Positions 1 through 64,000 of a stretch of DNA of 64,000 nt are shown here, in pieces. Each line of letters starts with the position of its first letter. Position 1 is the first letter of the stretch. This DNA comes from a virus. Under the pieces are notes generated by a model that was not told the DNA's origin, ran no database searches, and saw only the letters and a list, made by a program, of their open reading frames with translations. The translations under genes and the position numbers were made by a program. The DNA lies in IMG/VR virus record IMGVR_UViG_3300037466_003379, positions 1-64,000 of that record; one strand, 5' to 3'.

Positions 1-66
1 AAGGGCAACAATGGCACGGCTGGCTCCGGCACCACTGGCGGTAACGGTGCTGGCGGTGGCGGTCAT
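1..66 (-). CDS. 5' end of small protein (MTATASTVTASGAEPAVPLLP...), runs off window
   Basis: ATG at 66 preceded by GAGGAGCACCCG RBS and repeated promoter. Confidence 0.6.
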   Translation of the reverse strand, partial: MTATASTVTASGAGASRAIVAL

Positions 67-109
67 CGGGTGCTCCTCGGGGTTCGGGGGCGGGGGTGTC
101 GCCCCATCA

Positions 110-158
110 GGTACCGCTAAAGCGTACCGCGCCCAGCACTGGGGCGCAATACTGAAAA
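110..158 (-). promoter_or_regulatory. Repeated promoter/operator copy 1
   Basis: Minus strand: TTTTCAGTATTGCGC-N17-TACGCTTTAGCGGTACC. Confidence 0.8.
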
Positions 159-638
159 TCAGACGCGCTCCTGCCGCGTCTCCAGCGCGTGCAGCGCACC
201 GAGGAGCGCGAACTCCTGGTGCTCCCAGAACGTCCCCGGCTCCGGCTTCAACGCGCCCCGGGCGTAGCCGACCTCCCGCAGGTGCTGCACGGAGCGCTCC
301 GCCGCCGCGACCCGAGCCCTCAGCCCGTCCTCCTCGAGCGCCAGCTCGTGCAGGCGCGCCGTCGACCACGGCAGCGAGTCACCGGGCCCCATCATCTTCT
401 TCGACTGCCCAGCGGCAGCCTGAGCCGCATTCCAGCCGGCCACCCACAGCTCGCGCTGCTCCGGGGTCATGGCGTCGGCCTGCAGGCGGCGAGCCTCGGT
501 GTCGTCGCTGCGGTAGACCTCGGCGACCTCGGCGAGGCGCCGGGCGCGCTGCTCGGCGCGGCGCGGGGCCTGCTCGCGGCGCAGCTGGGCGGCCATGGCG
601 GCGGGGCGGTAGTCGCCGGACAGGACAGACGTGCTCAT
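159..638 (-). CDS. Hypothetical protein
   Basis: ATG after GGAGCACCCG RBS (MSTSVLSGDY). Confidence 0.75.
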   Translation of the reverse strand: MSTSVLSGDYRPAAMAAQLRREQAPRRAEQRARRLAEVAEVYRSDDTEARRLQADAMTPEQRELWVAGWNAAQAAAGQSKKMMGPGDSLPWSTARLHELALEEDGLRARVAAAERSVQHLREVGYARGALKPEPGTFWEHQEFALLGALHALETRQERV

Positions 639-737
639 CGGGTGCTCCTTCGGGCTGGTGCCGGGGGTGGTCGGCACGCGGTTGAGTGTCGGGGATCGAG
701 CTGGCCCCCGGTGGTCGGGGGCCAGCTCGCGGCGGGC

Positions 738-1013
738 TCAGGCGGCGAGCTTCGGGGCGAAGACCTTCCAGGCGTCCTTGGCGGCCTTGATCGCGGCGTC
801 CTCGTCGTCCCAGCCGGCGGAGTCCACGGCCATCGGGGTGTTCAGCAGGAAGGGCAGCGTCATGACGATCTTGCGCTGCTTGCCGGAGTAGTGGATCCAG
901 CCCCGGGTGACCCCGTCGGCGTCGATCAGGCCGGTGGCGGACTTGCGGGTGAAGCGGACGCTCTCGACGGTCAGGTCGGTGGCGGCGGCGGTGGCGGTGA
1001 TCTTGGCGAGCAT
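738..1013 (-). CDS. Hypothetical protein
   Basis: GAGGAG RBS and own promoter copy. Confidence 0.8.
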   Translation of the reverse strand: MLAKITATAAATDLTVESVRFTRKSATGLIDADGVTRGWIHYSGKQRKIVMTLPFLLNTPMAVDSAGWDDEDAAIKAAKDAWKVFAPKLAA

Positions 1014-1044
1014 GTCGGGCTCCTCGGTGGGGGTCGCTCTCTCG

Positions 1045-1110
1045 GGTACCTCTAAAACGTACCCAGGGGCCGGGGTCTGATCAACACCTCAGCCAAGATT
1101 TTTCAGTATT
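1045..1110 (-). promoter_or_regulatory. Repeated promoter/operator copy 2
   Basis: AATACTGAAAA...TTGATC-N17-TACGTTTTAGAGGTACC. Confidence 0.8.
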
Positions 1111-1137
1111 TCTTATCGGCGCTGGTCAGCGCCCACC

Positions 1138-1275
1138 TCAGTGGGCTCCGTGGCCGGTGAGGATCAGCGCGAGCAGGACCAGCGAGGCGAGGGCGCAGAC
1201 GGCGGCTCCGACGAGCGGGAACCAGTGGGCGACGCGGTCGCGGGTCGTCGTCGTCTCGGCAGGGGTGACGGTCAT
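1138..1275 (-). CDS. 45-aa single-TM membrane peptide (MTVTPAETTTTRDRVAHWFPLVGAAVCALASLVLLALILTGHGAH), not in ORF track
   Basis: Translated by hand; GAGGAGCACCCGATG start, TGA at 1138-1140. Confidence 0.7.
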   Translation of the reverse strand: MTVTPAETTTTRDRVAHWFPLVGAAVCALASLVLLALILTGHGAH

Positions 1276-1348
1276 CGGGTGCTCCTCGAGCTGGGGTGTG
1301 CGGGGGGCGGAGGCCGGGCCCCGGGGGTGGTCGGGGCCCGGCCGTCGG

Positions 1349-1636
1349 TCACAGCTCGTCGTCGGCCAGCTCGTCCAGGTTGACCTCGCGCTCGGCCGGC
1401 TCGTAGGAGTCCCAGGGGCGGTTCCGGTACGGGGCGAGCGCGCGCTTCGGGTTGTAGGCGGCGGCCTTGAACATCAGGTTCGGGTAGGTGGCGGCGCAGT
1501 CGGCGACGCGCTCGTCGATCCACTCCTTGGGGCCGGCGGAGGAGTCGGCGCACAGCCAGCTCTTGTCGGTGGGGGCCTTCACGACCAGCATCCAGCGGGT
1601 GTCGGCGGGGGCGGTGGTGGTGTCGGTGGTGGCCAT
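1349..1636 (-). CDS. Hypothetical protein
   Basis: GAGGAGCACACGATG start (MATTDTTTAP). Confidence 0.8.
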   Translation of the reverse strand: MATTDTTTAPADTRWMLVVKAPTDKSWLCADSSAGPKEWIDERVADCAATYPNLMFKAAAYNPKRALAPYRNRPWDSYEPAEREVNLDELADDEL

Positions 1637-1667
1637 CGTGTGCTCCTCGGTGGGGGTCTCGCTCTTG

Positions 1668-1733
1668 GGTACCTCTAAAACGTACCCCCGGTCAGAGGTC
1701 TGATCAACACCCTGACCAAACTTTTTCAGTATT
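1668..1733 (-). promoter_or_regulatory. Repeated promoter/operator copy 3
   Basis: AATACTGAAAA...TTGATC-N17-TACGTTTTAGAGGTACC; closely matches copy 2. Confidence 0.8.
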
Positions 1734-1870
1734 TCTTGTTTCCGCTGGTCAGCCGCGACTTCTGCCGAGAATCGCCTCCAGCTGCCCCCAGTCTCGTCGG
1801 CCGACACGCAGAGCCCAGCACACGCCACTCCCCCAGCTGACCCGCTCGGGGCCAGCTGGGGGCGCGCCGG

Positions 1871-2095
1871 TCAGGTCTCGATGACCCTCGGCGCGGCCGG
1901 CGCCGCCACCGTCGGGATCGGCAGGGGCGCGGTCGTCGTGACCGCCGGGTCGAGCTGCCCGGGCCGGTACGTCTGGTGCGGCGTCGTCAGGCCCGCCTTG
2001 TCGGCCAGGGCGAGGATGGCGATCAGGAAGGCCAGGGCCACGAGCGCGATCACGGCGAACGCGGGCAGGCTGCGGAGACGGCGGGACAGGGACAT
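1871..2095 (-). CDS. Small membrane protein
   Basis: RBS motif; hydrophobic FAVIALVALAFLIAILALA. Confidence 0.7.
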   Translation of the reverse strand: MSLSRRLRSLPAFAVIALVALAFLIAILALADKAGLTTPHQTYRPGQLDPAVTTTAPLPIPTVAAPAAPRVIET

Positions 2096-2191
2096 CGGGT
2101 GCTCCTCGAGCGATCGGGCGGGGCGAGCCCGGCGGCGGGGGTGGTCGCCGCCGGGATCGCACGTGCAGGGTTCAGGCAACCAGGTGGCAGG

Positions 2192-2527
2192 TCAGGCGCC
2201 GCACTGGGTGTCGGTCCAGCCCGTCGGGCAGAACACCCACTGGTGGTCGGAGGCGATCCAGGTCGCGACACCCTCGGGCGTGCGGACCTGCTCGCCGTCC
2301 TGGGCGGTGGCCGGCGCGGGGAAGGTCGCAGCGGGGGCGGGGGTCGGGGTGCTCGTGCCGGTGGCGAGGGCGAGCAGGACCATCGCGAGGAGGAAGCCCA
2401 GCGGGGCGAGGACGCAGATCCGGATCGTGCGGTGGCGGCGGCGGTGCTGGGCGTCGCTGGTGACGCCAGCCTGGATGGTGGGGAAGGTGGTGGTGGCGAG
2501 GTGGTCGGTGGCGTTGTGGGTGGTCAT
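2192..2527 (-). CDS. Small membrane-anchored protein
   Basis: RBS motif; TM segment; C-terminal Cys pair. Confidence 0.7.
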   Translation of the reverse strand: MTTHNATDHLATTTFPTIQAGVTSDAQHRRRHRTIRICVLAPLGFLLAMVLLALATGTSTPTPAPAATFPAPATAQDGEQVRTPEGVATWIASDHQWVFCPTGWTDTQCGA

Positions 2528-2552
2528 CGGGTGCTCCCTTGCTCGGTGGGTT

Positions 2553-2618
2553 GGTACCGGTAAACCGTACCTCGCTCCCGAGGGCTGGTGAAGCCCTGCA
2601 GCCAACTTTTTCAGTATT
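2553..2618 (-). promoter_or_regulatory. Repeated promoter/operator copy 4
   Basis: AATACTGAAAA...TTCACC-N17-TACGGTTTACCGGTACC. Confidence 0.8.
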
Positions 2619-2829
2619 GGATCTCAGGGCCTCTGACGGGTCGGACGTCGAGCTGGAGCCCAGCACCCTCGGGCACCCAGCTCGACGTCCCCAGCGCCCA
2701 CCCAGCGCCTCCCGCCCGGGACCAGACGAGGCCAGCTGCCCACCGGCTTGTCGGCCGGCAACTGGCTCGTCAGCCTGAGCCCCGAGGAGGCTCCGCAGCG
2801 AGTGCGGAGCCTCCACCGGGCTCAGGCGG

Positions 2830-3300
2830 TCAGGCCATGAAGTCCAGCGCGAACGCGGCGGCGTCGGCGAAGACCTCGGGGACGGTGCCGGTCTCGAACT
2901 CCTCGGCGTCCTCGGTCACGGCCACGACCCAGCTTCCGACCAGGACCCCAGCGACCGACTCCTCCTCGGCGATCAGCACGTCACCCTCCTCGACCTCGTC
3001 GCGGTCCACGGCGGCCAGCGCCTGGGCGGTGGTGTCGAAGTAGTGCACGGCGTAGCGGGCGACGGGCAGCTCCTCCACGACCAGCGGGGCGGGCTCGACC
3101 GGGGCGTCGGCGGCGGGACCGAAGTCCAGGGGCAGGGCCCACTCGTCGGTGGGGACGACCACGTCGGTGGTCTTCACGACGGGGGCGGCGAAGAGGGCGC
3201 CCTCGGCGGCGAGGACGAGCGGGTTGTCGGCGCGGAGGGGCGTTCCGAAGATGCCGGTGATCGGGGCGGTGCGGCGGGTGCGGCGGGCGGTGGTGGCCAT
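2830..3300 (-). CDS. Hypothetical acidic protein
   Basis: AGGAG RBS, own promoter copy. Confidence 0.75.
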   Translation of the reverse strand: MATTARRTRRTAPITGIFGTPLRADNPLVLAAEGALFAAPVVKTTDVVVPTDEWALPLDFGPAADAPVEPAPLVVEELPVARYAVHYFDTTAQALAAVDRDEVEEGDVLIAEEESVAGVLVGSWVVAVTEDAEEFETGTVPEVFADAAAFALDFMA

Positions 3301-3325
3301 TTCGGTTCTCCTTGCTCGGTGGGTT

Positions 3326-3391
3326 GGTACCTCTAAAACGTACCCCCCGCTGGGGAGCTGGTGAAGCCCCCAGCGAACTTTTTTCAGTATT
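3326..3391 (-). promoter_or_regulatory. Repeated promoter/operator copy 5
   Basis: AATACTGAAAA...TTCACC-N17-TACGTTTTAGAGGTACC. Confidence 0.8.
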
Positions 3392-3417
3392 TCTCGTCGG
3401 CGCTGGTCAGCAGGCGG

Positions 3418-3840
3418 TCAGCTGGTCGCGAGCAGCTCGCCGAGCCGCTCCAGCGCGATCTCAGCGACCGCCCGCCGGGGCACCGTCCAGTAGCGGTTCC
3501 CGTCGCCGCCCAGGCGCACCACCTTGACGTCGCCGATGCCGGTCGAGCCCAGGACGACGTGCGGCAGGTCGGCCGGGATCTTCGCGTTGCCGGTGACCAG
3601 GACGGCGGCGCCGACCACGAGCGGCGGCAGCAGCTCCTGGACGGGTGCCTCGCCCTCGTGGGCGACCAGCGCCGCGCCCGGGCCCTTCAAGCGCTCGCCG
3701 GTCTCGACGTCCTCGATGAGGTACGTCTTGCGGCGGCCGCCGGGGGTGTCGACGACGCGGTACACGCGGCCCGGCTTCGTCGGGGTCGTGACGAGCTGGT
3801 CGTGGCGGAAGTACACGGTGGGCGTGGCGGTGCCAGGCAT
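3418..3840 (-). CDS. Hypothetical protein (possible tandem SH3-like folds)
   Basis: GAGGAG RBS, MPGTATPTVYF start. Confidence 0.7.
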   Translation of the reverse strand: MPGTATPTVYFRHDQLVTTPTKPGRVYRVVDTPGGRRKTYLIEDVETGERLKGPGAALVAHEGEAPVQELLPPLVVGAAVLVTGNAKIPADLPHVVLGSTGIGDVKVVRLGGDGNRYWTVPRRAVAEIALERLGELLATS

Positions 3841-3878
3841 GGCAGTTCTCCTCAGATTCGTCGCTGACGGGTCAGTGG

Positions 3879-4394
3879 TCAGCGCAGGATGTCGGCGGTG
3901 CGGCGGGCAGCCTCGGCGGCCGCGCGCTGGTCGCTGGGGCGGCCCAGCATCTCCGCCTTGTACTCGATCCAGGTCTGGCGGCCGTTCGCGCGCCACCAGT
4001 CCATCAGCTCCTCCGACGCGTACCGGGCGGCGGCACGGGCGGGCCCGTGGAACAGGGTGTAGGGGTCGATGCCGGCGGCCTCGCCAGCGTCGTTGAGGAG
4101 GTGGCCGCGGCACTCGTCCTCGGCCTGGTGGTAGCGGATCAGGGTCTGGGCCCCGTACATGCGGTCCACGGTCTGGTCCAGGCTCTCGCCCTCGCGGCGC
4201 TCCTGGCGGACCAGGTCGCGGCGGCGCTCCTCCTCGGTGACCTCGGGCTCGTCGACCTCGGCGTCGCGGCGGTCGATCTCGGCGAGGACGGCGTCGAGCT
4301 CGGTGTCGGTGGTGGCGGTGGCGACCATCGCGACCAGCGCGTCGTCATCGACCAGCGTCAGGTCGGTGGCGGGGGCGGTGGTCGTGGTGGTCAT
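3879..4394 (-). CDS. Actinophage-type hypothetical protein (GIDP..LF.GP....YASEEL..WW motif)
   Basis: Own promoter copy; motif resembles one recurrent in actinomycete prophage proteins. Confidence 0.75.
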   Translation of the reverse strand: MTTTTTAPATDLTLVDDDALVAMVATATTDTELDAVLAEIDRRDAEVDEPEVTEEERRRDLVRQERREGESLDQTVDRMYGAQTLIRYHQAEDECRGHLLNDAGEAAGIDPYTLFHGPARAAARYASEELMDWWRANGRQTWIEYKAEMLGRPSDQRAAAEAARRTADILR

Positions 4395-4419
4395 CCTCGT
4401 TCCTCTCTCTCGGTCGGTT

Positions 4420-4485
4420 GGTACCGGTAAAACGTACCCCGCGGGAGAGGACTGGTGAAGCCCCTGACCAAACTTTTTCAGTATT
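4420..4485 (-). promoter_or_regulatory. Repeated promoter/operator copy 6
   Basis: AATACTGAAAA...TTCACC-N17-TACGTTTTACCGGTACC. Confidence 0.8.
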
Positions 4486-4916
4486 TCTTCCGTGCCACGG
4501 CCTGACCAGCCAAAACGCCGCAACGAGTGCCCAACCGCCACCGGCCGGAGACCAGCCCAACCGCGCCCGACACGCAGCTCGACGAGCAGCAGCCGCCCGC
4601 TCGACACCGGCCGACGACGTTCGCGGCCAGGTGAGTTCGCGCGACGTCGACACGCAGGGCCCCCGCGCACTCCCCATCTGGGGGTATGGCCGTCGTGTCC
4701 ACTGTGGGCGGTCGGGTCGGCTGCTCTGCTGGTCGCGGGCTCGGGGAGGCCCTGGGGAGGCTCCTGCGCTGCGGTGCGGGGTCGGCTGGCCGGTTGGGGT
4801 CGGTTCGGGGTCGGTAGGCGGCCGATGGCCAGCTGGTTGCGGCTCGTGGCCCCCTGTTGCTCGCTGGAGGGGCCAGCGTGCCTCCCGGGGAGCGGGAGGC
4901 ACGCTCGCCCGTCTGG

Positions 4917-5177
4917 CTACGCCAGGGCGGCCAGAACGGCTCCTGCGACGGCGCTCACGGGGGTGGCGCTGCCGTCCAGGCGGACCTCCCACGGGTCCCC
5001 GTCGACGGCGAGGCGGTCCACGAACACGCGCCAGCCCCACGGGTTCTGGCTCCGCTCGACGGTCACGCGGCCGGTGGGGTGGGTGAAGCGCTCGGTGCTG
5101 CCGGACTTCACGGGCTCGGAGAAGTCCAGGCCGGTGAGGAGGGCGTACAGGGCGGCGAAGTTGGCGATCGTGGCCAT
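4917..5177 (-). CDS. Hypothetical protein
   Basis: GGAGCACCCGATG start (MATIANFAAL). Confidence 0.75.
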   Translation of the reverse strand: MATIANFAALYALLTGLDFSEPVKSGSTERFTHPTGRVTVERSQNPWGWRVFVDRLAVDGDPWEVRLDGSATPVSAVAGAVLAALA

Positions 5178-5221
5178 CGGGTGCTCCTTCTCTCGTGGGG
5201 GGCGGGGTGCCTCCCCCATCG

Positions 5222-5337
5222 GGTACCGCTAAAGCGTATCCCCTCCCACCAGCCTGATCAATATTTTTCAGTATTAGCCACGTCACATGATCAGGTGTAG
5301 ACCAGTGATCCCCATACGGGTACGTTTTAGAGGTACC
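5222..5337. promoter_or_regulatory. Divergent pair of repeated promoters (copies 7 and 8) sharing one TTTTCAGTATT box (5265-5275)
   Basis: Minus TTGATC-N17-TACGCT; plus TAGACC-N17-TACGTTTTAGAGGTACC. Confidence 0.75.
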
Positions 5338-5378
5338 CCACAGGGGGGTGCACGAGACAGGAAGGAAGGTGAGCGCCC

Positions 5379-5633
5379 GTGACACCGTTGGGACACGCGC
5401 TGCTGACCGCCCTCGCGGAACAGGGCTGGACCTTGATCCGAGGGCGCGTGTCGGTGGTCGTGATCTCGCCGAGGACGGGGCAGGACTTCGTGATCCTCCA
5501 GCGCGAGCTGGAGGACGAAGTGGAGTTCGAGCTGCGTCTCATGGTGCTGCGCCTCGTGGTCCACGGCCTGGTGTGGCCGTGGCCGCCCGAGCACGACGGC
5601 ATCCACGGTGAGATCCCGCGCTTCATCCGGTAG
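5379..5633 (+). CDS. Hypothetical protein
   Basis: Downstream of promoter copy 8, followed by hairpin. Confidence 0.65.
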   Translation: MTPLGHALLTALAEQGWTLIRGRVSVVVISPRTGQDFVILQRELEDEVEFELRLMVLRLVVHGLVWPWPPEHDGIHGEIPRFIR

Positions 5634-5640
5634 CGCGCAC

Positions 5641-5683
5641 GAGCCCCCTCCCTCCCCGCTGGCACCGGGGAGGGAGGGGGCTC
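5641..5683 (+). terminator. GC hairpin terminator
   Basis: gagccccctccctcccc-9nt-ggggagggagggggctc, 17-bp stem. Confidence 0.7.
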
Positions 5684-5750
5684 CGCCCAACGATGACACG
5701 CAGCTCCGGCATCGACCAGCAGTCTGGACTTTGAGTCTAAGATTCTGGGC

Positions 5751-6326
5751 GTGACACCACCCCTGAGCCTGACCATCAGCATCGAGCTGGCCCAACCGCT
5801 CCCCGACCAGCCGGCCACCGACCAGCCCGACCCCAGCGAGACCATCACCGCCCACCGCATCGGCCACGACGTCGCCCGCCACCTCGGCCGCGACGCGCGG
5901 CTCGTCCTCACCAGCGCCGACCCCGACCGGCGCCGCATCAGCTGGACCATCGCCCTCGACAGCGTCGCCCCCGTCAGCGCCGAGCTGACCCAGCTGGAAG
6001 ACGCCGTCGACATCGCGCTGTACGCACACCTCAAAGACCGGCCCGCGCTCGAGCACCGCGTCACCGAACTCCAGGCCCTGACCATGGACGAGGTCGACCG
6101 GCGCCTCGCCCAGTCCACCGTCCCCGAGGTCGTCGGCATCGACGAAGTCGCCGAGCTCCTGGGCGTCAGCCGGGCCACCCTCTTCAACCGGCGCGACACC
6201 GACCCCGCGTTCCCGCCGCCCATCGCCCGCGGCGTCTGGCTGCGCTCGACCATCGAGGTGTACGCCCGGGCCCACGAGGCTCCGCGGCGCGGCCGACCCG
6301 CGAAGCCTCGCCCCGAGAGCGACTGA
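5751..6326 (+). CDS. AlpA/excisionase-like HTH DNA-binding protein
   Basis: VVGIDEVAELLGVSRATLFNRR..DPAFPPPIARGVWLRSTIE; TAAGAT 7 nt upstream suggests leaderless start. Confidence 0.75.
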   Translation: MTPPLSLTISIELAQPLPDQPATDQPDPSETITAHRIGHDVARHLGRDARLVLTSADPDRRRISWTIALDSVAPVSAELTQLEDAVDIALYAHLKDRPALEHRVTELQALTMDEVDRRLAQSTVPEVVGIDEVAELLGVSRATLFNRRDTDPAFPPPIARGVWLRSTIEVYARAHEAPRRGRPAKPRPESD

Positions 6327-6340
6327 CCCCGAGCACGACG

Positions 6341-6376
6341 AAGGCCCGCCACCGTGTGTCTGGTGGCGGGCCTTTC
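6341..6376. terminator. Terminator hairpin between convergent genes
   Basis: aaggcccgccacc...ggtggcgggcctt. Confidence 0.75.
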
Positions 6377-6525
6377 GCCGGCGCGGGCGGGGCGAGCGCA
6401 CCGGGATGGCTTCCCGAGGGGTGGGTGAACGCTCGGTGAACACTTCACCACCCGGAAGATCCCCACGTCACCCGTGCCGAAGGTCCCAACCCGGACACCT
6501 ACTTTCGGTAACCGAGTGGTTTGGA

Positions 6526-6891
6526 TCACTCCCCCGGGCGGTACCAGCGGCGAGCAGCCCGCTTCGACAGCCACGCCAGCACCCCGTACGCAGTGCCGGC
6601 GAACCGCACACCCCGAGCGCGAGCCCGATACGCGTACACGAGCGCGTCGCCGAGCTCCTCCAGCAGATCCTGGGCCGGATCCCTGGCCGGGTCCTCCACC
6701 TGCAGCGGCTGCCCGTACTTCCGCAGGCCGAACGCGCGCCGCTCCGCGAGCATCTCCCCCAGCGGCGTCCCCACCGCCCGCAGCTCCGCGATCACCAGGC
6801 TGTGCACAGACTCCCCACCCGGCACGAACACCGGCGGAGGCTGCGCCGTGCTGGGCCTGTCGTCGCGGTCGAAGTCCGGACGAGCGCTCAC
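6526..6891 (-). CDS. Phage protein, possible MazG-like NTP pyrophosphatase fold
   Basis: GLRKYGQPLQ...DLLEELGDALVY; GTGA coupling. Confidence 0.55.
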   Translation of the reverse strand: MSARPDFDRDDRPSTAQPPPVFVPGGESVHSLVIAELRAVGTPLGEMLAERRAFGLRKYGQPLQVEDPARDPAQDLLEELGDALVYAYRARARGVRFAGTAYGVLAWLSKRAARRWYRPGE

Positions 6892-7265
6892 CGCCGAGCC
6901 CTCCGTCCGTCCAGCCGCCGCGGCGCCGGCCCGGCCCCCCGAGCTCGCCGAGCCGCCAGCGCCGCCTCCCGCTCCACGCCGTCGACCGGCCAGCGGGTCA
7001 CATCGGCCTGCGTCAGCGTCGGGCCGAAGACATCGCGCACGATGTCCGCCCACGCCCGAGCGACCTGGAGCACCACCTCCACGAGCGGCCGAAACGCCTC
7101 CCGCACGGCGTCGAGCATCGGCCCCGACCGCTCCACGAGCTGCGACGTCCGCAACCGGCACGCCGCGAGCTGCTCGTCGGTCGACGCCGTCGACCACGCG
7201 ACCTGCAGCGCCGCGACGTCCGCAGCCCAGTTCCCCGTCTGCCGGGGCAGCCTCCAGCCGGTCAC
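6888..7265 (-). CDS. Hypothetical protein
   Basis: 4-nt overlaps on both sides. Confidence 0.6.
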   Translation of the reverse strand: MTGWRLPRQTGNWAADVAALQVAWSTASTDEQLAACRLRTSQLVERSGPMLDAVREAFRPLVEVVLQVARAWADIVRDVFGPTLTQADVTRWPVDGVEREAALAARRARGAGPAPRRLDGRRARR

Positions 7266-7504
7266 GACTGCTCCTCAGCGAGCGGGGAAGCTGTGATCGT
7301 CGCCGACGCGACCTGCGGCGGAGAGCCGTCTTCCCCGGTGAACATCACCAGGTGGACGCTCTCGACCCGGTAGTAGCCCGAGACCTCGCCGGCGCGGGGC
7401 CGGAGCTCGAATGTCCAGCCCTTCACCGGGAGCTGCGGCCAGCAGCCCGACCACACCTGCTCGTCCCCATCCTCGGTGGGCACGTCGATCGTCACCTGGA
7501 TCAC
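7262..7504 (-). CDS. Hypothetical protein
   Basis: 4-nt overlaps. Confidence 0.65.
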   Translation of the reverse strand: MIQVTIDVPTEDGDEQVWSGCWPQLPVKGWTFELRPRAGEVSGYYRVESVHLVMFTGEDGSPPQVASATITASPLAEEQS

Positions 7505-7791
7505 GGCAGCGGCTCCCCGTCCTTGCCGCCGAGGAGCGCCTCGGCGAGCTCGTATGAATGCTTCGTCCCCAGCGGCGACAGACGGCCTGCCGCGGCGTCA
7601 CGCATCAGCCCAGCGACCTTGAGGAACGTCCACGCCAGGTCCGGGCCCTGCGCCTGGTCCGCGATCCGGGCCGCGCGGTGCAGGCGCTCCGCGGCCAGCT
7701 TCATCCGCTCCCCGTTCCGGTTCGACATCGCCGGGTGCAGCGCGATGCGGAGCGGGATGCCGAGCGCCGGGGTCGGCGTCGGCGCGTTCAC
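7501..7791 (-). CDS. Hypothetical protein
   Basis: GTGA-coupled start (VNAPTPTP). Confidence 0.6.
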   Translation of the reverse strand: MNAPTPTPALGIPLRIALHPAMSNRNGERMKLAAERLHRAARIADQAQGPDLAWTFLKVAGLMRDAAAGRLSPLGTKHSYELAEALLGGKDGEPLP

Positions 7792-8159
7792 GCTGCGGCG
7801 CCCTGATCGGCCTGGACGCCGATGATGTTGGGGAACCACGATGCGAGCGACCAGCGGACACCGGCGACGTGGAGCTGGTAGACGTGTCCGGGCTGCAGCT
7901 GCCCCCACACGTCGGCGCTGTTCGTCTTCCCGTACCAGATCGGGGAGTCTTCGTCGGCGAGGACGCCGCACTCGCGGGTGTAGACGCGGTAGTTCGAGGA
8001 CCCGTCGGAGGTCGCGCCGCGGTCCATGTTCTGGACGGTGCAGGTGGCGACGTGGTCGTTCGCGGTGACGACCTGGTGGTCGACGACGAGCCCGGCAGCG
8101 CCGAGTAGGACCATCGCGGCCAGCGCGAGGCGGCCGAGGTGGTCAACGATCCAGTCCAT
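7788..8159 (-). CDS. Secreted/membrane phage protein (DUF1523-like)
   Basis: N-terminal TM; YRVYT..CGV...DS....GK.NSAD....L..G..Y...V.G.R.....FPNII pattern. Confidence 0.65.
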   Translation of the reverse strand: MDWIVDHLGRLALAAMVLLGAAGLVVDHQVVTANDHVATCTVQNMDRGATSDGSSNYRVYTRECGVLADEDSPIWYGKTNSADVWGQLQPGHVYQLHVAGVRWSLASWFPNIIGVQADQGAAA

Positions 8160-8161
8160 GG

Positions 8162-8914
8162 TCAGGGGTTCTCCCGTCGGGGGTGGCTGAACGAGGTGAA
8201 GCCGCGCCAGGAGCGGCTGGGGGTCGGTCCGCGCTGGCCCTGGTAGTGCGATCCGGCCGCGGTGGAGCCGTAGAGGTGCAGGACCGGGGACGACAGGCCG
8301 AACACGGCGAGCTGCCCGATCCGCATGCCCGGCCACAGCAGGATCGGCAGGGTCGCCACGTTCGAGAGCTCGAGGGTGACGTGGCCGCGGAAGCCGGGGT
8401 CAATGAACCCGGCCGTGGAGTGGGTGAGGAGTCCGAGCCGGCCGAGGCTCGACTTCCCTTCGAGCCGGGCGGCGACCTGGTTGCCGAGGCCGACCTCCTC
8501 GTACGTCGAGCCGAGGACGAACTGGCCGGGGTGCAGGACGAACGGCTCACCGGGTGCCGGGGTGACCGGGTCGGTCAGCTCCTGTTCCTGGGCGGGGTCG
8601 ATGACCTGCGTGGAGGCGTGCGACCGGAACGCGCGGAAGTCGTAGTCGAGCCGCACGTCGATGGAGGAGGGCTGCAGCTGGGCGGGTTCCATCGGGTCGA
8701 CGGAGACCTGCTTTGCGACCAGCGCGGCGATGAGGTCGCGGTCCGAGAGGAGACCGGTCGGTCCGTGCCACGGGGTGACCTGGGGTTTCACGTTCGTGGG
8801 GTGCGGGTCGTCCACCGACCGGAGACCGGCGCCTGTCGCGTCCTGGGCGGTCTGGGGTTCGCGCTCGTCGGCTCGGCGGTGCGCCTGCTCGATCAGCTCG
8901 CGCATCGTGCTCAC
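8162..8914 (-). CDS. dcd: dCTP deaminase with ~60-aa N-terminal extension
   Basis: [65 protein letters not shown]. Confidence 0.93.
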
Positions 8915-9135
8915 CGCTCCAGGAGCCTCTCGGCGCGCTCCCAGCCCCACACGGCTGGCCACAGGATCGCCAGCACGACGTGCAGCAGTACCGCCGGGAG
9001 CTGCCGGGCCTGCAGCGGCCCGCGACCACGCAGCGCCGCTGAGATCGCCACCAGCGACGCAGCGAGGCCACCGAGGTAGAACGACGCCACAAGCGCCAGC
9101 CCGGCCAGCGTGAGGACGTCCTGGGCGGTGCTCAC
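8911..9135 (-). CDS. Small membrane protein
   Basis: Two hydrophobic segments, coupled. Confidence 0.6.
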
Positions 9136-9566
9136 TGGACCTTCCGGAGGTCGCCGAGGAGGTCGAGCGGGTCGGCCACGGCAGGCGGCTGCAGGAAGTC
9201 CAGGGCCTGCGCCGCGTACTCCAGCATCGCCCGCCGGTCGGTGGCGGTCAGTGGCTCCGGGTAGCAGGACCGGGCGTGCGCGAGCGCGGCCTGCGGGTTC
9301 GAGGTGCCCAGCTGGTCGAGCAGGTCAGCGCGGATCTTGTTCAGCGACAGCAGCATGTCCCGCTCGCCGTGGTCCGGGGCCAGCGCGCCGCCGTCGACCC
9401 AGCGGGACGCCGCGCGGGACACGAAGCACAGGTCGCAGAGGAGCACGTTCCGCGGCTCCTGCCCGCGGGCCTGCCAGTCCTCCCGCTCGACGGGGTGGCG
9501 CGGATCGTCCGCCCTGAGGTCCCAGCCGCAGAAGTCGCAGCTCACGTCGAGGTCAGGGGTCGTCAT
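9132..9566 (-). CDS. Zn-finger protein
   Basis: CDFC...CDLC; ATGA coupling. Confidence 0.6.
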
Positions 9567-9778
9567 TCGAAGTCCTCCGGCATGTAGAGGGTGGCGTACT
9601 TGAACATGCGGCGCGCGTACTGCGACCAGTCGCCGCCGGTGTGCTTGCGGGCCCGGGTCAGCACGAACCGGTAGCCGGCCCAGCTGATCCGGAACGTCGT
9701 GTGCCGGCGGCCGCCGCCCGACCACATCGCCTCGACCGTGGCCTGGTCGAGGTCGCGAGGATCGGCGGCGGCCCTCAC
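9563..9778 (-). CDS. Hypothetical protein
   Basis: GTGA coupling. Confidence 0.55.
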   Translation of the reverse strand: MRAAADPRDLDQATVEAMWSGGGRRHTTFRISWAGYRFVLTRARKHTGGDWSQYARRMFKYATLYMPEDFE

Positions 9779-10227
9779 CGGCGGGCCCCGTAGCGCCGCT
9801 GGGAGGCGCCGATCTTCCACTTGAAGTCCCCGAGGGTGCGGGTCTCCGGGCTCGTCCTGGGGCCGGGGACCTCCCCGTACGGGTTCGGCTCTCCGTGGGC
9901 CAGGCACAGCGACACTGGGCACCAGGTGTCCGGCTTCGCGGCCTTGTCCAGGAACGCGCGGGCCGGGTGGTAGCCGTCCTCCAGGAAGACGACGGCCAGG
10001 TCGGGCGGGTCCTCGTCGAGGACCTGCAGCGCTGCCGAGACGCGGCGGGTCCTCCCGCCGGCGAGGGTCCACACGCGGGCGGCGTCCGACTCCAGCTTCC
10101 CGCCGGAGTGCAGCAGGGTCGCCACACCCCAGCCGCCCTCGTACAGGCGCTTGATCTCCGCGGTGACGCGGAGCTGGTCACGCCACAGCGCGGAGCCGAC
10201 GACCAGGAGGCGGAGCTCGGCGCTCAC
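9775..10227 (-). CDS. SLOG/YspA-like (DUF2493-like) protein
   Basis: RLLVVGSALWRD...LLHSGG..ESDAARVW...PDLAVVF. Confidence 0.5.
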   Translation of the reverse strand: MSAELRLLVVGSALWRDQLRVTAEIKRLYEGGWGVATLLHSGGKLESDAARVWTLAGGRTRRVSAALQVLDEDPPDLAVVFLEDGYHPARAFLDKAAKPDTWCPVSLCLAHGEPNPYGEVPGPRTSPETRTLGDFKWKIGASQRRYGARR

Positions 10228-10592
10228 GCCGCGGCCCGCCGGTACTCGCGGCCGGGCGCCGGGATCCAGCGGCCCGACGATGCGGCGCCCTCCGCGAGGA
10301 GCTGCTCGACGGCGCCGTGGAGCGCGAGCGCGGCGGCCGCGACCTCGGACGTCGGCGGGAGCTGCTCGACCACCCGGCCGCGGCCGTCCTGCACGGTGAC
10401 CCACCAGAGGTCGTCGTGGAGGTAGCCGACGACCCACCGGTCCTCGAGCTGCCGGTCCCACCAGGCGCGCAGCGAGCCGTGCCGCTGGCCTTCGACCTGC
10501 TGGGTCAGGCCGCGGAGCACCCACACCTGCTTCACGTGGCGGGCCCCAGCGGGCGGGCCCGCCACCGCGGGGATCACCGCGAGCTCAGCCAT
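10224..10592 (-). CDS. Hypothetical protein
   Basis: Coupled, GGAG RBS. Confidence 0.6.
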   Translation of the reverse strand: MAELAVIPAVAGPPAGARHVKQVWVLRGLTQQVEGQRHGSLRAWWDRQLEDRWVVGYLHDDLWWVTVQDGRGRVVEQLPPTSEVAAAALALHGAVEQLLAEGAASSGRWIPAPGREYRRAAA

Positions 10593-11346
10593 CCTCGCCC
10601 CCGAACGCCGCGGCCCGGGCCCCGGAGAGCCGGGCGCGGAGACGCCGGTTCTCCTGCCCGCACTCGCGGAGTGCCTGCCGCATCAGGTCGCGCGGCTGGG
10701 CGACGTCGAGGTCGGACAGCCGGGACAGCTCGTCGAGGAGCGCCGGGATGCCGAGGGCGTCGAGGACCTCGTCGATCAGGTACCGGTAGAACTCCGACGA
10801 CCGGCGAGGCGCGACGTCGCCGTCGCCGTTCAGGGCGGTCGACACGGCGCTCGTGGCGGCCTGCCAGCGCTCGCGCGGGATGCGGTCCTGCGGGAACAGC
10901 ACCGGGTTCGGCCGGGCCGGCGCGTCCGAGGACAGCGGCGAGACGTCGCGGTGTGGGCAGGTGTCCCAGTGGACGCCGTCGATGGTGTACGTCGCGCAGC
11001 CGCGGCAGCTCCCGTCCTCGTCCAGTCCGCCCGGCAGCGTGCGCGAGCACTGGCGGCAGCCCGGCGAGCCGTGCGCTGGGCACCGCGCCTGGGACCGAGA
11101 GGAGGGCGTGGCGGCGGACCCCGGCTTTCCGTTCGGCTCCGGCACACCCGAGGTGGTCAGCCCCCGACCCTCCGTGTCCCCGTGGACTCCACTCCGCTCT
11201 CCGCCCTCCCCCCGGAGCTCGATGTCGGCCAGGCGCAGCACCTGGTCGACGATGACCGCGCCCAGCTGCTGGTCAGGCCCGATGGTCGGCTGCCAGTCGA
11301 TGCTCCGTGCGATGCCCACACGGTCGAGACCTTCGAGGCCGCTCAC
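10585..11346 (-). CDS. Cys/His-rich hypothetical protein
   Basis: GTGA-coupled; CPAH..GCRQC...CRGC...HWDTC. Confidence 0.55.
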   Translation of the reverse strand: MSGLEGLDRVGIARSIDWQPTIGPDQQLGAVIVDQVLRLADIELRGEGGERSGVHGDTEGRGLTTSGVPEPNGKPGSAATPSSRSQARCPAHGSPGCRQCSRTLPGGLDEDGSCRGCATYTIDGVHWDTCPHRDVSPLSSDAPARPNPVLFPQDRIPRERWQAATSAVSTALNGDGDVAPRRSSEFYRYLIDEVLDALGIPALLDELSRLSDLDVAQPRDLMRQALRECGQENRRLRARLSGARAAAFGGEDG

Positions 11347-11837
11347 CGGGTCTTCCTCGAGGGAGCGACGAGCGCGGGCAGCTCGACCTTCGCGGGCTCC
11401 CACCCAGGGGCGTCGACGATGTCGTCCCGGTCGGTGTGCGAGCGGGTGCAGGGCCCGGCGCCGCGCGGGTTCGACCCGAAGATGTGCCAGCCGCGCCGGT
11501 CCGGGACACGGAGGGCGAGGCGCCAGTACCCGCCGTCGGTGCCCCACAGCGGCCGCCGGTAGGTGCGCAGCTCGACCTCCCCGATGGGGGCCATGTCGAT
11601 GCCGCCGCGGAGCGGCTGGGTCGGGAGCCCGGCCGTGACGCTGGGGCGGCGGAGGAGGCGCTCGACGATCTTCGCCTGCCAGGTCTTCTGTCCGAGGCCG
11701 ATCTCGATCGCGACGATCCGCAGCGCCCCGGCCAGCTGCGATTGGCCGGCGGACTCCAGGATCGCGGCGACGTCGTCGAGCTGGTCCGCGGCGAGGGCGG
11801 CGCGGGCGCGGGCACCGGCCGCGGCGGACGCGGTCAC
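11343..11837 (-). CDS. Hypothetical protein
   Basis: Coupled ORF. Confidence 0.6.
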   Translation of the reverse strand: MTASAAAGARARAALAADQLDDVAAILESAGQSQLAGALRIVAIEIGLGQKTWQAKIVERLLRRPSVTAGLPTQPLRGGIDMAPIGEVELRTYRRPLWGTDGGYWRLALRVPDRRGWHIFGSNPRGAGPCTRSHTDRDDIVDAPGWEPAKVELPALVAPSRKTR

Positions 11838-12097
11838 GCCGCGGCCCCGCGGAGAGCAGCGACAGCGGCGGTGATGGCGGTGAGGAAGTCAGCGATGCGG
11901 CCGTGCTCGAACGCGTGGAGCACATCGAGCTGCTCGACCTGCGGGACGTCGGCCCAGCAGGGGGCGCAGAAGAACGACCGCACCGGGGTCTGCGACTTGC
12001 AGCCCGGGCACGCCCACATCGCGACCGGCACCGCCGGGGGTAGGGGCGGGACCTTCGAGGGCTTCTTCTTCGGGCGGTACGGGGCAGCGGCGGGCAC
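11834..12097 (-). CDS. Small Zn-finger protein
   Basis: CPGC...CAPC; GAGGAGCAC RBS. Confidence 0.65.
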   Translation of the reverse strand: MPAAAPYRPKKKPSKVPPLPPAVPVAMWACPGCKSQTPVRSFFCAPCWADVPQVEQLDVLHAFEHGRIADFLTAITAAVAALRGAAA

Positions 12098-12163
12098 GGG
12101 CGTGCTCCTCGGGTGCAGGCGCCGGGGGTGGTCGGCGCGGATCGGGTAGAGCGGGTGGAGCGG

Positions 12164-12946
12164 TCAGGCAGCGCGAGCGGCCGCCCGGATGGCGGCGATC
12201 GTGCGGCGCGGGATGCCGAGCATCGCGGCGAGCTCGGCATTGGTGAGGTCGAAGGCGTCCCCGGACTGGATGTAGGCGATGACCTCAGGCGGGTACTTGC
12301 TCCGCCGGCCACCCGACGACAGGCGGGCCCGTTTGATGTCGTCGCGGGTGCAGCGCAGCCGGGTGGCGATCTGGTCGTCGTCCAGGCCCTGCTCCTGCAG
12401 CTCGCGGACGTCGTCGATGTGCGGGCCGCTCTGCTCGTCGCGCTCGTAGACCTCGGGCTGGGCGAGCGGGGAGTCGATGGTGTCCTCGTCCCACGCCCAG
12501 GGGTCAGGCCAGCCGGCCTTCTCCGCCCACGTCTTCGACCGCAGCGACGGGCCGGGCTTCTCGGACAGCTCGGCGTACATCGCGGCCACGGCGCGTTGCC
12601 GCTCCGCCGGGACCACGGTCATCGCGGTCAGCCTCTTGAGCTGCTCCTGGCGAGCGTAGCCGAGGCGCTCGGCCTGCCACGACAGCGACCAGCCGGCCCG
12701 GGCGAGCGCCTTCACGCGGCGGCTGGTGCCGACGCCGAGGACGTTGGTCTGCGCCGGGTGAGGCCGGTAGTCGACGGCGAGGATCGCAGCCTCGTACTCG
12801 CGGGAGACGAGGCTGCTCACGCCGTTGAGGTGGCGCTGCAGGCCGAAGCGGGCGATCCCGGCGGCCTCCGCAATCGAGGAGAGCGGTAGACCGAACACGT
12901 TGACGAGAAGGTCCAGGTGAGTGCGGACCCGATCGGACGGGACCAT
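12164..12946 (-). CDS. Multi-HTH DNA-binding phage protein (start uncertain)
   Basis: VRTHL..L...GL....IAEAAGI; RRVKALARAGWS; AEKAGW.DP.AWDE; C-terminal HTHs. Confidence 0.7.
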   Translation of the reverse strand: MVPSDRVRTHLDLLVNVFGLPLSSIAEAAGIARFGLQRHLNGVSSLVSREYEAAILAVDYRPHPAQTNVLGVGTSRRVKALARAGWSLSWQAERLGYARQEQLKRLTAMTVVPAERQRAVAAMYAELSEKPGPSLRSKTWAEKAGWPDPWAWDEDTIDSPLAQPEVYERDEQSGPHIDDVRELQEQGLDDDQIATRLRCTRDDIKRARLSSGGRRSKYPPEVIAYIQSGDAFDLTNAELAAMLGIPRRTIAAIRAAARAA

Positions 12947-13038
12947 CGGGGACGGCTCGCCGCGGGACTTCCGCAGCGCGTACCGGGTGTGCGAGTCGTT
13001 CGGGAGCGGGCCGCGGAGCTTCCAGCCCTGCCAGCCGG

Positions 13039-13287
13039 CTACGTCAGCTCGAGGTCCGGCAGCAGCCTCCGGTGCACGGCGAGCACGGCAGCGTGTGTCC
13101 GGTCCTTCGCTCCCAGGGCGACGAGGATGCGCTCGATGTGCGTCTTCACCGCGTCCGCGGAGACTCCCAGCTTGGCGCCGATCTCCTTGTTTGTGTGCCC
13201 GATCGCGGCGAGCGTCAGGACCTGCTGCTGCCGCAACGTGAGCGGGCGTCCCGGGGTGCCGGGCCTGGTGGAGGTCACCGCGGTCAC
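13039..13287 (-). CDS. Stand-alone LuxR-type HTH regulator
   Basis: LTLRQQQVLTLAAIGHTNKEIGAKLGVSADAVKTHIERILVALGAKDRTHAA. Confidence 0.88.
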   Translation of the reverse strand: MTAVTSTRPGTPGRPLTLRQQQVLTLAAIGHTNKEIGAKLGVSADAVKTHIERILVALGAKDRTHAAVLAVHRRLLPDLELT

Positions 13288-13652
13288 GCACCGAGCCCAC
13301 CGGCGGTGCGAGGCCGGTAGGTGGTGTGGGCGCCGGAGGTCTCGACGGCGCGGTGGCGACCGGACGGTGACTCCGGGCGGGCGTGGCGGCCCGGGTTCGG
13401 GGACGGGGCTCCGACGGGCTGGAGGCGGCGGCCCTGGCGTTCGTCGTGGCGCGGCAGGCGTGCCTGCTGTGCGGGGATCACGGTCGTCTGCTCGATCAGC
13501 GGCATCGGCTGCAGGCGCGGCAGCGGCTGCGGGCGGGCCGGCATCAGCGGGGCTGGCTCCCACCGGTTCCCGGACGGGGTCGGCGGGGCGAGGTCGACGA
13601 CGTCGGGCCGCGGCCGGAGCCGCGCGGTGAGGCGTCGCAGGACTCGTGTCAT
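13284..13652 (-). CDS. Pro/Arg-rich hypothetical protein
   Basis: GGAGCACCCGATG start. Confidence 0.55.
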   Translation of the reverse strand: MTRVLRRLTARLRPRPDVVDLAPPTPSGNRWEPAPLMPARPQPLPRLQPMPLIEQTTVIPAQQARLPRHDERQGRRLQPVGAPSPNPGRHARPESPSGRHRAVETSGAHTTYRPRTAGGLGA

Positions 13653-13707
13653 CGGGTGCTCCTGATCGGGGTTGGTCCGCCGGGGGTGGTCGGCGGGGTG
13701 GTCGGGG

Positions 13708-14145
13708 TCAGGTGGGTGGTTGCTTCCGGGCGTTGGAGGCGGCGAGCCCGACGGGCTTGCAGCCGGGGGCGGTCTGGCGGCGTTCCCGGCGGCCGGTGAG
13801 GAGCCGCTTGTGGTCGTCGACGTCCAGGCAGTTGCAGCCGAAGTTGGTGTAGCCGGGCTCGGTGCCGTGCTTGCAGCGGGGGTCCAGCGACACCCTCTCG
13901 CCGGTCATCGGGTCGAGGACGCGCTTCTCGCGCTTCTCGGCTCGCTGGCGGGACCGTGCGGCGTTGCGGCGGAGGCGGCGGCGGGCGCGGGCGTCGGGTT
14001 CGTCGTCGCCGGGGCCGGTCACCACCTGCTGCGCGGTCGGCCTGGCCGGTGCGCAGCGCTGGAGTCGGCGGCGTTTCCGCAGTTGCGAGCGGGCGGCGGA
14101 GAGCACGGGGTCGTCATCTGGGCTCCCGGATCGGGTGGCGATCAC
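13708..14145 (-). CDS. Actinophage HGT..GY.N.GC.C motif protein
   Basis: KHGTEPGYTNFGCNC; start estimated. Confidence 0.55.
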   Translation of the reverse strand: MIATRSGSPDDDPVLSAARSQLRKRRRLQRCAPARPTAQQVVTGPGDDEPDARARRRLRRNAARSRQRAEKREKRVLDPMTGERVSLDPRCKHGTEPGYTNFGCNCLDVDDHKRLLTGRRERRQTAPGCKPVGLAASNARKQPPT

Positions 14146-14216
14146 GGGGGCCTCGGGGGTGGTCGCGGCTCCCGTGAGCGGGACCCCACCAGGATACACC
14201 ACCCCAAAGGGATGCC

Positions 14217-14558
14217 TCAGGCAGAGGGTCCGGGGGCTTCGCCCCGCTCCTCGTGCAACAGGCCAGACACTGATCCCGAACGGCCCCTGCGACACCAGCT
14301 CAGGGGGCCCGCTCCGCACCGGCGGCAGCCAGACGAGAGCCGCCAGGAGGACCGCGACCGCGGCCGCCCGGAAGCCTCGCGTTCGCGCTCGATGACCCGC
14401 GACGTCGCCGGCGGGCCCGACGGCTCGTCCCGCTCCCGCAGGAAAGCCGCGCGCTTCGCGGCCCGCTCCTGGGCGCGCCGAAGCTCCGCCGCCTCCCGCT
14501 CCTCCTCGGAGGGAAGCCACGGAAGCCCCAGGTCCGTGGGGTCTCGCTCCGTGTCCAT
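14217..14558 (-). CDS. Hypothetical protein
   Basis: GAGG RBS directly downstream of rep. Confidence 0.45.
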   Translation of the reverse strand: MDTERDPTDLGLPWLPSEEEREAAELRRAQERAAKRAAFLRERDEPSGPPATSRVIEREREASGRPRSRSSWRLSSGCRRCGAGPLSWCRRGRSGSVSGLLHEERGEAPGPSA

Positions 14559-14574
14559 ACCTCACGAGATACAC

Positions 14575-15714
14575 CTAACGGGCGACAGTCTGTGCTACGT
14601 CGCTGGGCGCGCCGCTGTTTTTCAGTGTTTGCCAGCCGGTGCGGAGCGCAGCCCGGTGATCCGGAGTCGACCTGGGCCCGTGCTCCGGCATCGCCAGGTT
14701 GAGATCCTCGGCTTCATCCTCGGCGGCACGGAGCTCGGCGGCGATGAGGACCGGGTCCCGGTCGTGCTCGCATCGGATCTGCGGCTGCAGGCGCATGCCT
14801 GGCCGCTCGAGCACGTAGCCCTCGCGGTCGCACCACCCGCGGGCGCGGCAGGACCGGGCGATCTCCTCCTCGGCACGGCGCGCGGCGGCCTCGGCCTCGG
14901 CGCGGCGCCGGTTGCGGTCGTCGAGCTGGCGCTGCGCTGCGCGGCGGACGCCGCCGCACGGGCCGCACGGAGGCCGGTACTCGCCGAGCGGGATCGGGTT
15001 CTTCGCGTGCTTCCGGCACAGCCATGTGTCGGGGTCGTCGAGGTCGAAGGTGACCACCGGAGGCGGGGGCGAAGCCGGATCAGGAGGAGGAGGCGGAGCG
15101 AACTCAGGCGCCTGGGGGGCGGACGACTGCCTGCTCTCCGGGCCCCCTCCTCCCTCTGATGGTTCACCTGACGGTTCAAGGGGTCCCAGAGCGGGACCAT
15201 GAATAACGTCCCGCTCTGGGACGGGGGTAGTCCCGCTGTGGGACCTTGCAGGCACATGGTCCCGCTCCGGGACCATGTGCTCGACCTGCGGATCTTCGGC
15301 CCCATCCTCAGCAAGGTCCCGCTCTGGGACCATGTCCTCGACCTGCGGATCCGCGTCGTCCTCGGCCGGCTCGTCGTCGTCGAACAGAGCCTCCAGCTCG
15401 TCCTCTTCGGCCTGCGAGACCTCCCGCTTCCGGGCGGCCAGCGCCTCGAGGTTGAGTCGGTAGGCGTTCGACCGCCGAGACCCGTTCTTCCGGCGACGCT
15501 CGCGCCGCTCCAAGAGCCCGTCCTCTTCCTCCAGCTCCTTCAACAGGCGGAAGACAGTCGAGCGCGGGATCTGCGTCTTCCCCATCAGGTGCTCGACGCC
15601 TGGCTTGCACAGGCCCTTCGCGTTCGCGTTGTCGGCGATGCCGAGCAGCAGCATCCGCTTGTTGACGGGCCGGACGTCGGACTCCAGCACGAGGGACATC
15701 GCCTTGACGCTCAC
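14575..15714 (-). CDS. Replication initiator (N-terminal winged HTH, lambda O-like organisation)
   Basis: MSVKAMSLVL..KRMLLLGIADNAN..G.C.PG...L...RSTVFRLLKELEE.DGLLER..R....GSRRSNAYRL; Cys-rich C-terminus; internal repeats. Confidence 0.8.
   Translation of the reverse strand: MSVKAMSLVLESDVRPVNKRMLLLGIADNANAKGLCKPGVEHLMGKTQIPRSTVFRLLKELEEEDGLLERRERRRKNGSRRSNAYRLNLEALAARKREVSQAEEDELEALFDDDEPAEDDADPQVEDMVPERDLAEDGAEDPQVEHMVPERDHVPARSHSGTTPVPERDVIHGPALGPLEPSGEPSEGGGGPESRQSSAPQAPEFAPPPPPDPASPPPPVVTFDLDDPDTWLCRKHAKNPIPLGEYRPPCGPCGGVRRAAQRQLDDRNRRRAEAEAAARRAEEEIARSCRARGWCDREGYVLERPGMRLQPQIRCEHDRDPVLIAAELRAAEDEAEDLNLAMPEHGPRSTPDHRAALRTGWQTLKNSGAPSDVAQTVAR
15182..15331. repeat. Five GTCCC-N5-GGGAC palindromes inside rep (candidate origin iterons)
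   Basis: Copies at ~15183, 15208, 15230, 15259, 15316. Confidence 0.8.
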
Positions 15715-16584
15715 CAGGCGCCTCCGGTCGGACGGCGGCGCGGGAAGGCGACCCGCTCAGGATCAGGGGTGGCTTGCGCAGGCGCGGCGTCGCCGTCCTG
15801 CGCACGTGACTCGGTCACGTGCGGACTCCTCGGGTGCTCGGCCGTAACGCTGGAGGGGGTGGTCTCCGCCGTTACGGGTGTGGACTTCTCATGCGTTGGG
15901 GTGTCTCGGCATTGTGGCCTATGGATCTCCGTTCCGCCGCGCAGGGACGCTGCGTTGCGCAGCGTGATGCATGCGCAGTGCGACGACCTGGGGTTTCGGT
16001 CCGGAACGGTTGACCGTACAAGTTTCAATGACTCTGCGTTATCGCGGGGGTCGGGGCGACAGGCGCGATCCGGCGTGTCATGATGGCGCTTGCCACCCCA
16101 GGAGAGAACCTCACAGCAGAGACCAGCCTCATCCCTCAAACCCAGGGGGCTGAGGAGGACTTCTCGTCCGAACCGGAACCAGGCATCAGGGGTGGTGCCC
16201 CGGACGGCGAGGAGCGGAGCTGCGACGGCGCACCCGCGGTCCTCGGACCGCGCTGGAGCTGCCCAGCTCTGGAAGCGCGTCGGTCGGGTGATGGACACAT
16301 ATCGGGTGCTCTCACCCGGCCGACGCGCCCCAATTCCGAGCAGGGATTTTTGCCTGTCTTTTAAGCAATAGGCGTGCCCCTGCGCGATCTCCGGGAGCAG
16401 GTCCTCAGGCTTGTGGCCTGCGGGGTGTAGGCCCTGCCCTTCCGTCGATGCCTGCATTTTCTACCACCCGTCTGCGTTTAGAGCGCAACCCTGGGGGGCA
16501 CACGGTCGTTAACGGACCGTTCACCGCAGGAATTGCGAAGAAATGGTGCGAAAAGGGGGGTTGCTCCCCCGTGGGCGAAATGTG

Positions 16585-16890
16585 CTAATCGAAGGCGATC
16601 GTAAGCAACGACAACGGTTGCGGGAGGTAACGATTCCTGCCGCCGCGCGTTTCCTCGACCCTGAGAAGTCCTTCGGCCAAAAGGGCCACCGTTGCCCGCT
16701 GAATGGTCCGATCAGATAAGCCGAGAGTGTCCGCCAGCTCCGCGACAGTGACGGCCGTCTCCCCGCCGCTCTCCTCCGAGCGCTTCACCAGCTCGCGCCA
16801 CAGCGGTGCGGCCGCGGTGCGGCCGAGTCTTCCGGGGAGCGGCGTGTCGGGTTGAGGGCGTGCTTCACCCGCAGCTATGGTCATCGCCAA
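16585..16890 (-). CDS. Winged-HTH DNA-binding protein
   Basis: VTVAELADTLGLSDRTIQRATVALLAEGLLRVEETRGGRNRY. Confidence 0.75.
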   Translation of the reverse strand: MAMTIAAGEARPQPDTPLPGRLGRTAAAPLWRELVKRSEESGGETAVTVAELADTLGLSDRTIQRATVALLAEGLLRVEETRGGRNRYLPQPLSLLTIAFD

Positions 16891-17148
16891 CGCCTTTCTG
16901 CGTCGTACGTCTTCCTCGCGAATCCGCCAAGATCAACCGAGGGAGACGTCTGTCCCTAGCCAGCGGGACAGTGGGGCCTACGTCGTGGCGCGGAACCTAC
17001 CGGTAAACCGGCTTGAGTCGGTGGAGGCGCGCGCTCGTGGGCGTGTCACCCCCGACGCCTCGCGCGCCCGACGCGCCGCCTCTACCCCGAACACCATCCC
17101 TGTGGGATACGTTGAGGGTCCCCATCATCCAGAGTCAGGACGTCAGTC

Positions 17149-17550
17149 ATGCCCAGGAAGAACCGCACCCAGCTGCGGCTCCCCGCCCCGCTGATGGATG
17201 CGTGCGGCGCACTGGCCGACGCGACAGAGACCGAGCTCGTGCTCACCGACTTCATCCACCACGCTGTCATCACCGCCACGAAGGCGGCCGAGCGCGGCGA
17301 TCACCACCTCCTGCCCCGGCGGCAGCCGCGCAATCAGCCGGCGCCCGAGGGCGGCAAGCGGATCTCCCAGTTCGTGGCGTCGAAGCGCGAGGCCGCGAGG
17401 TGCGCGGCTGCGCTGGAGGCTGCGGGCTCGTCGGTCCACGTCTGCGTGATCCGTGCCCTCGAAGCGCTCCGGGACGCCAAGGGTGTCTGGCTGGACACGG
17501 TCGTGCCGGGTGAAGCTGGCTGGTCAGAGCCTGCTGGACTTTCCGTCTAG
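17149..17550 (+). CDS. Putative tandem ribbon-helix-helix regulator
   Basis: RTQLRLPAPLMD...LTDFIHHAV and a second similar unit. Confidence 0.55.
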   Translation: MPRKNRTQLRLPAPLMDACGALADATETELVLTDFIHHAVITATKAAERGDHHLLPRRQPRNQPAPEGGKRISQFVASKREAARCAAALEAAGSSVHVCVIRALEALRDAKGVWLDTVVPGEAGWSEPAGLSV

Positions 17551-17557
17551 CTTTCGA

Positions 17558-17587
17558 TTGACCACCCCATAGGGGTGGGAGTAGGCT
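17558..17587 (+). promoter_or_regulatory. Candidate promoter TTGACC-N18-TAGGCT with ACCCCATAGGGGT palindrome in spacer
   Basis: Sequence upstream of AAA ATPase operon. Confidence 0.55.
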
Positions 17588-17731
17588 CTCCGTCGTGACG
17601 GGAACTGACGTCCCCGCCATGTAGAACCCTCCCGACGGGGACACCAGCTCCACCCCCCTGGCTGCGCACCTCGTCGGACCGTCCACCGCTCGACCACCCC
17701 CGAGCGGCCGCACCCGAGAGGCGACCCCCGC

Positions 17732-19108
17732 ATGCCCGCATTCGCTCCCCCCGTCCGCCGCGTGGCCCCGAAGAACCACGAGCCGTCTGGCAAGCCGCCG
17801 TGGACGCGCCTGCTGCTCTCCGGCGTCCAGGGCTCCCGCAAGTCCGGCACCGCAGCCTGGTTCACCACCGACACCCGCCTCGGTGGCACGTTCTGGCTGG
17901 AGATCGGCGTCGAAGAGCGCACCGCCGAGGAGTACGGCATCATCCCCGGCGCCAACTACAAGATCATCGACCACGACGGCACGTTCGTCGACATCATCGA
18001 GCAGCTCGAAGCCCACTGGTGGCTCGCGAAGGACGCCGAGGACGCCGGCCTGCCGCCGATCGCGCTGACCGTCGACTCCATGGGCGGCCTGAACGAGATG
18101 ATCATGGACATGGGCGACGCCCGTGCCCGAGCCAAGCGCGTCAAGGCCGTGGTCGAGAAGTACGGCGAGGACGCCCGCGAGCGCGCCACCGCCACCTACT
18201 GGTCAGCCGACTACGACGCCACCATCAGCTACGAGCTGCGCGCGCTGATCAAGAAGCGGCACAACCAGTTCATGCGGCTCGTCCACTCCTGGCCCGGCCC
18301 GGTCACCCTGCTCACCCGCGAGCGCATGGCCGCCATCTGGGAGAACGGCGCCCCGACCGACAAGAAGGACTGGTCGGTCGACTGCCGGAAGGAACTGCCC
18401 GGCCACGTCGACGCGCACGTGCGCCTGCACCTGGGCGGCAAGGCCGAGGTCCTCAAGCTGCGCTCCGGGAAGGAGATGATCGCCGAGAACCCGCGGGTCT
18501 GCCCGTGGCCCGCGAACGACTTCTCCATCGCGAAGCTGATCTTCGACTGGGTCGGCTGCGACCCGGCTGAGTCCCGCGCCCCGCTCGTGCGCGACTACGA
18601 CGCCGACCAGGACATGCCCGACGAGATCACCCCGGACAACGCCGCCCAGCGCGCCGCGGAGCAGCAGGCCGAGCGCGACGCCCAGCAGCGCGAGCGCGTC
18701 GCGCAGCAGGCCCGCGAGCTGATCCGCTGGCTCCTCACCGTCGAGAACGTCGACCAGGCCGCGGTCAAGCACGGCAAGGCCGAGAAGCACAAGGCCGCCC
18801 AGTCCAACACGCTGCCGTTCCTCGACGAGGACGTGAGGGAGCGGCTCGGCATCGCCCCCGACGTCGAGCGGTTCACGCTCGTCGAGCTGGGCGCGCGGCA
18901 CGTCGAGTACGTCGGGAAGCACAAGCGGTCCGCCCTGCACCCCCTCGACGACGCCCCCGCTGAGGAGCCGCCGCCGGCCCGGAAGGCGCTCGAGGAGCAC
19001 GCGGACGAGATGCTCACCGCCCACAACGGCGACCAGGCCACCCGGCGCGAGCTGGAGGACATGGCGCGCGACTTCAACCCGCACCGCATGGCGCAGGAGG
19101 AGGGGTGA
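17732..19108 (+). CDS. AAA_24/Sak4-like phage ATPase
   Basis: LLLSGVQGSRKS Walker A variant; LTVDSM Walker B. Confidence 0.7.
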   Translation: MPAFAPPVRRVAPKNHEPSGKPPWTRLLLSGVQGSRKSGTAAWFTTDTRLGGTFWLEIGVEERTAEEYGIIPGANYKIIDHDGTFVDIIEQLEAHWWLAKDAEDAGLPPIALTVDSMGGLNEMIMDMGDARARAKRVKAVVEKYGEDARERATATYWSADYDATISYELRALIKKRHNQFMRLVHSWPGPVTLLTRERMAAIWENGAPTDKKDWSVDCRKELPGHVDAHVRLHLGGKAEVLKLRSGKEMIAENPRVCPWPANDFSIAKLIFDWVGCDPAESRAPLVRDYDADQDMPDEITPDNAAQRAAEQQAERDAQQRERVAQQARELIRWLLTVENVDQAAVKHGKAEKHKAAQSNTLPFLDEDVRERLGIAPDVERFTLVELGARHVEYVGKHKRSALHPLDDAPAEEPPPARKALEEHADEMLTAHNGDQATRRELEDMARDFNPHRMAQEEG

Positions 19109-19614
19109 GCACCGCGACCCGAGCCGAGGTGCTCCGGGAGATCGCCTCCACCGTGCTGTCGGCGGCCGAGCTGCTCGCCGCCTGGTCCGGGAAGGAGGCC
19201 CCGACCGAGGAGCCGCGCGGCCGGTCCGGGCTGCTCGTCGGCGACGAGCACTACCTGGTGCGCGGCGACATCGTGGACATCCGGTGGCGTGGCGTGGCCG
19301 AGGTGGTGCCGCTGGCCGAGCTGCTGACGGTGGCAGCCGAGGCCGGCGACCAGCGCAAGGCCGACCGGCTCGCCGCCGCAGTCAAGGACCAGCCGCGGGC
19401 GATGCGAGACGCGGAGCGGTACATCCGGGCGCACGGCGACGGCGGGATGGTCCTGATCGAGGGCACCGCGGCGTGGCGCGCCCCGGAGTGGGCCGAGCTG
19501 CGCCGCCGACTGCGCGCGGTGCACGCCGAGACCGCGGCGTGGTGGAGCTCGGCCGAGCCCGAGCCTGAGCCGGGCGAGCAGCTCGACCTGTTCGACCTGG
19601 CGGGTGCCCGGTGA
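19105..19614 (+). CDS. Hypothetical protein (C-terminal QLDLF clamp-binding-like motif)
   Basis: Coupled; ends GEQLDLFDLAGAR. Confidence 0.6.
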   Translation: MSTATRAEVLREIASTVLSAAELLAAWSGKEAPTEEPRGRSGLLVGDEHYLVRGDIVDIRWRGVAEVVPLAELLTVAAEAGDQRKADRLAAAVKDQPRAMRDAERYIRAHGDGGMVLIEGTAAWRAPEWAELRRRLRAVHAETAAWWSSAEPEPEPGEQLDLFDLAGAR

Positions 19615-19883
19615 GCGCCGGACGCGCCCGCGGCGCCTGCACCCGCTACCCGGCGTCGAAGATCCGGTACCGGTCGAAGGTCCAGGCCCGCTCCGGACTG
19701 GACCGGGCCCGCCAGATCATGGCCGCCGAGGGCATCCCCGCCGAGCTCCAGCCCGTCCACATCGAACGGTGCCCCGCCTGCCGGGGCTGGCACACCCACC
19801 AGGACCGCGACGCGGTCGCCCGCTTCCGGGAGGAGGTCACCACGCTGCCCGCCGGCCTGGCGGAGCAGCTCGACGCAGCCTGA
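19611..19883 (+). CDS. Small Zn-binding protein
   Basis: ERCPACRGWH. Confidence 0.6.
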   Translation: MSAGRARGACTRYPASKIRYRSKVQARSGLDRARQIMAAEGIPAELQPVHIERCPACRGWHTHQDRDAVARFREEVTTLPAGLAEQLDAA

Positions 19884-19972
19884 GCCGCGAGGCCGGGCCC
19901 GGCACGCCGCAACCACCCCTGCGGCCCCGGGCCTGGCCTCTCGGCGTCCCTCCCCCACACGAGGAGCACCCG

Positions 19973-20419
19973 ATGGACACCACCAGCGACACCACGCCCG
20001 AGAGCGCCCTGCGCGCTCTCCTGATCGACGACGACGCCCCCGACTGGTCCGCCGCTCTCTGCGCGCAGACCGATCCGGAGGTCTTCTTCCCGGAGAAGGG
20101 CGGCTCGACCCGCGAGGCCAAGCGGATCTGCGCCGGGTGCCCGATCCGGCCCGCATGTCTGCGCTACGCGCTCGAGACCGGGGACCGGTTCGGCGTGTGG
20201 GGCGGGCTGAGCGAGCGGGAGCGCCGCAGGCTCGCGACCGCGAAGGGCGACTCGAAGCCGCCCACCGCAGCCGGGCAGAAGGCAGAGGCCCGCCGCCGGG
20301 TCGTCGCCCAGCTCGTCCACTCCGGCGCGACCAACGCGCAGATCGCCTCGAAGGTCGGCGTCTCCCAGCGCTTGGTCGAGCGCGACCGCCAGGTGCTGCG
20401 CGAGCAGGACGCGGCATGA
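19973..20419 (+). CDS. whiB: WhiB-family regulator with C-terminal HTH
   Basis: ALCAQTDPEVFFPEKGGSTREAKRICAGCPIRPACLRYAL...FGVWGGLSERERR. Confidence 0.92.
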   Translation: MDTTSDTTPESALRALLIDDDAPDWSAALCAQTDPEVFFPEKGGSTREAKRICAGCPIRPACLRYALETGDRFGVWGGLSERERRRLATAKGDSKPPTAAGQKAEARRRVVAQLVHSGATNAQIASKVGVSQRLVERDRQVLREQDAA

Positions 20420-20802
20420 CGCCGGCGGAGGTGGCGGCCGAGGTCGCCGAGGTCATCCGCTGGACGTCGTACGGCCGCGAGTCCCGCGCGACGGCGAAGG
20501 GGCTCGCGGCCGCGGTACTGGGCGGGCTGCGCCGCCACTACTTCGACCGGGACCTGCCCGTGACGGTGATCTGGCAGGGCCCGCCGATCCTGGTCGACCA
20601 CGAAGCCGAGGCCCGCGTCGCGGTCACGGTCACGACCGCCCCAGCTGGTCGAGCCGACGTGCTGCGCCGACTGCTCGAGCACCGGGCCGCGTCGAACGCC
20701 ATCGACGCCCAGCTCGTCGTGTTCACCGGCGGTGCCGGGGTCGGGCTGCCCGCGATGCTCGGCGGGCTGCCGCTGTACGCGCTCCCGCTCGTCGGCCGGT
20801 GA
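20416..20802 (+). CDS. Hypothetical protein
   Basis: ATGA coupling. Confidence 0.6.
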   Translation: MTPAEVAAEVAEVIRWTSYGRESRATAKGLAAAVLGGLRRHYFDRDLPVTVIWQGPPILVDHEAEARVAVTVTTAPAGRADVLRRLLEHRAASNAIDAQLVVFTGGAGVGLPAMLGGLPLYALPLVGR

Positions 20803-21335
20803 AGCGCGGAGGACCCCTCAAACGGACGCCGATGCCGCCCCGCTCGAAGCCTCTCCCGCAAGGGAAGGGCATCGAGCGGGGCTCTGGCATGTCCGGGGGC
20901 GGAGAGCTGCGCAGGACGGCGCCGCTGCGCTCGTCGAGCCCGACCGCGCGGGCGAAGGTGTCCCCGCCGGCGAAGTCTGCGTCGAAGCTGGAGCGCGAGG
21001 CCGCGGACCGGGCGGCGGAGCGCGAGGCGAAGCGGCTGGTCCGCGCCAGGAGCGGCGGACGGTGCGAGGTCTGCGGGATCGCGGCCGCGACGAACTTCTC
21101 CCACCGGAAGGGCGCCGGTCAGGGGGGCGAGTGGTCGGCCGCGAACGGCCTTGACGCGTGCGGCTGGGGGAACACCTTGGGCTGCCACGGCCGCATCCAC
21201 CAGAGGCCGGAGGAGGCGCGCGAGCACGGCTGGATGCTGCGCCGGAATCAGGTGCCGGAGGAGGAGCCCGTCGACCACGCGTGGCTCGGGCGGGTGCTGC
21301 TGACCAGCGACGGGATGGTCATCCCTGCCGACTAA
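20799..21335 (+). CDS. HNH endonuclease-like protein
   Basis: RSGGRCEVC...SHRK...N....C.....GCHGRIH. Confidence 0.75.
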   Translation: MKRGGPLKRTPMPPRSKPLPQGKGIERGSGMSGGGELRRTAPLRSSSPTARAKVSPPAKSASKLEREAADRAAEREAKRLVRARSGGRCEVCGIAAATNFSHRKGAGQGGEWSAANGLDACGWGNTLGCHGRIHQRPEEAREHGWMLRRNQVPEEEPVDHAWLGRVLLTSDGMVIPAD

Positions 21336-21384
21336 TTTTCAGTATTGACACCTCTCCCCTGCAGGGCTACGGTTTACCGGTACC
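21336..21384 (+). promoter_or_regulatory. Repeated promoter/operator copy 9
   Basis: TTTTCAGTATTGACA-N17-TACGGTTTACCGGTACC. Confidence 0.85.
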
Positions 21385-21403
21385 CACCAATAAGGAGGAC
21401 ACC

Positions 21404-21706
21404 ATGACCGCTCCCGCCGCTCCCGCGCTGCTCCCCCTCGCCGCCCTCATGGCCTGGTACCGCGCCATCCGCGCCGTCACCATGACCGGCCCCGACCAGC
21501 TCGTCCTCATCGACGGGGTCGGCGTGTTCACCTCCGCCGAGATCCGCGCCGCGCTCCGCGCCGCCCGTGGCGCCTACGCCGAGGGCGACCGCTACTCCGC
21601 CGTGTGCGCCATCGAGCGCGCCATCACCCCCACCGGCGAGACGCTCACCAGCACCACCTGGGCCTGGGCGAACAAGGTGCTGACCACCGTCGAGAACGCC
21701 GCCTGA
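21404..21706 (+). CDS. Hypothetical protein
   Basis: AAGGAGG RBS (MTAPAAPALLP). Confidence 0.75.
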   Translation: MTAPAAPALLPLAALMAWYRAIRAVTMTGPDQLVLIDGVGVFTSAEIRAALRAARGAYAEGDRYSAVCAIERAITPTGETLTSTTWAWANKVLTTVENAA

Positions 21707-21787
21707 GCCGCCCGCTCCCGGGTCGGACACACCCCACCGGCCCGGGAGCCCCTCCCCCCCTCGCTCGACCCCGCTGAGGAGCACCCG

Positions 21788-23623
21788 ATGACCACCTTCG
21801 CCCCCACCCCGCAACAGAGGGCCGCCGAGGACGCGCTGCGCCGCCGCGAGGACGTCCTGATCGCCGCTGGCGCTGGCGCCGGCAAGACCAGCACCCTCGT
21901 CCACCTCGCCCGCGTCTGCCGCGAGCTGGGCCTGTACGGCGCCTACATCTGCTTCAACGGCTCCACCGCGCAGGAGGCCCGGGGCAGGTTCCCCAGCAAC
22001 TTCACCTGCGGCACCGCGCACTCGTTCGCCACGCAGGCCAGCCGCGTGAACGGCGGCCGCCCGTTCTGGCACCACCGCCTGCGCTCGAAGCAGAACAAGC
22101 GCGGCTTCCAGAACGCGCGCGTCGTCGCCGACATCCTCGGCATCACCGACGACCTCGAGGTCGCCGGGGAGCACCTCGAACCGACGGAGGTCGCCACCCT
22201 CGCCGTGCGCACCGTCCAGGCGTTCTGCGGGACCGCTGACGAGTCGATGACCGCCGAGCACGTCCCGCTCCCCGACTACCTCGAGGAGAACGTCCGCGGC
22301 CCGCTGGCGGCCGCCCTGCTCCCCCACGCCCAGCGGGCCTGGCGGGACATGGAGCTGCGCGACGGGCTCGCAGGCCGCGAGCACGGGACGCCGGCCTCTG
22401 CCGACTCCTGCCTGAACGTCGACCACGCGTTCTACCTCAAGCGCTGGCAGCTCTCCGGCCTGCCGATCATGGTCAAGGGTCCCGGCGGGGTCGAGCAGCC
22501 CGCCGACGTCGTGTTCTTCGACGAGTGCCAGGACGCCTCGCCCGTCATGGCGGCGATCTTCGAGCGCATGCGGACCCAGTACGGGAAGCAGCTGGTCCTG
22601 GTCGGCGACCAGTGCCAGGCCATCAACGGCTTTGCCGGCGCGATCGACATCATGCCGAGGTTCGCCTACGCGACCCGCGTCGAGCTGACCAAGTCCTTCC
22701 GGTTCGGCCCGGCCGTCGCCGACGAGGCCAACGTGTGGCTGTCCCTGCTCGACGCGGACCTGCGCATCACCGGACACGACCCGGTGGAGTCCGTCGTCGC
22801 CCCGCTCGGTCCGGACGAGGTGCCCGACGCGATCCTCTGCCGCACCTCCGCCGGGGCGATGCGCGCCGTCCTGGAGCAGCACGCCGCCGAGCGGAAGGTG
22901 CACCTGGTCGGCGACGGCGACGACATCAAGCGCCTCGCCCAGGCCGCGATCGACCTCGACGAGAAGGGCTGGACCGGACACCCGGACCTGCGCGGCAAGT
23001 TCCGCAGCTGGCAGCAGGTCGTCGACTACTGCGAGAGCGGCGAGCTCGGCTCCGAGGACCTGGAGACCGGCGTCCGGCTGATCAAGGACTTCACCCCTGA
23101 GGGCGTCATCGAGGCGATCGAGAAGCTGGTCAGCGCGAACGCCGCCGAGGTCACCGTCTCGACCGCGCACGTGTCGAAGGGCCTGGAGTGGGACGTCGTG
23201 AAGATCGGCGACGACTTCCGCGGCCCGAAGCTCGACAAGAACGGCGTGGAGGTCCTGCCGGAGCGGGACGAGCTGATGCTCGCCTACGTCGCGGTGACGA
23301 GGGCGAAGCTGCGCCTGGACGTGGGGTCGCTGTCCTGGGGCCGGGCCTACGCCGGGGCACCTGCTCCGCGGCCCGCGCCGGAGCCGGTCCGGGAGCGGGT
23401 CGAGCTGCCCGCTGCCGCGCCAGCTCCGGAGCCCGAGGGTGCTGCCCCCGCGACGGGGGTCGGCCGGGGTGCAGCGGTGCTGAGGGCGTGGCTGGAGTCC
23501 GAGGAGGACGGTGCGCCGCTGACCGCAGAGGTGCTGGAGGGCGTCGTGCGGGACGTGGTCGCCGCGTACCTGGACCAGGGGGTGCGGCGGCCGGAGCTGC
23601 GCGTGGTCGCGTCCGCTGGGTGA
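21788..23623 (+). CDS. UvrD/Rep-like SF1 helicase
   Basis: AGAGAGKT, FFDECQD, VGDQCQAI, LTKSFRFG, STAHVSKGLEW, YVAVTRA. Confidence 0.92.
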   Translation: MTTFAPTPQQRAAEDALRRREDVLIAAGAGAGKTSTLVHLARVCRELGLYGAYICFNGSTAQEARGRFPSNFTCGTAHSFATQASRVNGGRPFWHHRLRSKQNKRGFQNARVVADILGITDDLEVAGEHLEPTEVATLAVRTVQAFCGTADESMTAEHVPLPDYLEENVRGPLAAALLPHAQRAWRDMELRDGLAGREHGTPASADSCLNVDHAFYLKRWQLSGLPIMVKGPGGVEQPADVVFFDECQDASPVMAAIFERMRTQYGKQLVLVGDQCQAINGFAGAIDIMPRFAYATRVELTKSFRFGPAVADEANVWLSLLDADLRITGHDPVESVVAPLGPDEVPDAILCRTSAGAMRAVLEQHAAERKVHLVGDGDDIKRLAQAAIDLDEKGWTGHPDLRGKFRSWQQVVDYCESGELGSEDLETGVRLIKDFTPEGVIEAIEKLVSANAAEVTVSTAHVSKGLEWDVVKIGDDFRGPKLDKNGVEVLPERDELMLAYVAVTRAKLRLDVGSLSWGRAYAGAPAPRPAPEPVRERVELPAAAPAPEPEGAAPATGVGRGAAVLRAWLESEEDGAPLTAEVLEGVVRDVVAAYLDQGVRRPELRVVASAG

Positions 23624-23657
23624 GGCGGGTTTCCGCAGGTAGAGGGGTCGGGCTGGC

Positions 23658-23697
23658 TTGATCAGCCCTCCCCACCTAGGTACGGTTTACCGGTACC
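23658..23697 (+). promoter_or_regulatory. Repeated promoter copy 10 (lacks TTTTCAGTATT box)
   Basis: TTGATC-N17-TACGGTTTACCGGTACC. Confidence 0.8.
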
Positions 23698-23720
23698 ACC
23701 TCACCGAGCAGGAGGCCCCG

Positions 23721-24020
23721 ATGGACACGCTCCCCCCGCCGCCCGACCAGCTCCCCCACCACGTCGCCTTCCACGCCCGCGAGACCGGCGCCGCCGTCAT
23801 GGTCCGCGGCCACGACACCTACCCCGAGCTGCCGCCCGGCGGCCGCCTGTGGCGCTACGTCTACCCCGACGAGTCGACCGCCTACGCCGCCACCGCCACC
23901 AGTCACGGCCACGAGCTCGGCGGCGCGCCGTGCCCGACCCGCGACGAGGCGCTCCGCAACCTCCGGGCGCTGCGCCGCTCGGCGATGTTCCGGGGCTGGG
24001 CCGCCCGGGAGGAGCTGTGA
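23721..24020 (+). CDS. Hypothetical protein
   Basis: GGAGG RBS (MDTLPPPP). Confidence 0.7.
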   Translation: MDTLPPPPDQLPHHVAFHARETGAAVMVRGHDTYPELPPGGRLWRYVYPDESTAYAATATSHGHELGGAPCPTRDEALRNLRALRRSAMFRGWAAREEL

Positions 24021-24862
24021 CCTTCTACCTCGGCTGCCCCGAGCCGTCCTGGCTCCGCCGCACCACCGTCCCGCTGTTCATCTCCCGCAACCGCCTCGTC
24101 CGCGTCCGCCAGCTCCCCGCCGCACGCGGGCCGTGGGCGCTCGACAGCGGCGGATTCTCCGAGCTGCAGCTCCACGGACGCTGGACGATCACCCCGCAGC
24201 AGTACGTCGACGAGGTCCGCGGCTACATCGCCCAGCTCGGCGAACCGGACTTCGCGGCGCCGCAGGACTGGATGTGCGAGGACGACCAGCTCGCCCGCAC
24301 CGGGAAGACGGTCGAGGAGCACCAGGTGCTCACCGCCGTCAACTACGCCGTCCTGCGCCAGCTCGCCCCCGAGGTCCCCTGGATCCCAGTGCTGCAGGGC
24401 GCCACGATCGCCCACTACCTGCGCCACGCCGGCATGTACGCGGCGATGGGGGTCGACCTCGCCGCGCACCCGCGCGTGGGCGTCGGCTCCGTCTGCCGCC
24501 GCCAGGCCACGGTGGGCGCCGCGCTCCTGTTCGACCGCCTGGTGGACGAGCTGGGCCTGCGAAACCTCCACGGCTTCGGCCTCAAGGCCGACGGCGTCGA
24601 GCTGTTCGGCGAGCGCCTCGCCTCCGCCGACTCGATGGCCTGGTCGTACGCGGCCAGACGGGACGCAGACGACCCGGACCGGGCGCCGTGCCCGGACGGC
24701 CGCCGAGACTGCCGGAACTGCCTGCATGCGGCGCTGGCCTGGCGCCAGGTTGTGCTGGCCCGGTGGGAGCGCGCTCGTGCCGCTGCGTGGGCGGTGCCGG
24801 TCGAGGTGCCCCAGCTGCGCGAGCGCCGCGCGCCAGCCCAGGCCGAGCTGTTCCCCGTCTGA
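24017..24862 (+). CDS. DpdA-like (TGT-fold) DNA-guanine transglycosylase
   Basis: WALDSGGFSEL, APQDWMCE, IPVLQG, GVGSVCRRQ, LHGFGLK, SADSMAWS, C-terminal C....C..C. Confidence 0.8.
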   Translation: MTFYLGCPEPSWLRRTTVPLFISRNRLVRVRQLPAARGPWALDSGGFSELQLHGRWTITPQQYVDEVRGYIAQLGEPDFAAPQDWMCEDDQLARTGKTVEEHQVLTAVNYAVLRQLAPEVPWIPVLQGATIAHYLRHAGMYAAMGVDLAAHPRVGVGSVCRRQATVGAALLFDRLVDELGLRNLHGFGLKADGVELFGERLASADSMAWSYAARRDADDPDRAPCPDGRRDCRNCLHAALAWRQVVLARWERARAAAWAVPVEVPQLRERRAPAQAELFPV

Positions 24863-24884
24863 CCAGGCGACACGCCCGACCAGA

Positions 24885-24934
24885 TTTTCAGTATTGACAC
24901 CTCTCCGCCCTGCGGGGTACGCTTTACCGGTACC
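24885..24934 (+). promoter_or_regulatory. Repeated promoter/operator copy 11
   Basis: TTTTCAGTATTGACA-N18-TACGCTTTACCGGTACC (18-bp spacer, 24900-24917). Confidence 0.8.
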
Positions 24935-24966
24935 AATCAAGCACGACCCCCACCGAGGAGCACCCG

Positions 24967-25269
24967 ATGAGCGCACCGACCGCCACCACCGCCAACCTGG
25001 TCCGCGCCTACCGCGACGCCGTTGACTTCGCCGTCCTCGCCATCGAAGAGGACGACCAGGAGGCCGCCGAGGTCGCCGCTGCCGACCGCCGCCGGATCGC
25101 CCACACGCTCACCGAGCAGGGCCAGGGCTGGGTCTCCAAGCTCCTGATCGCCGAGGGTCGCGCCCGCGTCGCCTTCGCGACCACCCCCGCCGCCGACCAG
25201 CCCCGCTTCGCCGGCACCATCGCCGCCCGCACCGAGGCCGTGGACCGCGTCCTCGCCCGCTGCGCCTGA
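24967..25269 (+). CDS. Hypothetical protein
   Basis: GAGGAGCACCCGATG start. Confidence 0.75.
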   Translation: MSAPTATTANLVRAYRDAVDFAVLAIEEDDQEAAEVAAADRRRIAHTLTEQGQGWVSKLLIAEGRARVAFATTPAADQPRFAGTIAARTEAVDRVLARCA

Positions 25270-25335
25270 CCTGACACCCTCGGGGCGAGCGGTGACCACC
25301 CCCGCCGCTCGCCCCCTTCCCTCGAGGAGCACCCG

Positions 25336-25782
25336 ATGAGCACCATCGACCAGACCGCCCCTGCCGCCGAGCCCCGCAAGGGCCTGATCGTGGGCATCCT
25401 CCGCCCCGCCGACCACGGCGACTGCTCGCTGAACGGCGTGAGCAACCGCTACCGCCGCGGCGTGGTCGTCGGAGTCCACCGGAAGCCCGGCAGCACCTCC
25501 CTGGCCGAGCACGAGGCCGTCCTCCGCGGCGAGCACGTCCTCCCCCGGATCTTCACCGGCAGCGACGACGTCTGCGAGCTGGAGCTCGTGGTCCGCAACC
25601 TGTTCGGCGGGATCTACGTGAGCGCCGAGCCCGTCGAGGGACAGGGGCGCTGGGCGATGGCCGGTGGCTGCTACATCGAGACCACGGACAGCCGGTGGAA
25701 CGAGACCCTGCGGGCGATCTACGACGCCGACCACACCATGCAGGTCGGCCCGATCCCGCTGCACGACCGGTACGAGAGCTGA
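25336..25782 (+). CDS. Phage hypothetical protein
   Basis: RBS motif; DCSLNGVS...MAGGCYIETTDSRW...PIPLHDRYE. Confidence 0.8.
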   Translation: MSTIDQTAPAAEPRKGLIVGILRPADHGDCSLNGVSNRYRRGVVVGVHRKPGSTSLAEHEAVLRGEHVLPRIFTGSDDVCELELVVRNLFGGIYVSAEPVEGQGRWAMAGGCYIETTDSRWNETLRAIYDADHTMQVGPIPLHDRYES

Positions 25783-26021
25783 CCGTGCCCGACACCGACC
25801 CCGCGCTCGCCGCCGAGCGGGCGCGGGTCGTCCGCCACTTCCAGCGCTACACCGCCGAGCAGCGCACCACGCACGCCGCGTCCCACCGCCTCGGTCACCG
25901 ACAGCGCACCGCCATCGGCGAGCACTTCTACACCCACCCCGACGTACCCGGTCGCGCCTTCCCCCGGCGCGACCTCGCCGCCCGCGCCGGCCTGGCGGCG
26001 CAGCACCCCGAGGAGCACCCG

Positions 26022-27008
26022 ATGTCTCTGACCCTGTCCCACACTGCCGCCGAGGGCACCTTGCTCGACGGCACCAGCAAGGGCGACGGCTCCGCCGAGA
26101 TCCTCCACGCGAGCGCCCAGAACTGGCGCTGGTCGCGGAACCTGGGCTGCTGGTTCGTCCGCTACTCCCGCGAGAAGCCGCCCCGCCTCGCGGCGATCGA
26201 CAAGGACGCGGAGGCCCTCCGCGCCGCCGGGTTCGAGGTCGAGGTCGAGATCGACGGCCAGCCCCGCCGCTACGAGGAAGCCGAGGCCGACCGGGCGCAG
26301 CACTTCGGGGAGCGCGCCGAGCACCTGCACGGCAAGGCTGAGCGGCGCGCGGCCGCGAGCGAGGCCGCCTACCGGGGCGCGAAGCAGATCATGGACGGCA
26401 TCCCCTCTGGTCAGCCGATCCTGGTCGGCCACCACAGCGAGCGCCGGCACCGCCGCGACCTGGACAAGATCGACCGCGGCTTCCGGAAGTCCTTCGAGCT
26501 GAGTAAGGAAGCCGAGGACGCCCAGCGGCGCGCCGAGCTCGCCGAGAACCACATGCGGTACCGGGAGGACCCGTACGCGATGGCCCGCCGGTTGAAGGAC
26601 CGGACCGCGAAGCGGGCGAAGGCGCAGAGGAGCCTGGACGGGCACTCGCGGAACTTCCTCAACGGCCGCGGCGAGGTGATGTACGTCGAGGAGCACAAGC
26701 CGGCCACCGGGACCTGGCGGGAGCAGCTGCTCCTGGAGGTCGCGCACCTGGACGAGGAGATCCGCGGCCTGACCGATGCGCTCGAGGTGGCGAAGCAGGA
26801 GGGCCGCTACCTCGCGGTCACGAAGGACGACGTGAAGAAGGGCCAGCTGGTGAAGATCGACGGCCGCTGGTACCTCGTCGACAAGGTGAACCGCACGACC
26901 GTCTCCGTCACCTCGTTCGGCCTCAGCTTGAAGTACCCGCTCGACCAGATCCGGGGCGTCAAGGACGCGCCGCCGGAGGTCGCCGCCCTGGCGGGCACCG
27001 AGGTCTAG
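26022..27008 (+). CDS. DUF3560 domain protein (in-frame extension possible from GTG 25785)
   Basis: IPSGQPILVGHHSERRHRRD signature; RBS motif at 26022. Confidence 0.82.
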   Translation: MSLTLSHTAAEGTLLDGTSKGDGSAEILHASAQNWRWSRNLGCWFVRYSREKPPRLAAIDKDAEALRAAGFEVEVEIDGQPRRYEEAEADRAQHFGERAEHLHGKAERRAAASEAAYRGAKQIMDGIPSGQPILVGHHSERRHRRDLDKIDRGFRKSFELSKEAEDAQRRAELAENHMRYREDPYAMARRLKDRTAKRAKAQRSLDGHSRNFLNGRGEVMYVEEHKPATGTWREQLLLEVAHLDEEIRGLTDALEVAKQEGRYLAVTKDDVKKGQLVKIDGRWYLVDKVNRTTVSVTSFGLSLKYPLDQIRGVKDAPPEVAALAGTEV

Positions 27009-27057
27009 TTTTCAGTATTGACCCGTCGCCGCTCACGCGGTACGGTTTAGCGGTACC
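27009..27057 (+). promoter_or_regulatory. Repeated promoter/operator copy 12
   Basis: TTTTCAGTATTGACC-N17-TACGGTTTAGCGGTACC. Confidence 0.85.
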
Positions 27058-27101
27058 AACTGGCCGACCACCCCCGGCCACCGAGCACACAGGAGCACCC
27101 G

Positions 27102-27461
27102 ATGACCGAGCACACGATCCTGCTCGTCGGCAACGACCACGACGTCCGCGCACACCTCGCCTTCCTCGACACCGAGGTCATCCGCGTCGAGGACATCGAA
27201 CAGGCCGACGCCTTCCTCAACGCCCGCGACCACGACCACTACCTCGTGATCGTCGCCCCCGACGTCATGCGAGACCTCCGCGAGCGCCCCTTCCACGGCT
27301 GGGACTTCGCCGTCGCCGTCGGAGAGACCGTCTCCGGCGTCCCCGGCTGGCTCTGGACCGCCGCCCTCATCACCGGCGCCCGCTCCGTCCTCGAGCTGCC
27401 CACCGCGCTCCCCTGGCTGGCCGACACCGCCCGCCACGGCTGGCCCGCCCTCGCCGCATAG
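27102..27461 (+). CDS. Hypothetical protein (receiver-like alpha/beta pattern)
   Basis: RBS motif; ILLVGND...GARSVLELP..LPWL. Confidence 0.7.
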   Translation: MTEHTILLVGNDHDVRAHLAFLDTEVIRVEDIEQADAFLNARDHDHYLVIVAPDVMRDLRERPFHGWDFAVAVGETVSGVPGWLWTAALITGARSVLELPTALPWLADTARHGWPALAA

Positions 27462-27476
27462 CGGCACCTGATCTCG

Positions 27477-27512
27477 GGGCCCGGTGTCGCGGCGGAAGGA
27501 GACACCGGGCCC
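27477..27512 (+). terminator. Hairpin
   Basis: gggcccggtgtc-12nt-gacaccgggccc. Confidence 0.5.
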
Positions 27513-27568
27513 CGTCCTCATCCCTTCCGCACCGGCCGACCACCCCCGGCCCCGACCAGGAGCACCCG

Positions 27569-28207
27569 ATGACCGCCCTCCTCCCCGAGGTGGAGGTCTG
27601 GGGCCCGCCGCCACCCGCTGACGACGACCTCCCCGAGCCCCGCCCCCGCCCACACAAGATCCGCATCACCTGCCCGCACGGCTGCAACCAGCTCGTCGGC
27701 TGGATCAGCAACACCGGCCACGGCCTCGACTTCGACGACTACGGCCAGCCCTGGTCCGCCGAGGCACCCGAGCACATGCCGTTCCACGCTGAGATATTCG
27801 CCCGGCCCGGACCAGCGGCCCGCTGGGTGCTCGACCAGCACGACCAGGACGTCCACCACGCCGCGCGCCGCACCGACCCGCACAGCGTCCGCGTGGACGA
27901 GGTCGTCGCGGCATGCGAGCGCCTCGCTCTCGGCGACACGGAGCCGCTCGTCGGCACGGGGTTCTGCCTGCGCTGCGGCGCCGCGATGACGATGCGCGAC
28001 GGCGTCTGGTCCGACGACCACGACCGGACGGCCTGCCCCGAGCCAGTCGACCTCTGCCCGAACCTGTGCTCACCGAACAGCGACTACGGCCCCGAGGTGT
28101 CGACCTCCTGCCCGCACTGCCACGGTTCGGGCTCCCTCTTCGACGTACACCACCCCATACCCGACACTGCGGCGACAGGCGCCGTGCAGGATAGGAGCGC
28201 ACGATGA
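27569..28207 (+). CDS. Cys-rich Zn-binding hypothetical protein
   Basis: RBS motif; several CxxC. Confidence 0.7.
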   Translation: MTALLPEVEVWGPPPPADDDLPEPRPRPHKIRITCPHGCNQLVGWISNTGHGLDFDDYGQPWSAEAPEHMPFHAEIFARPGPAARWVLDQHDQDVHHAARRTDPHSVRVDEVVAACERLALGDTEPLVGTGFCLRCGAAMTMRDGVWSDDHDRTACPEPVDLCPNLCSPNSDYGPEVSTSCPHCHGSGSLFDVHHPIPDTAATGAVQDRSAR

Positions 28208-28617
28208 CCGCCCCCGCCGCCGTGGAGACGCCGACGATGCCCGAGCAGCCCGACCAGCAGCCGCCGAAGCGGCCCCGCGGCCGCCCCCGGATCGCCGCTG
28301 ACGCCGGCAAGTCGAAGCAGGCCACCTGGACCCCCGGACCGGACCAGAAGGACCGCATGGCGAAGCTCAAGGCGAAGATCGTCATGTCGCAGAACGCGAT
28401 GGTCCGGACCGCGCTCGACCGGCACCTCGCCGCCCGCGCGGACGGCGCCAGCTACAAGGACCGGGAGCAGATCCCGGCCGCCGCCAAGCAGGCCCAGTGG
28501 ATCCCGGACGCCGGCCAGGTCGACGCGCTCGCCGCCGCGGCCACCGAGGACGGGATCGCCCAGACCGAGGTCCTCCGCTTCGCAGTGGAGGACTTCCTGA
28601 CGAGCTGGGGAGCCTGA
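28204..28617 (+). CDS. AT-hook + tandem RHH-like DNA-binding protein
   Basis: PKRPRGRPR; duplicated KQA.W.P unit. Confidence 0.65.
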   Translation: MTAPAAVETPTMPEQPDQQPPKRPRGRPRIAADAGKSKQATWTPGPDQKDRMAKLKAKIVMSQNAMVRTALDRHLAARADGASYKDREQIPAAAKQAQWIPDAGQVDALAAAATEDGIAQTEVLRFAVEDFLTSWGA

Positions 28618-28982
28618 TGACCGAGGAGCAGCGCGAGCACCCGCTCGCCCCGGTCGTGCGCCGCGTCCGGCAGGTCCTTAACCACGGCGATCCGGGCGAC
28701 CTGGAGTACGCGGACGTCGACCGGCTGACGCGCGAGGCCGAGCGCACGGTCCGGGAGGAATCGACGACCCCGGCGCCGTTCGCCCGGGAGCTGGCGACCG
28801 GGTTGGTCGAGCCGGGCACGGACGACGCGAGGTGCATCCGGTGCGGCGCCCAGGCGATCCTCTACGCGCTCGACGTGGAGCAGTGGCAGTGGTTCACGTG
28901 CCTGGATCACCACGGCGTCGTGATCGCGGAGCTGCTGCGCGGGAAGCACGACGGGACGCGACCGCCCCTGCCGCCTCTCTGA
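28617..28982 (+). CDS. Hypothetical protein
   Basis: TGATG coupling; CIRC...CLDH. Confidence 0.6.
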   Translation: MTEEQREHPLAPVVRRVRQVLNHGDPGDLEYADVDRLTREAERTVREESTTPAPFARELATGLVEPGTDDARCIRCGAQAILYALDVEQWQWFTCLDHHGVVIAELLRGKHDGTRPPLPPL

Positions 28983-28983
28983 G

Positions 28984-29032
28984 TTTTCAGTATTGACGCC
29001 TCTCCGCCCACGCAGTACGGTTTAGCGGTACC
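28984..29032 (+). promoter_or_regulatory. Repeated promoter/operator copy 13
   Basis: TTTTCAGTATTGACG-N17-TACGGTTTAGCGGTACC. Confidence 0.85.
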
Positions 29033-29078
29033 AGGGAGCGACCACCCCCGCCCCCACCGCACACCCGAGGAGCACCCG

Positions 29079-29417
29079 ATGACCGCCACGCTCGCCGAGC
29101 CCACCACCGACCTCCCCGCCCTCGTCACCGCCTACCGCAGCGCCGACCTCGCCGCCTACAACGCCGAGAACGCCGAGCGCTGGAGCGAAGGCAGCAAGGC
29201 CGTCCTCCGCCGCCAGGACATCGCCGACCAGCTCCGCGCCACCGGCCACGACGAGCTGGCCCGCCTCCTCCGCCGCGAGCACCACGCCCGCCGGGGCCTC
29301 GTCAACACCCTCGCCACCGACCCCACCGACTACGACGAGGTCGAGCAGGAGCTGGACGAGCGCCTCGCCCACCTCGCCGCGACCCGCACCGCGATCCGCC
29401 GCTACCTCAAAGCCTGA
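29079..29417 (+). CDS. Hypothetical helical protein
   Basis: RBS motif. Confidence 0.75.
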   Translation: MTATLAEPTTDLPALVTAYRSADLAAYNAENAERWSEGSKAVLRRQDIADQLRATGHDELARLLRREHHARRGLVNTLATDPTDYDEVEQELDERLAHLAATRTAIRRYLKA

Positions 29418-29502
29418 CCCACCGGCCGCCCCGCACCCCGCGGGGCGGCCATTCTGTGTTCCGGCCCGACCACCCCCGGGCCCCAACCGAAGAGAGCACC
29501 CG

Positions 29503-29760
29503 ATGCCACAGCAGCTCGACCCTGGCGAGGTTCCGACCGTCGCCCTGACCGCGTTCGAGTTCCTCCGCGCCGCGACCGGCCACCCGATCCGCTGCCGAAC
29601 CCTCCACGGGCGTGACGTCCTGGTCCGCCTCTACACCCCAGACGAGTTCCTCCAGGCCGTCACCGAGGCCCGCGAAGGGGTCCCGGCGGACCAGTTGCCC
29701 CCGATGCCGACCCGCGAGGACGCCGAAGGGCTCTGCGCACCGCTGGCGGTGGAGGGATGA
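29503..29760 (+). CDS. Hypothetical protein
   Basis: GAGCACCCGATG start. Confidence 0.7.
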   Translation: MPQQLDPGEVPTVALTAFEFLRAATGHPIRCRTLHGRDVLVRLYTPDEFLQAVTEAREGVPADQLPPMPTREDAEGLCAPLAVEG

Positions 29761-30155
29761 CCAAGCCGATCGTCTGGGCAGACCCGACCGTCCGCGTCGG
29801 CGTCGTCCCGCCCGGAACCCACGACCGCGACGGCCGCCGCTCCGAAGGCTGGACGCTTGCCCTCAACAGCCCCACGGGCATCCTCATCCTCGACGCGAAG
29901 GACCGCGGCCGCGCCGCCCTGTTCACGCTCGTCGAGCGCATGTGGCGCGAGCTGGTCTCCGCGTGCATCGGTGAGCACGCCCAGGGCCTGCACACCAGCC
30001 CGGAGCCAGGCTGCCCGCGCTGCGAGGACGACCAGTGCGACCTCCCTGCCGAGCAGATCGCCCGCACCAGCCGGGTCCCGTACGCCGAGCTCGCCGCCCG
30101 CGCCGCCGCCGTCGGCCTGCCCGCCCCCGCGCCGGCGATCGGAGGTGGCCGCTGA
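29757..30155 (+). CDS. Hypothetical protein
   Basis: ATGA coupling. Confidence 0.65.
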   Translation: MTKPIVWADPTVRVGVVPPGTHDRDGRRSEGWTLALNSPTGILILDAKDRGRAALFTLVERMWRELVSACIGEHAQGLHTSPEPGCPRCEDDQCDLPAEQIARTSRVPYAELAARAAAVGLPAPAPAIGGGR

Positions 30156-30442
30156 TGCCGGTCGTCACCACCCCCGACGGGAGCGTGCTGACCTGCGACG
30201 GCTGCGACGCGCCCATCGAGCGGATCAACCACGACACGATGGTCTTCGACGTCGAGCCCGAGGTGCGGAAGCTGTTCCACGTCCCCGAGGGCGCCCAGCT
30301 CGCCTACGTCGTGTGCGAGCCCTTCCCCGGCCGCCCCTCCTGCCTGGAGAAGGCCCGCGTCCGCGCCGCCGAGCCGGTGGAAGCCGGACCGCACTGCCCG
30401 TGCAAGGCGTGCCGGGACCGCCGGAAGGGGCCCACCCAGTGA
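30155..30442 (+). CDS. Small Cys-rich protein
   Basis: TGATG coupling, GGAGG RBS. Confidence 0.6.
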   Translation: MPVVTTPDGSVLTCDGCDAPIERINHDTMVFDVEPEVRKLFHVPEGAQLAYVVCEPFPGRPSCLEKARVRAAEPVEAGPHCPCKACRDRRKGPTQ

Positions 30443-30693
30443 CCGCCGACCAGTTCGACCTGGCGATGGGCATCGTGTTCCGCCTCGCCCAGTACCTCGC
30501 CTGCGGCTTCCTCGTCGTGGCGCTGCTCCACGCACTGGGCGAGGCGAAGGCCCGACCCCTCGGCATGGGCCCGATCACCGTCGGCGGCCTCCTGGGGCGC
30601 GCCTGCCTGGTCGCGCTCTGGCCGGGCACGCTGATCTTCTGGTGGGTGATGTACGGCTGGGAGCTGCTGGAGATCGAGCGCCGCGACCAGTAG
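30439..30693 (+). CDS. Small membrane protein
   Basis: GTGA coupling; two TM segments, ALWP motif similar to 8911-9135. Confidence 0.6.
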   Translation: MTADQFDLAMGIVFRLAQYLACGFLVVALLHALGEAKARPLGMGPITVGGLLGRACLVALWPGTLIFWWVMYGWELLEIERRDQ

Positions 30694-30705
30694 CCCGGAC
30701 ACGAC

Positions 30706-30738
30706 GAAGGCCCCCGACCGATCCGGTCGGGGGCCTTC
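30706..30738. terminator. Bidirectional terminator
   Basis: gaaggcccccgaccg-atc-cggtcgggggccttc between convergent operons. Confidence 0.8.
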
Positions 30739-30751
30739 CTCATGCCCGGGG

Positions 30752-32443
30752 TCAGGCAGCCTCGCGCTGCTGCCCCGAACCCTTCACGTACGGCTTCCCG
30801 CGGCCGCCCGGCTGCGAGATCAAGCCGCCCTCTTCGAGCGCCCGCAGGTCGTTCTGGATCGTCTTCTGCGACGGCACCGGATCCCAGGTCGCGGACGCGG
30901 CGAGCACCGCGGCCAGCTTCGTCGGCCCGTCACCCACGACCTCGAGGATGAGGGCGCGCCGCCGCTCCACCGCGGACGGCTCCTCCACCACCGCAACCGG
31001 CGCAGACTGTCCGCCGTACTCCGCGGGCGTCTTCTTCGGCTCCGGATCGTCATCCGACACAGCGCCGTCCAGACGGTCCCGCCACATCGCCAGGTCGTAC
31101 CCTCCAGCCTCCGCGTCCGAGGGGTGCAGCGGCGAATCTGGGGCCGCCTGGGCGTAGCCGAACGGGTCCGCCACGACCCAGGTGCGGTGCATGGCCCGGC
31201 GCCCGTCCGGCCCGTACAGGTACGTCATGCCCTGCAGCGGGATCGTCTCCCCCGGGCGCGCCGGGTCGGGCTGAGTCTCGGGAAGCTCGTGCGGCTCGCA
31301 CCCGGCCATGCCGCCGGCGAAAGCCATGCCCTGCTCCGTGCTCGACCTCGTCTTGAAGGCGAGCACGTTGCCGGCGACCAGGCGGCGCAGGTCCGCGGAC
31401 CCCATCTCGTCCTGGCCGAGGTTCTGCCCGCACAGCACGAGCGCGACGCCGAGCGAGCGGCCGCCCTGCGCGATCTCGATGCCGAGCCGGATGGCCTCCT
31501 GCTTGAGCGCGACCCCGCCGGGCAGCTCGAGGAGCCGCTTGAGGAACTTCGGCCACTCGTCGACCACGCACCGCACGTAGCCGCGCCGCGCGAGCACCGG
31601 GTCGAAGTGCGAGATCCCGCGCCGCTGGCGGCCGCGGTCGTCGACCCACTCAAGGTTCGAGAGGTCGTACTCGCGGCGCCGCATGATCCGGACCGTGCTC
31701 CGGAGCATCCGCATGATGTTCCGCGGCGTCTCCGCGTAGTAGCCGAGAGCCTTGGACCGCTTCCACTCCGGGAAGCTGTTCCCGCCCTTCCCGTCACCGA
31801 GGAAGGTGTGGAACAGGGCGCGCTCGACACCGTCCGCGTCGACGAACCGCGGCCGCGACGTCTCGGACAGCATCGTCTGCAGGAACGCCGTCTTCCCCAT
31901 GCCCGGCGCCCCGGCGATCAGCCAGTTCACCGCGCCCGACCCCGGGATGTAGAGCTGCATGTGCGAGGTCATGCCGTCGACGTACCGGCCCGGCTTGTAG
32001 AGCCCCGTCGCCGGGTCGAACGTGAGGCCCGGCCACACCAGGTCCTCGAACAGCGGGTTCTCCTGCATCACCGTCACGACCGCGCGGGCGGCGTTCCGGT
32101 CGTGCGTCGGCCGGATGTCGACCGCATCGGCCGGCAGGAGCAGCGCGGCGGTGAGCTGCGGGGCGATGTTCATCGCCGAGCGCGTGGTCTGCCGTCCGCC
32201 TGGCGCGCACACGATCGTCGCCCGCCACCCGTCGGGGATCTGCTCGACGTCGACCAGCCGCGAGTTCGGCAGCAGCCCGTTCGGCCCCGACACGTGGGCC
32301 GCCCACTGGGCCTCCAGCCACGTCGCGTACTCGTCGAGCTCGGGCTCGAGCACGGGCGCCGGCGCGCGCAGCTCCCACCTCCGCCAGTACGGCCACGACG
32401 CCGCGGCCATGCCGAGGGCGCAGAGGGTGTCCGGATCAAGCAT
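30752..32443 (-). CDS. traB: TraB-like FtsK/SpoIIIE conjugative DNA translocase
   Basis: LIAGAPGMGKT, LGDGKGG, VVDEW, GRSLGVAL...Q, C-terminal wHTH. Confidence 0.82.
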   Translation of the reverse strand: MLDPDTLCALGMAAASWPYWRRWELRAPAPVLEPELDEYATWLEAQWAAHVSGPNGLLPNSRLVDVEQIPDGWRATIVCAPGGRQTTRSAMNIAPQLTAALLLPADAVDIRPTHDRNAARAVVTVMQENPLFEDLVWPGLTFDPATGLYKPGRYVDGMTSHMQLYIPGSGAVNWLIAGAPGMGKTAFLQTMLSETSRPRFVDADGVERALFHTFLGDGKGGNSFPEWKRSKALGYYAETPRNIMRMLRSTVRIMRRREYDLSNLEWVDDRGRQRRGISHFDPVLARRGYVRCVVDEWPKFLKRLLELPGGVALKQEAIRLGIEIAQGGRSLGVALVLCGQNLGQDEMGSADLRRLVAGNVLAFKTRSSTEQGMAFAGGMAGCEPHELPETQPDPARPGETIPLQGMTYLYGPDGRRAMHRTWVVADPFGYAQAAPDSPLHPSDAEAGGYDLAMWRDRLDGAVSDDDPEPKKTPAEYGGQSAPVAVVEEPSAVERRRALILEVVGDGPTKLAAVLAASATWDPVPSQKTIQNDLRALEEGGLISQPGGRGKPYVKGSGQQREAA

Positions 32444-32777
32444 CGGCAGCCACCCACAGAGCCCAGACCGCGGCGAAGCCGCCGAACAGAGCGGCCTCCC
32501 CGGGGTGGCGGCGCCGCATCCGGGCCTGCCCGACCAGGACGACGGCGGCGATCAGGACGAGCATCGCGACCGACCACGGCGACTGGCCGTGCCGGGCGGC
32601 GAGGCGCTCGACGAGCGTGCAGCCCCACACGAGGGCGATCCCGACGAGCGGAGCCAGGCCGCGGCGCGCACGGAACAGGCGCGACCGCAGCCGGGACATC
32701 GCGGACGGCTTCGGCTCCGGCATCTGCGGGACGACGTAGATCGGGGCGGCGGGCTTGGCCTTCGACCAGAGCGCCAC
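32436..32777 (-). CDS. Membrane protein, possibly the separated N-terminal TM part of TraB
   Basis: Three hydrophobic segments; 8-nt overlap with traB. Confidence 0.6.
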   Translation of the reverse strand: MALWSKAKPAAPIYVVPQMPEPKPSAMSRLRSRLFRARRGLAPLVGIALVWGCTLVERLAARHGQSPWSVAMLVLIAAVVLVGQARMRRRHPGEAALFGGFAAVWALWVAADA

Positions 32778-32866
32778 GGCTGCTCTCCTTCGTGCTGGTG
32801 GCCCGACCCGGCCCCGGGGAAGCGGGGTCGGGTCGGGCCGGTGGGGTGGTGCCCTGCGAACAGGTC

Positions 32867-33931
32867 TCAGGCGGACTGATCCAGGTAGGCGTCACGCTGT
32901 GCGGCGTGCTGCGCCTCCTGGTGCGCGGCGAGCAGGTTCCCGTGCCGCATGTGCACGTTCGTCTGCACCGTCGCGGCGTGCTCCTGCAGCTCGACGAACT
33001 CGGCCAGAGACGCCGGGTCCATGTCCTTCGCCGACAGGCCCTCACCCATCGCGGCGAGGTCGGCATTGAACTGGTTCACCAGCCGGTAGAAGGCGGGGAT
33101 CGACGCGGCGTCCCGGTCGACGTTCGCGTTGGTGTTGGTCGGTGCAGTCACGGGGGTGGTCCCTTCGGTGTCAGCCGCCGGGGCGGCCGGGGAGGTGGTC
33201 GGGTCGGTCGGTTGGGAGGCGCCGTCGCCGCCCTTCGGGGTCGGTGTCGGCTGCGGTGCAGCCGGGGTCGGATCGGCCGTACGGCCCAGATCGCGGGGGC
33301 CGCTGTTCGGAGGAGTGCCGTCCGGCGTGCGGGGCCGGTTCTGGACTCCGCATGCGCACTGGTCGCACTGGCAGCCCCGGGCCCCGTCGGTGTCGCGGTC
33401 GAGCGACAGGTGCCCGCACGCCGGGCAGGTGACGCGCCGGTCGCGCCGCCGGACCGCTGCGGATCGGTGGTCGGTGCCGGGCGGGAACCGGCGGCGGTCC
33501 CACTCGGCCTGCTGCAGCTCCCGCTGCCGCCGCCGCTTCGCCGCGGTAACCGCGTCAGAGCCGTAGTCGGCCACGTCCTCGACGCGGTCACGGAACCAGG
33601 CGAGCGGGCCGCGCTTCCCGCTGGACGAGCCGAACGGCTGAGCCTGGCGCATCCGGCGCCTGGACGACGCGGCCGGCCTGGACGACGTCCAGCCTCCAGC
33701 CGTCCCGCCTCCAGGGCTGGACGTCCAGCCGGAGCTGGACGGGCTGGACGTCCTGGACGATCCAGTCCCACGGGATCCAGCCGTCCCGCCCGCCCGGGTC
33801 CGACCGGAGCTGGACGAGCTGGACGACCCGTTCCCGGTGATCAGCCCTCCAGGCGTCCCGAGGGCGTCCAGGTGTCCAGTCGCCCGCATGATCCAGTAGG
33901 CGATCAGGACGCAGCCGAAGAACGGGTCCAT
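32867..33931 (-). CDS. Transfer-region protein (low complexity, Cys cluster)
   Basis: TGATG coupling; contains CTGGACG repeats. Confidence 0.65.
   Translation of the reverse strand: MDPFFGCVLIAYWIMRATGHLDALGTPGGLITGNGSSSSSSSGRTRAGGTAGSRGTGSSRTSSPSSSGWTSSPGGGTAGGWTSSRPAASSRRRMRQAQPFGSSSGKRGPLAWFRDRVEDVADYGSDAVTAAKRRRQRELQQAEWDRRRFPPGTDHRSAAVRRRDRRVTCPACGHLSLDRDTDGARGCQCDQCACGVQNRPRTPDGTPPNSGPRDLGRTADPTPAAPQPTPTPKGGDGASQPTDPTTSPAAPAADTEGTTPVTAPTNTNANVDRDAASIPAFYRLVNQFNADLAAMGEGLSAKDMDPASLAEFVELQEHAATVQTNVHMRHGNLLAAHQEAQHAAQRDAYLDQSA
33621..33871. repeat. CTGGACG heptamer cluster (~9 plus, ~3 minus)
   Basis: Counted by eye. Confidence 0.8.
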
Positions 33932-34341
33932 CAGCGCACCGCTCCGGACACGAGGTTGGACGCCCCGTTGGACAGGCTGTGCGACGCCGTCGAGACGATG
34001 CCCGGGATGGTGCCGCCGACGCTGGCCGCGACGATCGGCAGGAGCAGCGCGGCGACGGCGGTCATGCGGGTCGCGGCGCCCTTGTGCTTCGGCCACAGGT
34101 CGTGGACGACGACGAACAGCAGCACGATGAACAGCAGCACGCCGATCCCGGCGCCGATGATTGCGCCGGCGAGGCCGAGGAACATCGACAGCAGGCTCCC
34201 CAATCCGCCACCGGCGAATGCACCCCCTGCGGCGAACCACAGAAGCGCCGTGAATTTCGGCATCTTCCGCTTCCACATCAGAAGTGCGCCGAGGACCAGG
34301 AGCACGAGCCCGGTCAGCGAGAATCCGAGTGCCTGGAGCAT
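33931..34341 (-). CDS. 4-TM Spd-like membrane protein
   Basis: Hydrophobic, coupled within tra operon. Confidence 0.65.
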   Translation of the reverse strand: MLQALGFSLTGLVLLVLGALLMWKRKMPKFTALLWFAAGGAFAGGGLGSLLSMFLGLAGAIIGAGIGVLLFIVLLFVVVHDLWPKHKGAATRMTAVAALLLPIVAASVGGTIPGIVSTASHSLSNGASNLVSGAVR

Positions 34342-34841
34342 CAGCCGGTCACCCCTCCGACGGTCTTCACGATGAGCACGAGCGCGATCAGTGCGGCCGC
34401 GACTCCGGCGCGGGCCTTCCGCTCGAACAGGAACGCGGCGAAGTACAGGACGACGGTCGCGGGAACGGACCCGACCGCGAAGGGCAGGTCGAGGAGCGCG
34501 CACTCCCAGCGGCGGCCCGCCGCCCAGGACTCGCTGACGGCCTCGCAGTGGTAGCTGAGGACCTCCGCGGGGCTCGGGGGGCGCTGCTCCCAGAACGTGC
34601 CCGCCCGGCCGTCCTCGGGGGCGCTGGGGGCCTCCCCGGTGCCGCGGTGGCCGTCCCGGAACGGGCTGGAGAGCGCGCCCCAGACGGAGCGGCCTCGCGT
34701 ACGCGTGCGCGCGGGCGCGCGCGGCCCCGCGTTGGACCCCTCGGGGGTGGGGGCCTCCGGGTTGCCGTTGCCGTTGCCGTTGCCCCCCTCCCCCGCGGGG
34801 TAGGCGGGCTGCCAGGTCGACTCGTCGGCGGTCGTGGTCAT
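34341..34841 (-). CDS. Membrane protein of tra/spd operon
   Basis: FWEQRPPSPAEV; C-terminal TMs. Confidence 0.6.
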   Translation of the reverse strand: MTTTADESTWQPAYPAGEGGNGNGNGNPEAPTPEGSNAGPRAPARTRTRGRSVWGALSSPFRDGHRGTGEAPSAPEDGRAGTFWEQRPPSPAEVLSYHCEAVSESWAAGRRWECALLDLPFAVGSVPATVVLYFAAFLFERKARAGVAAALIALVLIVKTVGGVTG

Positions 34842-35089
34842 GCTGCCGATCCCTTCGTCTCGATCGCGGCGATGAGGCCGCCGATGGTCGTGAGCGCTTC
34901 CTCGGCGAGGGCCTGGACGAGCGCGGGCGGTGCGTGGCGGATGACGGCGGCGAGGTGCTCGCCGCGGACCCGGACGGCGGCGGCCGGGTCGGGGGCCTGG
35001 GCGACCCGCTCGTCGAAGAACGTGGTCCGGCGCGTGGCCGCGGCGACGGGGCCGAGGACCTTGCCGGTGATCTTGCGCCTTCCGGGCAT
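34838..35089 (-). CDS. Hypothetical protein
   Basis: GGAG RBS, coupled. Confidence 0.6.
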   Translation of the reverse strand: MPGRRKITGKVLGPVAAATRRTTFFDERVAQAPDPAAAVRVRGEHLAAVIRHAPPALVQALAEEALTTIGGLIAAIETKGSAA

Positions 35090-35103
35090 TTCTCCGCCTT
35101 TTC

Positions 35104-35331
35104 TTATTTACCCGAAACGTAATTGCCGATAACATTTCCGCGGGAATCGAGCAATTCAAGCTCGTATTCGCCGACCCGGCCGCGGCCATCCCGACCAGCC
35201 ACGTTCTCCAGCGCCCTCCGCAGAACCTCGTCCGAGTCGCCCTTCGCGAAATCGACGTGGATCATGATTTCGCCGCGCTCGATCATGTAGCCATTTCGGC
35301 GGACCCGGCATTTCACCAGCTCGGCCGCCAT
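35104..35331 (-). CDS. Hypothetical protein, lower GC
   Basis: TGATG coupling (MAAELVKCRV). Confidence 0.55.
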   Translation of the reverse strand: MAAELVKCRVRRNGYMIERGEIMIHVDFAKGDSDEVLRRALENVAGRDGRGRVGEYELELLDSRGNVIGNYVSGK

Positions 35332-36086
35332 CACACGGCCGCCTTCGTGAGGTGCTCGTCGGCGATCTTGATCAGCCGCTTCACCGGGCCCTCGCCGAGC
35401 CCGAGCTCCTGCATCAGCTTCGTCCGGCCGAGGCCCTCTCGGCGGAGCTTCACCGCCCGCTGGATCGTCACCCGGTCGAACTCGTCCGAGTCGCCCGGGA
35501 CGTCGTCCTGGACGTCGCCGGGACGTCCAGCGTCCAGCTCGTCCAGCTCGTCCCGTCCAGCGTCCAGCTCGTCGGGGGCGGAGCCGTCCAGCTCCTCCTG
35601 CTCGTCGCCGTCCAGCTCGTCCAGGTCCGGCCGTCCAGCGTCCAGGTCCTGGACGTCCAGCCGTCCAGCGTCCAGCCGTCCAGCGTCCTGGGCCTCCGGA
35701 CCGTCCATGTGCAGGACGGTCGCCAGGACGGGAGGCGGCAGGATCGCCAGCCCGACCGACGCGACCACCCAGGCGCCGCGTCCAGCGTCCACCGCGGCGG
35801 CGGCGTGCTCCAGCGCGTTGCCGACCATCGACACGAAGATCAGCGACAGCGACAGCCGACGGCCGACGGTCCGCTCGGTCGCAGTCGAGCTGCGCCGGCG
35901 CCAGGCGATCGTCCCGGCGAGCGCGCCCGCGTCGATCAGGACGGGCACGAGCCACGCGGAGTGCTCGGCGACACCGACGCGGACCGCGAGCGCCGCCAGG
36001 GCGTCGAAGCTCAGCCACGCACAGGCGACCGCCACGGCGAGCCGCGAGAGCGCCAGCGGGGCGCGGTCAGTGATCTTGCTCCACAC
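35331..36086 (-). CDS. DUF2637/Spd-like membrane protein with C-terminal HTH
   Basis: AWLSFDAL..LA...G.....AWLVPVLIDAG; SMVGNALEH; LGRTKLMQELGLG. Confidence 0.78.
   Translation of the reverse strand: MWSKITDRAPLALSRLAVAVACAWLSFDALAALAVRVGVAEHSAWLVPVLIDAGALAGTIAWRRRSSTATERTVGRRLSLSLIFVSMVGNALEHAAAAVDAGRGAWVVASVGLAILPPPVLATVLHMDGPEAQDAGRLDAGRLDVQDLDAGRPDLDELDGDEQEELDGSAPDELDAGRDELDELDAGRPGDVQDDVPGDSDEFDRVTIQRAVKLRREGLGRTKLMQELGLGEGPVKRLIKIADEHLTKAAV
35508..35785. repeat. CGTCCAG heptamer cluster (~15 copies; reverse complement of the 33.6-kb cluster motif)
   Basis: Copies at 35524, 35531, 35540, 35554, 35561, 35585, 35609, 35618, 35632, 35639, 35654, 35662, 35669, 35677, 35779. Confidence 0.85.
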
Positions 36087-36150
36087 GGTGGAACCTCTCG
36101 GGGTTGCGTGCGCGCGGTCGCGCACGGGCGCGTGCACGCGCGAGGACGGG

Positions 36151-36555
36151 TCAGGCAGCAGCACGCCGGCGACGGCGGACGCTGCGGATCGGAATGACGG
36201 GGGCGAGGCCCTGGGAGGCCGGAGGGGTCGGGCCGACGCGGAGCCACGCCCGCAGCTCCGGGCCGATGCGGTACCGCCAGACGACGAGGAACACCGCCGT
36301 CCCACCGGACGCCCACGCCCCGGCGGTCCCACCGAGGTGCGCCAGCTCGTACGTGGACGCGGCGATCCACAGCACGCACGCCGGGGCCGGGCTCATGCCG
36401 TCTCCGATCGGAGCGACCTTCGGGACGGGCCCGAACATCCGGACCAGCCGCCGCGCGGTGAGCCGCCGGGCCGACCGGCGGACCGCTCGCAGCTCGGGGC
36501 CGTCCGGCACGTCGGCCAGGCAGCGGCCGTCCTCGTCGCGCTCGCGCTCGATCAC
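36151..36555 (-). CDS. Membrane protein
   Basis: GTGA coupling. Confidence 0.5.
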   Translation of the reverse strand: MIERERDEDGRCLADVPDGPELRAVRRSARRLTARRLVRMFGPVPKVAPIGDGMSPAPACVLWIAASTYELAHLGGTAGAWASGGTAVFLVVWRYRIGPELRAWLRVGPTPPASQGLAPVIPIRSVRRRRRAAA

Positions 36556-36839
36556 AGCTTCGCCAGCTTCCAGGTGCCCAGCAGCGCGGCAGGAGCGAAC
36601 AGGGCGAACGGCGCGGCCAGCGCCACCGGCAGGCCGCCGGTCGCGGTCGCCACGTGGTCGCCGATCAGGCCGAAGAAGGCCAGGACCAGCGCCGCCATCA
36701 CCCACCGCACGACCGCGGCCTCCGGCAGCGGCGGCGCCGGGGCGCACGGGTCGAACGGCTCATCGTCATCGTCGACGGTCCAGGGGTTGAGGTCGTCGGG
36801 CTGGGGCTGGGGCTGGGCTTCGGGGTCCGTGCAGGTCAC
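36552..36839 (-). CDS. Membrane protein, first of tra/spd operon
   Basis: GGAGG RBS; two TMs. Confidence 0.6.
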   Translation of the reverse strand: MTCTDPEAQPQPQPDDLNPWTVDDDDEPFDPCAPAPPLPEAAVVRWVMAALVLAFFGLIGDHVATATGGLPVALAAPFALFAPAALLGTWKLAKL

Positions 36840-37082
36840 GGGTACCTCCGGGTTTCGCGTGCTCGGGTACGCGCACGGCGGCGTGCGCGCGTAAGGGATT
36901 CCGGCCGCTCCCGCCAGGGACCCGAGGGGGGACCCGGTCCGGCCAGCGGGAGCGGCCGATGAGCCGAGTATTCACACGACGACTGAATCACGCTAGGGTC
37001 ACCCCACAGATTCACTGGACGATTGACTCGATTGGAGCAGCGGGAGACACTGACCCGGCCAACACCGGGAAGGGGACCCCCG

Positions 37083-37469
37083 TTGAAGATCACGACCCTG
37101 CGCACCCTCGCAGGCACGCCAGGCTGCTCGGACTTTCCGACCTGCCCCGGCGTGCACGACCTCGACACGGACCCGGAGCACCGCTACGTGATCGCGAAGA
37201 CCATCACCGACCCGACCGAGCTGGCCGCCTTCGCGGGCGAGCTCGGCGACGGCGAGGTCCCCGGCTGGATGCCTGCAGGCTTCCTTCCCGCCGGCAACGA
37301 GGTCTTCACCCGCACCCGCCGCCTCTGGCAGTCGGGTATGCGCTCGGACCGCGACTACGTGATCACCACGCTGGTCACCGATGCCGCCGTGCTGCAGGAG
37401 TTCGCGCCGCTGATGGCCGCGGACGAGCACCTCGGTACGGTGCCCGTCCGCGCGCTGCTGGAGGTGTGA
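37083..37469 (+). CDS. Hypothetical protein with internal duplication
   Basis: C....TCPGV; YVI..T.TD...L..F unit twice; TTG start after GGAAGGGG. Confidence 0.65.
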   Translation: MKITTLRTLAGTPGCSDFPTCPGVHDLDTDPEHRYVIAKTITDPTELAAFAGELGDGEVPGWMPAGFLPAGNEVFTRTRRLWQSGMRSDRDYVITTLVTDAAVLQEFAPLMAADEHLGTVPVRALLEV

Positions 37470-37472
37470 CCG

Positions 37473-38036
37473 ATGGGTGAGCTGCTCGATGTGCAGGGCC
37501 TGGTCGACGTGCTGAACGAGGGCTCCAGCTCCTCCGGTGACGTGATCTTCCGGCTGGAGCAGATCCCTGAGTACACGGTCGAGTCCGACGGCGGCGACTT
37601 CCAGGCGTGGTCCCGCGGCGTCCGGGAGCCGAACTGGGACCGCAAGCGCGGCTACACGGACCTCCTGGAGGCCCGCACCGCAGCCGGGGTCACCTCGCAG
37701 CGCGTGCGCGTCTTCTCGCCGAACCTGACCGACTACGAGCGCTACGCCTGCGAGTGGGGCTACGCGATCAACGGCCAGTACGGCGAGGACATCCGCGTGC
37801 TGCACCGCGGCGAGCATCGCGTGCCGCCGCTCCTCGGCTTCGACTACTGGCTCCTCGGCCGCGAGACCGTGGTGCGCATGCACTACGACGAGGTCGGTCG
37901 CTTCTGCGGCGCCGAGCTGGCGCCCGAGCTGCTCCGCCAGGTCCTCCGCGAGCGCGACGCGCTGTGGCAGGTCGCGGAGCCGTTCGACACCTGGTACCAG
38001 CAGCACCCCGAGTTCAGACGGCGATTGGCGGCCTGA
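37473..38036 (+). CDS. DUF6879-like protein
   Basis: FRLE..PEY, RVRV...LTDYERY, GEDIR, DYWL...VVRMHYDE.GRF.G. Confidence 0.8.
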   Translation: MGELLDVQGLVDVLNEGSSSSGDVIFRLEQIPEYTVESDGGDFQAWSRGVREPNWDRKRGYTDLLEARTAAGVTSQRVRVFSPNLTDYERYACEWGYAINGQYGEDIRVLHRGEHRVPPLLGFDYWLLGRETVVRMHYDEVGRFCGAELAPELLRQVLRERDALWQVAEPFDTWYQQHPEFRRRLAA

Positions 38037-38042
38037 CCTGCG

Positions 38043-38894
38043 ATGACAGACAGCACTGCGGAGGAGCGGTCCGAGCGGAAGTTCGGGCCGCTCCTTCGTG
38101 CTGCACGGGAGGCGGCCGAGCTCCGCCAGCGGGACGTCGCGGACCGCAGCGGCATCCCGCAGACCCGGCTGTCCCGCATGGAGAAGGACCCGCCGCTGGC
38201 CATGCCCACGCCGGAGCAGGCTCGCACGCTGGCCGACCTCTACCAGCTCGACGACGATGACCGCGCGTTCATCCTCCAGGCCGCAGACGACCACGCAGGC
38301 CGGAAGGACCGCCGCTATCACGTCATGGCCGGGACGAACGTCCTCAGCACGCAGCGGCTGTTCACGCTCCTCGAGCGGGAGGCCAAGCGTCTCCGGGCCT
38401 TCTCTGCCGGCGTCGTCCCCGGATCCGCGCAGACACCCCGGTACGTCGCCGCGATCATGGGCGAGGACGACGAGGCCGGGCCCAGCACGCAGGCGCGGCT
38501 CCCCCGGCTGATCGGGCATCCGGCGAACGCCGGCAAGCAGTACGAGCTGGTCCTCACCGAGTCGGCCGCCGTCATCGCGCTCGCCGCGGACAACGTGATG
38601 GCCGAGCAGTTCGAGGAGCTGGTCCGTCTCTCGGAGCGCCCGAACGTCGACCTCCGGATCATCCGGCGCGGTACGCGGCTCACGCCCTGGACGGTCCCCG
38701 CCATCACCATCTACGACGACGGCCCGGTGGTCCTCGGCCAGCTCCTCGACGGGTACATCCGGTTCGACGAGGGCGAGGACCTCGCCACGAAGTACATCGC
38801 CGAGTTCGAGCGACTGCAGGCCGCGGCGGCAGGTGGCGACGAGGCACGCGAGGCACTCCGGGACATCGCAGCCTGGTATCGGTCGCGGGATTGA
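38043..38894 (+). CDS. XRE-HTH + DUF5753 regulator
   Basis: LRAAREAAELRQRDVA..SGI....LSRME; VPG..QT..Y; LSERPNVDLRII. Confidence 0.85.
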   Translation: MTDSTAEERSERKFGPLLRAAREAAELRQRDVADRSGIPQTRLSRMEKDPPLAMPTPEQARTLADLYQLDDDDRAFILQAADDHAGRKDRRYHVMAGTNVLSTQRLFTLLEREAKRLRAFSAGVVPGSAQTPRYVAAIMGEDDEAGPSTQARLPRLIGHPANAGKQYELVLTESAAVIALAADNVMAEQFEELVRLSERPNVDLRIIRRGTRLTPWTVPAITIYDDGPVVLGQLLDGYIRFDEGEDLATKYIAEFERLQAAAAGGDEAREALRDIAAWYRSRD

Positions 38895-38973
38895 TCCGGC
38901 GCGCCCTCTGGCCAGCGGGCTGAGGCTGGGTTACATTATACCGGTAAACCGGACCGCCGACTTAGGAGGGCTC

Positions 38974-39333
38974 ATGCCCAGGCCCCTGCCGCTGCCGACG
39001 CACGAGCCCGACGCCGAGGCCCGCGAGATCATCGACCGCATCTACGCCTACGCCCGCGACACCGACGACGACACCACCAGCGAGGAACGACTCCAGCGCC
39101 TGGCCTCCGCCATGCACATCTGGATCGCCGCCGAGGCCAGCTGGGAGCACGTCCTCGTCGAAGCCAAGAGCCAGGCCAACCCCGGCTGGCTCTCCTGGGA
39201 CCGCCTGGTCGAGAAGACGAAGATGCGGCTCTCCACGATGCAGGACCGCATCGGCAAGGGCCCGGCCCGGTACCGCGCCACCCAGGTCCACCACGAGCTG
39301 CCCTCCCCCCGGCGTAGCCGCGAGGTCGCGTAG
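38974..39333 (+). CDS. Small HTH-like protein
   Basis: AGGAGG RBS; LSWDRLVEKTKMRLSTMQDR. Confidence 0.6.
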   Translation: MPRPLPLPTHEPDAEAREIIDRIYAYARDTDDDTTSEERLQRLASAMHIWIAAEASWEHVLVEAKSQANPGWLSWDRLVEKTKMRLSTMQDRIGKGPARYRATQVHHELPSPRRSREVA

Positions 39334-39364
39334 CCCCTCCCCGCTCCGCTCCGGCGGTAGCGGT

Positions 39365-39640
39365 CTGACCTGCGTGTTGCACTGCAACATCGCGACATAG
39401 GAACACCCGCACACTGCGACGGCGTCACGGTGTGCGGGTGTTCTGCTGTTGCGGCGTTGCTCTGTCGCGTTGTGCCCCTGTCGCACCGCGACTCCGTTGC
39501 GGTGTTGCTGCGACACGCCGTTGCGCTGTGCGCCTGTCGCACCGTCACAGTGCTGCTACGTTGCCCAGCGACACTGCGACACCCGAACAGAGCAACGGTG
39601 TGCCACCCACACACCGTGTCGCTGTGCCACTGCAACACGA
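39365..39640. repeat. Degenerate ~8-bp-period TGTTGC/TGTCGC/GCAACA/GCGACA array (candidate parS-L)
   Basis: Dense repeats directly upstream of parA. Confidence 0.7.
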
Positions 39641-39674
39641 CCCCAACGCGCCCGACCCGACCCCGAGGTGATCA

Positions 39675-40463
39675 GTGCCTGCCGAGACGATCTGCATGGC
39701 GAACTTCAAGGGCGGGGTCGCGAAGTCGACGACGTCCGTCAACGTGGCCGCCACGCTCGCCCAGCGCGGCCATCGGACGCTCCTGGTCGACTGCGACCCG
39801 CAGGCCAACTCCAGCGAGATGTTCCTCGACGAGGACGCCATCGAGATGGACCTCCGCTCGATCATCGTCGAGAAGGAGGAGACCGAGAAGGTCATCCAGC
39901 AGACGCGGATCGGGAACCTCGACGTCCTGCCGGCCAGCTTCGACCTGGCGTTCCTGGACAAGGAACTCGTCGTGTCGCCGAACGGCGTGCAGCGCATCGA
40001 CCGCGCGCTCCGGCCCGTCCGCGAGCTGTACGACTACATCGTGATCGACACCGGCCCGAACCTGTCGCACCTGACGCTGGGCGCGCTCGCCGCGTCCCAG
40101 CACGTCGTCATCCCGGTCTCCGCGACCGTGTGGGCGTCGAAGGGGCTGCTCAAGTTCGTCCGGTGGATCGACGGCAACCGCGACGAGGAGGTGCTCGCCG
40201 CCGAGCTTCTCGGCCTCGTCGCGACGATCGTGCAGCCGAGCACCCGGATCGGGCGCGCCCTGCTCGAGGACCTGCCGCAGTCGGGCATGCCGAGCTTCCG
40301 CACCTTCATCCCGCGGCGGATCAAGGCTGAGGACGCCGTTATGGACCGGCTCGTCGTGGGGGAGCCTGGCGTCGACATCAGCCTCACCACGGCCTATCAG
40401 GATCTGACGACCGAGCTGGTCGAGCGGATCGCGAAGGCGAAGGGGCCACGCCATGCCCGGTAA
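39675..40463 (+). CDS. parA: ParA partition ATPase
   Basis: NFKGGVAKST, LLVDCDPQAN, YDYIVIDTGP. Confidence 0.93.
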   Translation: MPAETICMANFKGGVAKSTTSVNVAATLAQRGHRTLLVDCDPQANSSEMFLDEDAIEMDLRSIIVEKEETEKVIQQTRIGNLDVLPASFDLAFLDKELVVSPNGVQRIDRALRPVRELYDYIVIDTGPNLSHLTLGALAASQHVVIPVSATVWASKGLLKFVRWIDGNRDEEVLAAELLGLVATIVQPSTRIGRALLEDLPQSGMPSFRTFIPRRIKAEDAVMDRLVVGEPGVDISLTTAYQDLTTELVERIAKAKGPRHAR

Positions 40464-40839
40464 GAGCCGCGGCTTCGGCGGGAACCTCCTCGGCGGGACC
40501 GTCAGGCCGATCCCTGACGACGACGAGCCGACGCCCGCGCCCACGACCACCCCGGAGCCCGCTCCGGCCCCGCCAGCGCAAGCTGAGGCGACGCAGCAGG
40601 CCGCCCCGGCGCCGCGGCCCCGAGCAGTCCCCGATCCGGAGCCGGAGCCGACCCCGGTCTCTGAGTCCAGCCGCGCTCGGAAAGGGCCGCCCGCGACCAT
40701 CCGCCTGAACGGCACGGCGGGGGAGGCTCTGTGGCAGGCGTACCTCGAAGCCAAGGCGCGCGACCACTTCCTCAGCTATCGGCAGTTCGCCTCCGACGTC
40801 GTCATGGACGGACTCATCCGCCAGAAGCGGCGCCGCTGA
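40453..40839 (+). CDS. Small ParA partner / centromere-binding protein (type Ib-like)
   Basis: Overlaps parA; disordered N-terminus, RHH-like C-terminus. Confidence 0.65.
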   Translation: MPGKSRGFGGNLLGGTVRPIPDDDEPTPAPTTTPEPAPAPPAQAEATQQAAPAPRPRAVPDPEPEPTPVSESSRARKGPPATIRLNGTAGEALWQAYLEAKARDHFLSYRQFASDVVMDGLIRQKRRR

Positions 40840-40843
40840 GCCT

Positions 40844-40877
40844 CTGACCAGCATGTTGCACTGCAACACTGCAACAC
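40844..40877. repeat. Candidate parS-R
   Basis: CTGACC-agca-TGTTGCACTGCAACA-CTGCAACA matches 39365-39389. Confidence 0.65.
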
Positions 40878-40896
40878 GGAGCGGTATAATGGCCCA

Positions 40897-40992
40897 GCGT
40901 GACTAGCCCTAGCGCGGAACCCAGATCCGACCTTCTCGCGCAGTCACTCCAGGACCACTCGGCCCCGGCCTCTACGGAGGTCGGGGCCTTTT
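40897..40992 (+). ncRNA. Candidate ~95-nt small RNA or attenuator leader
   Basis: TATAAT at 40885-40890, GTGACT/AGTCAC stem, terminator ggccccggcctc-tacg-gaggtcggggcc-tttt (40961-40992). Confidence 0.45.
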
Positions 40993-41114
40993 CGTTAGCG
41001 GCCGTAACCAACCGCCCACAGCGGACGATCAACTACCCGAACGCCGCCCGAGCCGTTGACACCCCCAGCGGCCCGAAGCGTGCTCCCCGGCACCTGAAAG
41101 TGAGTTACCCCCCG

Positions 41115-42659
41115 ATGGCTCACCCTGCTCTGCCCATGCCCGAACGCGCCGAATCCCCGTCCGGCCGCCACCACCGCCCCGAGATCTCCATCCCGGCCCA
41201 GCGCGCCGCGGCCGAGGACATCACCCAGGCGATCCCGAAGGTCCGCGCCGACTGGCGCGAGGCGCCCACTACGCGCTTCCCAGCCGTCCAGCGGCTGGTC
41301 GAGGTGACCCGCGCGCTGCCGCGCGTCCCTCGCGGCGTCGCGCTGCGCCGGCCGAACCTGGAGACCGAGGTGACGGTCAAGGCGAACCCGTGGCTCGTCG
41401 CCTTCCTGTTCGCCGTCGTCGGCGCCGCCGCAGCCGCATGGTTCTCGTGGCGCGGAGCCCCGTCCTGGTCGATCTACGGCATCGCCGTCTCGGTCCTCCT
41501 CGGCGCGAAGCTGCTGCTGTCGCTGCTCCCGCCGCCCCGCTGGGAGCCCGCCCCCGAGGGGAAGCGGGTCTGCGTCGTCGTCCCGATCTTCAACGAGGAC
41601 CCCGAGATCCTCGCCCGCTGCCTCGCCTCGATCGACGCCCAGACTTACCAGCCGACCCACGTCCGGATCATCGACGACGGCTCCTCCGCCCCCGAGGCCC
41701 ACAACTACGCGATCCAGTGGGCGATGGACCGCGCCAACGCCCGCGTGATCTTCCAGCACAACGCCGGCAAGCGTGAGGCGATGGGGCAGGCGTTCCGCGA
41801 GCTCGGCGAGCAGGTCGACCTGTTCGTGTGCGTCGACTCCGACACGGTCCTCGAGCCCGAGGCCATCCGCGAGGGCCTCGCCCCGTTCTCGGACCCGCGC
41901 ACCGCCGCCGTCACCGGCACCGTCGTCGCCCTCAACCAGGACCGCGGCCTGCTGCCCGGCCTGCTCGACCTGCGGTACGTCAACGCCTTCCTCTACGAGC
42001 GGGCCGCCTACAGCCGCCTCGGCTCCGTCCTCTGCGTGTGCGGCTCCCTGGCGATCTGGCGGGCGGACATCGTCCGCGCCCACCTCGACGACTTCCTCGG
42101 CCAGCAGTTCCTGGGGGAGCCCTGCTCGTACGGCGACGACCGGCACTTGACGAACCTGTCGCTACTGCACGGCCGCGTCGTCCTCGCGCACAAGGCGATC
42201 GCGCGCACCGCCGTGCCAGAGAAGGGCGGGCACCTGATCCGCCAGCAGGTCCGGTGGGGCCGCTCCTTCTTCCGCGAGTCCCTGTGGGCGCTGCGGAACC
42301 TGGGGCCGAAGCGCGCCGCCTGGTGGCTGTCCGCCCTGGAGTCCGTGTCCTGGGCCGGGTTCACCGTCGGCATGATGTTGTCCCTGTTCGTCCTGCCGGC
42401 GATCAGCGGGCAGGCTCACTGGCTGGACTACCTGGGCTGGGTGTTCCTCGCCGGGTACGGCCGCTCGGTGCACGTCTTCTCGGTGCGGCGCACCAGCTGG
42501 GCGCGCTGGCGGCAGGCCGCGATCTTCCTCCTCGCCCCGGCCTACGGGATGATCCACGTCCTCGTGCTGCTGCCGCTGCGGCTCTACTCCCTCGCCACGC
42601 TCCGCGCGACGAGCTGGGGCACCCGCTCCGGCGGCGTCGAGGTCGCCGAGACGGCCTGA
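41115..42659 (+). CDS. GT2 processive glycosyltransferase, hyaluronan synthase/NodC-like
   Basis: VPIFNED, IIDDGS, NAGKREA, VDSDT, CGSL, YGDDRHLTN, QQVRW, SWGTR; TM helices; start chosen after GAAAGTGAG. Confidence 0.88.
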   Translation: MAHPALPMPERAESPSGRHHRPEISIPAQRAAAEDITQAIPKVRADWREAPTTRFPAVQRLVEVTRALPRVPRGVALRRPNLETEVTVKANPWLVAFLFAVVGAAAAAWFSWRGAPSWSIYGIAVSVLLGAKLLLSLLPPPRWEPAPEGKRVCVVVPIFNEDPEILARCLASIDAQTYQPTHVRIIDDGSSAPEAHNYAIQWAMDRANARVIFQHNAGKREAMGQAFRELGEQVDLFVCVDSDTVLEPEAIREGLAPFSDPRTAAVTGTVVALNQDRGLLPGLLDLRYVNAFLYERAAYSRLGSVLCVCGSLAIWRADIVRAHLDDFLGQQFLGEPCSYGDDRHLTNLSLLHGRVVLAHKAIARTAVPEKGGHLIRQQVRWGRSFFRESLWALRNLGPKRAAWWLSALESVSWAGFTVGMMLSLFVLPAISGQAHWLDYLGWVFLAGYGRSVHVFSVRRTSWARWRQAAIFLLAPAYGMIHVLVLLPLRLYSLATLRATSWGTRSGGVEVAETA

Positions 42660-42664
42660 GAACG

Positions 42665-42710
42665 ACGAAGAGGCCCCCGGCCGCCGTGTGGCGGCCGGGG
42701 GCCTCTTCGT
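42665..42710. terminator. Bidirectional terminator, 21-bp stem
   Basis: acgaagaggcccccggccgcc-gtgt-ggcggccgggggcctcttcgt. Confidence 0.85.
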
Positions 42711-43787
42711 TCAGCGCTCGTACTCGATGCCCAGGTGCAGGCCGCCCGGTGCCGCGTAGCGGGCCACGAGGAACGTGCACCAGCCCGGGAGCGGCTGCGC
42801 GGGCAGCGACAGGTTCCCGATCAGCGGAGCGTTCACCACCAGGTTCTTCACCTGCGGCGTCCGGTAGGTGATGTCGGTGAAGTAGAAGACCCGCAGGTAC
42901 TCCAGGAACCCGGACGGCTTGAGACGACCCGTCGAGTCCACGGCTTCCTGGCCACCGGCCCATCCGCACGTGATGCTCGAGACCGAGCCGTTCCCGCGCC
43001 AGCCTCCGCCGCCTGGCACCGCCGGGACGAGCGCGCTGTGGACCTCGCCGGAGCGCGGCCACTGGGCGGGGTCGAGGTCCTGCCACCGGCCACCGGCCGG
43101 GTCGGCCGGGTAGTCGGTGGCGGGGAAGCTGATGAGCGCCACGGCGTCCTCCGAGCTGCGGCCCGCCGGACCGGCGGGCGATGGTTGTGGGGGAGCGAAG
43201 GCCGGGTACTGGCCGTAGTTGTCGGCCCGGATCTGGTCGACGTCGCACTGGACGCCGCCCACGTTCGTTGTGCCGACCTGCTGGTAGAGCTGGGAGCGGT
43301 CGTCGATGTGCCCGTACTGCCATCCGGCGGCGGACCAGCCGAAGGTGGCGTAGCCGCGGTCCAGGGCGTCGGAGATGACGGAGCGGCCGCCGTAGACGCC
43401 GAGCTTCGCGACGCCGACGACGGAGCCACAGCCGTCCGCGTAGGCGCGGGCCAGCGGGAGATCCTTCGTGACGACGTCCTCGTCGAAGGCGAAGTACACG
43501 CAGCCGACCCGCCCCCAGTCGAGCCCGAGGTCGGCGAGGTGCGCCTTCACTGCCTGGGCGTCAGCGACCCCGCGAGCTCGGCCGCCGCGCCACGACCCGG
43601 TGGTGTCCTCGTAGACGAGGATCAGCTCCAGCCCGTTCGCGAGGTAGTCGGACACCTGCTCGGCGCTGGGCGCCTTCCGCCGGCCCGGGGTGCCCACGTA
43701 GAGCGCGATCGCCCGATAGCCCGCGGCGCGGACCTGGGCGCCGGTCGGATGGCCGACGCAGTCGATCGCGAGGCCGACGACGCTCAC
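42711..43787 (-). CDS. Endolysin, DUF1906/Rv2525c-like glycoside hydrolase
   Basis: GL.LILVYE, G.ADAQA, VYFAFDED, GVYGG, LYQQ....VGGVQCDVD; adjacent to holin. Confidence 0.8.
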   Translation of the reverse strand: MSVVGLAIDCVGHPTGAQVRAAGYRAIALYVGTPGRRKAPSAEQVSDYLANGLELILVYEDTTGSWRGGRARGVADAQAVKAHLADLGLDWGRVGCVYFAFDEDVVTKDLPLARAYADGCGSVVGVAKLGVYGGRSVISDALDRGYATFGWSAAGWQYGHIDDRSQLYQQVGTTNVGGVQCDVDQIRADNYGQYPAFAPPQPSPAGPAGRSSEDAVALISFPATDYPADPAGGRWQDLDPAQWPRSGEVHSALVPAVPGGGGWRGNGSVSSITCGWAGGQEAVDSTGRLKPSGFLEYLRVFYFTDITYRTPQVKNLVVNAPLIGNLSLPAQPLPGWCTFLVARYAAPGGLHLGIEYER

Positions 43788-44194
43788 CGATCACCGTCCT
43801 GGGTCGTGGCCGGCGGAGCGGCCGTCAGCTGCGGGCAGTAGTAGACGGCGCCGCTGTCGGTGGCGTAGCAGTCGCCGACCTTCACGCCGACGTGGATGTG
43901 CACGACCGGCGCCGGGACGGCGACGACCTCGTGCTGCACGACCGGGGCGACCTCGCCGACCGGGGTCGCGAGCCGCACGGTCGGGGCCGCGTCCGGGCGG
44001 CCCTGCCACAGCCCGAGGTCGGCGCCGAGGAAGGCGACGGACACGAGCGCCAGCAGCACCAGTCCAGCGGCGCCACCAGCGAGCAGATGAGGGGGCCGGA
44101 GGCTCCGCGACGCGAAACCCCGGCGGGAGTGCCTGGGGGACAACTGGGCCGCCTTCCGGAGGGGTTGGGGCCGTCGGGTCCGCGCCCTCTCCAC
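43784..44194 (-). CDS. Membrane protein of lysis cassette
   Basis: Single TM; coupled to endolysin. Confidence 0.5.
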   Translation of the reverse strand: MERARTRRPQPLRKAAQLSPRHSRRGFASRSLRPPHLLAGGAAGLVLLALVSVAFLGADLGLWQGRPDAAPTVRLATPVGEVAPVVQHEVVAVPAPVVHIHVGVKVGDCYATDSGAVYYCPQLTAAPPATTQDGDR

Positions 44195-44221
44195 ACGGAC
44201 CCGACGGCGATCATGGGACGC

Positions 44222-44602
44222 CTACTCGGCGGCGGCCGCGGCGGAGAGCACCGCGATCTGGGCTGCCGTCTGCCCGGAGGCGGGAACGGCGGGGAACTCG
44301 ACGGTCGCCGGACCGGACGGCGCCGCAGGTACGTTGCCGACGGCGACGTCCGCGGGGGCGACCACGGTCGGTGCGACCGGGGCCGCTGGTGGGGCCTGGG
44401 CGCCGGCCAGCGCGGAGATCCGCACCCCGGCGACCTTGAGCAGGCACAGCAACGCGGCCGTGCCGCCCCCGGCGAGCGCGGCCCGCCAGTCGAACGTGTG
44501 CAGCTCGACCGCTGTCCCTCCGGCGGTGATTGCGCCGGCGAGGGACTGCACGAACGTCCAGCCGACGCGCTCGGCCAGGTCGATCCACGGCTTGGTGGTC
44601 AT
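44222..44602 (-). CDS. Holin (r1t-like)
   Basis: W.DLAERVGWTFVQS...DWRAALAGG.TAALL.LLK. Confidence 0.78.
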   Translation of the reverse strand: MTTKPWIDLAERVGWTFVQSLAGAITAGGTAVELHTFDWRAALAGGGTAALLCLLKVAGVRISALAGAQAPPAAPVAPTVVAPADVAVGNVPAAPSGPATVEFPAVPASGQTAAQIAVLSAAAAAE

Positions 44603-45039
44603 GACGGGTCGGGCTCCTTCCGGGGTGCCGTCCGCCGCCTGCGAGGCTTCGGCGCGGCCGGGGGCTCTGGGGTGTCGAACAGGCCTTCGGGGATCACCCC
44701 GTCGGGCACGGACACGGCCGGGGCCGGGGGGACGTCGCCGCCGAGGCCGCGGATCCGGTCGATGAGGGTCCGCAGGTATTCCCGCAGCCAGGCGATCTCT
44801 GCGCGCAGCGCGTTCTCCCGGCGGGCGAACTTCGCGCGCTCGGTCTCGACCAGCCCGGACCAGTAGGCGACTTCCTCCCGCAGCACGGGCAGTAGGGAGA
44901 CGGCGGTCTTCACGGCGTCGGCGTCGGACTTCGACCGGGCCGCGCGGCGCTTCGCTCCGATGGTGAACAGGGCCGAGATCCCGGCCGCGCCACCGAGTGC
45001 ACCGAACACCTGGCTGGCCTGGTCGGCGATTCCGCTCAC
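44599..45039 (-). CDS. TM + coiled-coil lysis-region protein
   Basis: N-terminal TM, coiled coil, PP.P tail. Confidence 0.65.
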   Translation of the reverse strand: MSGIADQASQVFGALGGAAGISALFTIGAKRRAARSKSDADAVKTAVSLLPVLREEVAYWSGLVETERAKFARRENALRAEIAWLREYLRTLIDRIRGLGGDVPPAPAVSVPDGVIPEGLFDTPEPPAAPKPRRRRTAPRKEPDPS

Positions 45040-45497
45040 GGGCTTTCTCCGAGCTCAGGTGGAGGGCGCAGCTTCTCCACCCGGTAGTCGAGCGAGTGCG
45101 AGATGTGCAGCACGGCGACGGCGAAGTAGACGATCGGCCCGGTCAGGGCTGCGTGCGGGTCGTGCCGGACGGCCTCGATGAGCGCGATTGACCACAGCAG
45201 GTACAGGACGCCGCCGAAGGTGAACGCCCAGCGCAGCGGCCGGAGCCCGGCACCACGCCCGGCGAGCATCGACGCCGCGAGCGCCCCGAACACCAGCCCC
45301 CAGGTCGTGGCGCCGCCGTACTGGCGGATCACCGCGAAGGACGGGCCTGCGACGCGGAGCGGGTCCCCGGCGAGCAGCACCCACGCCATTCCCGTCGCGG
45401 CGGCGCCGAGCGCGAGCCAGCCGCGGCGCAGGACGTCCTTCTCGTCCCACACGGCATCCACGTCCGGGGCGACGTCGAGCACCCGGGGGAGCTTCAC
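45036..45497 (-). CDS. 4-TM membrane protein
   Basis: Hydrophobic, coupled. Confidence 0.65.
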   Translation of the reverse strand: MKLPRVLDVAPDVDAVWDEKDVLRRGWLALGAAATGMAWVLLAGDPLRVAGPSFAVIRQYGGATTWGLVFGALAASMLAGRGAGLRPLRWAFTFGGVLYLLWSIALIEAVRHDPHAALTGPIVYFAVAVLHISHSLDYRVEKLRPPPELGESP

Positions 45498-45970
45498 TGG
45501 GTGGCCACCGGGGTGACGGGCGGCCGCGGGGCCGGAACGACCGTGGCGACCTGCCAGTCGTAGTCACCCCGCAGGCAGCTCCGGCTGTCCGGATGCCGGT
45601 TCGGCCAGGCGATCTCGACGACCCGGTAGTGGGTGCCGCCGAGCTCGATCTCCTGGCCCTCGATCAGCGGCGCCGGTAGCGCTGTCTCGGCGAGCCGGGC
45701 GCCCGTCTCGTCGACGACCCGCACCTTCGCGGGCGGGGTGCCGTCGACGAGACGGATCCCCTCGACCGCCGTCGCGACCTCCGGTTCGGACTCCACGACC
45801 AGCTCAGCGGAGGCGCCGTCCTCGGCGACGACGACGTCGAGCAGCGTGTGCTGCCAGGTCGGGTCGAGGCCGGGCAGGGTGATCCGGGTGCGGAGCAGCC
45901 CGTCGAACGAGTCGGGATTGAACAGGCCGGGGCCGTCCGCGTAGACGGTCACGCGCGTCGTGAGGGTCAT
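45494..45970 (-). CDS. Hypothetical protein
   Basis: Coupled. Confidence 0.65.
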   Translation of the reverse strand: MTLTTRVTVYADGPGLFNPDSFDGLLRTRITLPGLDPTWQHTLLDVVVAEDGASAELVVESEPEVATAVEGIRLVDGTPPAKVRVVDETGARLAETALPAPLIEGQEIELGGTHYRVVEIAWPNRHPDSRSCLRGDYDWQVATVVPAPRPPVTPVATQ

Positions 45971-45983
45971 CTCGGGGGGCCTT

Positions 45984-46562
45984 TCAGGAGTACGGGGCGT
46001 CCCAGGCGACGACCATCCAGGTCCCGCCGAGCGCGGTGTCCGACGACAGGGAGGCGCCGGTGTTCTGCAGCGCGCCGCCGCGGATCACGGTCCCGGCGGT
46101 GAACCGCTCGTAGAGGTGGGCCTCGACGTACACGTGCCCCGAGGCGGCCATGACCTCGTCGCCCATCGCGGCGATGTTCCCGGGGTTCGACGTGCCGTTG
46201 ACCATGATCGCGGCGCAGCGGATCCCGGAGGAGCCGGACACGAAGCCGACGTGCAAGCAGATCTCGTACCAGCCCGCCGTCTGGATCGTGACCGTCGTGC
46301 CGCCGGCGGTCGCCATGCTGTCGGTGTCGAGGACCTCGTTGTCCCACGTGATCGTGTTCGGGGTCGATGTGATCGAGCCCGTCGCGAAGTTGTGCGCGTT
46401 GCTGGTCAGGTAGCACATCGGCTTCGTGGACGCCCCCGAGGCGAGGGTGCGGCCCAGCGTGTTCTGCGCCAGCGTGTCGACGTTCGTGCGCAGGTTCGAC
46501 AGGTCCGTCGCGGTGACGAGGACGCCGTCGGTGAAGGTCGGGGGAGCGGACAGCGCCGACAT
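45984..46562 (-). CDS. Minor tail/fibre protein, paralog 3
   Basis: Shared PxF.xG, I.TxGWY, W.APY motifs. Confidence 0.75.
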   Translation of the reverse strand: MSALSAPPTFTDGVLVTATDLSNLRTNVDTLAQNTLGRTLASGASTKPMCYLTSNAHNFATGSITSTPNTITWDNEVLDTDSMATAGGTTVTIQTAGWYEICLHVGFVSGSSGIRCAAIMVNGTSNPGNIAAMGDEVMAASGHVYVEAHLYERFTAGTVIRGGALQNTGASLSSDTALGGTWMVVAWDAPYS

Positions 46563-46575
46563 CGGGGCTCCTCGG

Positions 46576-47166
46576 TCAGTAGGGGGCGTGCCAGGCGCAC
46601 GTCCACCACGTGCCCCAGGAGCCGACGGAGTTGTTCGTGGTGAGGTTCAGCGACGCCCCGGAGTTCTGAAAGACGCCGACGTAGAGCGACGCCCCGGCCT
46701 GCAGGTGCTCGTAGGCCACGACCTGGTGGTGGTAGGCGCTGGTGGAGCCCAGGTTCTGCGTCGTCGTCGCGACGACGTTCAGCGGGTCCGCGATGCCGTT
46801 GATGAGGATCTGCACGACCCGCTCGGACGCGGCCGCGGACGCCCACCACGCCTGGGCCATGATCCGGTACCAGCCAGGCGTCTGGATCACCATGTGATCG
46901 GCGGGGGAGCCCGGCCACATGCCGTCGTTGTCGAAGACGACGTTATTCCAGGTGACGATCTGGTTCGTGCCGCCCGCCCCGGTCGGGACGGAGAAGTTGC
47001 TGGTCAGGTTGACCTTGCAGATCGGCTTCGTGGAGTAGCCCGCCGAGGCGGGCTTGCCCAGCAGGTTCTGCGACAGCGCGTCGAGGTTGAAGGACAGCCG
47101 GTTCAAGTCGGCCTGTCCGACGAGCGTGCCGTCGACGAACGTCGGGTTGGCGATGGTGGCGGGCAC
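46576..47166 (-). CDS. Minor tail/fibre protein, paralog 2
   Basis: Same motifs. Confidence 0.75.
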   Translation of the reverse strand: MPATIANPTFVDGTLVGQADLNRLSFNLDALSQNLLGKPASAGYSTKPICKVNLTSNFSVPTGAGGTNQIVTWNNVVFDNDGMWPGSPADHMVIQTPGWYRIMAQAWWASAAASERVVQILINGIADPLNVVATTTQNLGSTSAYHHQVVAYEHLQAGASLYVGVFQNSGASLNLTTNNSVGSWGTWWTCAWHAPY

Positions 47167-47184
47167 GCCGGCCTCCGCTCTCGA

Positions 47185-47793
47185 TCAGTAGGGGGCTTCG
47201 TAGGTGACCGACATCCATGTCCCCCACGCGGAGGAGGAGGCGGCCGCGGTCGCCTGGGGGAGCAGGTTCAGCGCAGCGCCCGATGCCTGGTAGGTGCGGC
47301 CGAGGATGTTCGTGTTGAAGGCGGCGTGCACCCACGCCGAGACCTGCAGCCGCTGGTTGTTGTTGATCCGCATCAGGGTGTTGTGGGTGGCGACGACGTT
47401 GGCGTTCGCGGTGCCGTTGACGCAGATCGAGATGGCGCGCTCGGACGGGGCGAGAGCGCCCGGGTCCGACTGGAAGTCGTATGCCACCTGGAGCTCGACG
47501 CGGTACCAGCCGGGGGTGAGGATCAGGAACGTCGTCCCGACGTTGATCGAGAAGTGGTGGTCGGAGTCCACCTCTTCGAGGTCCCAGTTGATCACCGTGT
47601 CTGTGGCGTTCAAGATCGACTGAGTGTTCAGGAGCCGCGCCTTCGTCGCGGGCCTCTGGGTCGCCCCATCGGACAGCGGGTGCGCCGTCCCGAGCTGGGC
47701 GATCGTGTCGAGGTTCGTCGCGATCGTCTGCAGGTTCGCCGCCGTGGGCACCGTGCCGTTTGTGAAGCTCGGGATGCTGCTCAGCGACGGCAC
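47185..47793 (-). CDS. Minor tail/fibre protein, paralog 1
   Basis: Same motifs. Confidence 0.75.
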   Translation of the reverse strand: MPSLSSIPSFTNGTVPTAANLQTIATNLDTIAQLGTAHPLSDGATQRPATKARLLNTQSILNATDTVINWDLEEVDSDHHFSINVGTTFLILTPGWYRVELQVAYDFQSDPGALAPSERAISICVNGTANANVVATHNTLMRINNNQRLQVSAWVHAAFNTNILGRTYQASGAALNLLPQATAAASSSAWGTWMSVTYEAPY

Positions 47794-47808
47794 GGTGCCC
47801 CTCCAGGC

Positions 47809-50688
47809 TCAATAGACAGGGGTCGTCGACGTCCCGAGGACCCCAAGCGTGGAGTCCCCGAGGACCCACGCGGACGGCACGAACACCGGGGAGAGCTGCA
47901 GGTCGACGGTCCAGTCGCCCGTCTCCCCGTCGACGCGATGGTCGATCTTCTCGATGTAATACTCGCGCGACGTCGTCAGCGACATCGAGCGCCTGTTGAC
48001 CCGGACCCGCTGGGAGATCTCCAGCGACAGCACGACCGGCCACAGCGCCGGGTTCGCCGACGGCTTCAAGGTCAACTTCGTGACCCGCGTCTTCGGCGAC
48101 CCGTACCGAGCGAGGTAGTGCACACCGGCCTGCTCGACGTCGAAGTCCGTCGTCACCTGCAGCGTCTGCGTCAAGATCCGCTGCCCGTACGTCGCCTCCG
48201 CCGCCGAGTTGACCATCGGGGCGATCGCACTGTTGTCCGGCCGCGACAGGTTGGCCTGGGAGAACACGTACGTCGGGTCGTGGTCCGTCGTGAGGTCCTG
48301 GTACGGGTACTCCGTCGGCGACGCCCCGGCCGGGTTCTCCCCGAACGTCCACAGCGCCGTCTGGTTCGCGTACCTCGAGCGCCGCGACTCGACCCGAGCG
48401 TTGCCCTCCTTCGTCATGTAGACGAGGCCGCGCTCCGTCTCCGCCACCTCCTGGAGGACGTCCAGCAACGTCCGCCCGTCATAGGAGAAGTCAGCGGCCA
48501 GCTTCACCGTCCCGGCGTCGACCCATATCGAGCCGCCCCACCACTGGTTCAGCAGGCGGATCGCCCGCGCCCCGGAGTCCTCGACGCCGGAGTAGCCGAT
48601 CCCGCGCCAGTACAGGGCCGCCTGCTCGGTGAGCGTGAGCAGCCGGTTGAAGACGGCGAACCGGCCCGTCGACATCTGCGACTGCGGGTAGCCGAAGCCG
48701 GTCGACGCCGAGAAGAACCCGGCGACGTTGAAGCCGATCTGCGCAGGCTGCGAGCCCACGGCGATGGATGAGCCGCGGAGGTTGTCCGTCCCCCGCATCC
48801 ATCCACCCGTCGCGTCGAACCCGAGCAGGTGCATGTGCCACTGGTTGTCCTGCCACAGCCGCCCGCCGCCCGCGATGGCGGTGGTGATCGACGCGCCGCC
48901 CTCGACCGGCCGGTAGCGGTAGTAGACCTCCTCCGTGGTTCCGTCACCGGCCCGGATCGCCAGCTGGACGTGCGTGGAGTCCGTCGGGAAGTTCGACGCC
49001 CCCGGGGCCACGTACAGCCCCGGCGCCTGCCACGCCCCGATCGCCGGCCGGATCCAGATCACGAAGCACGACCCGGTCGTCGACATGGAGATGCGGCCGC
49101 CGATCGGCTCCATGTAGGTGTCGTTCAGCGAGCCGCTCCGCGACGGTGGGTTCTCCGGGTTCTGCTGCGTGAACGTCACCGCCGGGTGCCCGTCGGGGTG
49201 GCTGTCGCCCGCCCAGTTGATCTGCGACGACTGCGGCACGTAGTAGACCGGTGTCGCACCCGTCCCGGTCCCGAGCTGGCCTTGCCCCGCTGGCGCGGAG
49301 GCGTTGTCGAGCGGCATCGACGCGATCGGGCCCAGCCCAGACAGGACGGACTCGTAGTCCTGCTTCACCGTCGCCCGCGACATGATCGCGAGCCCGTCGA
49401 CCAACGTCATGGGCTTCTGCGCGCGGACACCGCCCATGTCCCACGACGTGGGGAACCGTTCCGCGTAGCCCGTGATGATCGGGTAGAGCGACGGCCCGGT
49501 CGCCTGCCACGCCGTGAGCGTGGACCCGAACTCCAGCTGCTGCTCGTCGACGTAGAACGTCGGCGTGGTCGCCCCCGACCCGTAGACGTAGACGTCCTCG
49601 AGCGTGTCGACGGGATTCCAGGCGACATAGATCCTGGTCCAAGCGTTCACTGCCGTGGTGGCGGTGCCCTGGTGCCAGTTCCCGGCGGCGTCCATGATCC
49701 CGCAGGTCACGGTGCCGTTGGTCGGGTACACCCAGACGGAGAAGGTGTAGGTGACGTCGGGGGCGGTGCGGAACCCGTTCACCACGCCGAAGGACGCTCC
49801 GGCGGCGCCCTGGGTGACCAGCATCGACTTCGCGCCCGAGTGCTTCTGCACCGTCGACAGGGCGGCCGTGGTGCCCACGTCGACCGGCACCCACCCGGAC
49901 GTCGTCCCCTCAAACCCGGGGTCGTAGCCGGACCAGACGGTCGGGTTGATGATGTTCCCCGAGCCCGGCTGGTTCGGCCACATCGCCCAGATCCACGCGG
50001 CCCGGTACGGGGTGACCCTGGCGTTCGAGGTCGTCGTGGTGCCCGCCAGCGGGAAGGTGTCGCCGCCCGGGTACACGCCAGACCCGGGGGACGTGCCCCC
50101 GGTCGTCGTCGCCCCGTTGAAGGGCGAGTTCCCGTTGTCCGGGTTGAGCAGCTCCAGCGGGTCCGGCAGGTCGAGCTCAGCGGTACCGGCCTGCACCTGG
50201 TCCAGCTCGTACTGGCGGCCGCGGGACGTCGACCAGCGGCGCACGAACAGCCGCTTCGCCACCGCGTTGATCGAGTTCCGGGCGCCTGTCGGCCTGCCGG
50301 GCGGCCCGGAGGTGAAGTCGACCTCGAAGCCGACGAGCGGCCAGTTCGGGTTCGCCAGGGTCGCAGGCTGCCCCGCCCCGACGAGGACCTGACTCGTCAG
50401 GTCGACGCCGCCGACGCTCTCGGACAGGGACCGCGGATAGGTGACCAGCCGAGAGGTGCCGTCCGCTCCGCCGACCGCCTCGGTGGTGGACCGCGGCCAG
50501 TACCAGGAGGTGCTGTCCGCCCCGCCAGCCGTCTCGCTGATGGACCGCCCGTAGGCGACGGCCCGGGTGGTGCTGTCAGATCCGGCGACGGTCTCGGCAG
50601 TGGAGCGGGGCCCGCCTGGCGTGGTGCCTGCGTCGAGCGCGTGCCGGATGACCGGGCGGAGCGGGAAGGAACGCCCGAAGCGTGCCAC
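47809..50688 (-). CDS. Large minor tail protein with carbohydrate-binding and LamG-like regions
   Basis: RGRQYELDQVQAG; PGFEG...W CBM-like segment; ends WVLGDSTLGVLG.ST...Y. Confidence 0.8.
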   Translation of the reverse strand: MARFGRSFPLRPVIRHALDAGTTPGGPRSTAETVAGSDSTTRAVAYGRSISETAGGADSTSWYWPRSTTEAVGGADGTSRLVTYPRSLSESVGGVDLTSQVLVGAGQPATLANPNWPLVGFEVDFTSGPPGRPTGARNSINAVAKRLFVRRWSTSRGRQYELDQVQAGTAELDLPDPLELLNPDNGNSPFNGATTTGGTSPGSGVYPGGDTFPLAGTTTTSNARVTPYRAAWIWAMWPNQPGSGNIINPTVWSGYDPGFEGTTSGWVPVDVGTTAALSTVQKHSGAKSMLVTQGAAGASFGVVNGFRTAPDVTYTFSVWVYPTNGTVTCGIMDAAGNWHQGTATTAVNAWTRIYVAWNPVDTLEDVYVYGSGATTPTFYVDEQQLEFGSTLTAWQATGPSLYPIITGYAERFPTSWDMGGVRAQKPMTLVDGLAIMSRATVKQDYESVLSGLGPIASMPLDNASAPAGQGQLGTGTGATPVYYVPQSSQINWAGDSHPDGHPAVTFTQQNPENPPSRSGSLNDTYMEPIGGRISMSTTGSCFVIWIRPAIGAWQAPGLYVAPGASNFPTDSTHVQLAIRAGDGTTEEVYYRYRPVEGGASITTAIAGGGRLWQDNQWHMHLLGFDATGGWMRGTDNLRGSSIAVGSQPAQIGFNVAGFFSASTGFGYPQSQMSTGRFAVFNRLLTLTEQAALYWRGIGYSGVEDSGARAIRLLNQWWGGSIWVDAGTVKLAADFSYDGRTLLDVLQEVAETERGLVYMTKEGNARVESRRSRYANQTALWTFGENPAGASPTEYPYQDLTTDHDPTYVFSQANLSRPDNSAIAPMVNSAAEATYGQRILTQTLQVTTDFDVEQAGVHYLARYGSPKTRVTKLTLKPSANPALWPVVLSLEISQRVRVNRRSMSLTTSREYYIEKIDHRVDGETGDWTVDLQLSPVFVPSAWVLGDSTLGVLGTSTTPVY

Positions 50689-50712
50689 GGCTCAAGCCCC
50701 CGATCTGTTCGG

Positions 50713-51324
50713 CTACTGGGACACGGTGGTGGTCACGACCATGACGTCACCGGAGGCCGCGAAGTTCGCGGTCGCGATCGTGGCCTCGAACGCCATCCGC
50801 CCCGACACCATTGACGCGAAGGTCCCGACCTTGGCCACGGCCACCGGCAGCGCGTCCGCACCGTTCGCTGTGAACGTGCCGGTGAGCGTGTAGGAGGAGG
50901 ACCCCGTGGTGTGCGCGAAGGCAGCCAGGCGCCGCACCAGGCCGCCGCCGCTGGTGGTGATCTCCCCGGCGAGCGTCGTGTCGGTGGCGACGGGACTCGA
51001 GGTGTTCGCGGACAGCGCCATGCAGGCCGCGGGTGCACCGCCGGGGGTGATGACGTAGCCGCCGACCCCTGGGGTCGACGCGGTCCCGCCACCCATCGAG
51101 GACGCGATGTACCAGCGGTCGATGGTGAGCGCGGTGCTCGTGTTCGAGACGACGATGCCGTAGGTCGTGCCCGTCGCCACGATGTGCCCGACCCACTGGT
51201 TCGTCGTCCAGGTCTTCCCCGTGTCGGTGAGGGTGGTGCCGGTGACCGCCGTGGACGTCCCGGAATCACCGCTGGGGTCGCCCAGGCTGAGGGCCTGCCA
51301 GTCCTGCCCGGCGTTCGTCTTCAC
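50713..51324 (-). CDS. Virion structural protein
   Basis: ATDTTLAGE; tail cluster. Confidence 0.7.
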   Translation of the reverse strand: MKTNAGQDWQALSLGDPSGDSGTSTAVTGTTLTDTGKTWTTNQWVGHIVATGTTYGIVVSNTSTALTIDRWYIASSMGGGTASTPGVGGYVITPGGAPAACMALSANTSSPVATDTTLAGEITTSGGGLVRRLAAFAHTTGSSSYTLTGTFTANGADALPVAVAKVGTFASMVSGRMAFEATIATANFAASGDVMVVTTTVSQ

Positions 51325-51599
51325 GCGGTCTCCCAGTCGTCAGGGCGGCCGATCGGGCAGCCGTAGTGGTCGGCGAGCGCCCGGGCGAGCTCAGGGGAGT
51401 CGGACTCCACCCACGCCGGCGCAGCCGCGGTGGAGTGGACGCGCCACAGCCCGAGGAGCGGGCCGCCGCTGTCGTGGGCGACGGTCTGGACCTGCTCGGT
51501 CAGCGTGTAGCTGTCGGGGATGTGCGCGACCGTGACCTGCTTGCCGAGCGGCTGACCGCGGTCGACGGCGGCCGGGTTGCCGAGGTGAACGGTGGGCAT
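51321..51599 (-). CDS. Hypothetical protein
   Basis: Coupled; PAWVESD. Confidence 0.65.
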   Translation of the reverse strand: MPTVHLGNPAAVDRGQPLGKQVTVAHIPDSYTLTEQVQTVAHDSGGPLLGLWRVHSTAAAPAWVESDSPELARALADHYGCPIGRPDDWETA

Positions 51600-51651
51600 G
51601 CGTCGGGTCCTTTCCCGGGCGGAGAGGGGCTGGAGCAGGGGACCGCCGGGG

Positions 51652-53163
51652 TCACTGCACCGTGAGGGTCAGGTCGTCCGAGCCGGCGCCCGTGGCGGTG
51701 TACCGGAGGACGAAGGTGCCGATCTGGGAGTCCGAGGGCGGGCTGGGCCGGGTCGACATCGTGTAGCTGTCGCCGTAGACCGACCAGGAGAACGGGGTCA
51801 GCAGGCTGAACTTCCCGGCGCTGATCAGGCTCCTGTAGATGGTCGAGCGCCCGTCGCTCTGGTAGTCGCCCCAGGACTGCAGGACGGCGTCGCGGAGATC
51901 GCAGATCTTCGTGAGGTAGGCGCTCTCGGTGCCACCGGCGGATGGCGGCTTCGACGTGCTGGCGCGGGCGGCTGCGATGATGCCGCCGTAGCTCTCGGAG
52001 TCGGTACCGGGGCCGTGATTAACCAAAACGTCGTAATGCAATGCGAGGCCGAGTGGGCTAACCCCGTCCTGCAGCGCGTTCTTGAGCGCGTCGTCCCAGT
52101 AGATGCTCTTCCGCAGCTCTCGCTGCGCCTGCCGGAACAGCGGGTCGGTATTCGCCGCGCTCGCCCAGGCCGTCTGAAAGGCCGTGCCGAGGTTGGACGC
52201 AGCAGCGCTGGAGGCGCCCGAGCCGTAGCCGACGTTCGCGCAGTTCTGCAGGCCCGTGAGGTACGACGACAGCGGGTTGCTCGTCGGCTTGAGCTGCACA
52301 TACCGCTGCACCAGCTGCAGCATGTCCCCGGTCGCACTGGTGAAGCCGATCAGCCCGCCGGTATAGCCGCGCTGGTCCCCGATGTCCTGAATGTAGTTGT
52401 AGGTCGTCGTCCAGTCCTTCGTGGAGTTCTCCGCGGTCTGGACGATCTCGAAACACATCTCCTGAATAACCGGCTGTCGCAGGTCCGTGGTCCCGGACGG
52501 GGACGACCCGATCGGCCACGACAGCGCCGCCGCCGTCCCGATCGTCGTGCCCTCCCCGAGCGGCCCGGACACGATCGTCCAGGCGCGGCTGGTGATCGTG
52601 ACGCCGGTCGGCTCCGTCGCGGTCCGCGTGAACGTCGACCCGGGAGCGGCAGTCGCGTCCGCGCCAGCGAACAGCGCCCCGGAGGAGGTGGAGCCGCCAC
52701 CCGCCGCGTTGCTGGTGATCGTGACGTCGGTCAGCACCCACGCCCCGGCGAGCGCGCTGTACTCGGCGGAGGCGAGGAGCACCTGGTTCTGCGGCACCGA
52801 GTAGGTCAGGGTCGTGACGCGCGTCGACAGCAGGAAGCCCGACGCGAACGTGCACGTCCGGGCGGCCCCGGACGCCAGCGCGAGCACCTCGTAAAGCTCG
52901 CCATCGGTGACCGCACCCACCGGGACGGGGATCGTCGTGTCGGCGGTCATCGTGAAGTCGGAGATCATGGCATCGTTCGTGCCGGTGTTCCCGGCCCCAC
53001 CGGTGCCGCCGCCCAGACCCTCAAGGGAACTGACCCGGCCCTCGACGGCGTCCAGCCGGAGCGACGCCTCCTTGATCCCGGCCTCCTGGTGGTTCAGGCG
53101 GCCGGCGCTGAGCGGGGTCCCTCCGTTGGGCCCGTCGACCCACGTCTGCTGGTCGTAGGACAT
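51652..53163 (-). CDS. Tail-cluster protein with GH46 chitosanase domain
   Basis: TAENST.DW...Y.YIQDIGDQRGYTGGLIGFTSATGDML, YD..V.HGPG, WSVYGDSY; N-terminal WVDG...GTPLSA.RLN..EAGI fibre-like motif. Confidence 0.88.
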   Translation of the reverse strand: MSYDQQTWVDGPNGGTPLSAGRLNHQEAGIKEASLRLDAVEGRVSSLEGLGGGTGGAGNTGTNDAMISDFTMTADTTIPVPVGAVTDGELYEVLALASGAARTCTFASGFLLSTRVTTLTYSVPQNQVLLASAEYSALAGAWVLTDVTITSNAAGGGSTSSGALFAGADATAAPGSTFTRTATEPTGVTITSRAWTIVSGPLGEGTTIGTAAALSWPIGSSPSGTTDLRQPVIQEMCFEIVQTAENSTKDWTTTYNYIQDIGDQRGYTGGLIGFTSATGDMLQLVQRYVQLKPTSNPLSSYLTGLQNCANVGYGSGASSAAASNLGTAFQTAWASAANTDPLFRQAQRELRKSIYWDDALKNALQDGVSPLGLALHYDVLVNHGPGTDSESYGGIIAAARASTSKPPSAGGTESAYLTKICDLRDAVLQSWGDYQSDGRSTIYRSLISAGKFSLLTPFSWSVYGDSYTMSTRPSPPSDSQIGTFVLRYTATGAGSDDLTLTVQ

Positions 53164-53206
53164 GCTGCCTCGCTTACTTTCTTGCAGGTGCAGGAGGGGG
53201 CGCGCG

Positions 53207-53668
53207 TCACTCCTCGAAGGCGAGCCACGCCTTCGCGTTCGGGGTGACTGAGGCCGGAGTGGTCACGCGCAGCCCGATGCGCTGCGTCGAGGTGCCGGAC
53301 ATCTGTGGCTCGCGGCCCAGCGGGAACTGCAGGACGACCAAGCCGCCGTAGGGCTGGACGTAGAAGGACCGGAGGATCTCGACGGCGGTCGGCTCGGTCG
53401 TCAGCGCGACGAGCGACGAGGTGTTCGACGCGGCCGAGTCGGCGGACCCGTTCTCCTTCACGACCGTGGCCGCGGTGCCAGCCGGGCTGCCGATCGTCGT
53501 CGACCGGTAGAGGTCGACGGTCACGGCCGCCGAGCTCGCGGACGAGTCGAAGCTGATCCCCAGCTCGGTGATGACGTACGACGTCGTCGGGTTGATGAGG
53601 ATGAGCGACTTCGTCGCCGACGCGGAGAGCGCGACGGCGCCGGAGTTGATCGTGTAGGTGCGCGCCAC
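53207..53668 (-). CDS. Structural protein
   Basis: GAAGGAGG RBS, beta-rich. Confidence 0.65.
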   Translation of the reverse strand: MARTYTINSGAVALSASATKSLILINPTTSYVITELGISFDSSASSAAVTVDLYRSTTIGSPAGTAATVVKENGSADSAASNTSSLVALTTEPTAVEILRSFYVQPYGGLVVLQFPLGREPQMSGTSTQRIGLRVTTPASVTPNAKAWLAFEE

Positions 53669-53684
53669 GGCGCCCTCCTTCGGT

Positions 53685-54416
53685 TCAGCGGGAGGCCGCG
53701 CGAGCCGCGGCCTGGGGGACGATGAGCCGCCGAGGCGGGGGAGCTGCGGGCGCAGCGGCGGCCTTGAAAGTCGCGATCGAGCATGCCCACGTCGTGCTGG
53801 ACGGGCTGGCGGTGAACGTGCCGGTCTGCGCCCCGGTGGCCGAGACGATCTGGTCTTCGAATGCGGTGTCATAGATGCCGCCCGACCCCGTGAGGACCAG
53901 CTGCTGCTGGACGAGGTTCCCGAACCCCGAGCCGACGCTGTAGGTGTTCGAGCCGTCGTCGGTGATGCCCAGACAGACGACCAGCTCGTCGGCCTGCGTC
54001 GTCGCGGAGCTGGCACCCGATGACAGCGCGAGTCCTGTGCCCTTCGCTGTCTTCGCCTGGTCGAGCGGGGAGGCGGTGAGCAGCCCGCTGTACTCCCGGA
54101 TCCACGCGTTGAACAGGTGCGAGCCGGAGAAGCTGAACGTGAGAGTGATCGTGCCGCCGGTGGTGATCGGCGCGTACCAGAGGTCGAGGCATGCGGCGCC
54201 ACTGGACGAGAAGTTGCTCGCCGCGGTGACGCGGCTCCAGCTGTTGCCGGCGTTGTCCGTGGTGGTGATCGCGTTCGTCACGCCGAGGCCGGAGACGCTT
54301 GCGCCGACGATGAGCGTGTTTCCGGCGGCGCAGGTGACCGACTGGGTCTGCGCAGCGCCGGACGCTGTCGCGTTGTTGACCAGCTTCTGCGTGGTGTTGA
54401 CCAGGGCGACCGCCAC
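53685..54416 (-). CDS. Ser/Thr-rich structural protein
   Basis: GGGAGG RBS; TDNAGNSW, EYSG repeats. Confidence 0.65.
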   Translation of the reverse strand: MAVALVNTTQKLVNNATASGAAQTQSVTCAAGNTLIVGASVSGLGVTNAITTTDNAGNSWSRVTAASNFSSSGAACLDLWYAPITTGGTITLTFSFSGSHLFNAWIREYSGLLTASPLDQAKTAKGTGLALSSGASSATTQADELVVCLGITDDGSNTYSVGSGFGNLVQQQLVLTGSGGIYDTAFEDQIVSATGAQTGTFTASPSSTTWACSIATFKAAAAPAAPPPRRLIVPQAAARAASR

Positions 54417-54475
54417 GGCCCACACCTCCCTTCGTGCTCGAGGTGGGGGCCGTGGCGGTCAGCCACAGGCTGAGG

Positions 54476-54859
54476 TCAGTCGGAGACGATCAGCTGGTTG
54501 ACCTCGACGTCCTGGCCGGTCCAGAAGACGCAGTAGCGGACCGGGATGGCGGCGGAGGCGTACGAGGTGTAGGTCAGTCGCACGCTGGGATTCCCCGAGT
54601 CCTGGCCGTGCCCGAAGCCCGTCAGCGCGAAGCTGGCGTTGTCGGCGGGGTTCACCGGGCGCGCCCAGCTGAGGTAGAGGTCCGGGGTCTCGTCGTACGG
54701 GTAGGCGTCCTGGTCGGCCAGGGGGATGAGGATCTCCCGGGTGGCACCGGTGGGAGCCGGGTCGAGGTTGAGGACGCCGTGCAGGATCCGGCGGATGCCG
54801 AAGGTGCCGCTTGTCTCGTTGTCGATCGAGGCGTTGAAGCTGAGCGGGTAGGACGGCAT
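54476..54859 (-). CDS. Hypothetical tail protein
   Basis: Directly downstream of tape measure. Confidence 0.6.
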   Translation of the reverse strand: MPSYPLSFNASIDNETSGTFGIRRILHGVLNLDPAPTGATREILIPLADQDAYPYDETPDLYLSWARPVNPADNASFALTGFGHGQDSGNPSVRLTYTSYASAAIPVRYCVFWTGQDVEVNQLIVSD

Positions 54860-54878
54860 GGGTCGCTCCGATCTCCGG

Positions 54879-57800
54879 TCAGCCGAGGCCGAATCCGGTG
54901 TAGTTGGTGCCGTTCTGCGTGTTCCGGATGCCGTGCCGCACCAGCTCCTGCTGCAGCTCGGTGACCAGGTCCTTTGTGGTCCACACGTTCCCCTGGACAG
55001 TGGGGTTGAGGTGGACGACGGTCACGTTCGTTGCGCCCTGGGAGAGGCCAGGCAGGACCGCCGGGGAGGCGGCCTGGAGGGCGCCGGGTCGGACCGTGAC
55101 CGGCATGGCCGCCCCGTCGGTACCGAGCGCGGCGGCCGTCTGGCCGAGGGCCTGGAGGTTCCGGTTCGTGCTCTGCGTCGCCGACACGACCCGATCGGCT
55201 ACCGACTGGGCGGCGGTGACCGCCAGGTCGGCATGGTCGTCGATGCCGTTCGCGAGGCCCTTCATCAGCCACATGCCGGACTCGTGGGCAATGGTGGACG
55301 GGGAGGCGATGCCGAGCGCGGACTTCACGCCACCCCAGAGCGATGACGCCCAGCCGGTGAGCTTGTCCCACACCCACGACGTCATCGAGGTGATGCCGTT
55401 CCACAGGCCGACGAGCAGGTCGTGACCGGCGGAGACGAGCCAGTTCGCGGCCCCGGAGAACAGGTTGATCACGGTCTGCGGCAGCCCGGATGCCCAGCCC
55501 CAGAACGAGTTCCACATATTCTTGAGCCCATTCCAGAGGCCCTCGATTATGTAGCCACCGATTTCCGAGAAGACGGTCGAGGGCGACTGGATGCCGAAGC
55601 CGCTCTTGAATCCGTCGATGAATCCCTTAATGAAATCGGTGATCCCGTTCCAGATATTCGACACCCAATCCGTGAAGCCTTTCCACAGACCGGTGAGAAT
55701 ATTCTTTCCGTGCTCGTAGAGCCACTGCGGCGCCTCGGTGAAAAACGCCTTGATCTTGCCTGGCAGGTCCTTGAACCACTGGACCGTGACCTCCCACTCC
55801 AGCTTGAGGCCGGTAGTGAAGTTGTCCCAGAGTTCCTTCGCCTTGTCGACCAGCCAATTCTTCGCGTCAACGAAGAAATCCTTGATCTTGCCGGGCAGCG
55901 CCTTGAACCAGGCGACCGTTTCATTCCAGGCGTTTGTGACCCCGGTCGTGAAGCCGTGCCACAGCTCCTTCGCCTTATCGGCGATCCAGTTCCCCGCGCC
56001 GACGAAGAAATCCTTGATCCGGCCCGGCAGCGCCTTGAACCAGGCGACCGTTTCATTCCAGGCGTTTGTGACCCCGGTCGTGAAGCCGTGCCACATTTCC
56101 TTGGCCTTGTCGACCAGGGTGCGGGCCAGCTCGCCGAGCTTCTCGCCGATGATGTGGCCCCACTCGCCGGGGCTCTTCGACATGATCGTCTTGACCAGCT
56201 CCGCGCCCTTGCGGAACGGCGTCGTTAGCCAGTCCCACACGTTCGCGAGGGCCCGCTGGATCATCCCGCCGAGGCTCGACAGGCCCTGCCCGATCTTCTC
56301 CGGGATCGACTTGACAAACCCGACCAGGTCACTGATCCGGTCCCCGCACCAGTTGACCGCGGTCGTGAAGGCGCTCTTGACCTTGTCCCAGAGCCCGGAG
56401 AAGAAGTCGGCGACGCCCTGCCAGTGCTGGATCAGCTCGTAGATCCCGAAGGCCAGCAGCGCGACCGCGGCGATGATCGCCAGGATCGGCCAGGTCGCCG
56501 CGATCACCCCGATGGCAGCCTGCGCGGCCGCGATGCCGAGGGCGACGAACGCGGCCACCAGGACCACGCCGATGATCCCGGCGACGATGATCGCGACCGT
56601 CTGGTGCTCGGTCATCCACTTCGTCGCGTCGGCGAAGACGCCGACGATCTTCGACGCGACCGGGAGGAGCTTCTCGCCGATCGAGATCGCCAGCGCCCCG
56701 AGGCCGTCCTTTGCCTGCGAGAGCTTCGTGTTGAACTCCGACTGGATCTCGGCCCAGCCCTTGACGTGGCCGCCGGCCTCGGACGTCGCGCCGGAGATGT
56801 TCTTGATCGCGTCGTTGGTGTAGTCGGCGTTCTCGCCGGTCGTCATCAGCGCGACCTTGAGCCCGGTGGCGTCGCCCATGGCCTTCTGCATGGCCTGGCC
56901 GTAGGTCTGCATGACCTGCTCGCCGGACATGTGGGCCTGGCCGAGCTGGTGGGTCTGCCCGGCCAGCGTCGCGAACGACGTCGCCTGCTTCGCGGAGATC
57001 GGGTCGAGTTCCTTGGCCTGCTTCGTGAACGCGGCCATCGAGATCGACCCGTCCATCACCTTCTGCGCGAGGCCCTGGACGGCGGGTGTGCTCTGCGAGA
57101 CGGCGTTCTTGAGGTCGAGGAAGACCTTCTCCGAGCCGGGCGGCATCGACTTCGAGATCGCCTGCTGCAGCATCTGCATCGTGCCGGCGAGACCGCGCTC
57201 GCCGAGCTTCGCCGCCACGTCGGAGGCGTCGATGCCGAGCGTGGCCATCTCCTGCCGCATCCCGGCCGTGGGCGACTGGAGGTGGCGGATGGCGTCCGCC
57301 ATGTTCTGCGTGGCCTGCTGGGCGGAGATGCCGTGGCTGGTCATCGACGCCAACGTGCCGAGCATGTCGTCGAGGGAGATGTGCGCGGCGGAGGCGAGCG
57401 GGGCGACCGAGCTGAGCGACCCGGACAGCTCCTCGAACGTCATCTTGCCGCTGGCGGTGGCCTGCACCATCTTCGACGTCACCGTCGCGGCGTCGTCCGC
57501 CTTGAGGTGGTAGTCGATCAGCGCAGTGGTGACCGCGTCGGCGACGGTGGTGAGGTCCGCGTTCTCCGTCTTCGCGCCCTCGGCCGCCGCCTTGAGCACC
57601 TTGAGGCCGTCCGCGCCGTGCTGGCCGCCGGACTCCACCTTGTACATGGCGGTGGCCAGTTCGTCGGCGCTGTAGCCGACCTGGCCCGCCATCTCGAGCA
57701 TCCCCTGGCGGACCATGTCCAGGTTCTGCCGCGACTCGTTCGCCGAGGTGACGAGCCGCATCGTGGCCTGGTCGTAGTCGCCGGCCATCTTCACGGCGAT

Positions 57801-58544
57801 GCCACCCGCGGCCGCGGCCGCGAGGCCCATCATCGCGAACTGGCCGCTCGTCAGGCCGACCACCGCGGCGCTGTCGGCGAAGCTGGCCTTGAAGGTCCCA
57901 GCCGCCACGGACAGGGTGCCCATGCTCGCGGCAGTCCCGGCCATCGTCGTTCCGACGAGGGCGTTCGCTTCGGCGGCGCGAGCCTCGGCCGCCTCCATCG
58001 CGGCCAGGTCCCCGACGACCTTGTCTCGCATCAGGCCGTAGGCGGCTGCGGTCTCCTCGGCGGCCGTGGTCGACTTCGCCGCGAAGGCCTCGGCGCTGGT
58101 CGCGGCCTCGCTGTTCGCGGCGACGAACCGGCCGTTGGCGTCCCGCATCCGGCCGGACGCGTCGACCCACGTCCCGGCCGCGGCCTCCGCTCCGGCGGCG
58201 ATCCCGGCCCCGGCGGCGGCGGTGGCCTCCGCGAGTCCGAGCTCCGCGGCGACGGCGGCCTCGATCTCGGCCTGGATCGCCGCCATCGCGGCCCCGGCCT
58301 CACCGGCGGACGCGGTCATCTCCGCACAGGCGGCAGCCCAGGTGCCAGCGGCGGCCTCCGCGGAGGTGCCGAGCATGGCGTTCTGCTCGGCGACGCGGGT
58401 GACCTCCGCGGAGACGCCCTGGAGCGACCCGGCGACCTGAGTGGCCATCCGCTCGCCGGCGGCACCGGCCTCGGTGAAGCCCGCGGTCATCGGGGCGGAC
58501 TCGGCGCGGAGAGTTACGTACAGATCGGCGACCTCATCGGACAC
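54879..58544 (-). CDS. Tape measure protein
   Basis: ~1220 aa Ala-rich, TP901-like core, periodic W/F repeats, GIASPS motifs. Confidence 0.92.
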   Translation of the reverse strand: MSDEVADLYVTLRAESAPMTAGFTEAGAAGERMATQVAGSLQGVSAEVTRVAEQNAMLGTSAEAAAGTWAAACAEMTASAGEAGAAMAAIQAEIEAAVAAELGLAEATAAAGAGIAAGAEAAAGTWVDASGRMRDANGRFVAANSEAATSAEAFAAKSTTAAEETAAAYGLMRDKVVGDLAAMEAAEARAAEANALVGTTMAGTAASMGTLSVAAGTFKASFADSAAVVGLTSGQFAMMGLAAAAAGGIAVKMAGDYDQATMRLVTSANESRQNLDMVRQGMLEMAGQVGYSADELATAMYKVESGGQHGADGLKVLKAAAEGAKTENADLTTVADAVTTALIDYHLKADDAATVTSKMVQATASGKMTFEELSGSLSSVAPLASAAHISLDDMLGTLASMTSHGISAQQATQNMADAIRHLQSPTAGMRQEMATLGIDASDVAAKLGERGLAGTMQMLQQAISKSMPPGSEKVFLDLKNAVSQSTPAVQGLAQKVMDGSISMAAFTKQAKELDPISAKQATSFATLAGQTHQLGQAHMSGEQVMQTYGQAMQKAMGDATGLKVALMTTGENADYTNDAIKNISGATSEAGGHVKGWAEIQSEFNTKLSQAKDGLGALAISIGEKLLPVASKIVGVFADATKWMTEHQTVAIIVAGIIGVVLVAAFVALGIAAAQAAIGVIAATWPILAIIAAVALLAFGIYELIQHWQGVADFFSGLWDKVKSAFTTAVNWCGDRISDLVGFVKSIPEKIGQGLSSLGGMIQRALANVWDWLTTPFRKGAELVKTIMSKSPGEWGHIIGEKLGELARTLVDKAKEMWHGFTTGVTNAWNETVAWFKALPGRIKDFFVGAGNWIADKAKELWHGFTTGVTNAWNETVAWFKALPGKIKDFFVDAKNWLVDKAKELWDNFTTGLKLEWEVTVQWFKDLPGKIKAFFTEAPQWLYEHGKNILTGLWKGFTDWVSNIWNGITDFIKGFIDGFKSGFGIQSPSTVFSEIGGYIIEGLWNGLKNMWNSFWGWASGLPQTVINLFSGAANWLVSAGHDLLVGLWNGITSMTSWVWDKLTGWASSLWGGVKSALGIASPSTIAHESGMWLMKGLANGIDDHADLAVTAAQSVADRVVSATQSTNRNLQALGQTAAALGTDGAAMPVTVRPGALQAASPAVLPGLSQGATNVTVVHLNPTVQGNVWTTKDLVTELQQELVRHGIRNTQNGTNYTGFGLG
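55860..56115 (-). repeat. 132-bp (44-aa) tandem duplication in tape measure
   Basis: WHGFTTGVTNAWNETVAWFKALPG.IKDFFV twice; aagaaatccttgatc at 55873 and 56005. Confidence 0.85.
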
Positions 58545-58583
58545 CGGGCGCACCCCCTCTGAAATGGGACGGAGGTGCTGGCA

Positions 58584-58597
58584 CGAACAGGTGTTCG
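58584..58597. promoter_or_regulatory. LexA (SOS/Cheo) box
   Basis: CGAACAGGTGTTCG = CGAAC-RNRY-GTTCG in intergenic gap. Confidence 0.65.
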
Positions 58598-58624
58598 GAG
58601 AGGGAGGCCGAGCACCATGAGCAG

Positions 58625-59023
58625 ATGGAGCTGATCGCCAAGGGGCGACTGGGCGCGTCCGTCAGGTTCGACGGGCAGACCGTGACCGTCGCGAAGTCCA
58701 ACCGGCTGATGCAGGGCTACGGGGAGCGCTCAGCGCACATCTCGCAGATCGCCGGCGTGCGCTGGCAGAAGCCGGGCCTGATCACCAGGGAGGGCTACAT
58801 CGGGTTCACGGTCGCCGGGGTCGTCGCGCCGCGCGCCCGGATCGGATCGCAGATCAACGCCGCCCGCGGCGACGACTGGCACGTCACGTTCTTCCGCGGC
58901 CGCCTGGCCGAGTTCGAGGCCATCAGGGACGCCGTGCAGGCCGCGGTGAGCGCCCTACACCAGGGGCCGACCGCTGGGCCGCTGGGCGGCAACTGGGGGC
59001 CGCCTGGAGAGGCTCGGCGCTAG
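58625..59023 (+). CDS. DUF4429-like protein, antisense within tail operon
   Basis: VRFDGQTVT...I..I.GV.W.KPGL...GYI.F...V.F......F. Confidence 0.72.
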   Translation: MELIAKGRLGASVRFDGQTVTVAKSNRLMQGYGERSAHISQIAGVRWQKPGLITREGYIGFTVAGVVAPRARIGSQINAARGDDWHVTFFRGRLAEFEAIRDAVQAAVSALHQGPTAGPLGGNWGPPGEARR

Positions 59024-59487
59024 CCGACACCCCACGCGGCGCCCATGATCTCCTTGTAGATCGTGTAGACGGACACCCGGCCGACCATCCGCAGCGCCGG
59101 CACGAGGAACGGGAACCGCTTCCGGCTCTTCCCGACCCCGGTCACCTCGAGGTAGTAGGCGTACATCGACGACGAGGTGCGGCGGTCGTAATAGGGGTAC
59201 AGGCCCGGGGCCATGCCGACCTTGACCGCCCAGCCGATCGCGGTGCGCTCCACCCCGGAGTGCGTGATCGACCGCACCAGCGACCCGGAGATCCGCGCGG
59301 GACCTTCCGGGTCGCCGGGCGACGGCGTGGGCGTCCGGTAGGGGTGCTCCCCGTTCGACGCGTTGATCTTCGCCTGCCGCTCGACGGCGAGCGCGACCGC
59401 GGTCAGCCCCACGGACGCTTTGAGCTCACCCTCGGCAGCGAGCCGAGCCATGACCTCCGACATCACCCCGGGCAGCAGCTCAGGCAC
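59020..59487 (-). CDS. HK97 gp10-like tail completion protein
   Basis: PARISGSLVRSI...YAYYLE.....RFPFL.PA. Confidence 0.7.
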   Translation of the reverse strand: MPELLPGVMSEVMARLAAEGELKASVGLTAVALAVERQAKINASNGEHPYRTPTPSPGDPEGPARISGSLVRSITHSGVERTAIGWAVKVGMAPGLYPYYDRRTSSSMYAYYLEVTGVGKSRKRFPFLVPALRMVGRVSVYTIYKEIMGAAWGVG

Positions 59488-59752
59488 GTCCCGCCTCCGC
59501 TTCTCGTTTCGCCTGCTCGTGGGCGTCGGCCTCGGCCTGGCGGCGCAGCTGGATGAAGTCCCAGCAGTACCGGCGCACGTAGGCCGGGGTCCGTTGCAGG
59601 GCCTCGAACGACCAGCCCATCTCGCGCATCAGCTCGAAGTCGATGAACTCGGCCGGGGGAGCACCGGAGCCCCAGGTGCCGTCGTAGATGGACTCGACGG
59701 CCAGGTAGACGTCCTCGAAGTAGGGCTCGCCAGGCCCTACTGAGGGTTTACC
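59480..59752 (-). CDS. Tail assembly chaperone, -1 frame extension
   Basis: Frame after G GTA AAC: KPSVG...LMREMGWSFEALQRTPAYVRRYCWD. Confidence 0.7.
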   Translation of the reverse strand, partial: GKPSVGPGEPYFEDVYLAVESIYDGTWGSGAPPAEFIDFELMREMGWSFEALQRTPAYVRRYCWDFIQLRRQAEADAHEQAKREAEAGRA

Positions 59753-60132
59753 GCCTCCGTCATGCGCTTCCCGATGGTGTTGACGATCTCCATCGGCAGC
59801 TTCCGCACCATCTCCACGGTGGCCGGGTGAGTCTGGTCGACCTTCGGCAGCAGCGGCTGGTCGAGCTGCTCGCCGGTGTCGTAGTCGATGGCCGGCGCGG
59901 TGGCGTCGTAGACGTGCCACGCCACGACCAGCCCGGCGATGGTCTCGTACATCGCCTCCACGGCCTCGGCGGCGTCGGCCGGTCGCCCGTTCTCGTCGAG
60001 CTTGAGCGGCCGCGGCTGCACCTTGTCCGGGGGCTGCTGCTTCGGGTTGAGGATCGCGACCCAGACCTTGTCGTCGTCCTCGGCCAGGTCCGGGAAGTCG
60101 AGGTGAATGATGCGGTTGGCGTAGCCAGCCAT
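59737..60132 (-). CDS. Tail assembly chaperone
   Basis: AAGGAG RBS, MAGYANR; follows major tail gene. Confidence 0.75.
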   Translation of the reverse strand: MAGYANRIIHLDFPDLAEDDDKVWVAILNPKQQPPDKVQPRPLKLDENGRPADAAEAVEAMYETIAGLVVAWHVYDATAPAIDYDTGEQLDQPLLPKVDQTHPATVEMVRKLPMEIVNTIGKRMTEAVNPQ

Positions 60133-60288
60133 GAGGGGTGACTCCTTGCAGGTGAGAGGGGGGTGGAGCAGGTCGGAGAGGGCCGATGCGAGCGCCATGC
60201 CGAGCCACAGCCCAGCGAGGACGTGCACCGGTGCGCTCCCGGCCGCCAGGAGCCCGGCGGCCAGGAGCGCGACGGTCAAGCGCAACGC

Positions 60289-61446
60289 TCAGAACGCGGT
60301 CGTGCGGAAGTTCTTCAGCACCGCCGAGACGGAGCCGCCGTCGGTGGTGTTGTAGATGCCGGACAGCGAGAAGGACGCCTGCACGTAGCTGCCGCCGATC
60401 TCGCGCTTGCCCTTCACCCAGCCGGACTTGCTCATGGTGAGCACCAGGGACTGGCCGCCGACGGCGGTCGGCTGCTGCAGCGTCGCCGTCGCCGGGAGCT
60501 GCGTGTACTGGGTGTAGAGGTTCAGGTCGGTCTGGTTCTCGAAGATCGCCTTGTACGAGCCGTCCACGGTGATCGGGCCCTGGAAGTTCTCCCGGGCCGC
60601 CTGCGTGCCGTCGCTCGAGTGGATCGGGTCGACCGTCCGCTTGAGGTTCAGGTCGTACGACAGGCCGCGGGTGGAGGCGCCACCGGCGTTCGTCATCGTC
60701 CACTGCCAGCCCAGTACCGGGGCCGTCGAGGTGAAGGTCGGGGTCATCGCCGAGGCGGCGATACCGGGCAGCGTGGTGAACTTCGCCGAGCTCGTCACCG
60801 CGCCCTTCGGGTCGATCTTGAGGCTCAGGTCGGAGATCGCCGCGTAGGAGTACGACAGGGTCTGCAGGGTGTCGAACACGGTGATCGACAGCGTCGGGTT
60901 CGGCGCCGCGGGGTTCTGCTTGAAGGTGTGCGTGGTCTGCGAGACGACCGTGGCGCCGGAGGTGTGGGCCTTCGTCAGGCCGACGGCGGCGGAGTCGCTG
61001 GTCGTGACCGTCAGCGTGTACGGCCCGGAGCCAGTCACGGCGGTGACCTTCGCGTACTCCAGGTTGTTGCCGGTGTCGATCGTGATCCACGAGTTGGCCG
61101 CGATCGTCGCCGCCGTGCTGATCGTCGTCGCGCTCGCCGACGACGACGACGACAGCGTCGTCGAGACACCCGGCGTGATCGTGTCCGGGCCGATCATGCT
61201 CGCGAGGAAGTGCCCGACCAGGTCCGGGTAGGCGAGCATGTCGATCGACCAGTGCGCCACCACGGGCCCCTGGTAGACGCCCTGCAGGACGGAGTCGTTC
61301 GCCCGGATCGACTCGTCCTTGATCTCCGAGTACTGGTCCTCGAAGTCGGCCTTCGTGAACGGGATGTAGGACGTCGGCACGACATACGTGCCGGGCGTGG
61401 ACTCCTTCGCGATGCCCAGAACTGCGAGCCGAGAGAGCTGCGTCAT
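60289..61446 (-). CDS. Major tail tube protein
   Basis: LGIAKESTPGT; position; S/T-rich insert. Confidence 0.82.
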   Translation of the reverse strand: MTQLSRLAVLGIAKESTPGTYVVPTSYIPFTKADFEDQYSEIKDESIRANDSVLQGVYQGPVVAHWSIDMLAYPDLVGHFLASMIGPDTITPGVSTTLSSSSSASATTISTAATIAANSWITIDTGNNLEYAKVTAVTGSGPYTLTVTTSDSAAVGLTKAHTSGATVVSQTTHTFKQNPAAPNPTLSITVFDTLQTLSYSYAAISDLSLKIDPKGAVTSSAKFTTLPGIAASAMTPTFTSTAPVLGWQWTMTNAGGASTRGLSYDLNLKRTVDPIHSSDGTQAARENFQGPITVDGSYKAIFENQTDLNLYTQYTQLPATATLQQPTAVGGQSLVLTMSKSGWVKGKREIGGSYVQASFSLSGIYNTTDGGSVSAVLKNFRTTAF

Positions 61447-61727
61447 CGGGAACCACCCTTCCGGGTCGTCGTGGACTTGCGGGTCACCGCGGGCGCGTCG
61501 GCGGCCTCGTGCTCGCCGTGGCCGTCACCGGCGGTCTGCTCGGGCTCGACGGGCACCGGCACGTGGTCGCCGGTCGCCTCACCGTCGGTCTCCTGCTGGT
61601 CGGCCCCGACGGGCATGAACCCGGCGAGGAGCTGGTCGTGGTCGATCTCGCCGCCTGCCGGCACAGTGACCGGTGGGTCGAGCGTCGGAAGGTCGAGCGG
61701 GTAGCCGCTCGTGTTGCGCTGGCGCAT
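61443..61727 (-). CDS. Small virion-cluster protein
   Basis: GGAGG RBS (MRQRNTSG). Confidence 0.6.
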   Translation of the reverse strand: MRQRNTSGYPLDLPTLDPPVTVPAGGEIDHDQLLAGFMPVGADQQETDGEATGDHVPVPVEPEQTAGDGHGEHEAADAPAVTRKSTTTRKGGSR

Positions 61728-61758
61728 GGGGTTGGTCGGGTCCTCCCGGTCCGGGGCG

Positions 61759-62259
61759 TCAGGCCGTGAAATCGCGGTCGTCTGCCAAGTAGGTGATGTC
61801 CGCCCTGAGTGCGGCCGGAGAGGAGCCGGAGTGCTGCTCGGGGTCTGAAAAGGACACGTTGATGCGGCTGCCGTCGGGGGCTTCCGCGACGGACAGGAAC
61901 CGGCCGCCGTGGGTGTGGTCCATGAGGGTTCCGCGCACGCGCTCGAGTACGAGGTCGACGGCCTCGTCGAACGCCTGCTGCTCGTCCTCCCACAGCCCGG
62001 ACTGCGTCGTGGTGGCACCGATCGGCCACAGGCACTTGAGCCGGAAGGTGTGGGTCTGGAGCTTCCGCTGGTTGGACAGCCGGGTCTCGGCGAACTGCGG
62101 ACGCAGCACGTAGATCGCCGTCTTGTGTCGGGGTGGCGTGCGCGGCCAGTACGCCTGCACGACGTCCCAGGGGCCGCCGTCGGCCTTGAGTAGCGACGGG
62201 AGCCCGTCGCCCATGCTGGTCGTGCAGAGCCACTCCGCTTCGCGCTGCTGCGGGGTCAC
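61759..62259 (-). CDS. Tail terminator-like protein
   Basis: WDVVQAYWPR...DHTHGGRFLSVAE; position. Confidence 0.65.
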   Translation of the reverse strand: MTPQQREAEWLCTTSMGDGLPSLLKADGGPWDVVQAYWPRTPPRHKTAIYVLRPQFAETRLSNQRKLQTHTFRLKCLWPIGATTTQSGLWEDEQQAFDEAVDLVLERVRGTLMDHTHGGRFLSVAEAPDGSRINVSFSDPEQHSGSSPAALRADITYLADDRDFTA

Positions 62260-62261
62260 GG

Positions 62262-62771
62262 TCACCTCCTCCTGCGGGCCCACACGCGGTGGGCGCGGGT
62301 GCGCTGGACGTGGCGGAGGCGGCCGCGGCCCTTCCGGACCCGCGCGGGGCGGAGGCGGCCGACGTAGGAGTGGTGGTAGCCGGCCCCAGTCGAGATCAGG
62401 GCGAACGCGTTCTTGTGGTTCCCGTGGCCGTGGTGTCCGGAGATCATGCGGCCCCCGCCGGGCGCCCTGACGATGTCCGAGCGGCGCGCACCGCCCCGCA
62501 GGTTCTTCCGGGTCGCGGCGACCTGCGCGCGGCTCCTGGGGGCGGTCTGGGCGGCACGACGCCGCGGCGACGAGGCGCGCTCCCGCCGGGACTTCGGCTC
62601 CGCCTGCGAGCGGTGCGAGGTGGCCGCGTACCGGGCCCGCAGCGCGGCTGCGATCTTCGCCCGGGTCTCGTCGGACATCGCGTGCCCGCGGTGCGGGTGC
62701 CGCTTCCCCTTGAGCGCCGCGCTGATCTTCGCCCGGGCCGCCGCCGACATCGGGCCGCGCGCGACCGCCAC
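62262..62771 (-). CDS. Very basic protein with two NUMOD3-like motifs
   Basis: MSAAARAKISAALKG; MSDETRAKIAAAL; Arg/His-rich. Confidence 0.6.
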   Translation of the reverse strand: MAVARGPMSAAARAKISAALKGKRHPHRGHAMSDETRAKIAAALRARYAATSHRSQAEPKSRRERASSPRRRAAQTAPRSRAQVAATRKNLRGGARRSDIVRAPGGGRMISGHHGHGNHKNAFALISTGAGYHHSYVGRLRPARVRKGRGRLRHVQRTRAHRVWARRRR

Positions 62772-62774
62772 CGG

Positions 62775-63449
62775 CTACACCCCGTTCCGCGTGTAGGGCA
62801 CCAGCCATGACACGGCGAGGGCCTCGAGCGATCCGGGGTCGTGCTGCCCGGACCGCTCCGGGTCCAGCTCCCGGCACAGGATCGCGGCCGCCATGTACTT
62901 GCAGGCGCGCCGCAGGTCCGCCGGGATCGTCTGGTAGCCGCCGCTGTAGGTGACCTCCACGATCGAGCCGATCGGGAGGAACGTGCCGATGTTGAACCAC
63001 AGGAGCCCGGTGTCCGGGTAGGGCCCGGCCATCGGGCTGATCTGGTTCTGGGAGCCGCCGTAGGCGTCCCGGATCACGATGTGCACGTTCGAGTAGGTCC
63101 ACATCTCCGGGAAGTGCGCGGCGTGTTCCCGCAGCCACAGCTTCCGGACCATGCCGCCGACGGAGGCGCCGAGGGCGTTGGCGTAGCTGGTGCCGAGCGC
63201 GGCCTGCAGGTCGAGCTGCAGGCCCGTCCCGGTGGCGCTGAGCTCGTCGGGGTCGACACCCTCGGCGCGGTGGGACTCGGTGGCCGTGAACGGGACCAGC
63301 CGGCGGCCGGTCTCGGTCTCGCACGCCCTGGTCGCCTCGACGAGGATCTCGCCGAGCGCCTCGGGTTCGAAGTTGCGGGTCAGGTCGGCGAAGGCGCCGG
63401 TCTGCAGCTCCGCGGAGGTGCACAGCGGCGTCGGGTTGTCCACGGCCAC
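62775..63449 (-). CDS. Head-to-tail adaptor
   Basis: ATRACETETGRRL..F; VTYSGGYQTIPADLRRAC. Confidence 0.78.
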   Translation of the reverse strand: MAVDNPTPLCTSAELQTGAFADLTRNFEPEALGEILVEATRACETETGRRLVPFTATESHRAEGVDPDELSATGTGLQLDLQAALGTSYANALGASVGGMVRKLWLREHAAHFPEMWTYSNVHIVIRDAYGGSQNQISPMAGPYPDTGLLWFNIGTFLPIGSIVEVTYSGGYQTIPADLRRACKYMAAAILCRELDPERSGQHDPGSLEALAVSWLVPYTRNGV

Positions 63450-63456
63450 CGCGGGC

Positions 63457-63789
63457 TCAGTCCTTCGCGGGTGCGCGGCGGGCGCGCGGCTTCGGGGTCG
63501 GCTTCCGCTCGACGGGCTCGTCGGCGACGTCGTCCTCGGCCGGGCCGTTGGGCTCCTCGTCCGGGTCGCCGTCCTGCGGGTCGTCGCCCTCGCCAGGCTC
63601 CTGGCCGCCGTCGTCGTCGCCGTCCGGCTCCTCGACGGGCTCTGGCGCGTCGACCACGCTGATGCGGGCGTCGGTGATCTCGACGAGCGAGGCGACCAGA
63701 TCGTCGGCGACCTCGATGACGGACCCGTCCTCCGGCCACACGTGGCCGAACGAGTCACCGCCCGCCTTCTCCTTACGCAGCCATGCCAC
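63457..63789 (-). CDS. Small acidic post-capsid protein
   Basis: GAGGAG RBS; position. Confidence 0.65.
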   Translation of the reverse strand: MAWLRKEKAGGDSFGHVWPEDGSVIEVADDLVASLVEITDARISVVDAPEPVEEPDGDDDGGQEPGEGDDPQDGDPDEEPNGPAEDDVADEPVERKPTPKPRARRAPAKD

Positions 63790-63820
63790 TGCGGTTCTCC
63801 TCTCAGGGGTCCCCGGACGC

Positions 63821-63859
63821 CCCGCGCCTGGCCCAGCACGAAGCTGGGCCGGGCGCGGG
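63821..63859 (-). terminator. Hairpin after capsid gene
   Basis: cccgcgcctggcccagc-acgaa-gctgggccgggcgcggg. Confidence 0.55.
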
Positions 63860-63872
63860 ACTGGGGAGCGGA

Positions 63873-64000
63873 TCAGACGAGGTGGGTGTCCACGTTGTAG
63901 AGACCGCCGATGTAGCGCGGCGCCCGGAGGGCGACCACGGTGTCGGTCTGCAGCGCGAACGGCAGCGTGTCGGGAGCCGCCACGGTGGTGGCGACGTTGA
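63873..64000 (-). CDS. C-terminus of probable major capsid protein (partial)
   Basis: NVATTVAAPDTLPFALQTDTVVALRAPRYIGGLYNVDTHLV*; position upstream of adaptor. Confidence 0.6.
   Translation of the reverse strand, partial: NVATTVAAPDTLPFALQTDTVVALRAPRYIGGLYNVDTHLV

Follow-up and report, generated by a model that had tools for sequence, protein, structure and literature searches.

The window analysed here comprises the first 64 kb of a 104,105-bp IMG/VR virus record with a GC content of ~72%, rated 88% complete by CheckV. The element is most likely a phage-plasmid of the temperate siphovirus type that lives in a Streptomyces-like actinomycete, a host suggested solely by sequence composition, including GC content, and by Streptomyces relatives. 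Its late operon occupies the minus strand, where head genes are followed by the tape measure gene, several tail genes and, at the end, an endolysin-like gene (42711-43787; phrog_13480, Rv2525c-like). The tape measure gene places the gene under study, which encodes a 503-aa protein with a glycoside hydrolase family 46 (GH46) domain, in the tail module: it is the fourth gene downstream, in agreement with the tail-cluster position proposed by the first-pass annotation, and is followed by more fibre-like genes (Table 1). It lies ~8 kb from the endolysin-like gene and outside the lysis cassette, whose endolysin-like and membrane-protein genes (42711-45497) are ~6-9 kb away. Megablast of positions 40000-64000 against plasmid and phage collections returned no match at the DNA level.

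The gene starts at an ATG (53163) with a GAGG motif ~6 nt upstream, and its third-position GC content of 0.91 resembles that of other real genes of the record. No NCBIfam model matched the 503-aa protein.

Table 1. Coordinates of the GH46 gene, its encoded segments and active-site codons, and the tape measure gene (window positions)
Feature	Coordinates	Strand	Evidence
Whole gene, fibre-like tail-module protein with nested GH46	51652..53163	-	503 aa + stop
Putative N-terminal virion-anchor motif (TWVDG...TPLSAGRLN), residues 1-22	53098..53163	-	PHROG N-termini
One long helix, residues 24-47	53023..53094	-	AF2 secondary structure; low pLDDT as monomer
Eight-stranded beta-sandwich, residues 63-155	52699..52977	-	pLDDT >90 in both models
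Strands A-E of K319L-like PKD domain, residues 166-217	52513..52668	-	Uninterrupted copies, profile, model
Complete GH46 chitosanase domain in PKD E-F loop, residues 222-470	51754..52500	-	Pfam, PDB, Foldseek, VIA
Codon of Glu245, equivalent to catalytic general acid Glu22 of CsnN174 (AEN)	52429..52431	-	1chk alignment, codon checked
Codon of Asp263, equivalent to catalytic general base Asp40 of CsnN174 (IGD)	52375..52377	-	1chk alignment, codon checked
Codon of Asp280, equivalent to Asp57, -2 subsite residue for the GlcN free amino group	52324..52326	-	Alignment; role: PMC4663542
Strands F and G of the same PKD domain, residues 479-503	51655..51729	-	Uninterrupted copies, profile, model
Tape measure protein, 1,224 aa	54879..58553	-	PF10145 E 1e-29; tape measure PHROGs E 1e-85

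A GH46 enzyme nested in a split PKD-like domain

For the fibre-like N-terminus noted in the first-pass annotation there is a short match: the first 38 residues align with the N-termini of the phrog_2012 minor tail protein (E 3e-7) and the phrog_5711 head fibre protein (E 1e-6). The long helix that follows is, to judge from the model, probably a coiled-coil stalk, which may be trimeric. A Gly-rich hinge (residues 48-62) then leads to a beta-sandwich that had been missing from the earlier description and that reaches a pLDDT of 90 when modelled alone. Its best neighbours in VIA-align are all phage spike or tailspike domains, with Z-scores of only 5.5-6.7, which are too weak for a family to be named. 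No signal peptide was detected, the highest 11-residue hydropathy within the first 70 aa being 0.4, as expected from the first reading.

The enzyme domain is complete. The Pfam GH46 profile (PF01374) aligned over its full length (1-210 of 210) with residues 239-458 at an E-value of 3e-55 and 187.5 bits (cut-off 27), and a six-frame search gave a GH46 match at 190 bits. Chitosanases of the PDB (4olt, 1chk, 4qwp and 4ily) matched residues 222-470, equivalent to the whole mature enzyme, with E-values of 1e-50 to 1e-53, and identity to the Streptomyces N174 chitosanase (CsnN174) is ~42% over the GH46 part. The AlphaFold2 model, built on 52 homologues, had a mean pLDDT of 87.9, rising above 95 within the enzyme. 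Here the predicted domain shows the two-lobe alpha-helical lysozyme-like fold; Foldseek returned a TM-score of 0.92 to both 4qwp and 1chk, and VIA-align of the GH46 part gave a Z-score of 29.4 with an rmsd of 1.8 Å over 235 residues.

Alignment with 1chk recovered the catalytic Glu (AEN) and Asp (IGD) that the first-pass annotation had assigned, at residues 245 and 263. Arg265 and Thr268 correspond to Arg42 and Thr45 of N174, and equivalents of its Tyr122, Asp145, Arg190 and Arg205 are also present. Asp57 of the characterized enzymes, here Asp280, contacts the amino group of the substrate, is strictly conserved in clusters A-D and decides the preference of their subsite -2 for glucosamine (GlcN) (PMC4663542). 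As far as alignment can tell, the domain retains every residue that inverting hydrolysis and the recognition of GlcN in subsite -2 are known to require and, complete and with an intact active site, it is apparently active.

The enzyme interrupts a second domain. A direct Pfam search found no PKD match on the split domain itself. A homology search recovered uninterrupted copies of the flanking domain in six unrelated proteins (P0091-P0096), one of which (P0092, residues 219-296) matches the K319L-like PKD family PF22352 over 1-84 of 84 positions. In these copies, the first segment reads AGADA...TFTRTATE...RAWTIVSGP...TIGTAAALSW and the second GTYVLRYSAT...DD.TVTV. In four of the proteins (P0091, P0092, P0093 and P0096), the equivalents of residues 166-216 and 482-502 are joined through a 5-residue loop, and the anchor motifs lie 29 residues apart in uninterrupted copies, as against 289 where GH46 intervenes. 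When nine uninterrupted copies were combined into a profile, it aligned to two separate stretches of the 503-aa protein: residues 166-229 with profile positions 2-64 (66 bits, E 1.4e-22), the final few columns running into the N-terminus of the insert, and residues 479-502 with positions 56-82 (E 7e-7).

Structural comparison also supported the split. Single Ig, PKD and Fn3 structures superposed on the model of residues 162-503 over 75-81 residues with rmsd values of 1.8-2.4 Å and Z-scores of 9.0-9.5; these included the ColH PKD domain (4u7k; Z 9.3, 76 residues, rmsd 2.1), the AAVR PKD domain (7wjx_R; Z 9.1, 81 residues) and the CbhA Fn3 domain (3pdd), which likewise spans this region. Because single Ig-type domains span the whole region, the two segments make one sandwich from which the enzyme is looped out, and in the model they form a seven-stranded beta-sandwich. 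Three independent lines (uninterrupted copies, profile and model) thus agree, on sequence and prediction, that the nested topology is real, as the first reading had proposed when it described a PKD-like domain split by GH46 and suggested structure prediction as a check.

With five strands ahead of the insert and two behind it, the graft falls in the E-F loop. Standard Ig topology would put this loop at the last domain's C-terminal, distal end, and the enzyme would accordingly be predicted to sit at the tip. The linkers flanking the GH46 domain are ~5 and ~10 residues long and conserved. A candidate duplication scar at the junction (GTTDLR after strand E versus GTFVLRY at strand F) was rejected because GT.DL..PV is matched by the start of mature OU01, a free chitosanase, and is consequently the enzyme's own sequence. 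The nested design represents a natural, well-conserved domain insertion in which both PKD halves are recognizable against uninterrupted copies, and it might serve as a model for engineering phage fibres that display enzymes.

Distribution and conservation of the module among Streptomyces phages

The 503-aa protein belongs to a known, annotated phage family, and GH46 in a phage tail is not new. The first-pass annotation had not known GH46 as a bacteriophage tail enzyme, a view that did not survive the phage search: residues 154-502 match phrog_20173 (profile 245-595 of 598) at an E-value of 3e-143, and the family is already annotated in 30 Streptomyces phages. In these isolated phages, tblastn detected the same module at 59-65% identity, labelled as "chitosanase" or "glycoside hydrolase" and located in the tail module in every case. 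In the Rimavirus DrGrey, for example, the gp21 gene has the major tail genes on one side and the tape measure gene on the other; in Ponzi, gp58 is encoded after three minor tail proteins and ahead of the lysis genes. A large protein database contributed ~60 further members, many encoded on Streptomyces chromosomes, where they presumably sit in prophages; one member (P0009) fuses the GH46 module to a Sipho_Gp37 tail domain. Further IMG/VR records carry the module in proteins of 597-1,826 aa, including one (G001) with the module downstream of the tape measure gene. Phage genomes of several unrelated types carry the module at a position among the tail genes.

The closest described counterparts, gp21 of Rimavirus phages such as DrGrey, Rima and OlympicHelado and gp58 of Ponzi, share with our protein the PKD-split GH46 domain, the tail-module location and the intact active site. 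Identity is 59-65%, over residues 176-503 for Rimavirus gp21 and over residues 68-503 for Ponzi gp58. They differ in size (597-827 aa compared with 503 aa) and at the N-terminus, where regions of ~170-270 aa take the place of our short, putative fibre-type anchor and probable coiled coil. The 104-kb phage-plasmid-like record carrying our gene has no DNA-level similarity to any isolate.

In the literature searched, phage GH46 tail enzymes and PKD-nested hydrolases appear only in gene lists and database counts. For phage lytic proteins, the PhaLP database paper gives a tally of 10 GH46 domains (PMC8310338), and a Streptomyces phage paper merely lists the gene (PMC8782336). The 2015 review of the family contains no phage members (PMC4663542), and Wu et al. 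(2022) cite chloroviruses as the only viral GH46 carriers (PMC9485262). This literature gives no account of the nested topology and no virion proteomics or enzyme assay for any family member.

Conservation of the active site was assessed in 52 members with 41-72% identity to the 503-aa protein, checking Glu245, Asp263, Arg265, Thr268 and Asp280. The catalytic Glu is kept in 51 members and the catalytic Asp in 50, and 50 of the 52 keep both together with the -2 subsite Asp; at the sequence level, the active site appears to be under purifying selection. In the two exceptions (P0051 and P0052), the catalytic Glu and/or Asp is gone while the fold and the PKD frame are intact, as would be expected if the GH46 domain served as a catalytically silent, lectin-like module forming a receptor-binding head. 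We regard such a role as extremely unlikely here, given that our protein and 50 of its 52 relatives keep all five checked residues.

A quick maximum-likelihood tree, rooted at its midpoint, put nearly all PKD-nested enzymes in one 67-row clade (SH-aLRT 99), together with one subclade of eight enzymes that are free or fused in another way. This pattern fits one ancient graft followed by modular shuffling; as the tree is quick and midpoint-rooted, the single origin is provisional.

Proposed function and candidate substrates

We consider it reasonably probable that the protein is a virion tail appendage with an active endo-beta-1,4-glucosaminidase tip that cuts a GlcN glycan on the host surface; virion presence, enzyme activity and natural substrate are features that we infer. 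In the proposed arrangement, the appendage would be a side fibre or minor tail protein attached to the tail by its short N-terminal motif and coiled-coil stalk. The hinge, the beta-sandwich and the terminal PKD-like Ig domain would come next along its length. With a mature-length GH46 enzyme grafted in the E-F loop of this last domain, the catalytic unit would be displayed at the distal tip, where it would cut a beta-1,4-linked glucosamine-containing polymer on the host surface during adsorption or penetration, in the manner of tail depolymerases.

The substrate is the weak point of the tail-depolymerase reading. In S. coelicolor peptidoglycan, the conversion of MurNAc to MurN is the sole glycan modification, with 5-8% MurN and a higher proportion in spores, and GlcN was not found. 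The wall glycopolymers described for Streptomyces are a Kdn-teichulosonic acid and a poly(diglycosyl phosphate) (PMC11481543). Neither the S. coelicolor peptidoglycan study nor the wall-glycopolymer study (PMC11481543) reports a beta-1,4-GlcN polymer. The family thus raises a testable question about the Streptomyces envelope: a beta-1,4-GlcN-specific site is selected on phage tails, and the hosts have no known polymer of this kind.

Murein itself offers one answer. The protein might be a virion-associated peptidoglycan hydrolase that cuts murein, perhaps at N-deacetylated MurN, for passage of the tail through the thick wall. The MurN residues mentioned above would provide possible target sites; a T4-lysozyme-like fold is common to GH46 (PMC9485262), VgrG3, an effector with which Vibrio cholerae degrades peptidoglycan, is structurally similar (Z 12), and the PhaLP survey places GH46 among the domains of phage lytic proteins (PMC8310338). 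We nevertheless judge this role unlikely: the enzyme is 42% identical to true chitosanases and retains the -2 subsite Asp that sets the GlcN preference, GlcN was not found in S. coelicolor peptidoglycan, and the 2015 review reports no murein cutting by GH46 clusters A-D (PMC4663542).

Alternatively, the target may be environmental rather than on the host. The virion enzyme and the Ig-like domains would then bind or cut chitosan of fungal walls or soil, aiding virion movement or persistence in the chitin-rich niches of Streptomyces. That no GlcN polymer of the host is known suits this reading, as do the nearest non-phage relatives, which are secreted actinobacterial GH46 enzymes that digest fungal chitosan (PMC4663542), and the existence of functional chitosanases in soil viruses, though these belong to family GH75 (PMC9485262). 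The enzyme is, however, part of a structural tail protein and is not secreted, and its recurrence at tail-module positions in several unrelated phage genome types is a better fit to a function in infection; overall, an environmental target seems decidedly improbable.

Returning to a host-surface target, dozens of Streptomyces phages and prophages keep an intact GlcN-specific tail GH46 enzyme, and for this reason an undescribed host glucosamine glycan may exist. In this speculative reading, which we hold to be less likely than not, Streptomyces hyphae or spores would carry a beta-1,4 glucosamine-containing surface glycan that phages meet as a receptor or as a barrier; in the case of this element, its own NodC/HAS-like synthase might even make the glycan. 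Identification of the substrate would reveal either a host surface glycan or receptor new to science or a new GH46 activity.

The synthase just mentioned is a GT2 enzyme encoded on the plus strand of the same element (40899-42659), ~9 kb from the GH46 gene. Its best match is the NodC chitooligosaccharide synthase (205 bits), and processive GT2 motifs are present. The two genes could accordingly be read as a lock-and-key pair, in which an amino-sugar coat of the lysogen would be cut by the tail enzyme, acting as a receptor-destroying or coat-breaching activity; chloroviruses are also reported to pair chitin or hyaluronan synthases with chitosanases (PMC5408694). Against this stand the NodC score, far below the family cut-off of 550, and the distribution of the synthase, which is missing from four complete (95-100%) viral records with the GH46 module and from all 30 GH46-bearing isolate phages, while Kromp, the only phage with a similar GT2, has no GH46 match. 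No CE4 deacetylase was found in the record. A lock-and-key relationship within this element is consequently very unlikely, and a conserved GH46-GT2 pairing was rejected on its absence from the four complete viral records and the 30 isolate phages.

The protein can be compared with other glycan-cutting systems. The cluster A chitosanases CsnN174 (1CHK) and OU01 (4OLT, 4QWP) share ~42% identity, a TM-score of 0.92 and the same catalytic residues with our domain, yet they are free, secreted enzymes with signal peptides, whereas ours lacks a signal peptide and is nested in an Ig-like domain of a structural protein. The chlorovirus enzymes PBCV-1 A292L and CVK2 vChta-1 are likewise virus-encoded GH46 members. 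The 65-kDa CVK2 chitosanase has been described as incorporated into virions (PMC4663542), a precedent for the tail-depolymerase reading, and the long form of vChta-1, reported in virions, was proposed to attack the host wall, although the virion presence of the chlorovirus enzymes is disputed (PMC4663542). These enzymes belong to GH46 cluster C, act in a system whose eukaryotic algal host has a GlcN-rich wall and carry an N-terminal fusion domain, in contrast to the nested insertion described here.

The soil viral V-Csn (GH75) is phage-encoded and has demonstrated endo-chitosanase activity (PMC9485262). It differs from our tail protein in its unrelated double-psi beta-barrel fold, its interpretation as an auxiliary metabolic gene and its origin in a Proteobacteria phage (PMC9485262). 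Depolymerases in the tail fibres and tailspikes of Klebsiella, Acinetobacter and E. coli phages follow the overall logic proposed for our protein, an N-terminal virion anchor combined with a head that cuts a surface glycan; their fibre body is a trimeric beta-helix lyase or hydrolase, whereas the predicted head here is a globular, alpha-helical lysozyme-type enzyme held in an Ig-like loop.

GH46 modules and related tail proteins

Among homologues of the GH46 chitosanase protein (P0058, P0064, P0065 and P0066) and in loci L011–L013, this GH46 module is joined to domains of the polysaccharide lyase, GH16 or alginate-lyase type. In viral records it also lies within very large proteins of 1,679–1,826 aa; together, these arrangements suggest multi-enzyme tail or secreted proteins. 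In two metagenomic members of the PKD-nested GH46 family, P0051 (encoded in locus L007) and P0052, the catalytic Glu and/or Asp has been lost, as have a number of accessory residues, but the general frame is preserved; these two proteins may be binding-only derivatives. Modules also appear to have been shuffled between tail proteins: the 246-aa gene product resembles, by eye and in weak BLAST matches, the N-terminal domain of P0091, P0092 and P0096, where that domain precedes uninterrupted copies of the PKD-like domain.

The CBM_4_9 protein, whose carbohydrate-binding domain spans residues 256–369 and whose PHROG match is to a family of unknown function, would give the same virion a second tail component directed at sugars. 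The three tandem paralogues share the N-terminal motif P.F.DGT...L..L..NLD.L.Q, and each matches the C-terminal end of phrog_13989 ('virion structural protein'); they may represent alternative small fibre or receptor-binding proteins.

GT2 and plasmid-type genes

The GT2 gene is a single plus-strand gene oriented towards the end of the late operon. Its top NCBIfam match is NodC chitooligosaccharide synthase, at 205 bits, far under the cut-off of 550, and its product shows 35–37% identity to rhizobial NodC, to plasmid GT2 genes of Streptomyces, Pseudonocardia, Lactococcus and Enterococcus, and to gp79 of Streptomyces phage Kromp. Plasmid-type genes (30752–40463) adjoin the virion genes, and their co-occurrence with tail and lysis genes suggests that the element is a phage-plasmid.

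Tail-module, GT2 and plasmid-type genes in the window
Feature	Position	Strand	Length (aa)	Characteristics
TraB/FtsK-like gene	30752–32443			plasmid-type
DUF2637 gene	35331–36332			plasmid-type
XRE-HTH + DUF5753 regulator	38043–38894			plasmid-type
ParA	39675–40463			plasmid-type
Membrane GT2	40899–42659	+	586	processive-synthase motifs
Three tandem paralogous genes	45984–47793	-	192–202 each	common N-terminal motif
CBM_4_9 tail-module protein	47809–50688	-	959	phrog_5313 match
246-aa gene	53685–54425	-	246	two genes upstream of GH46 gene
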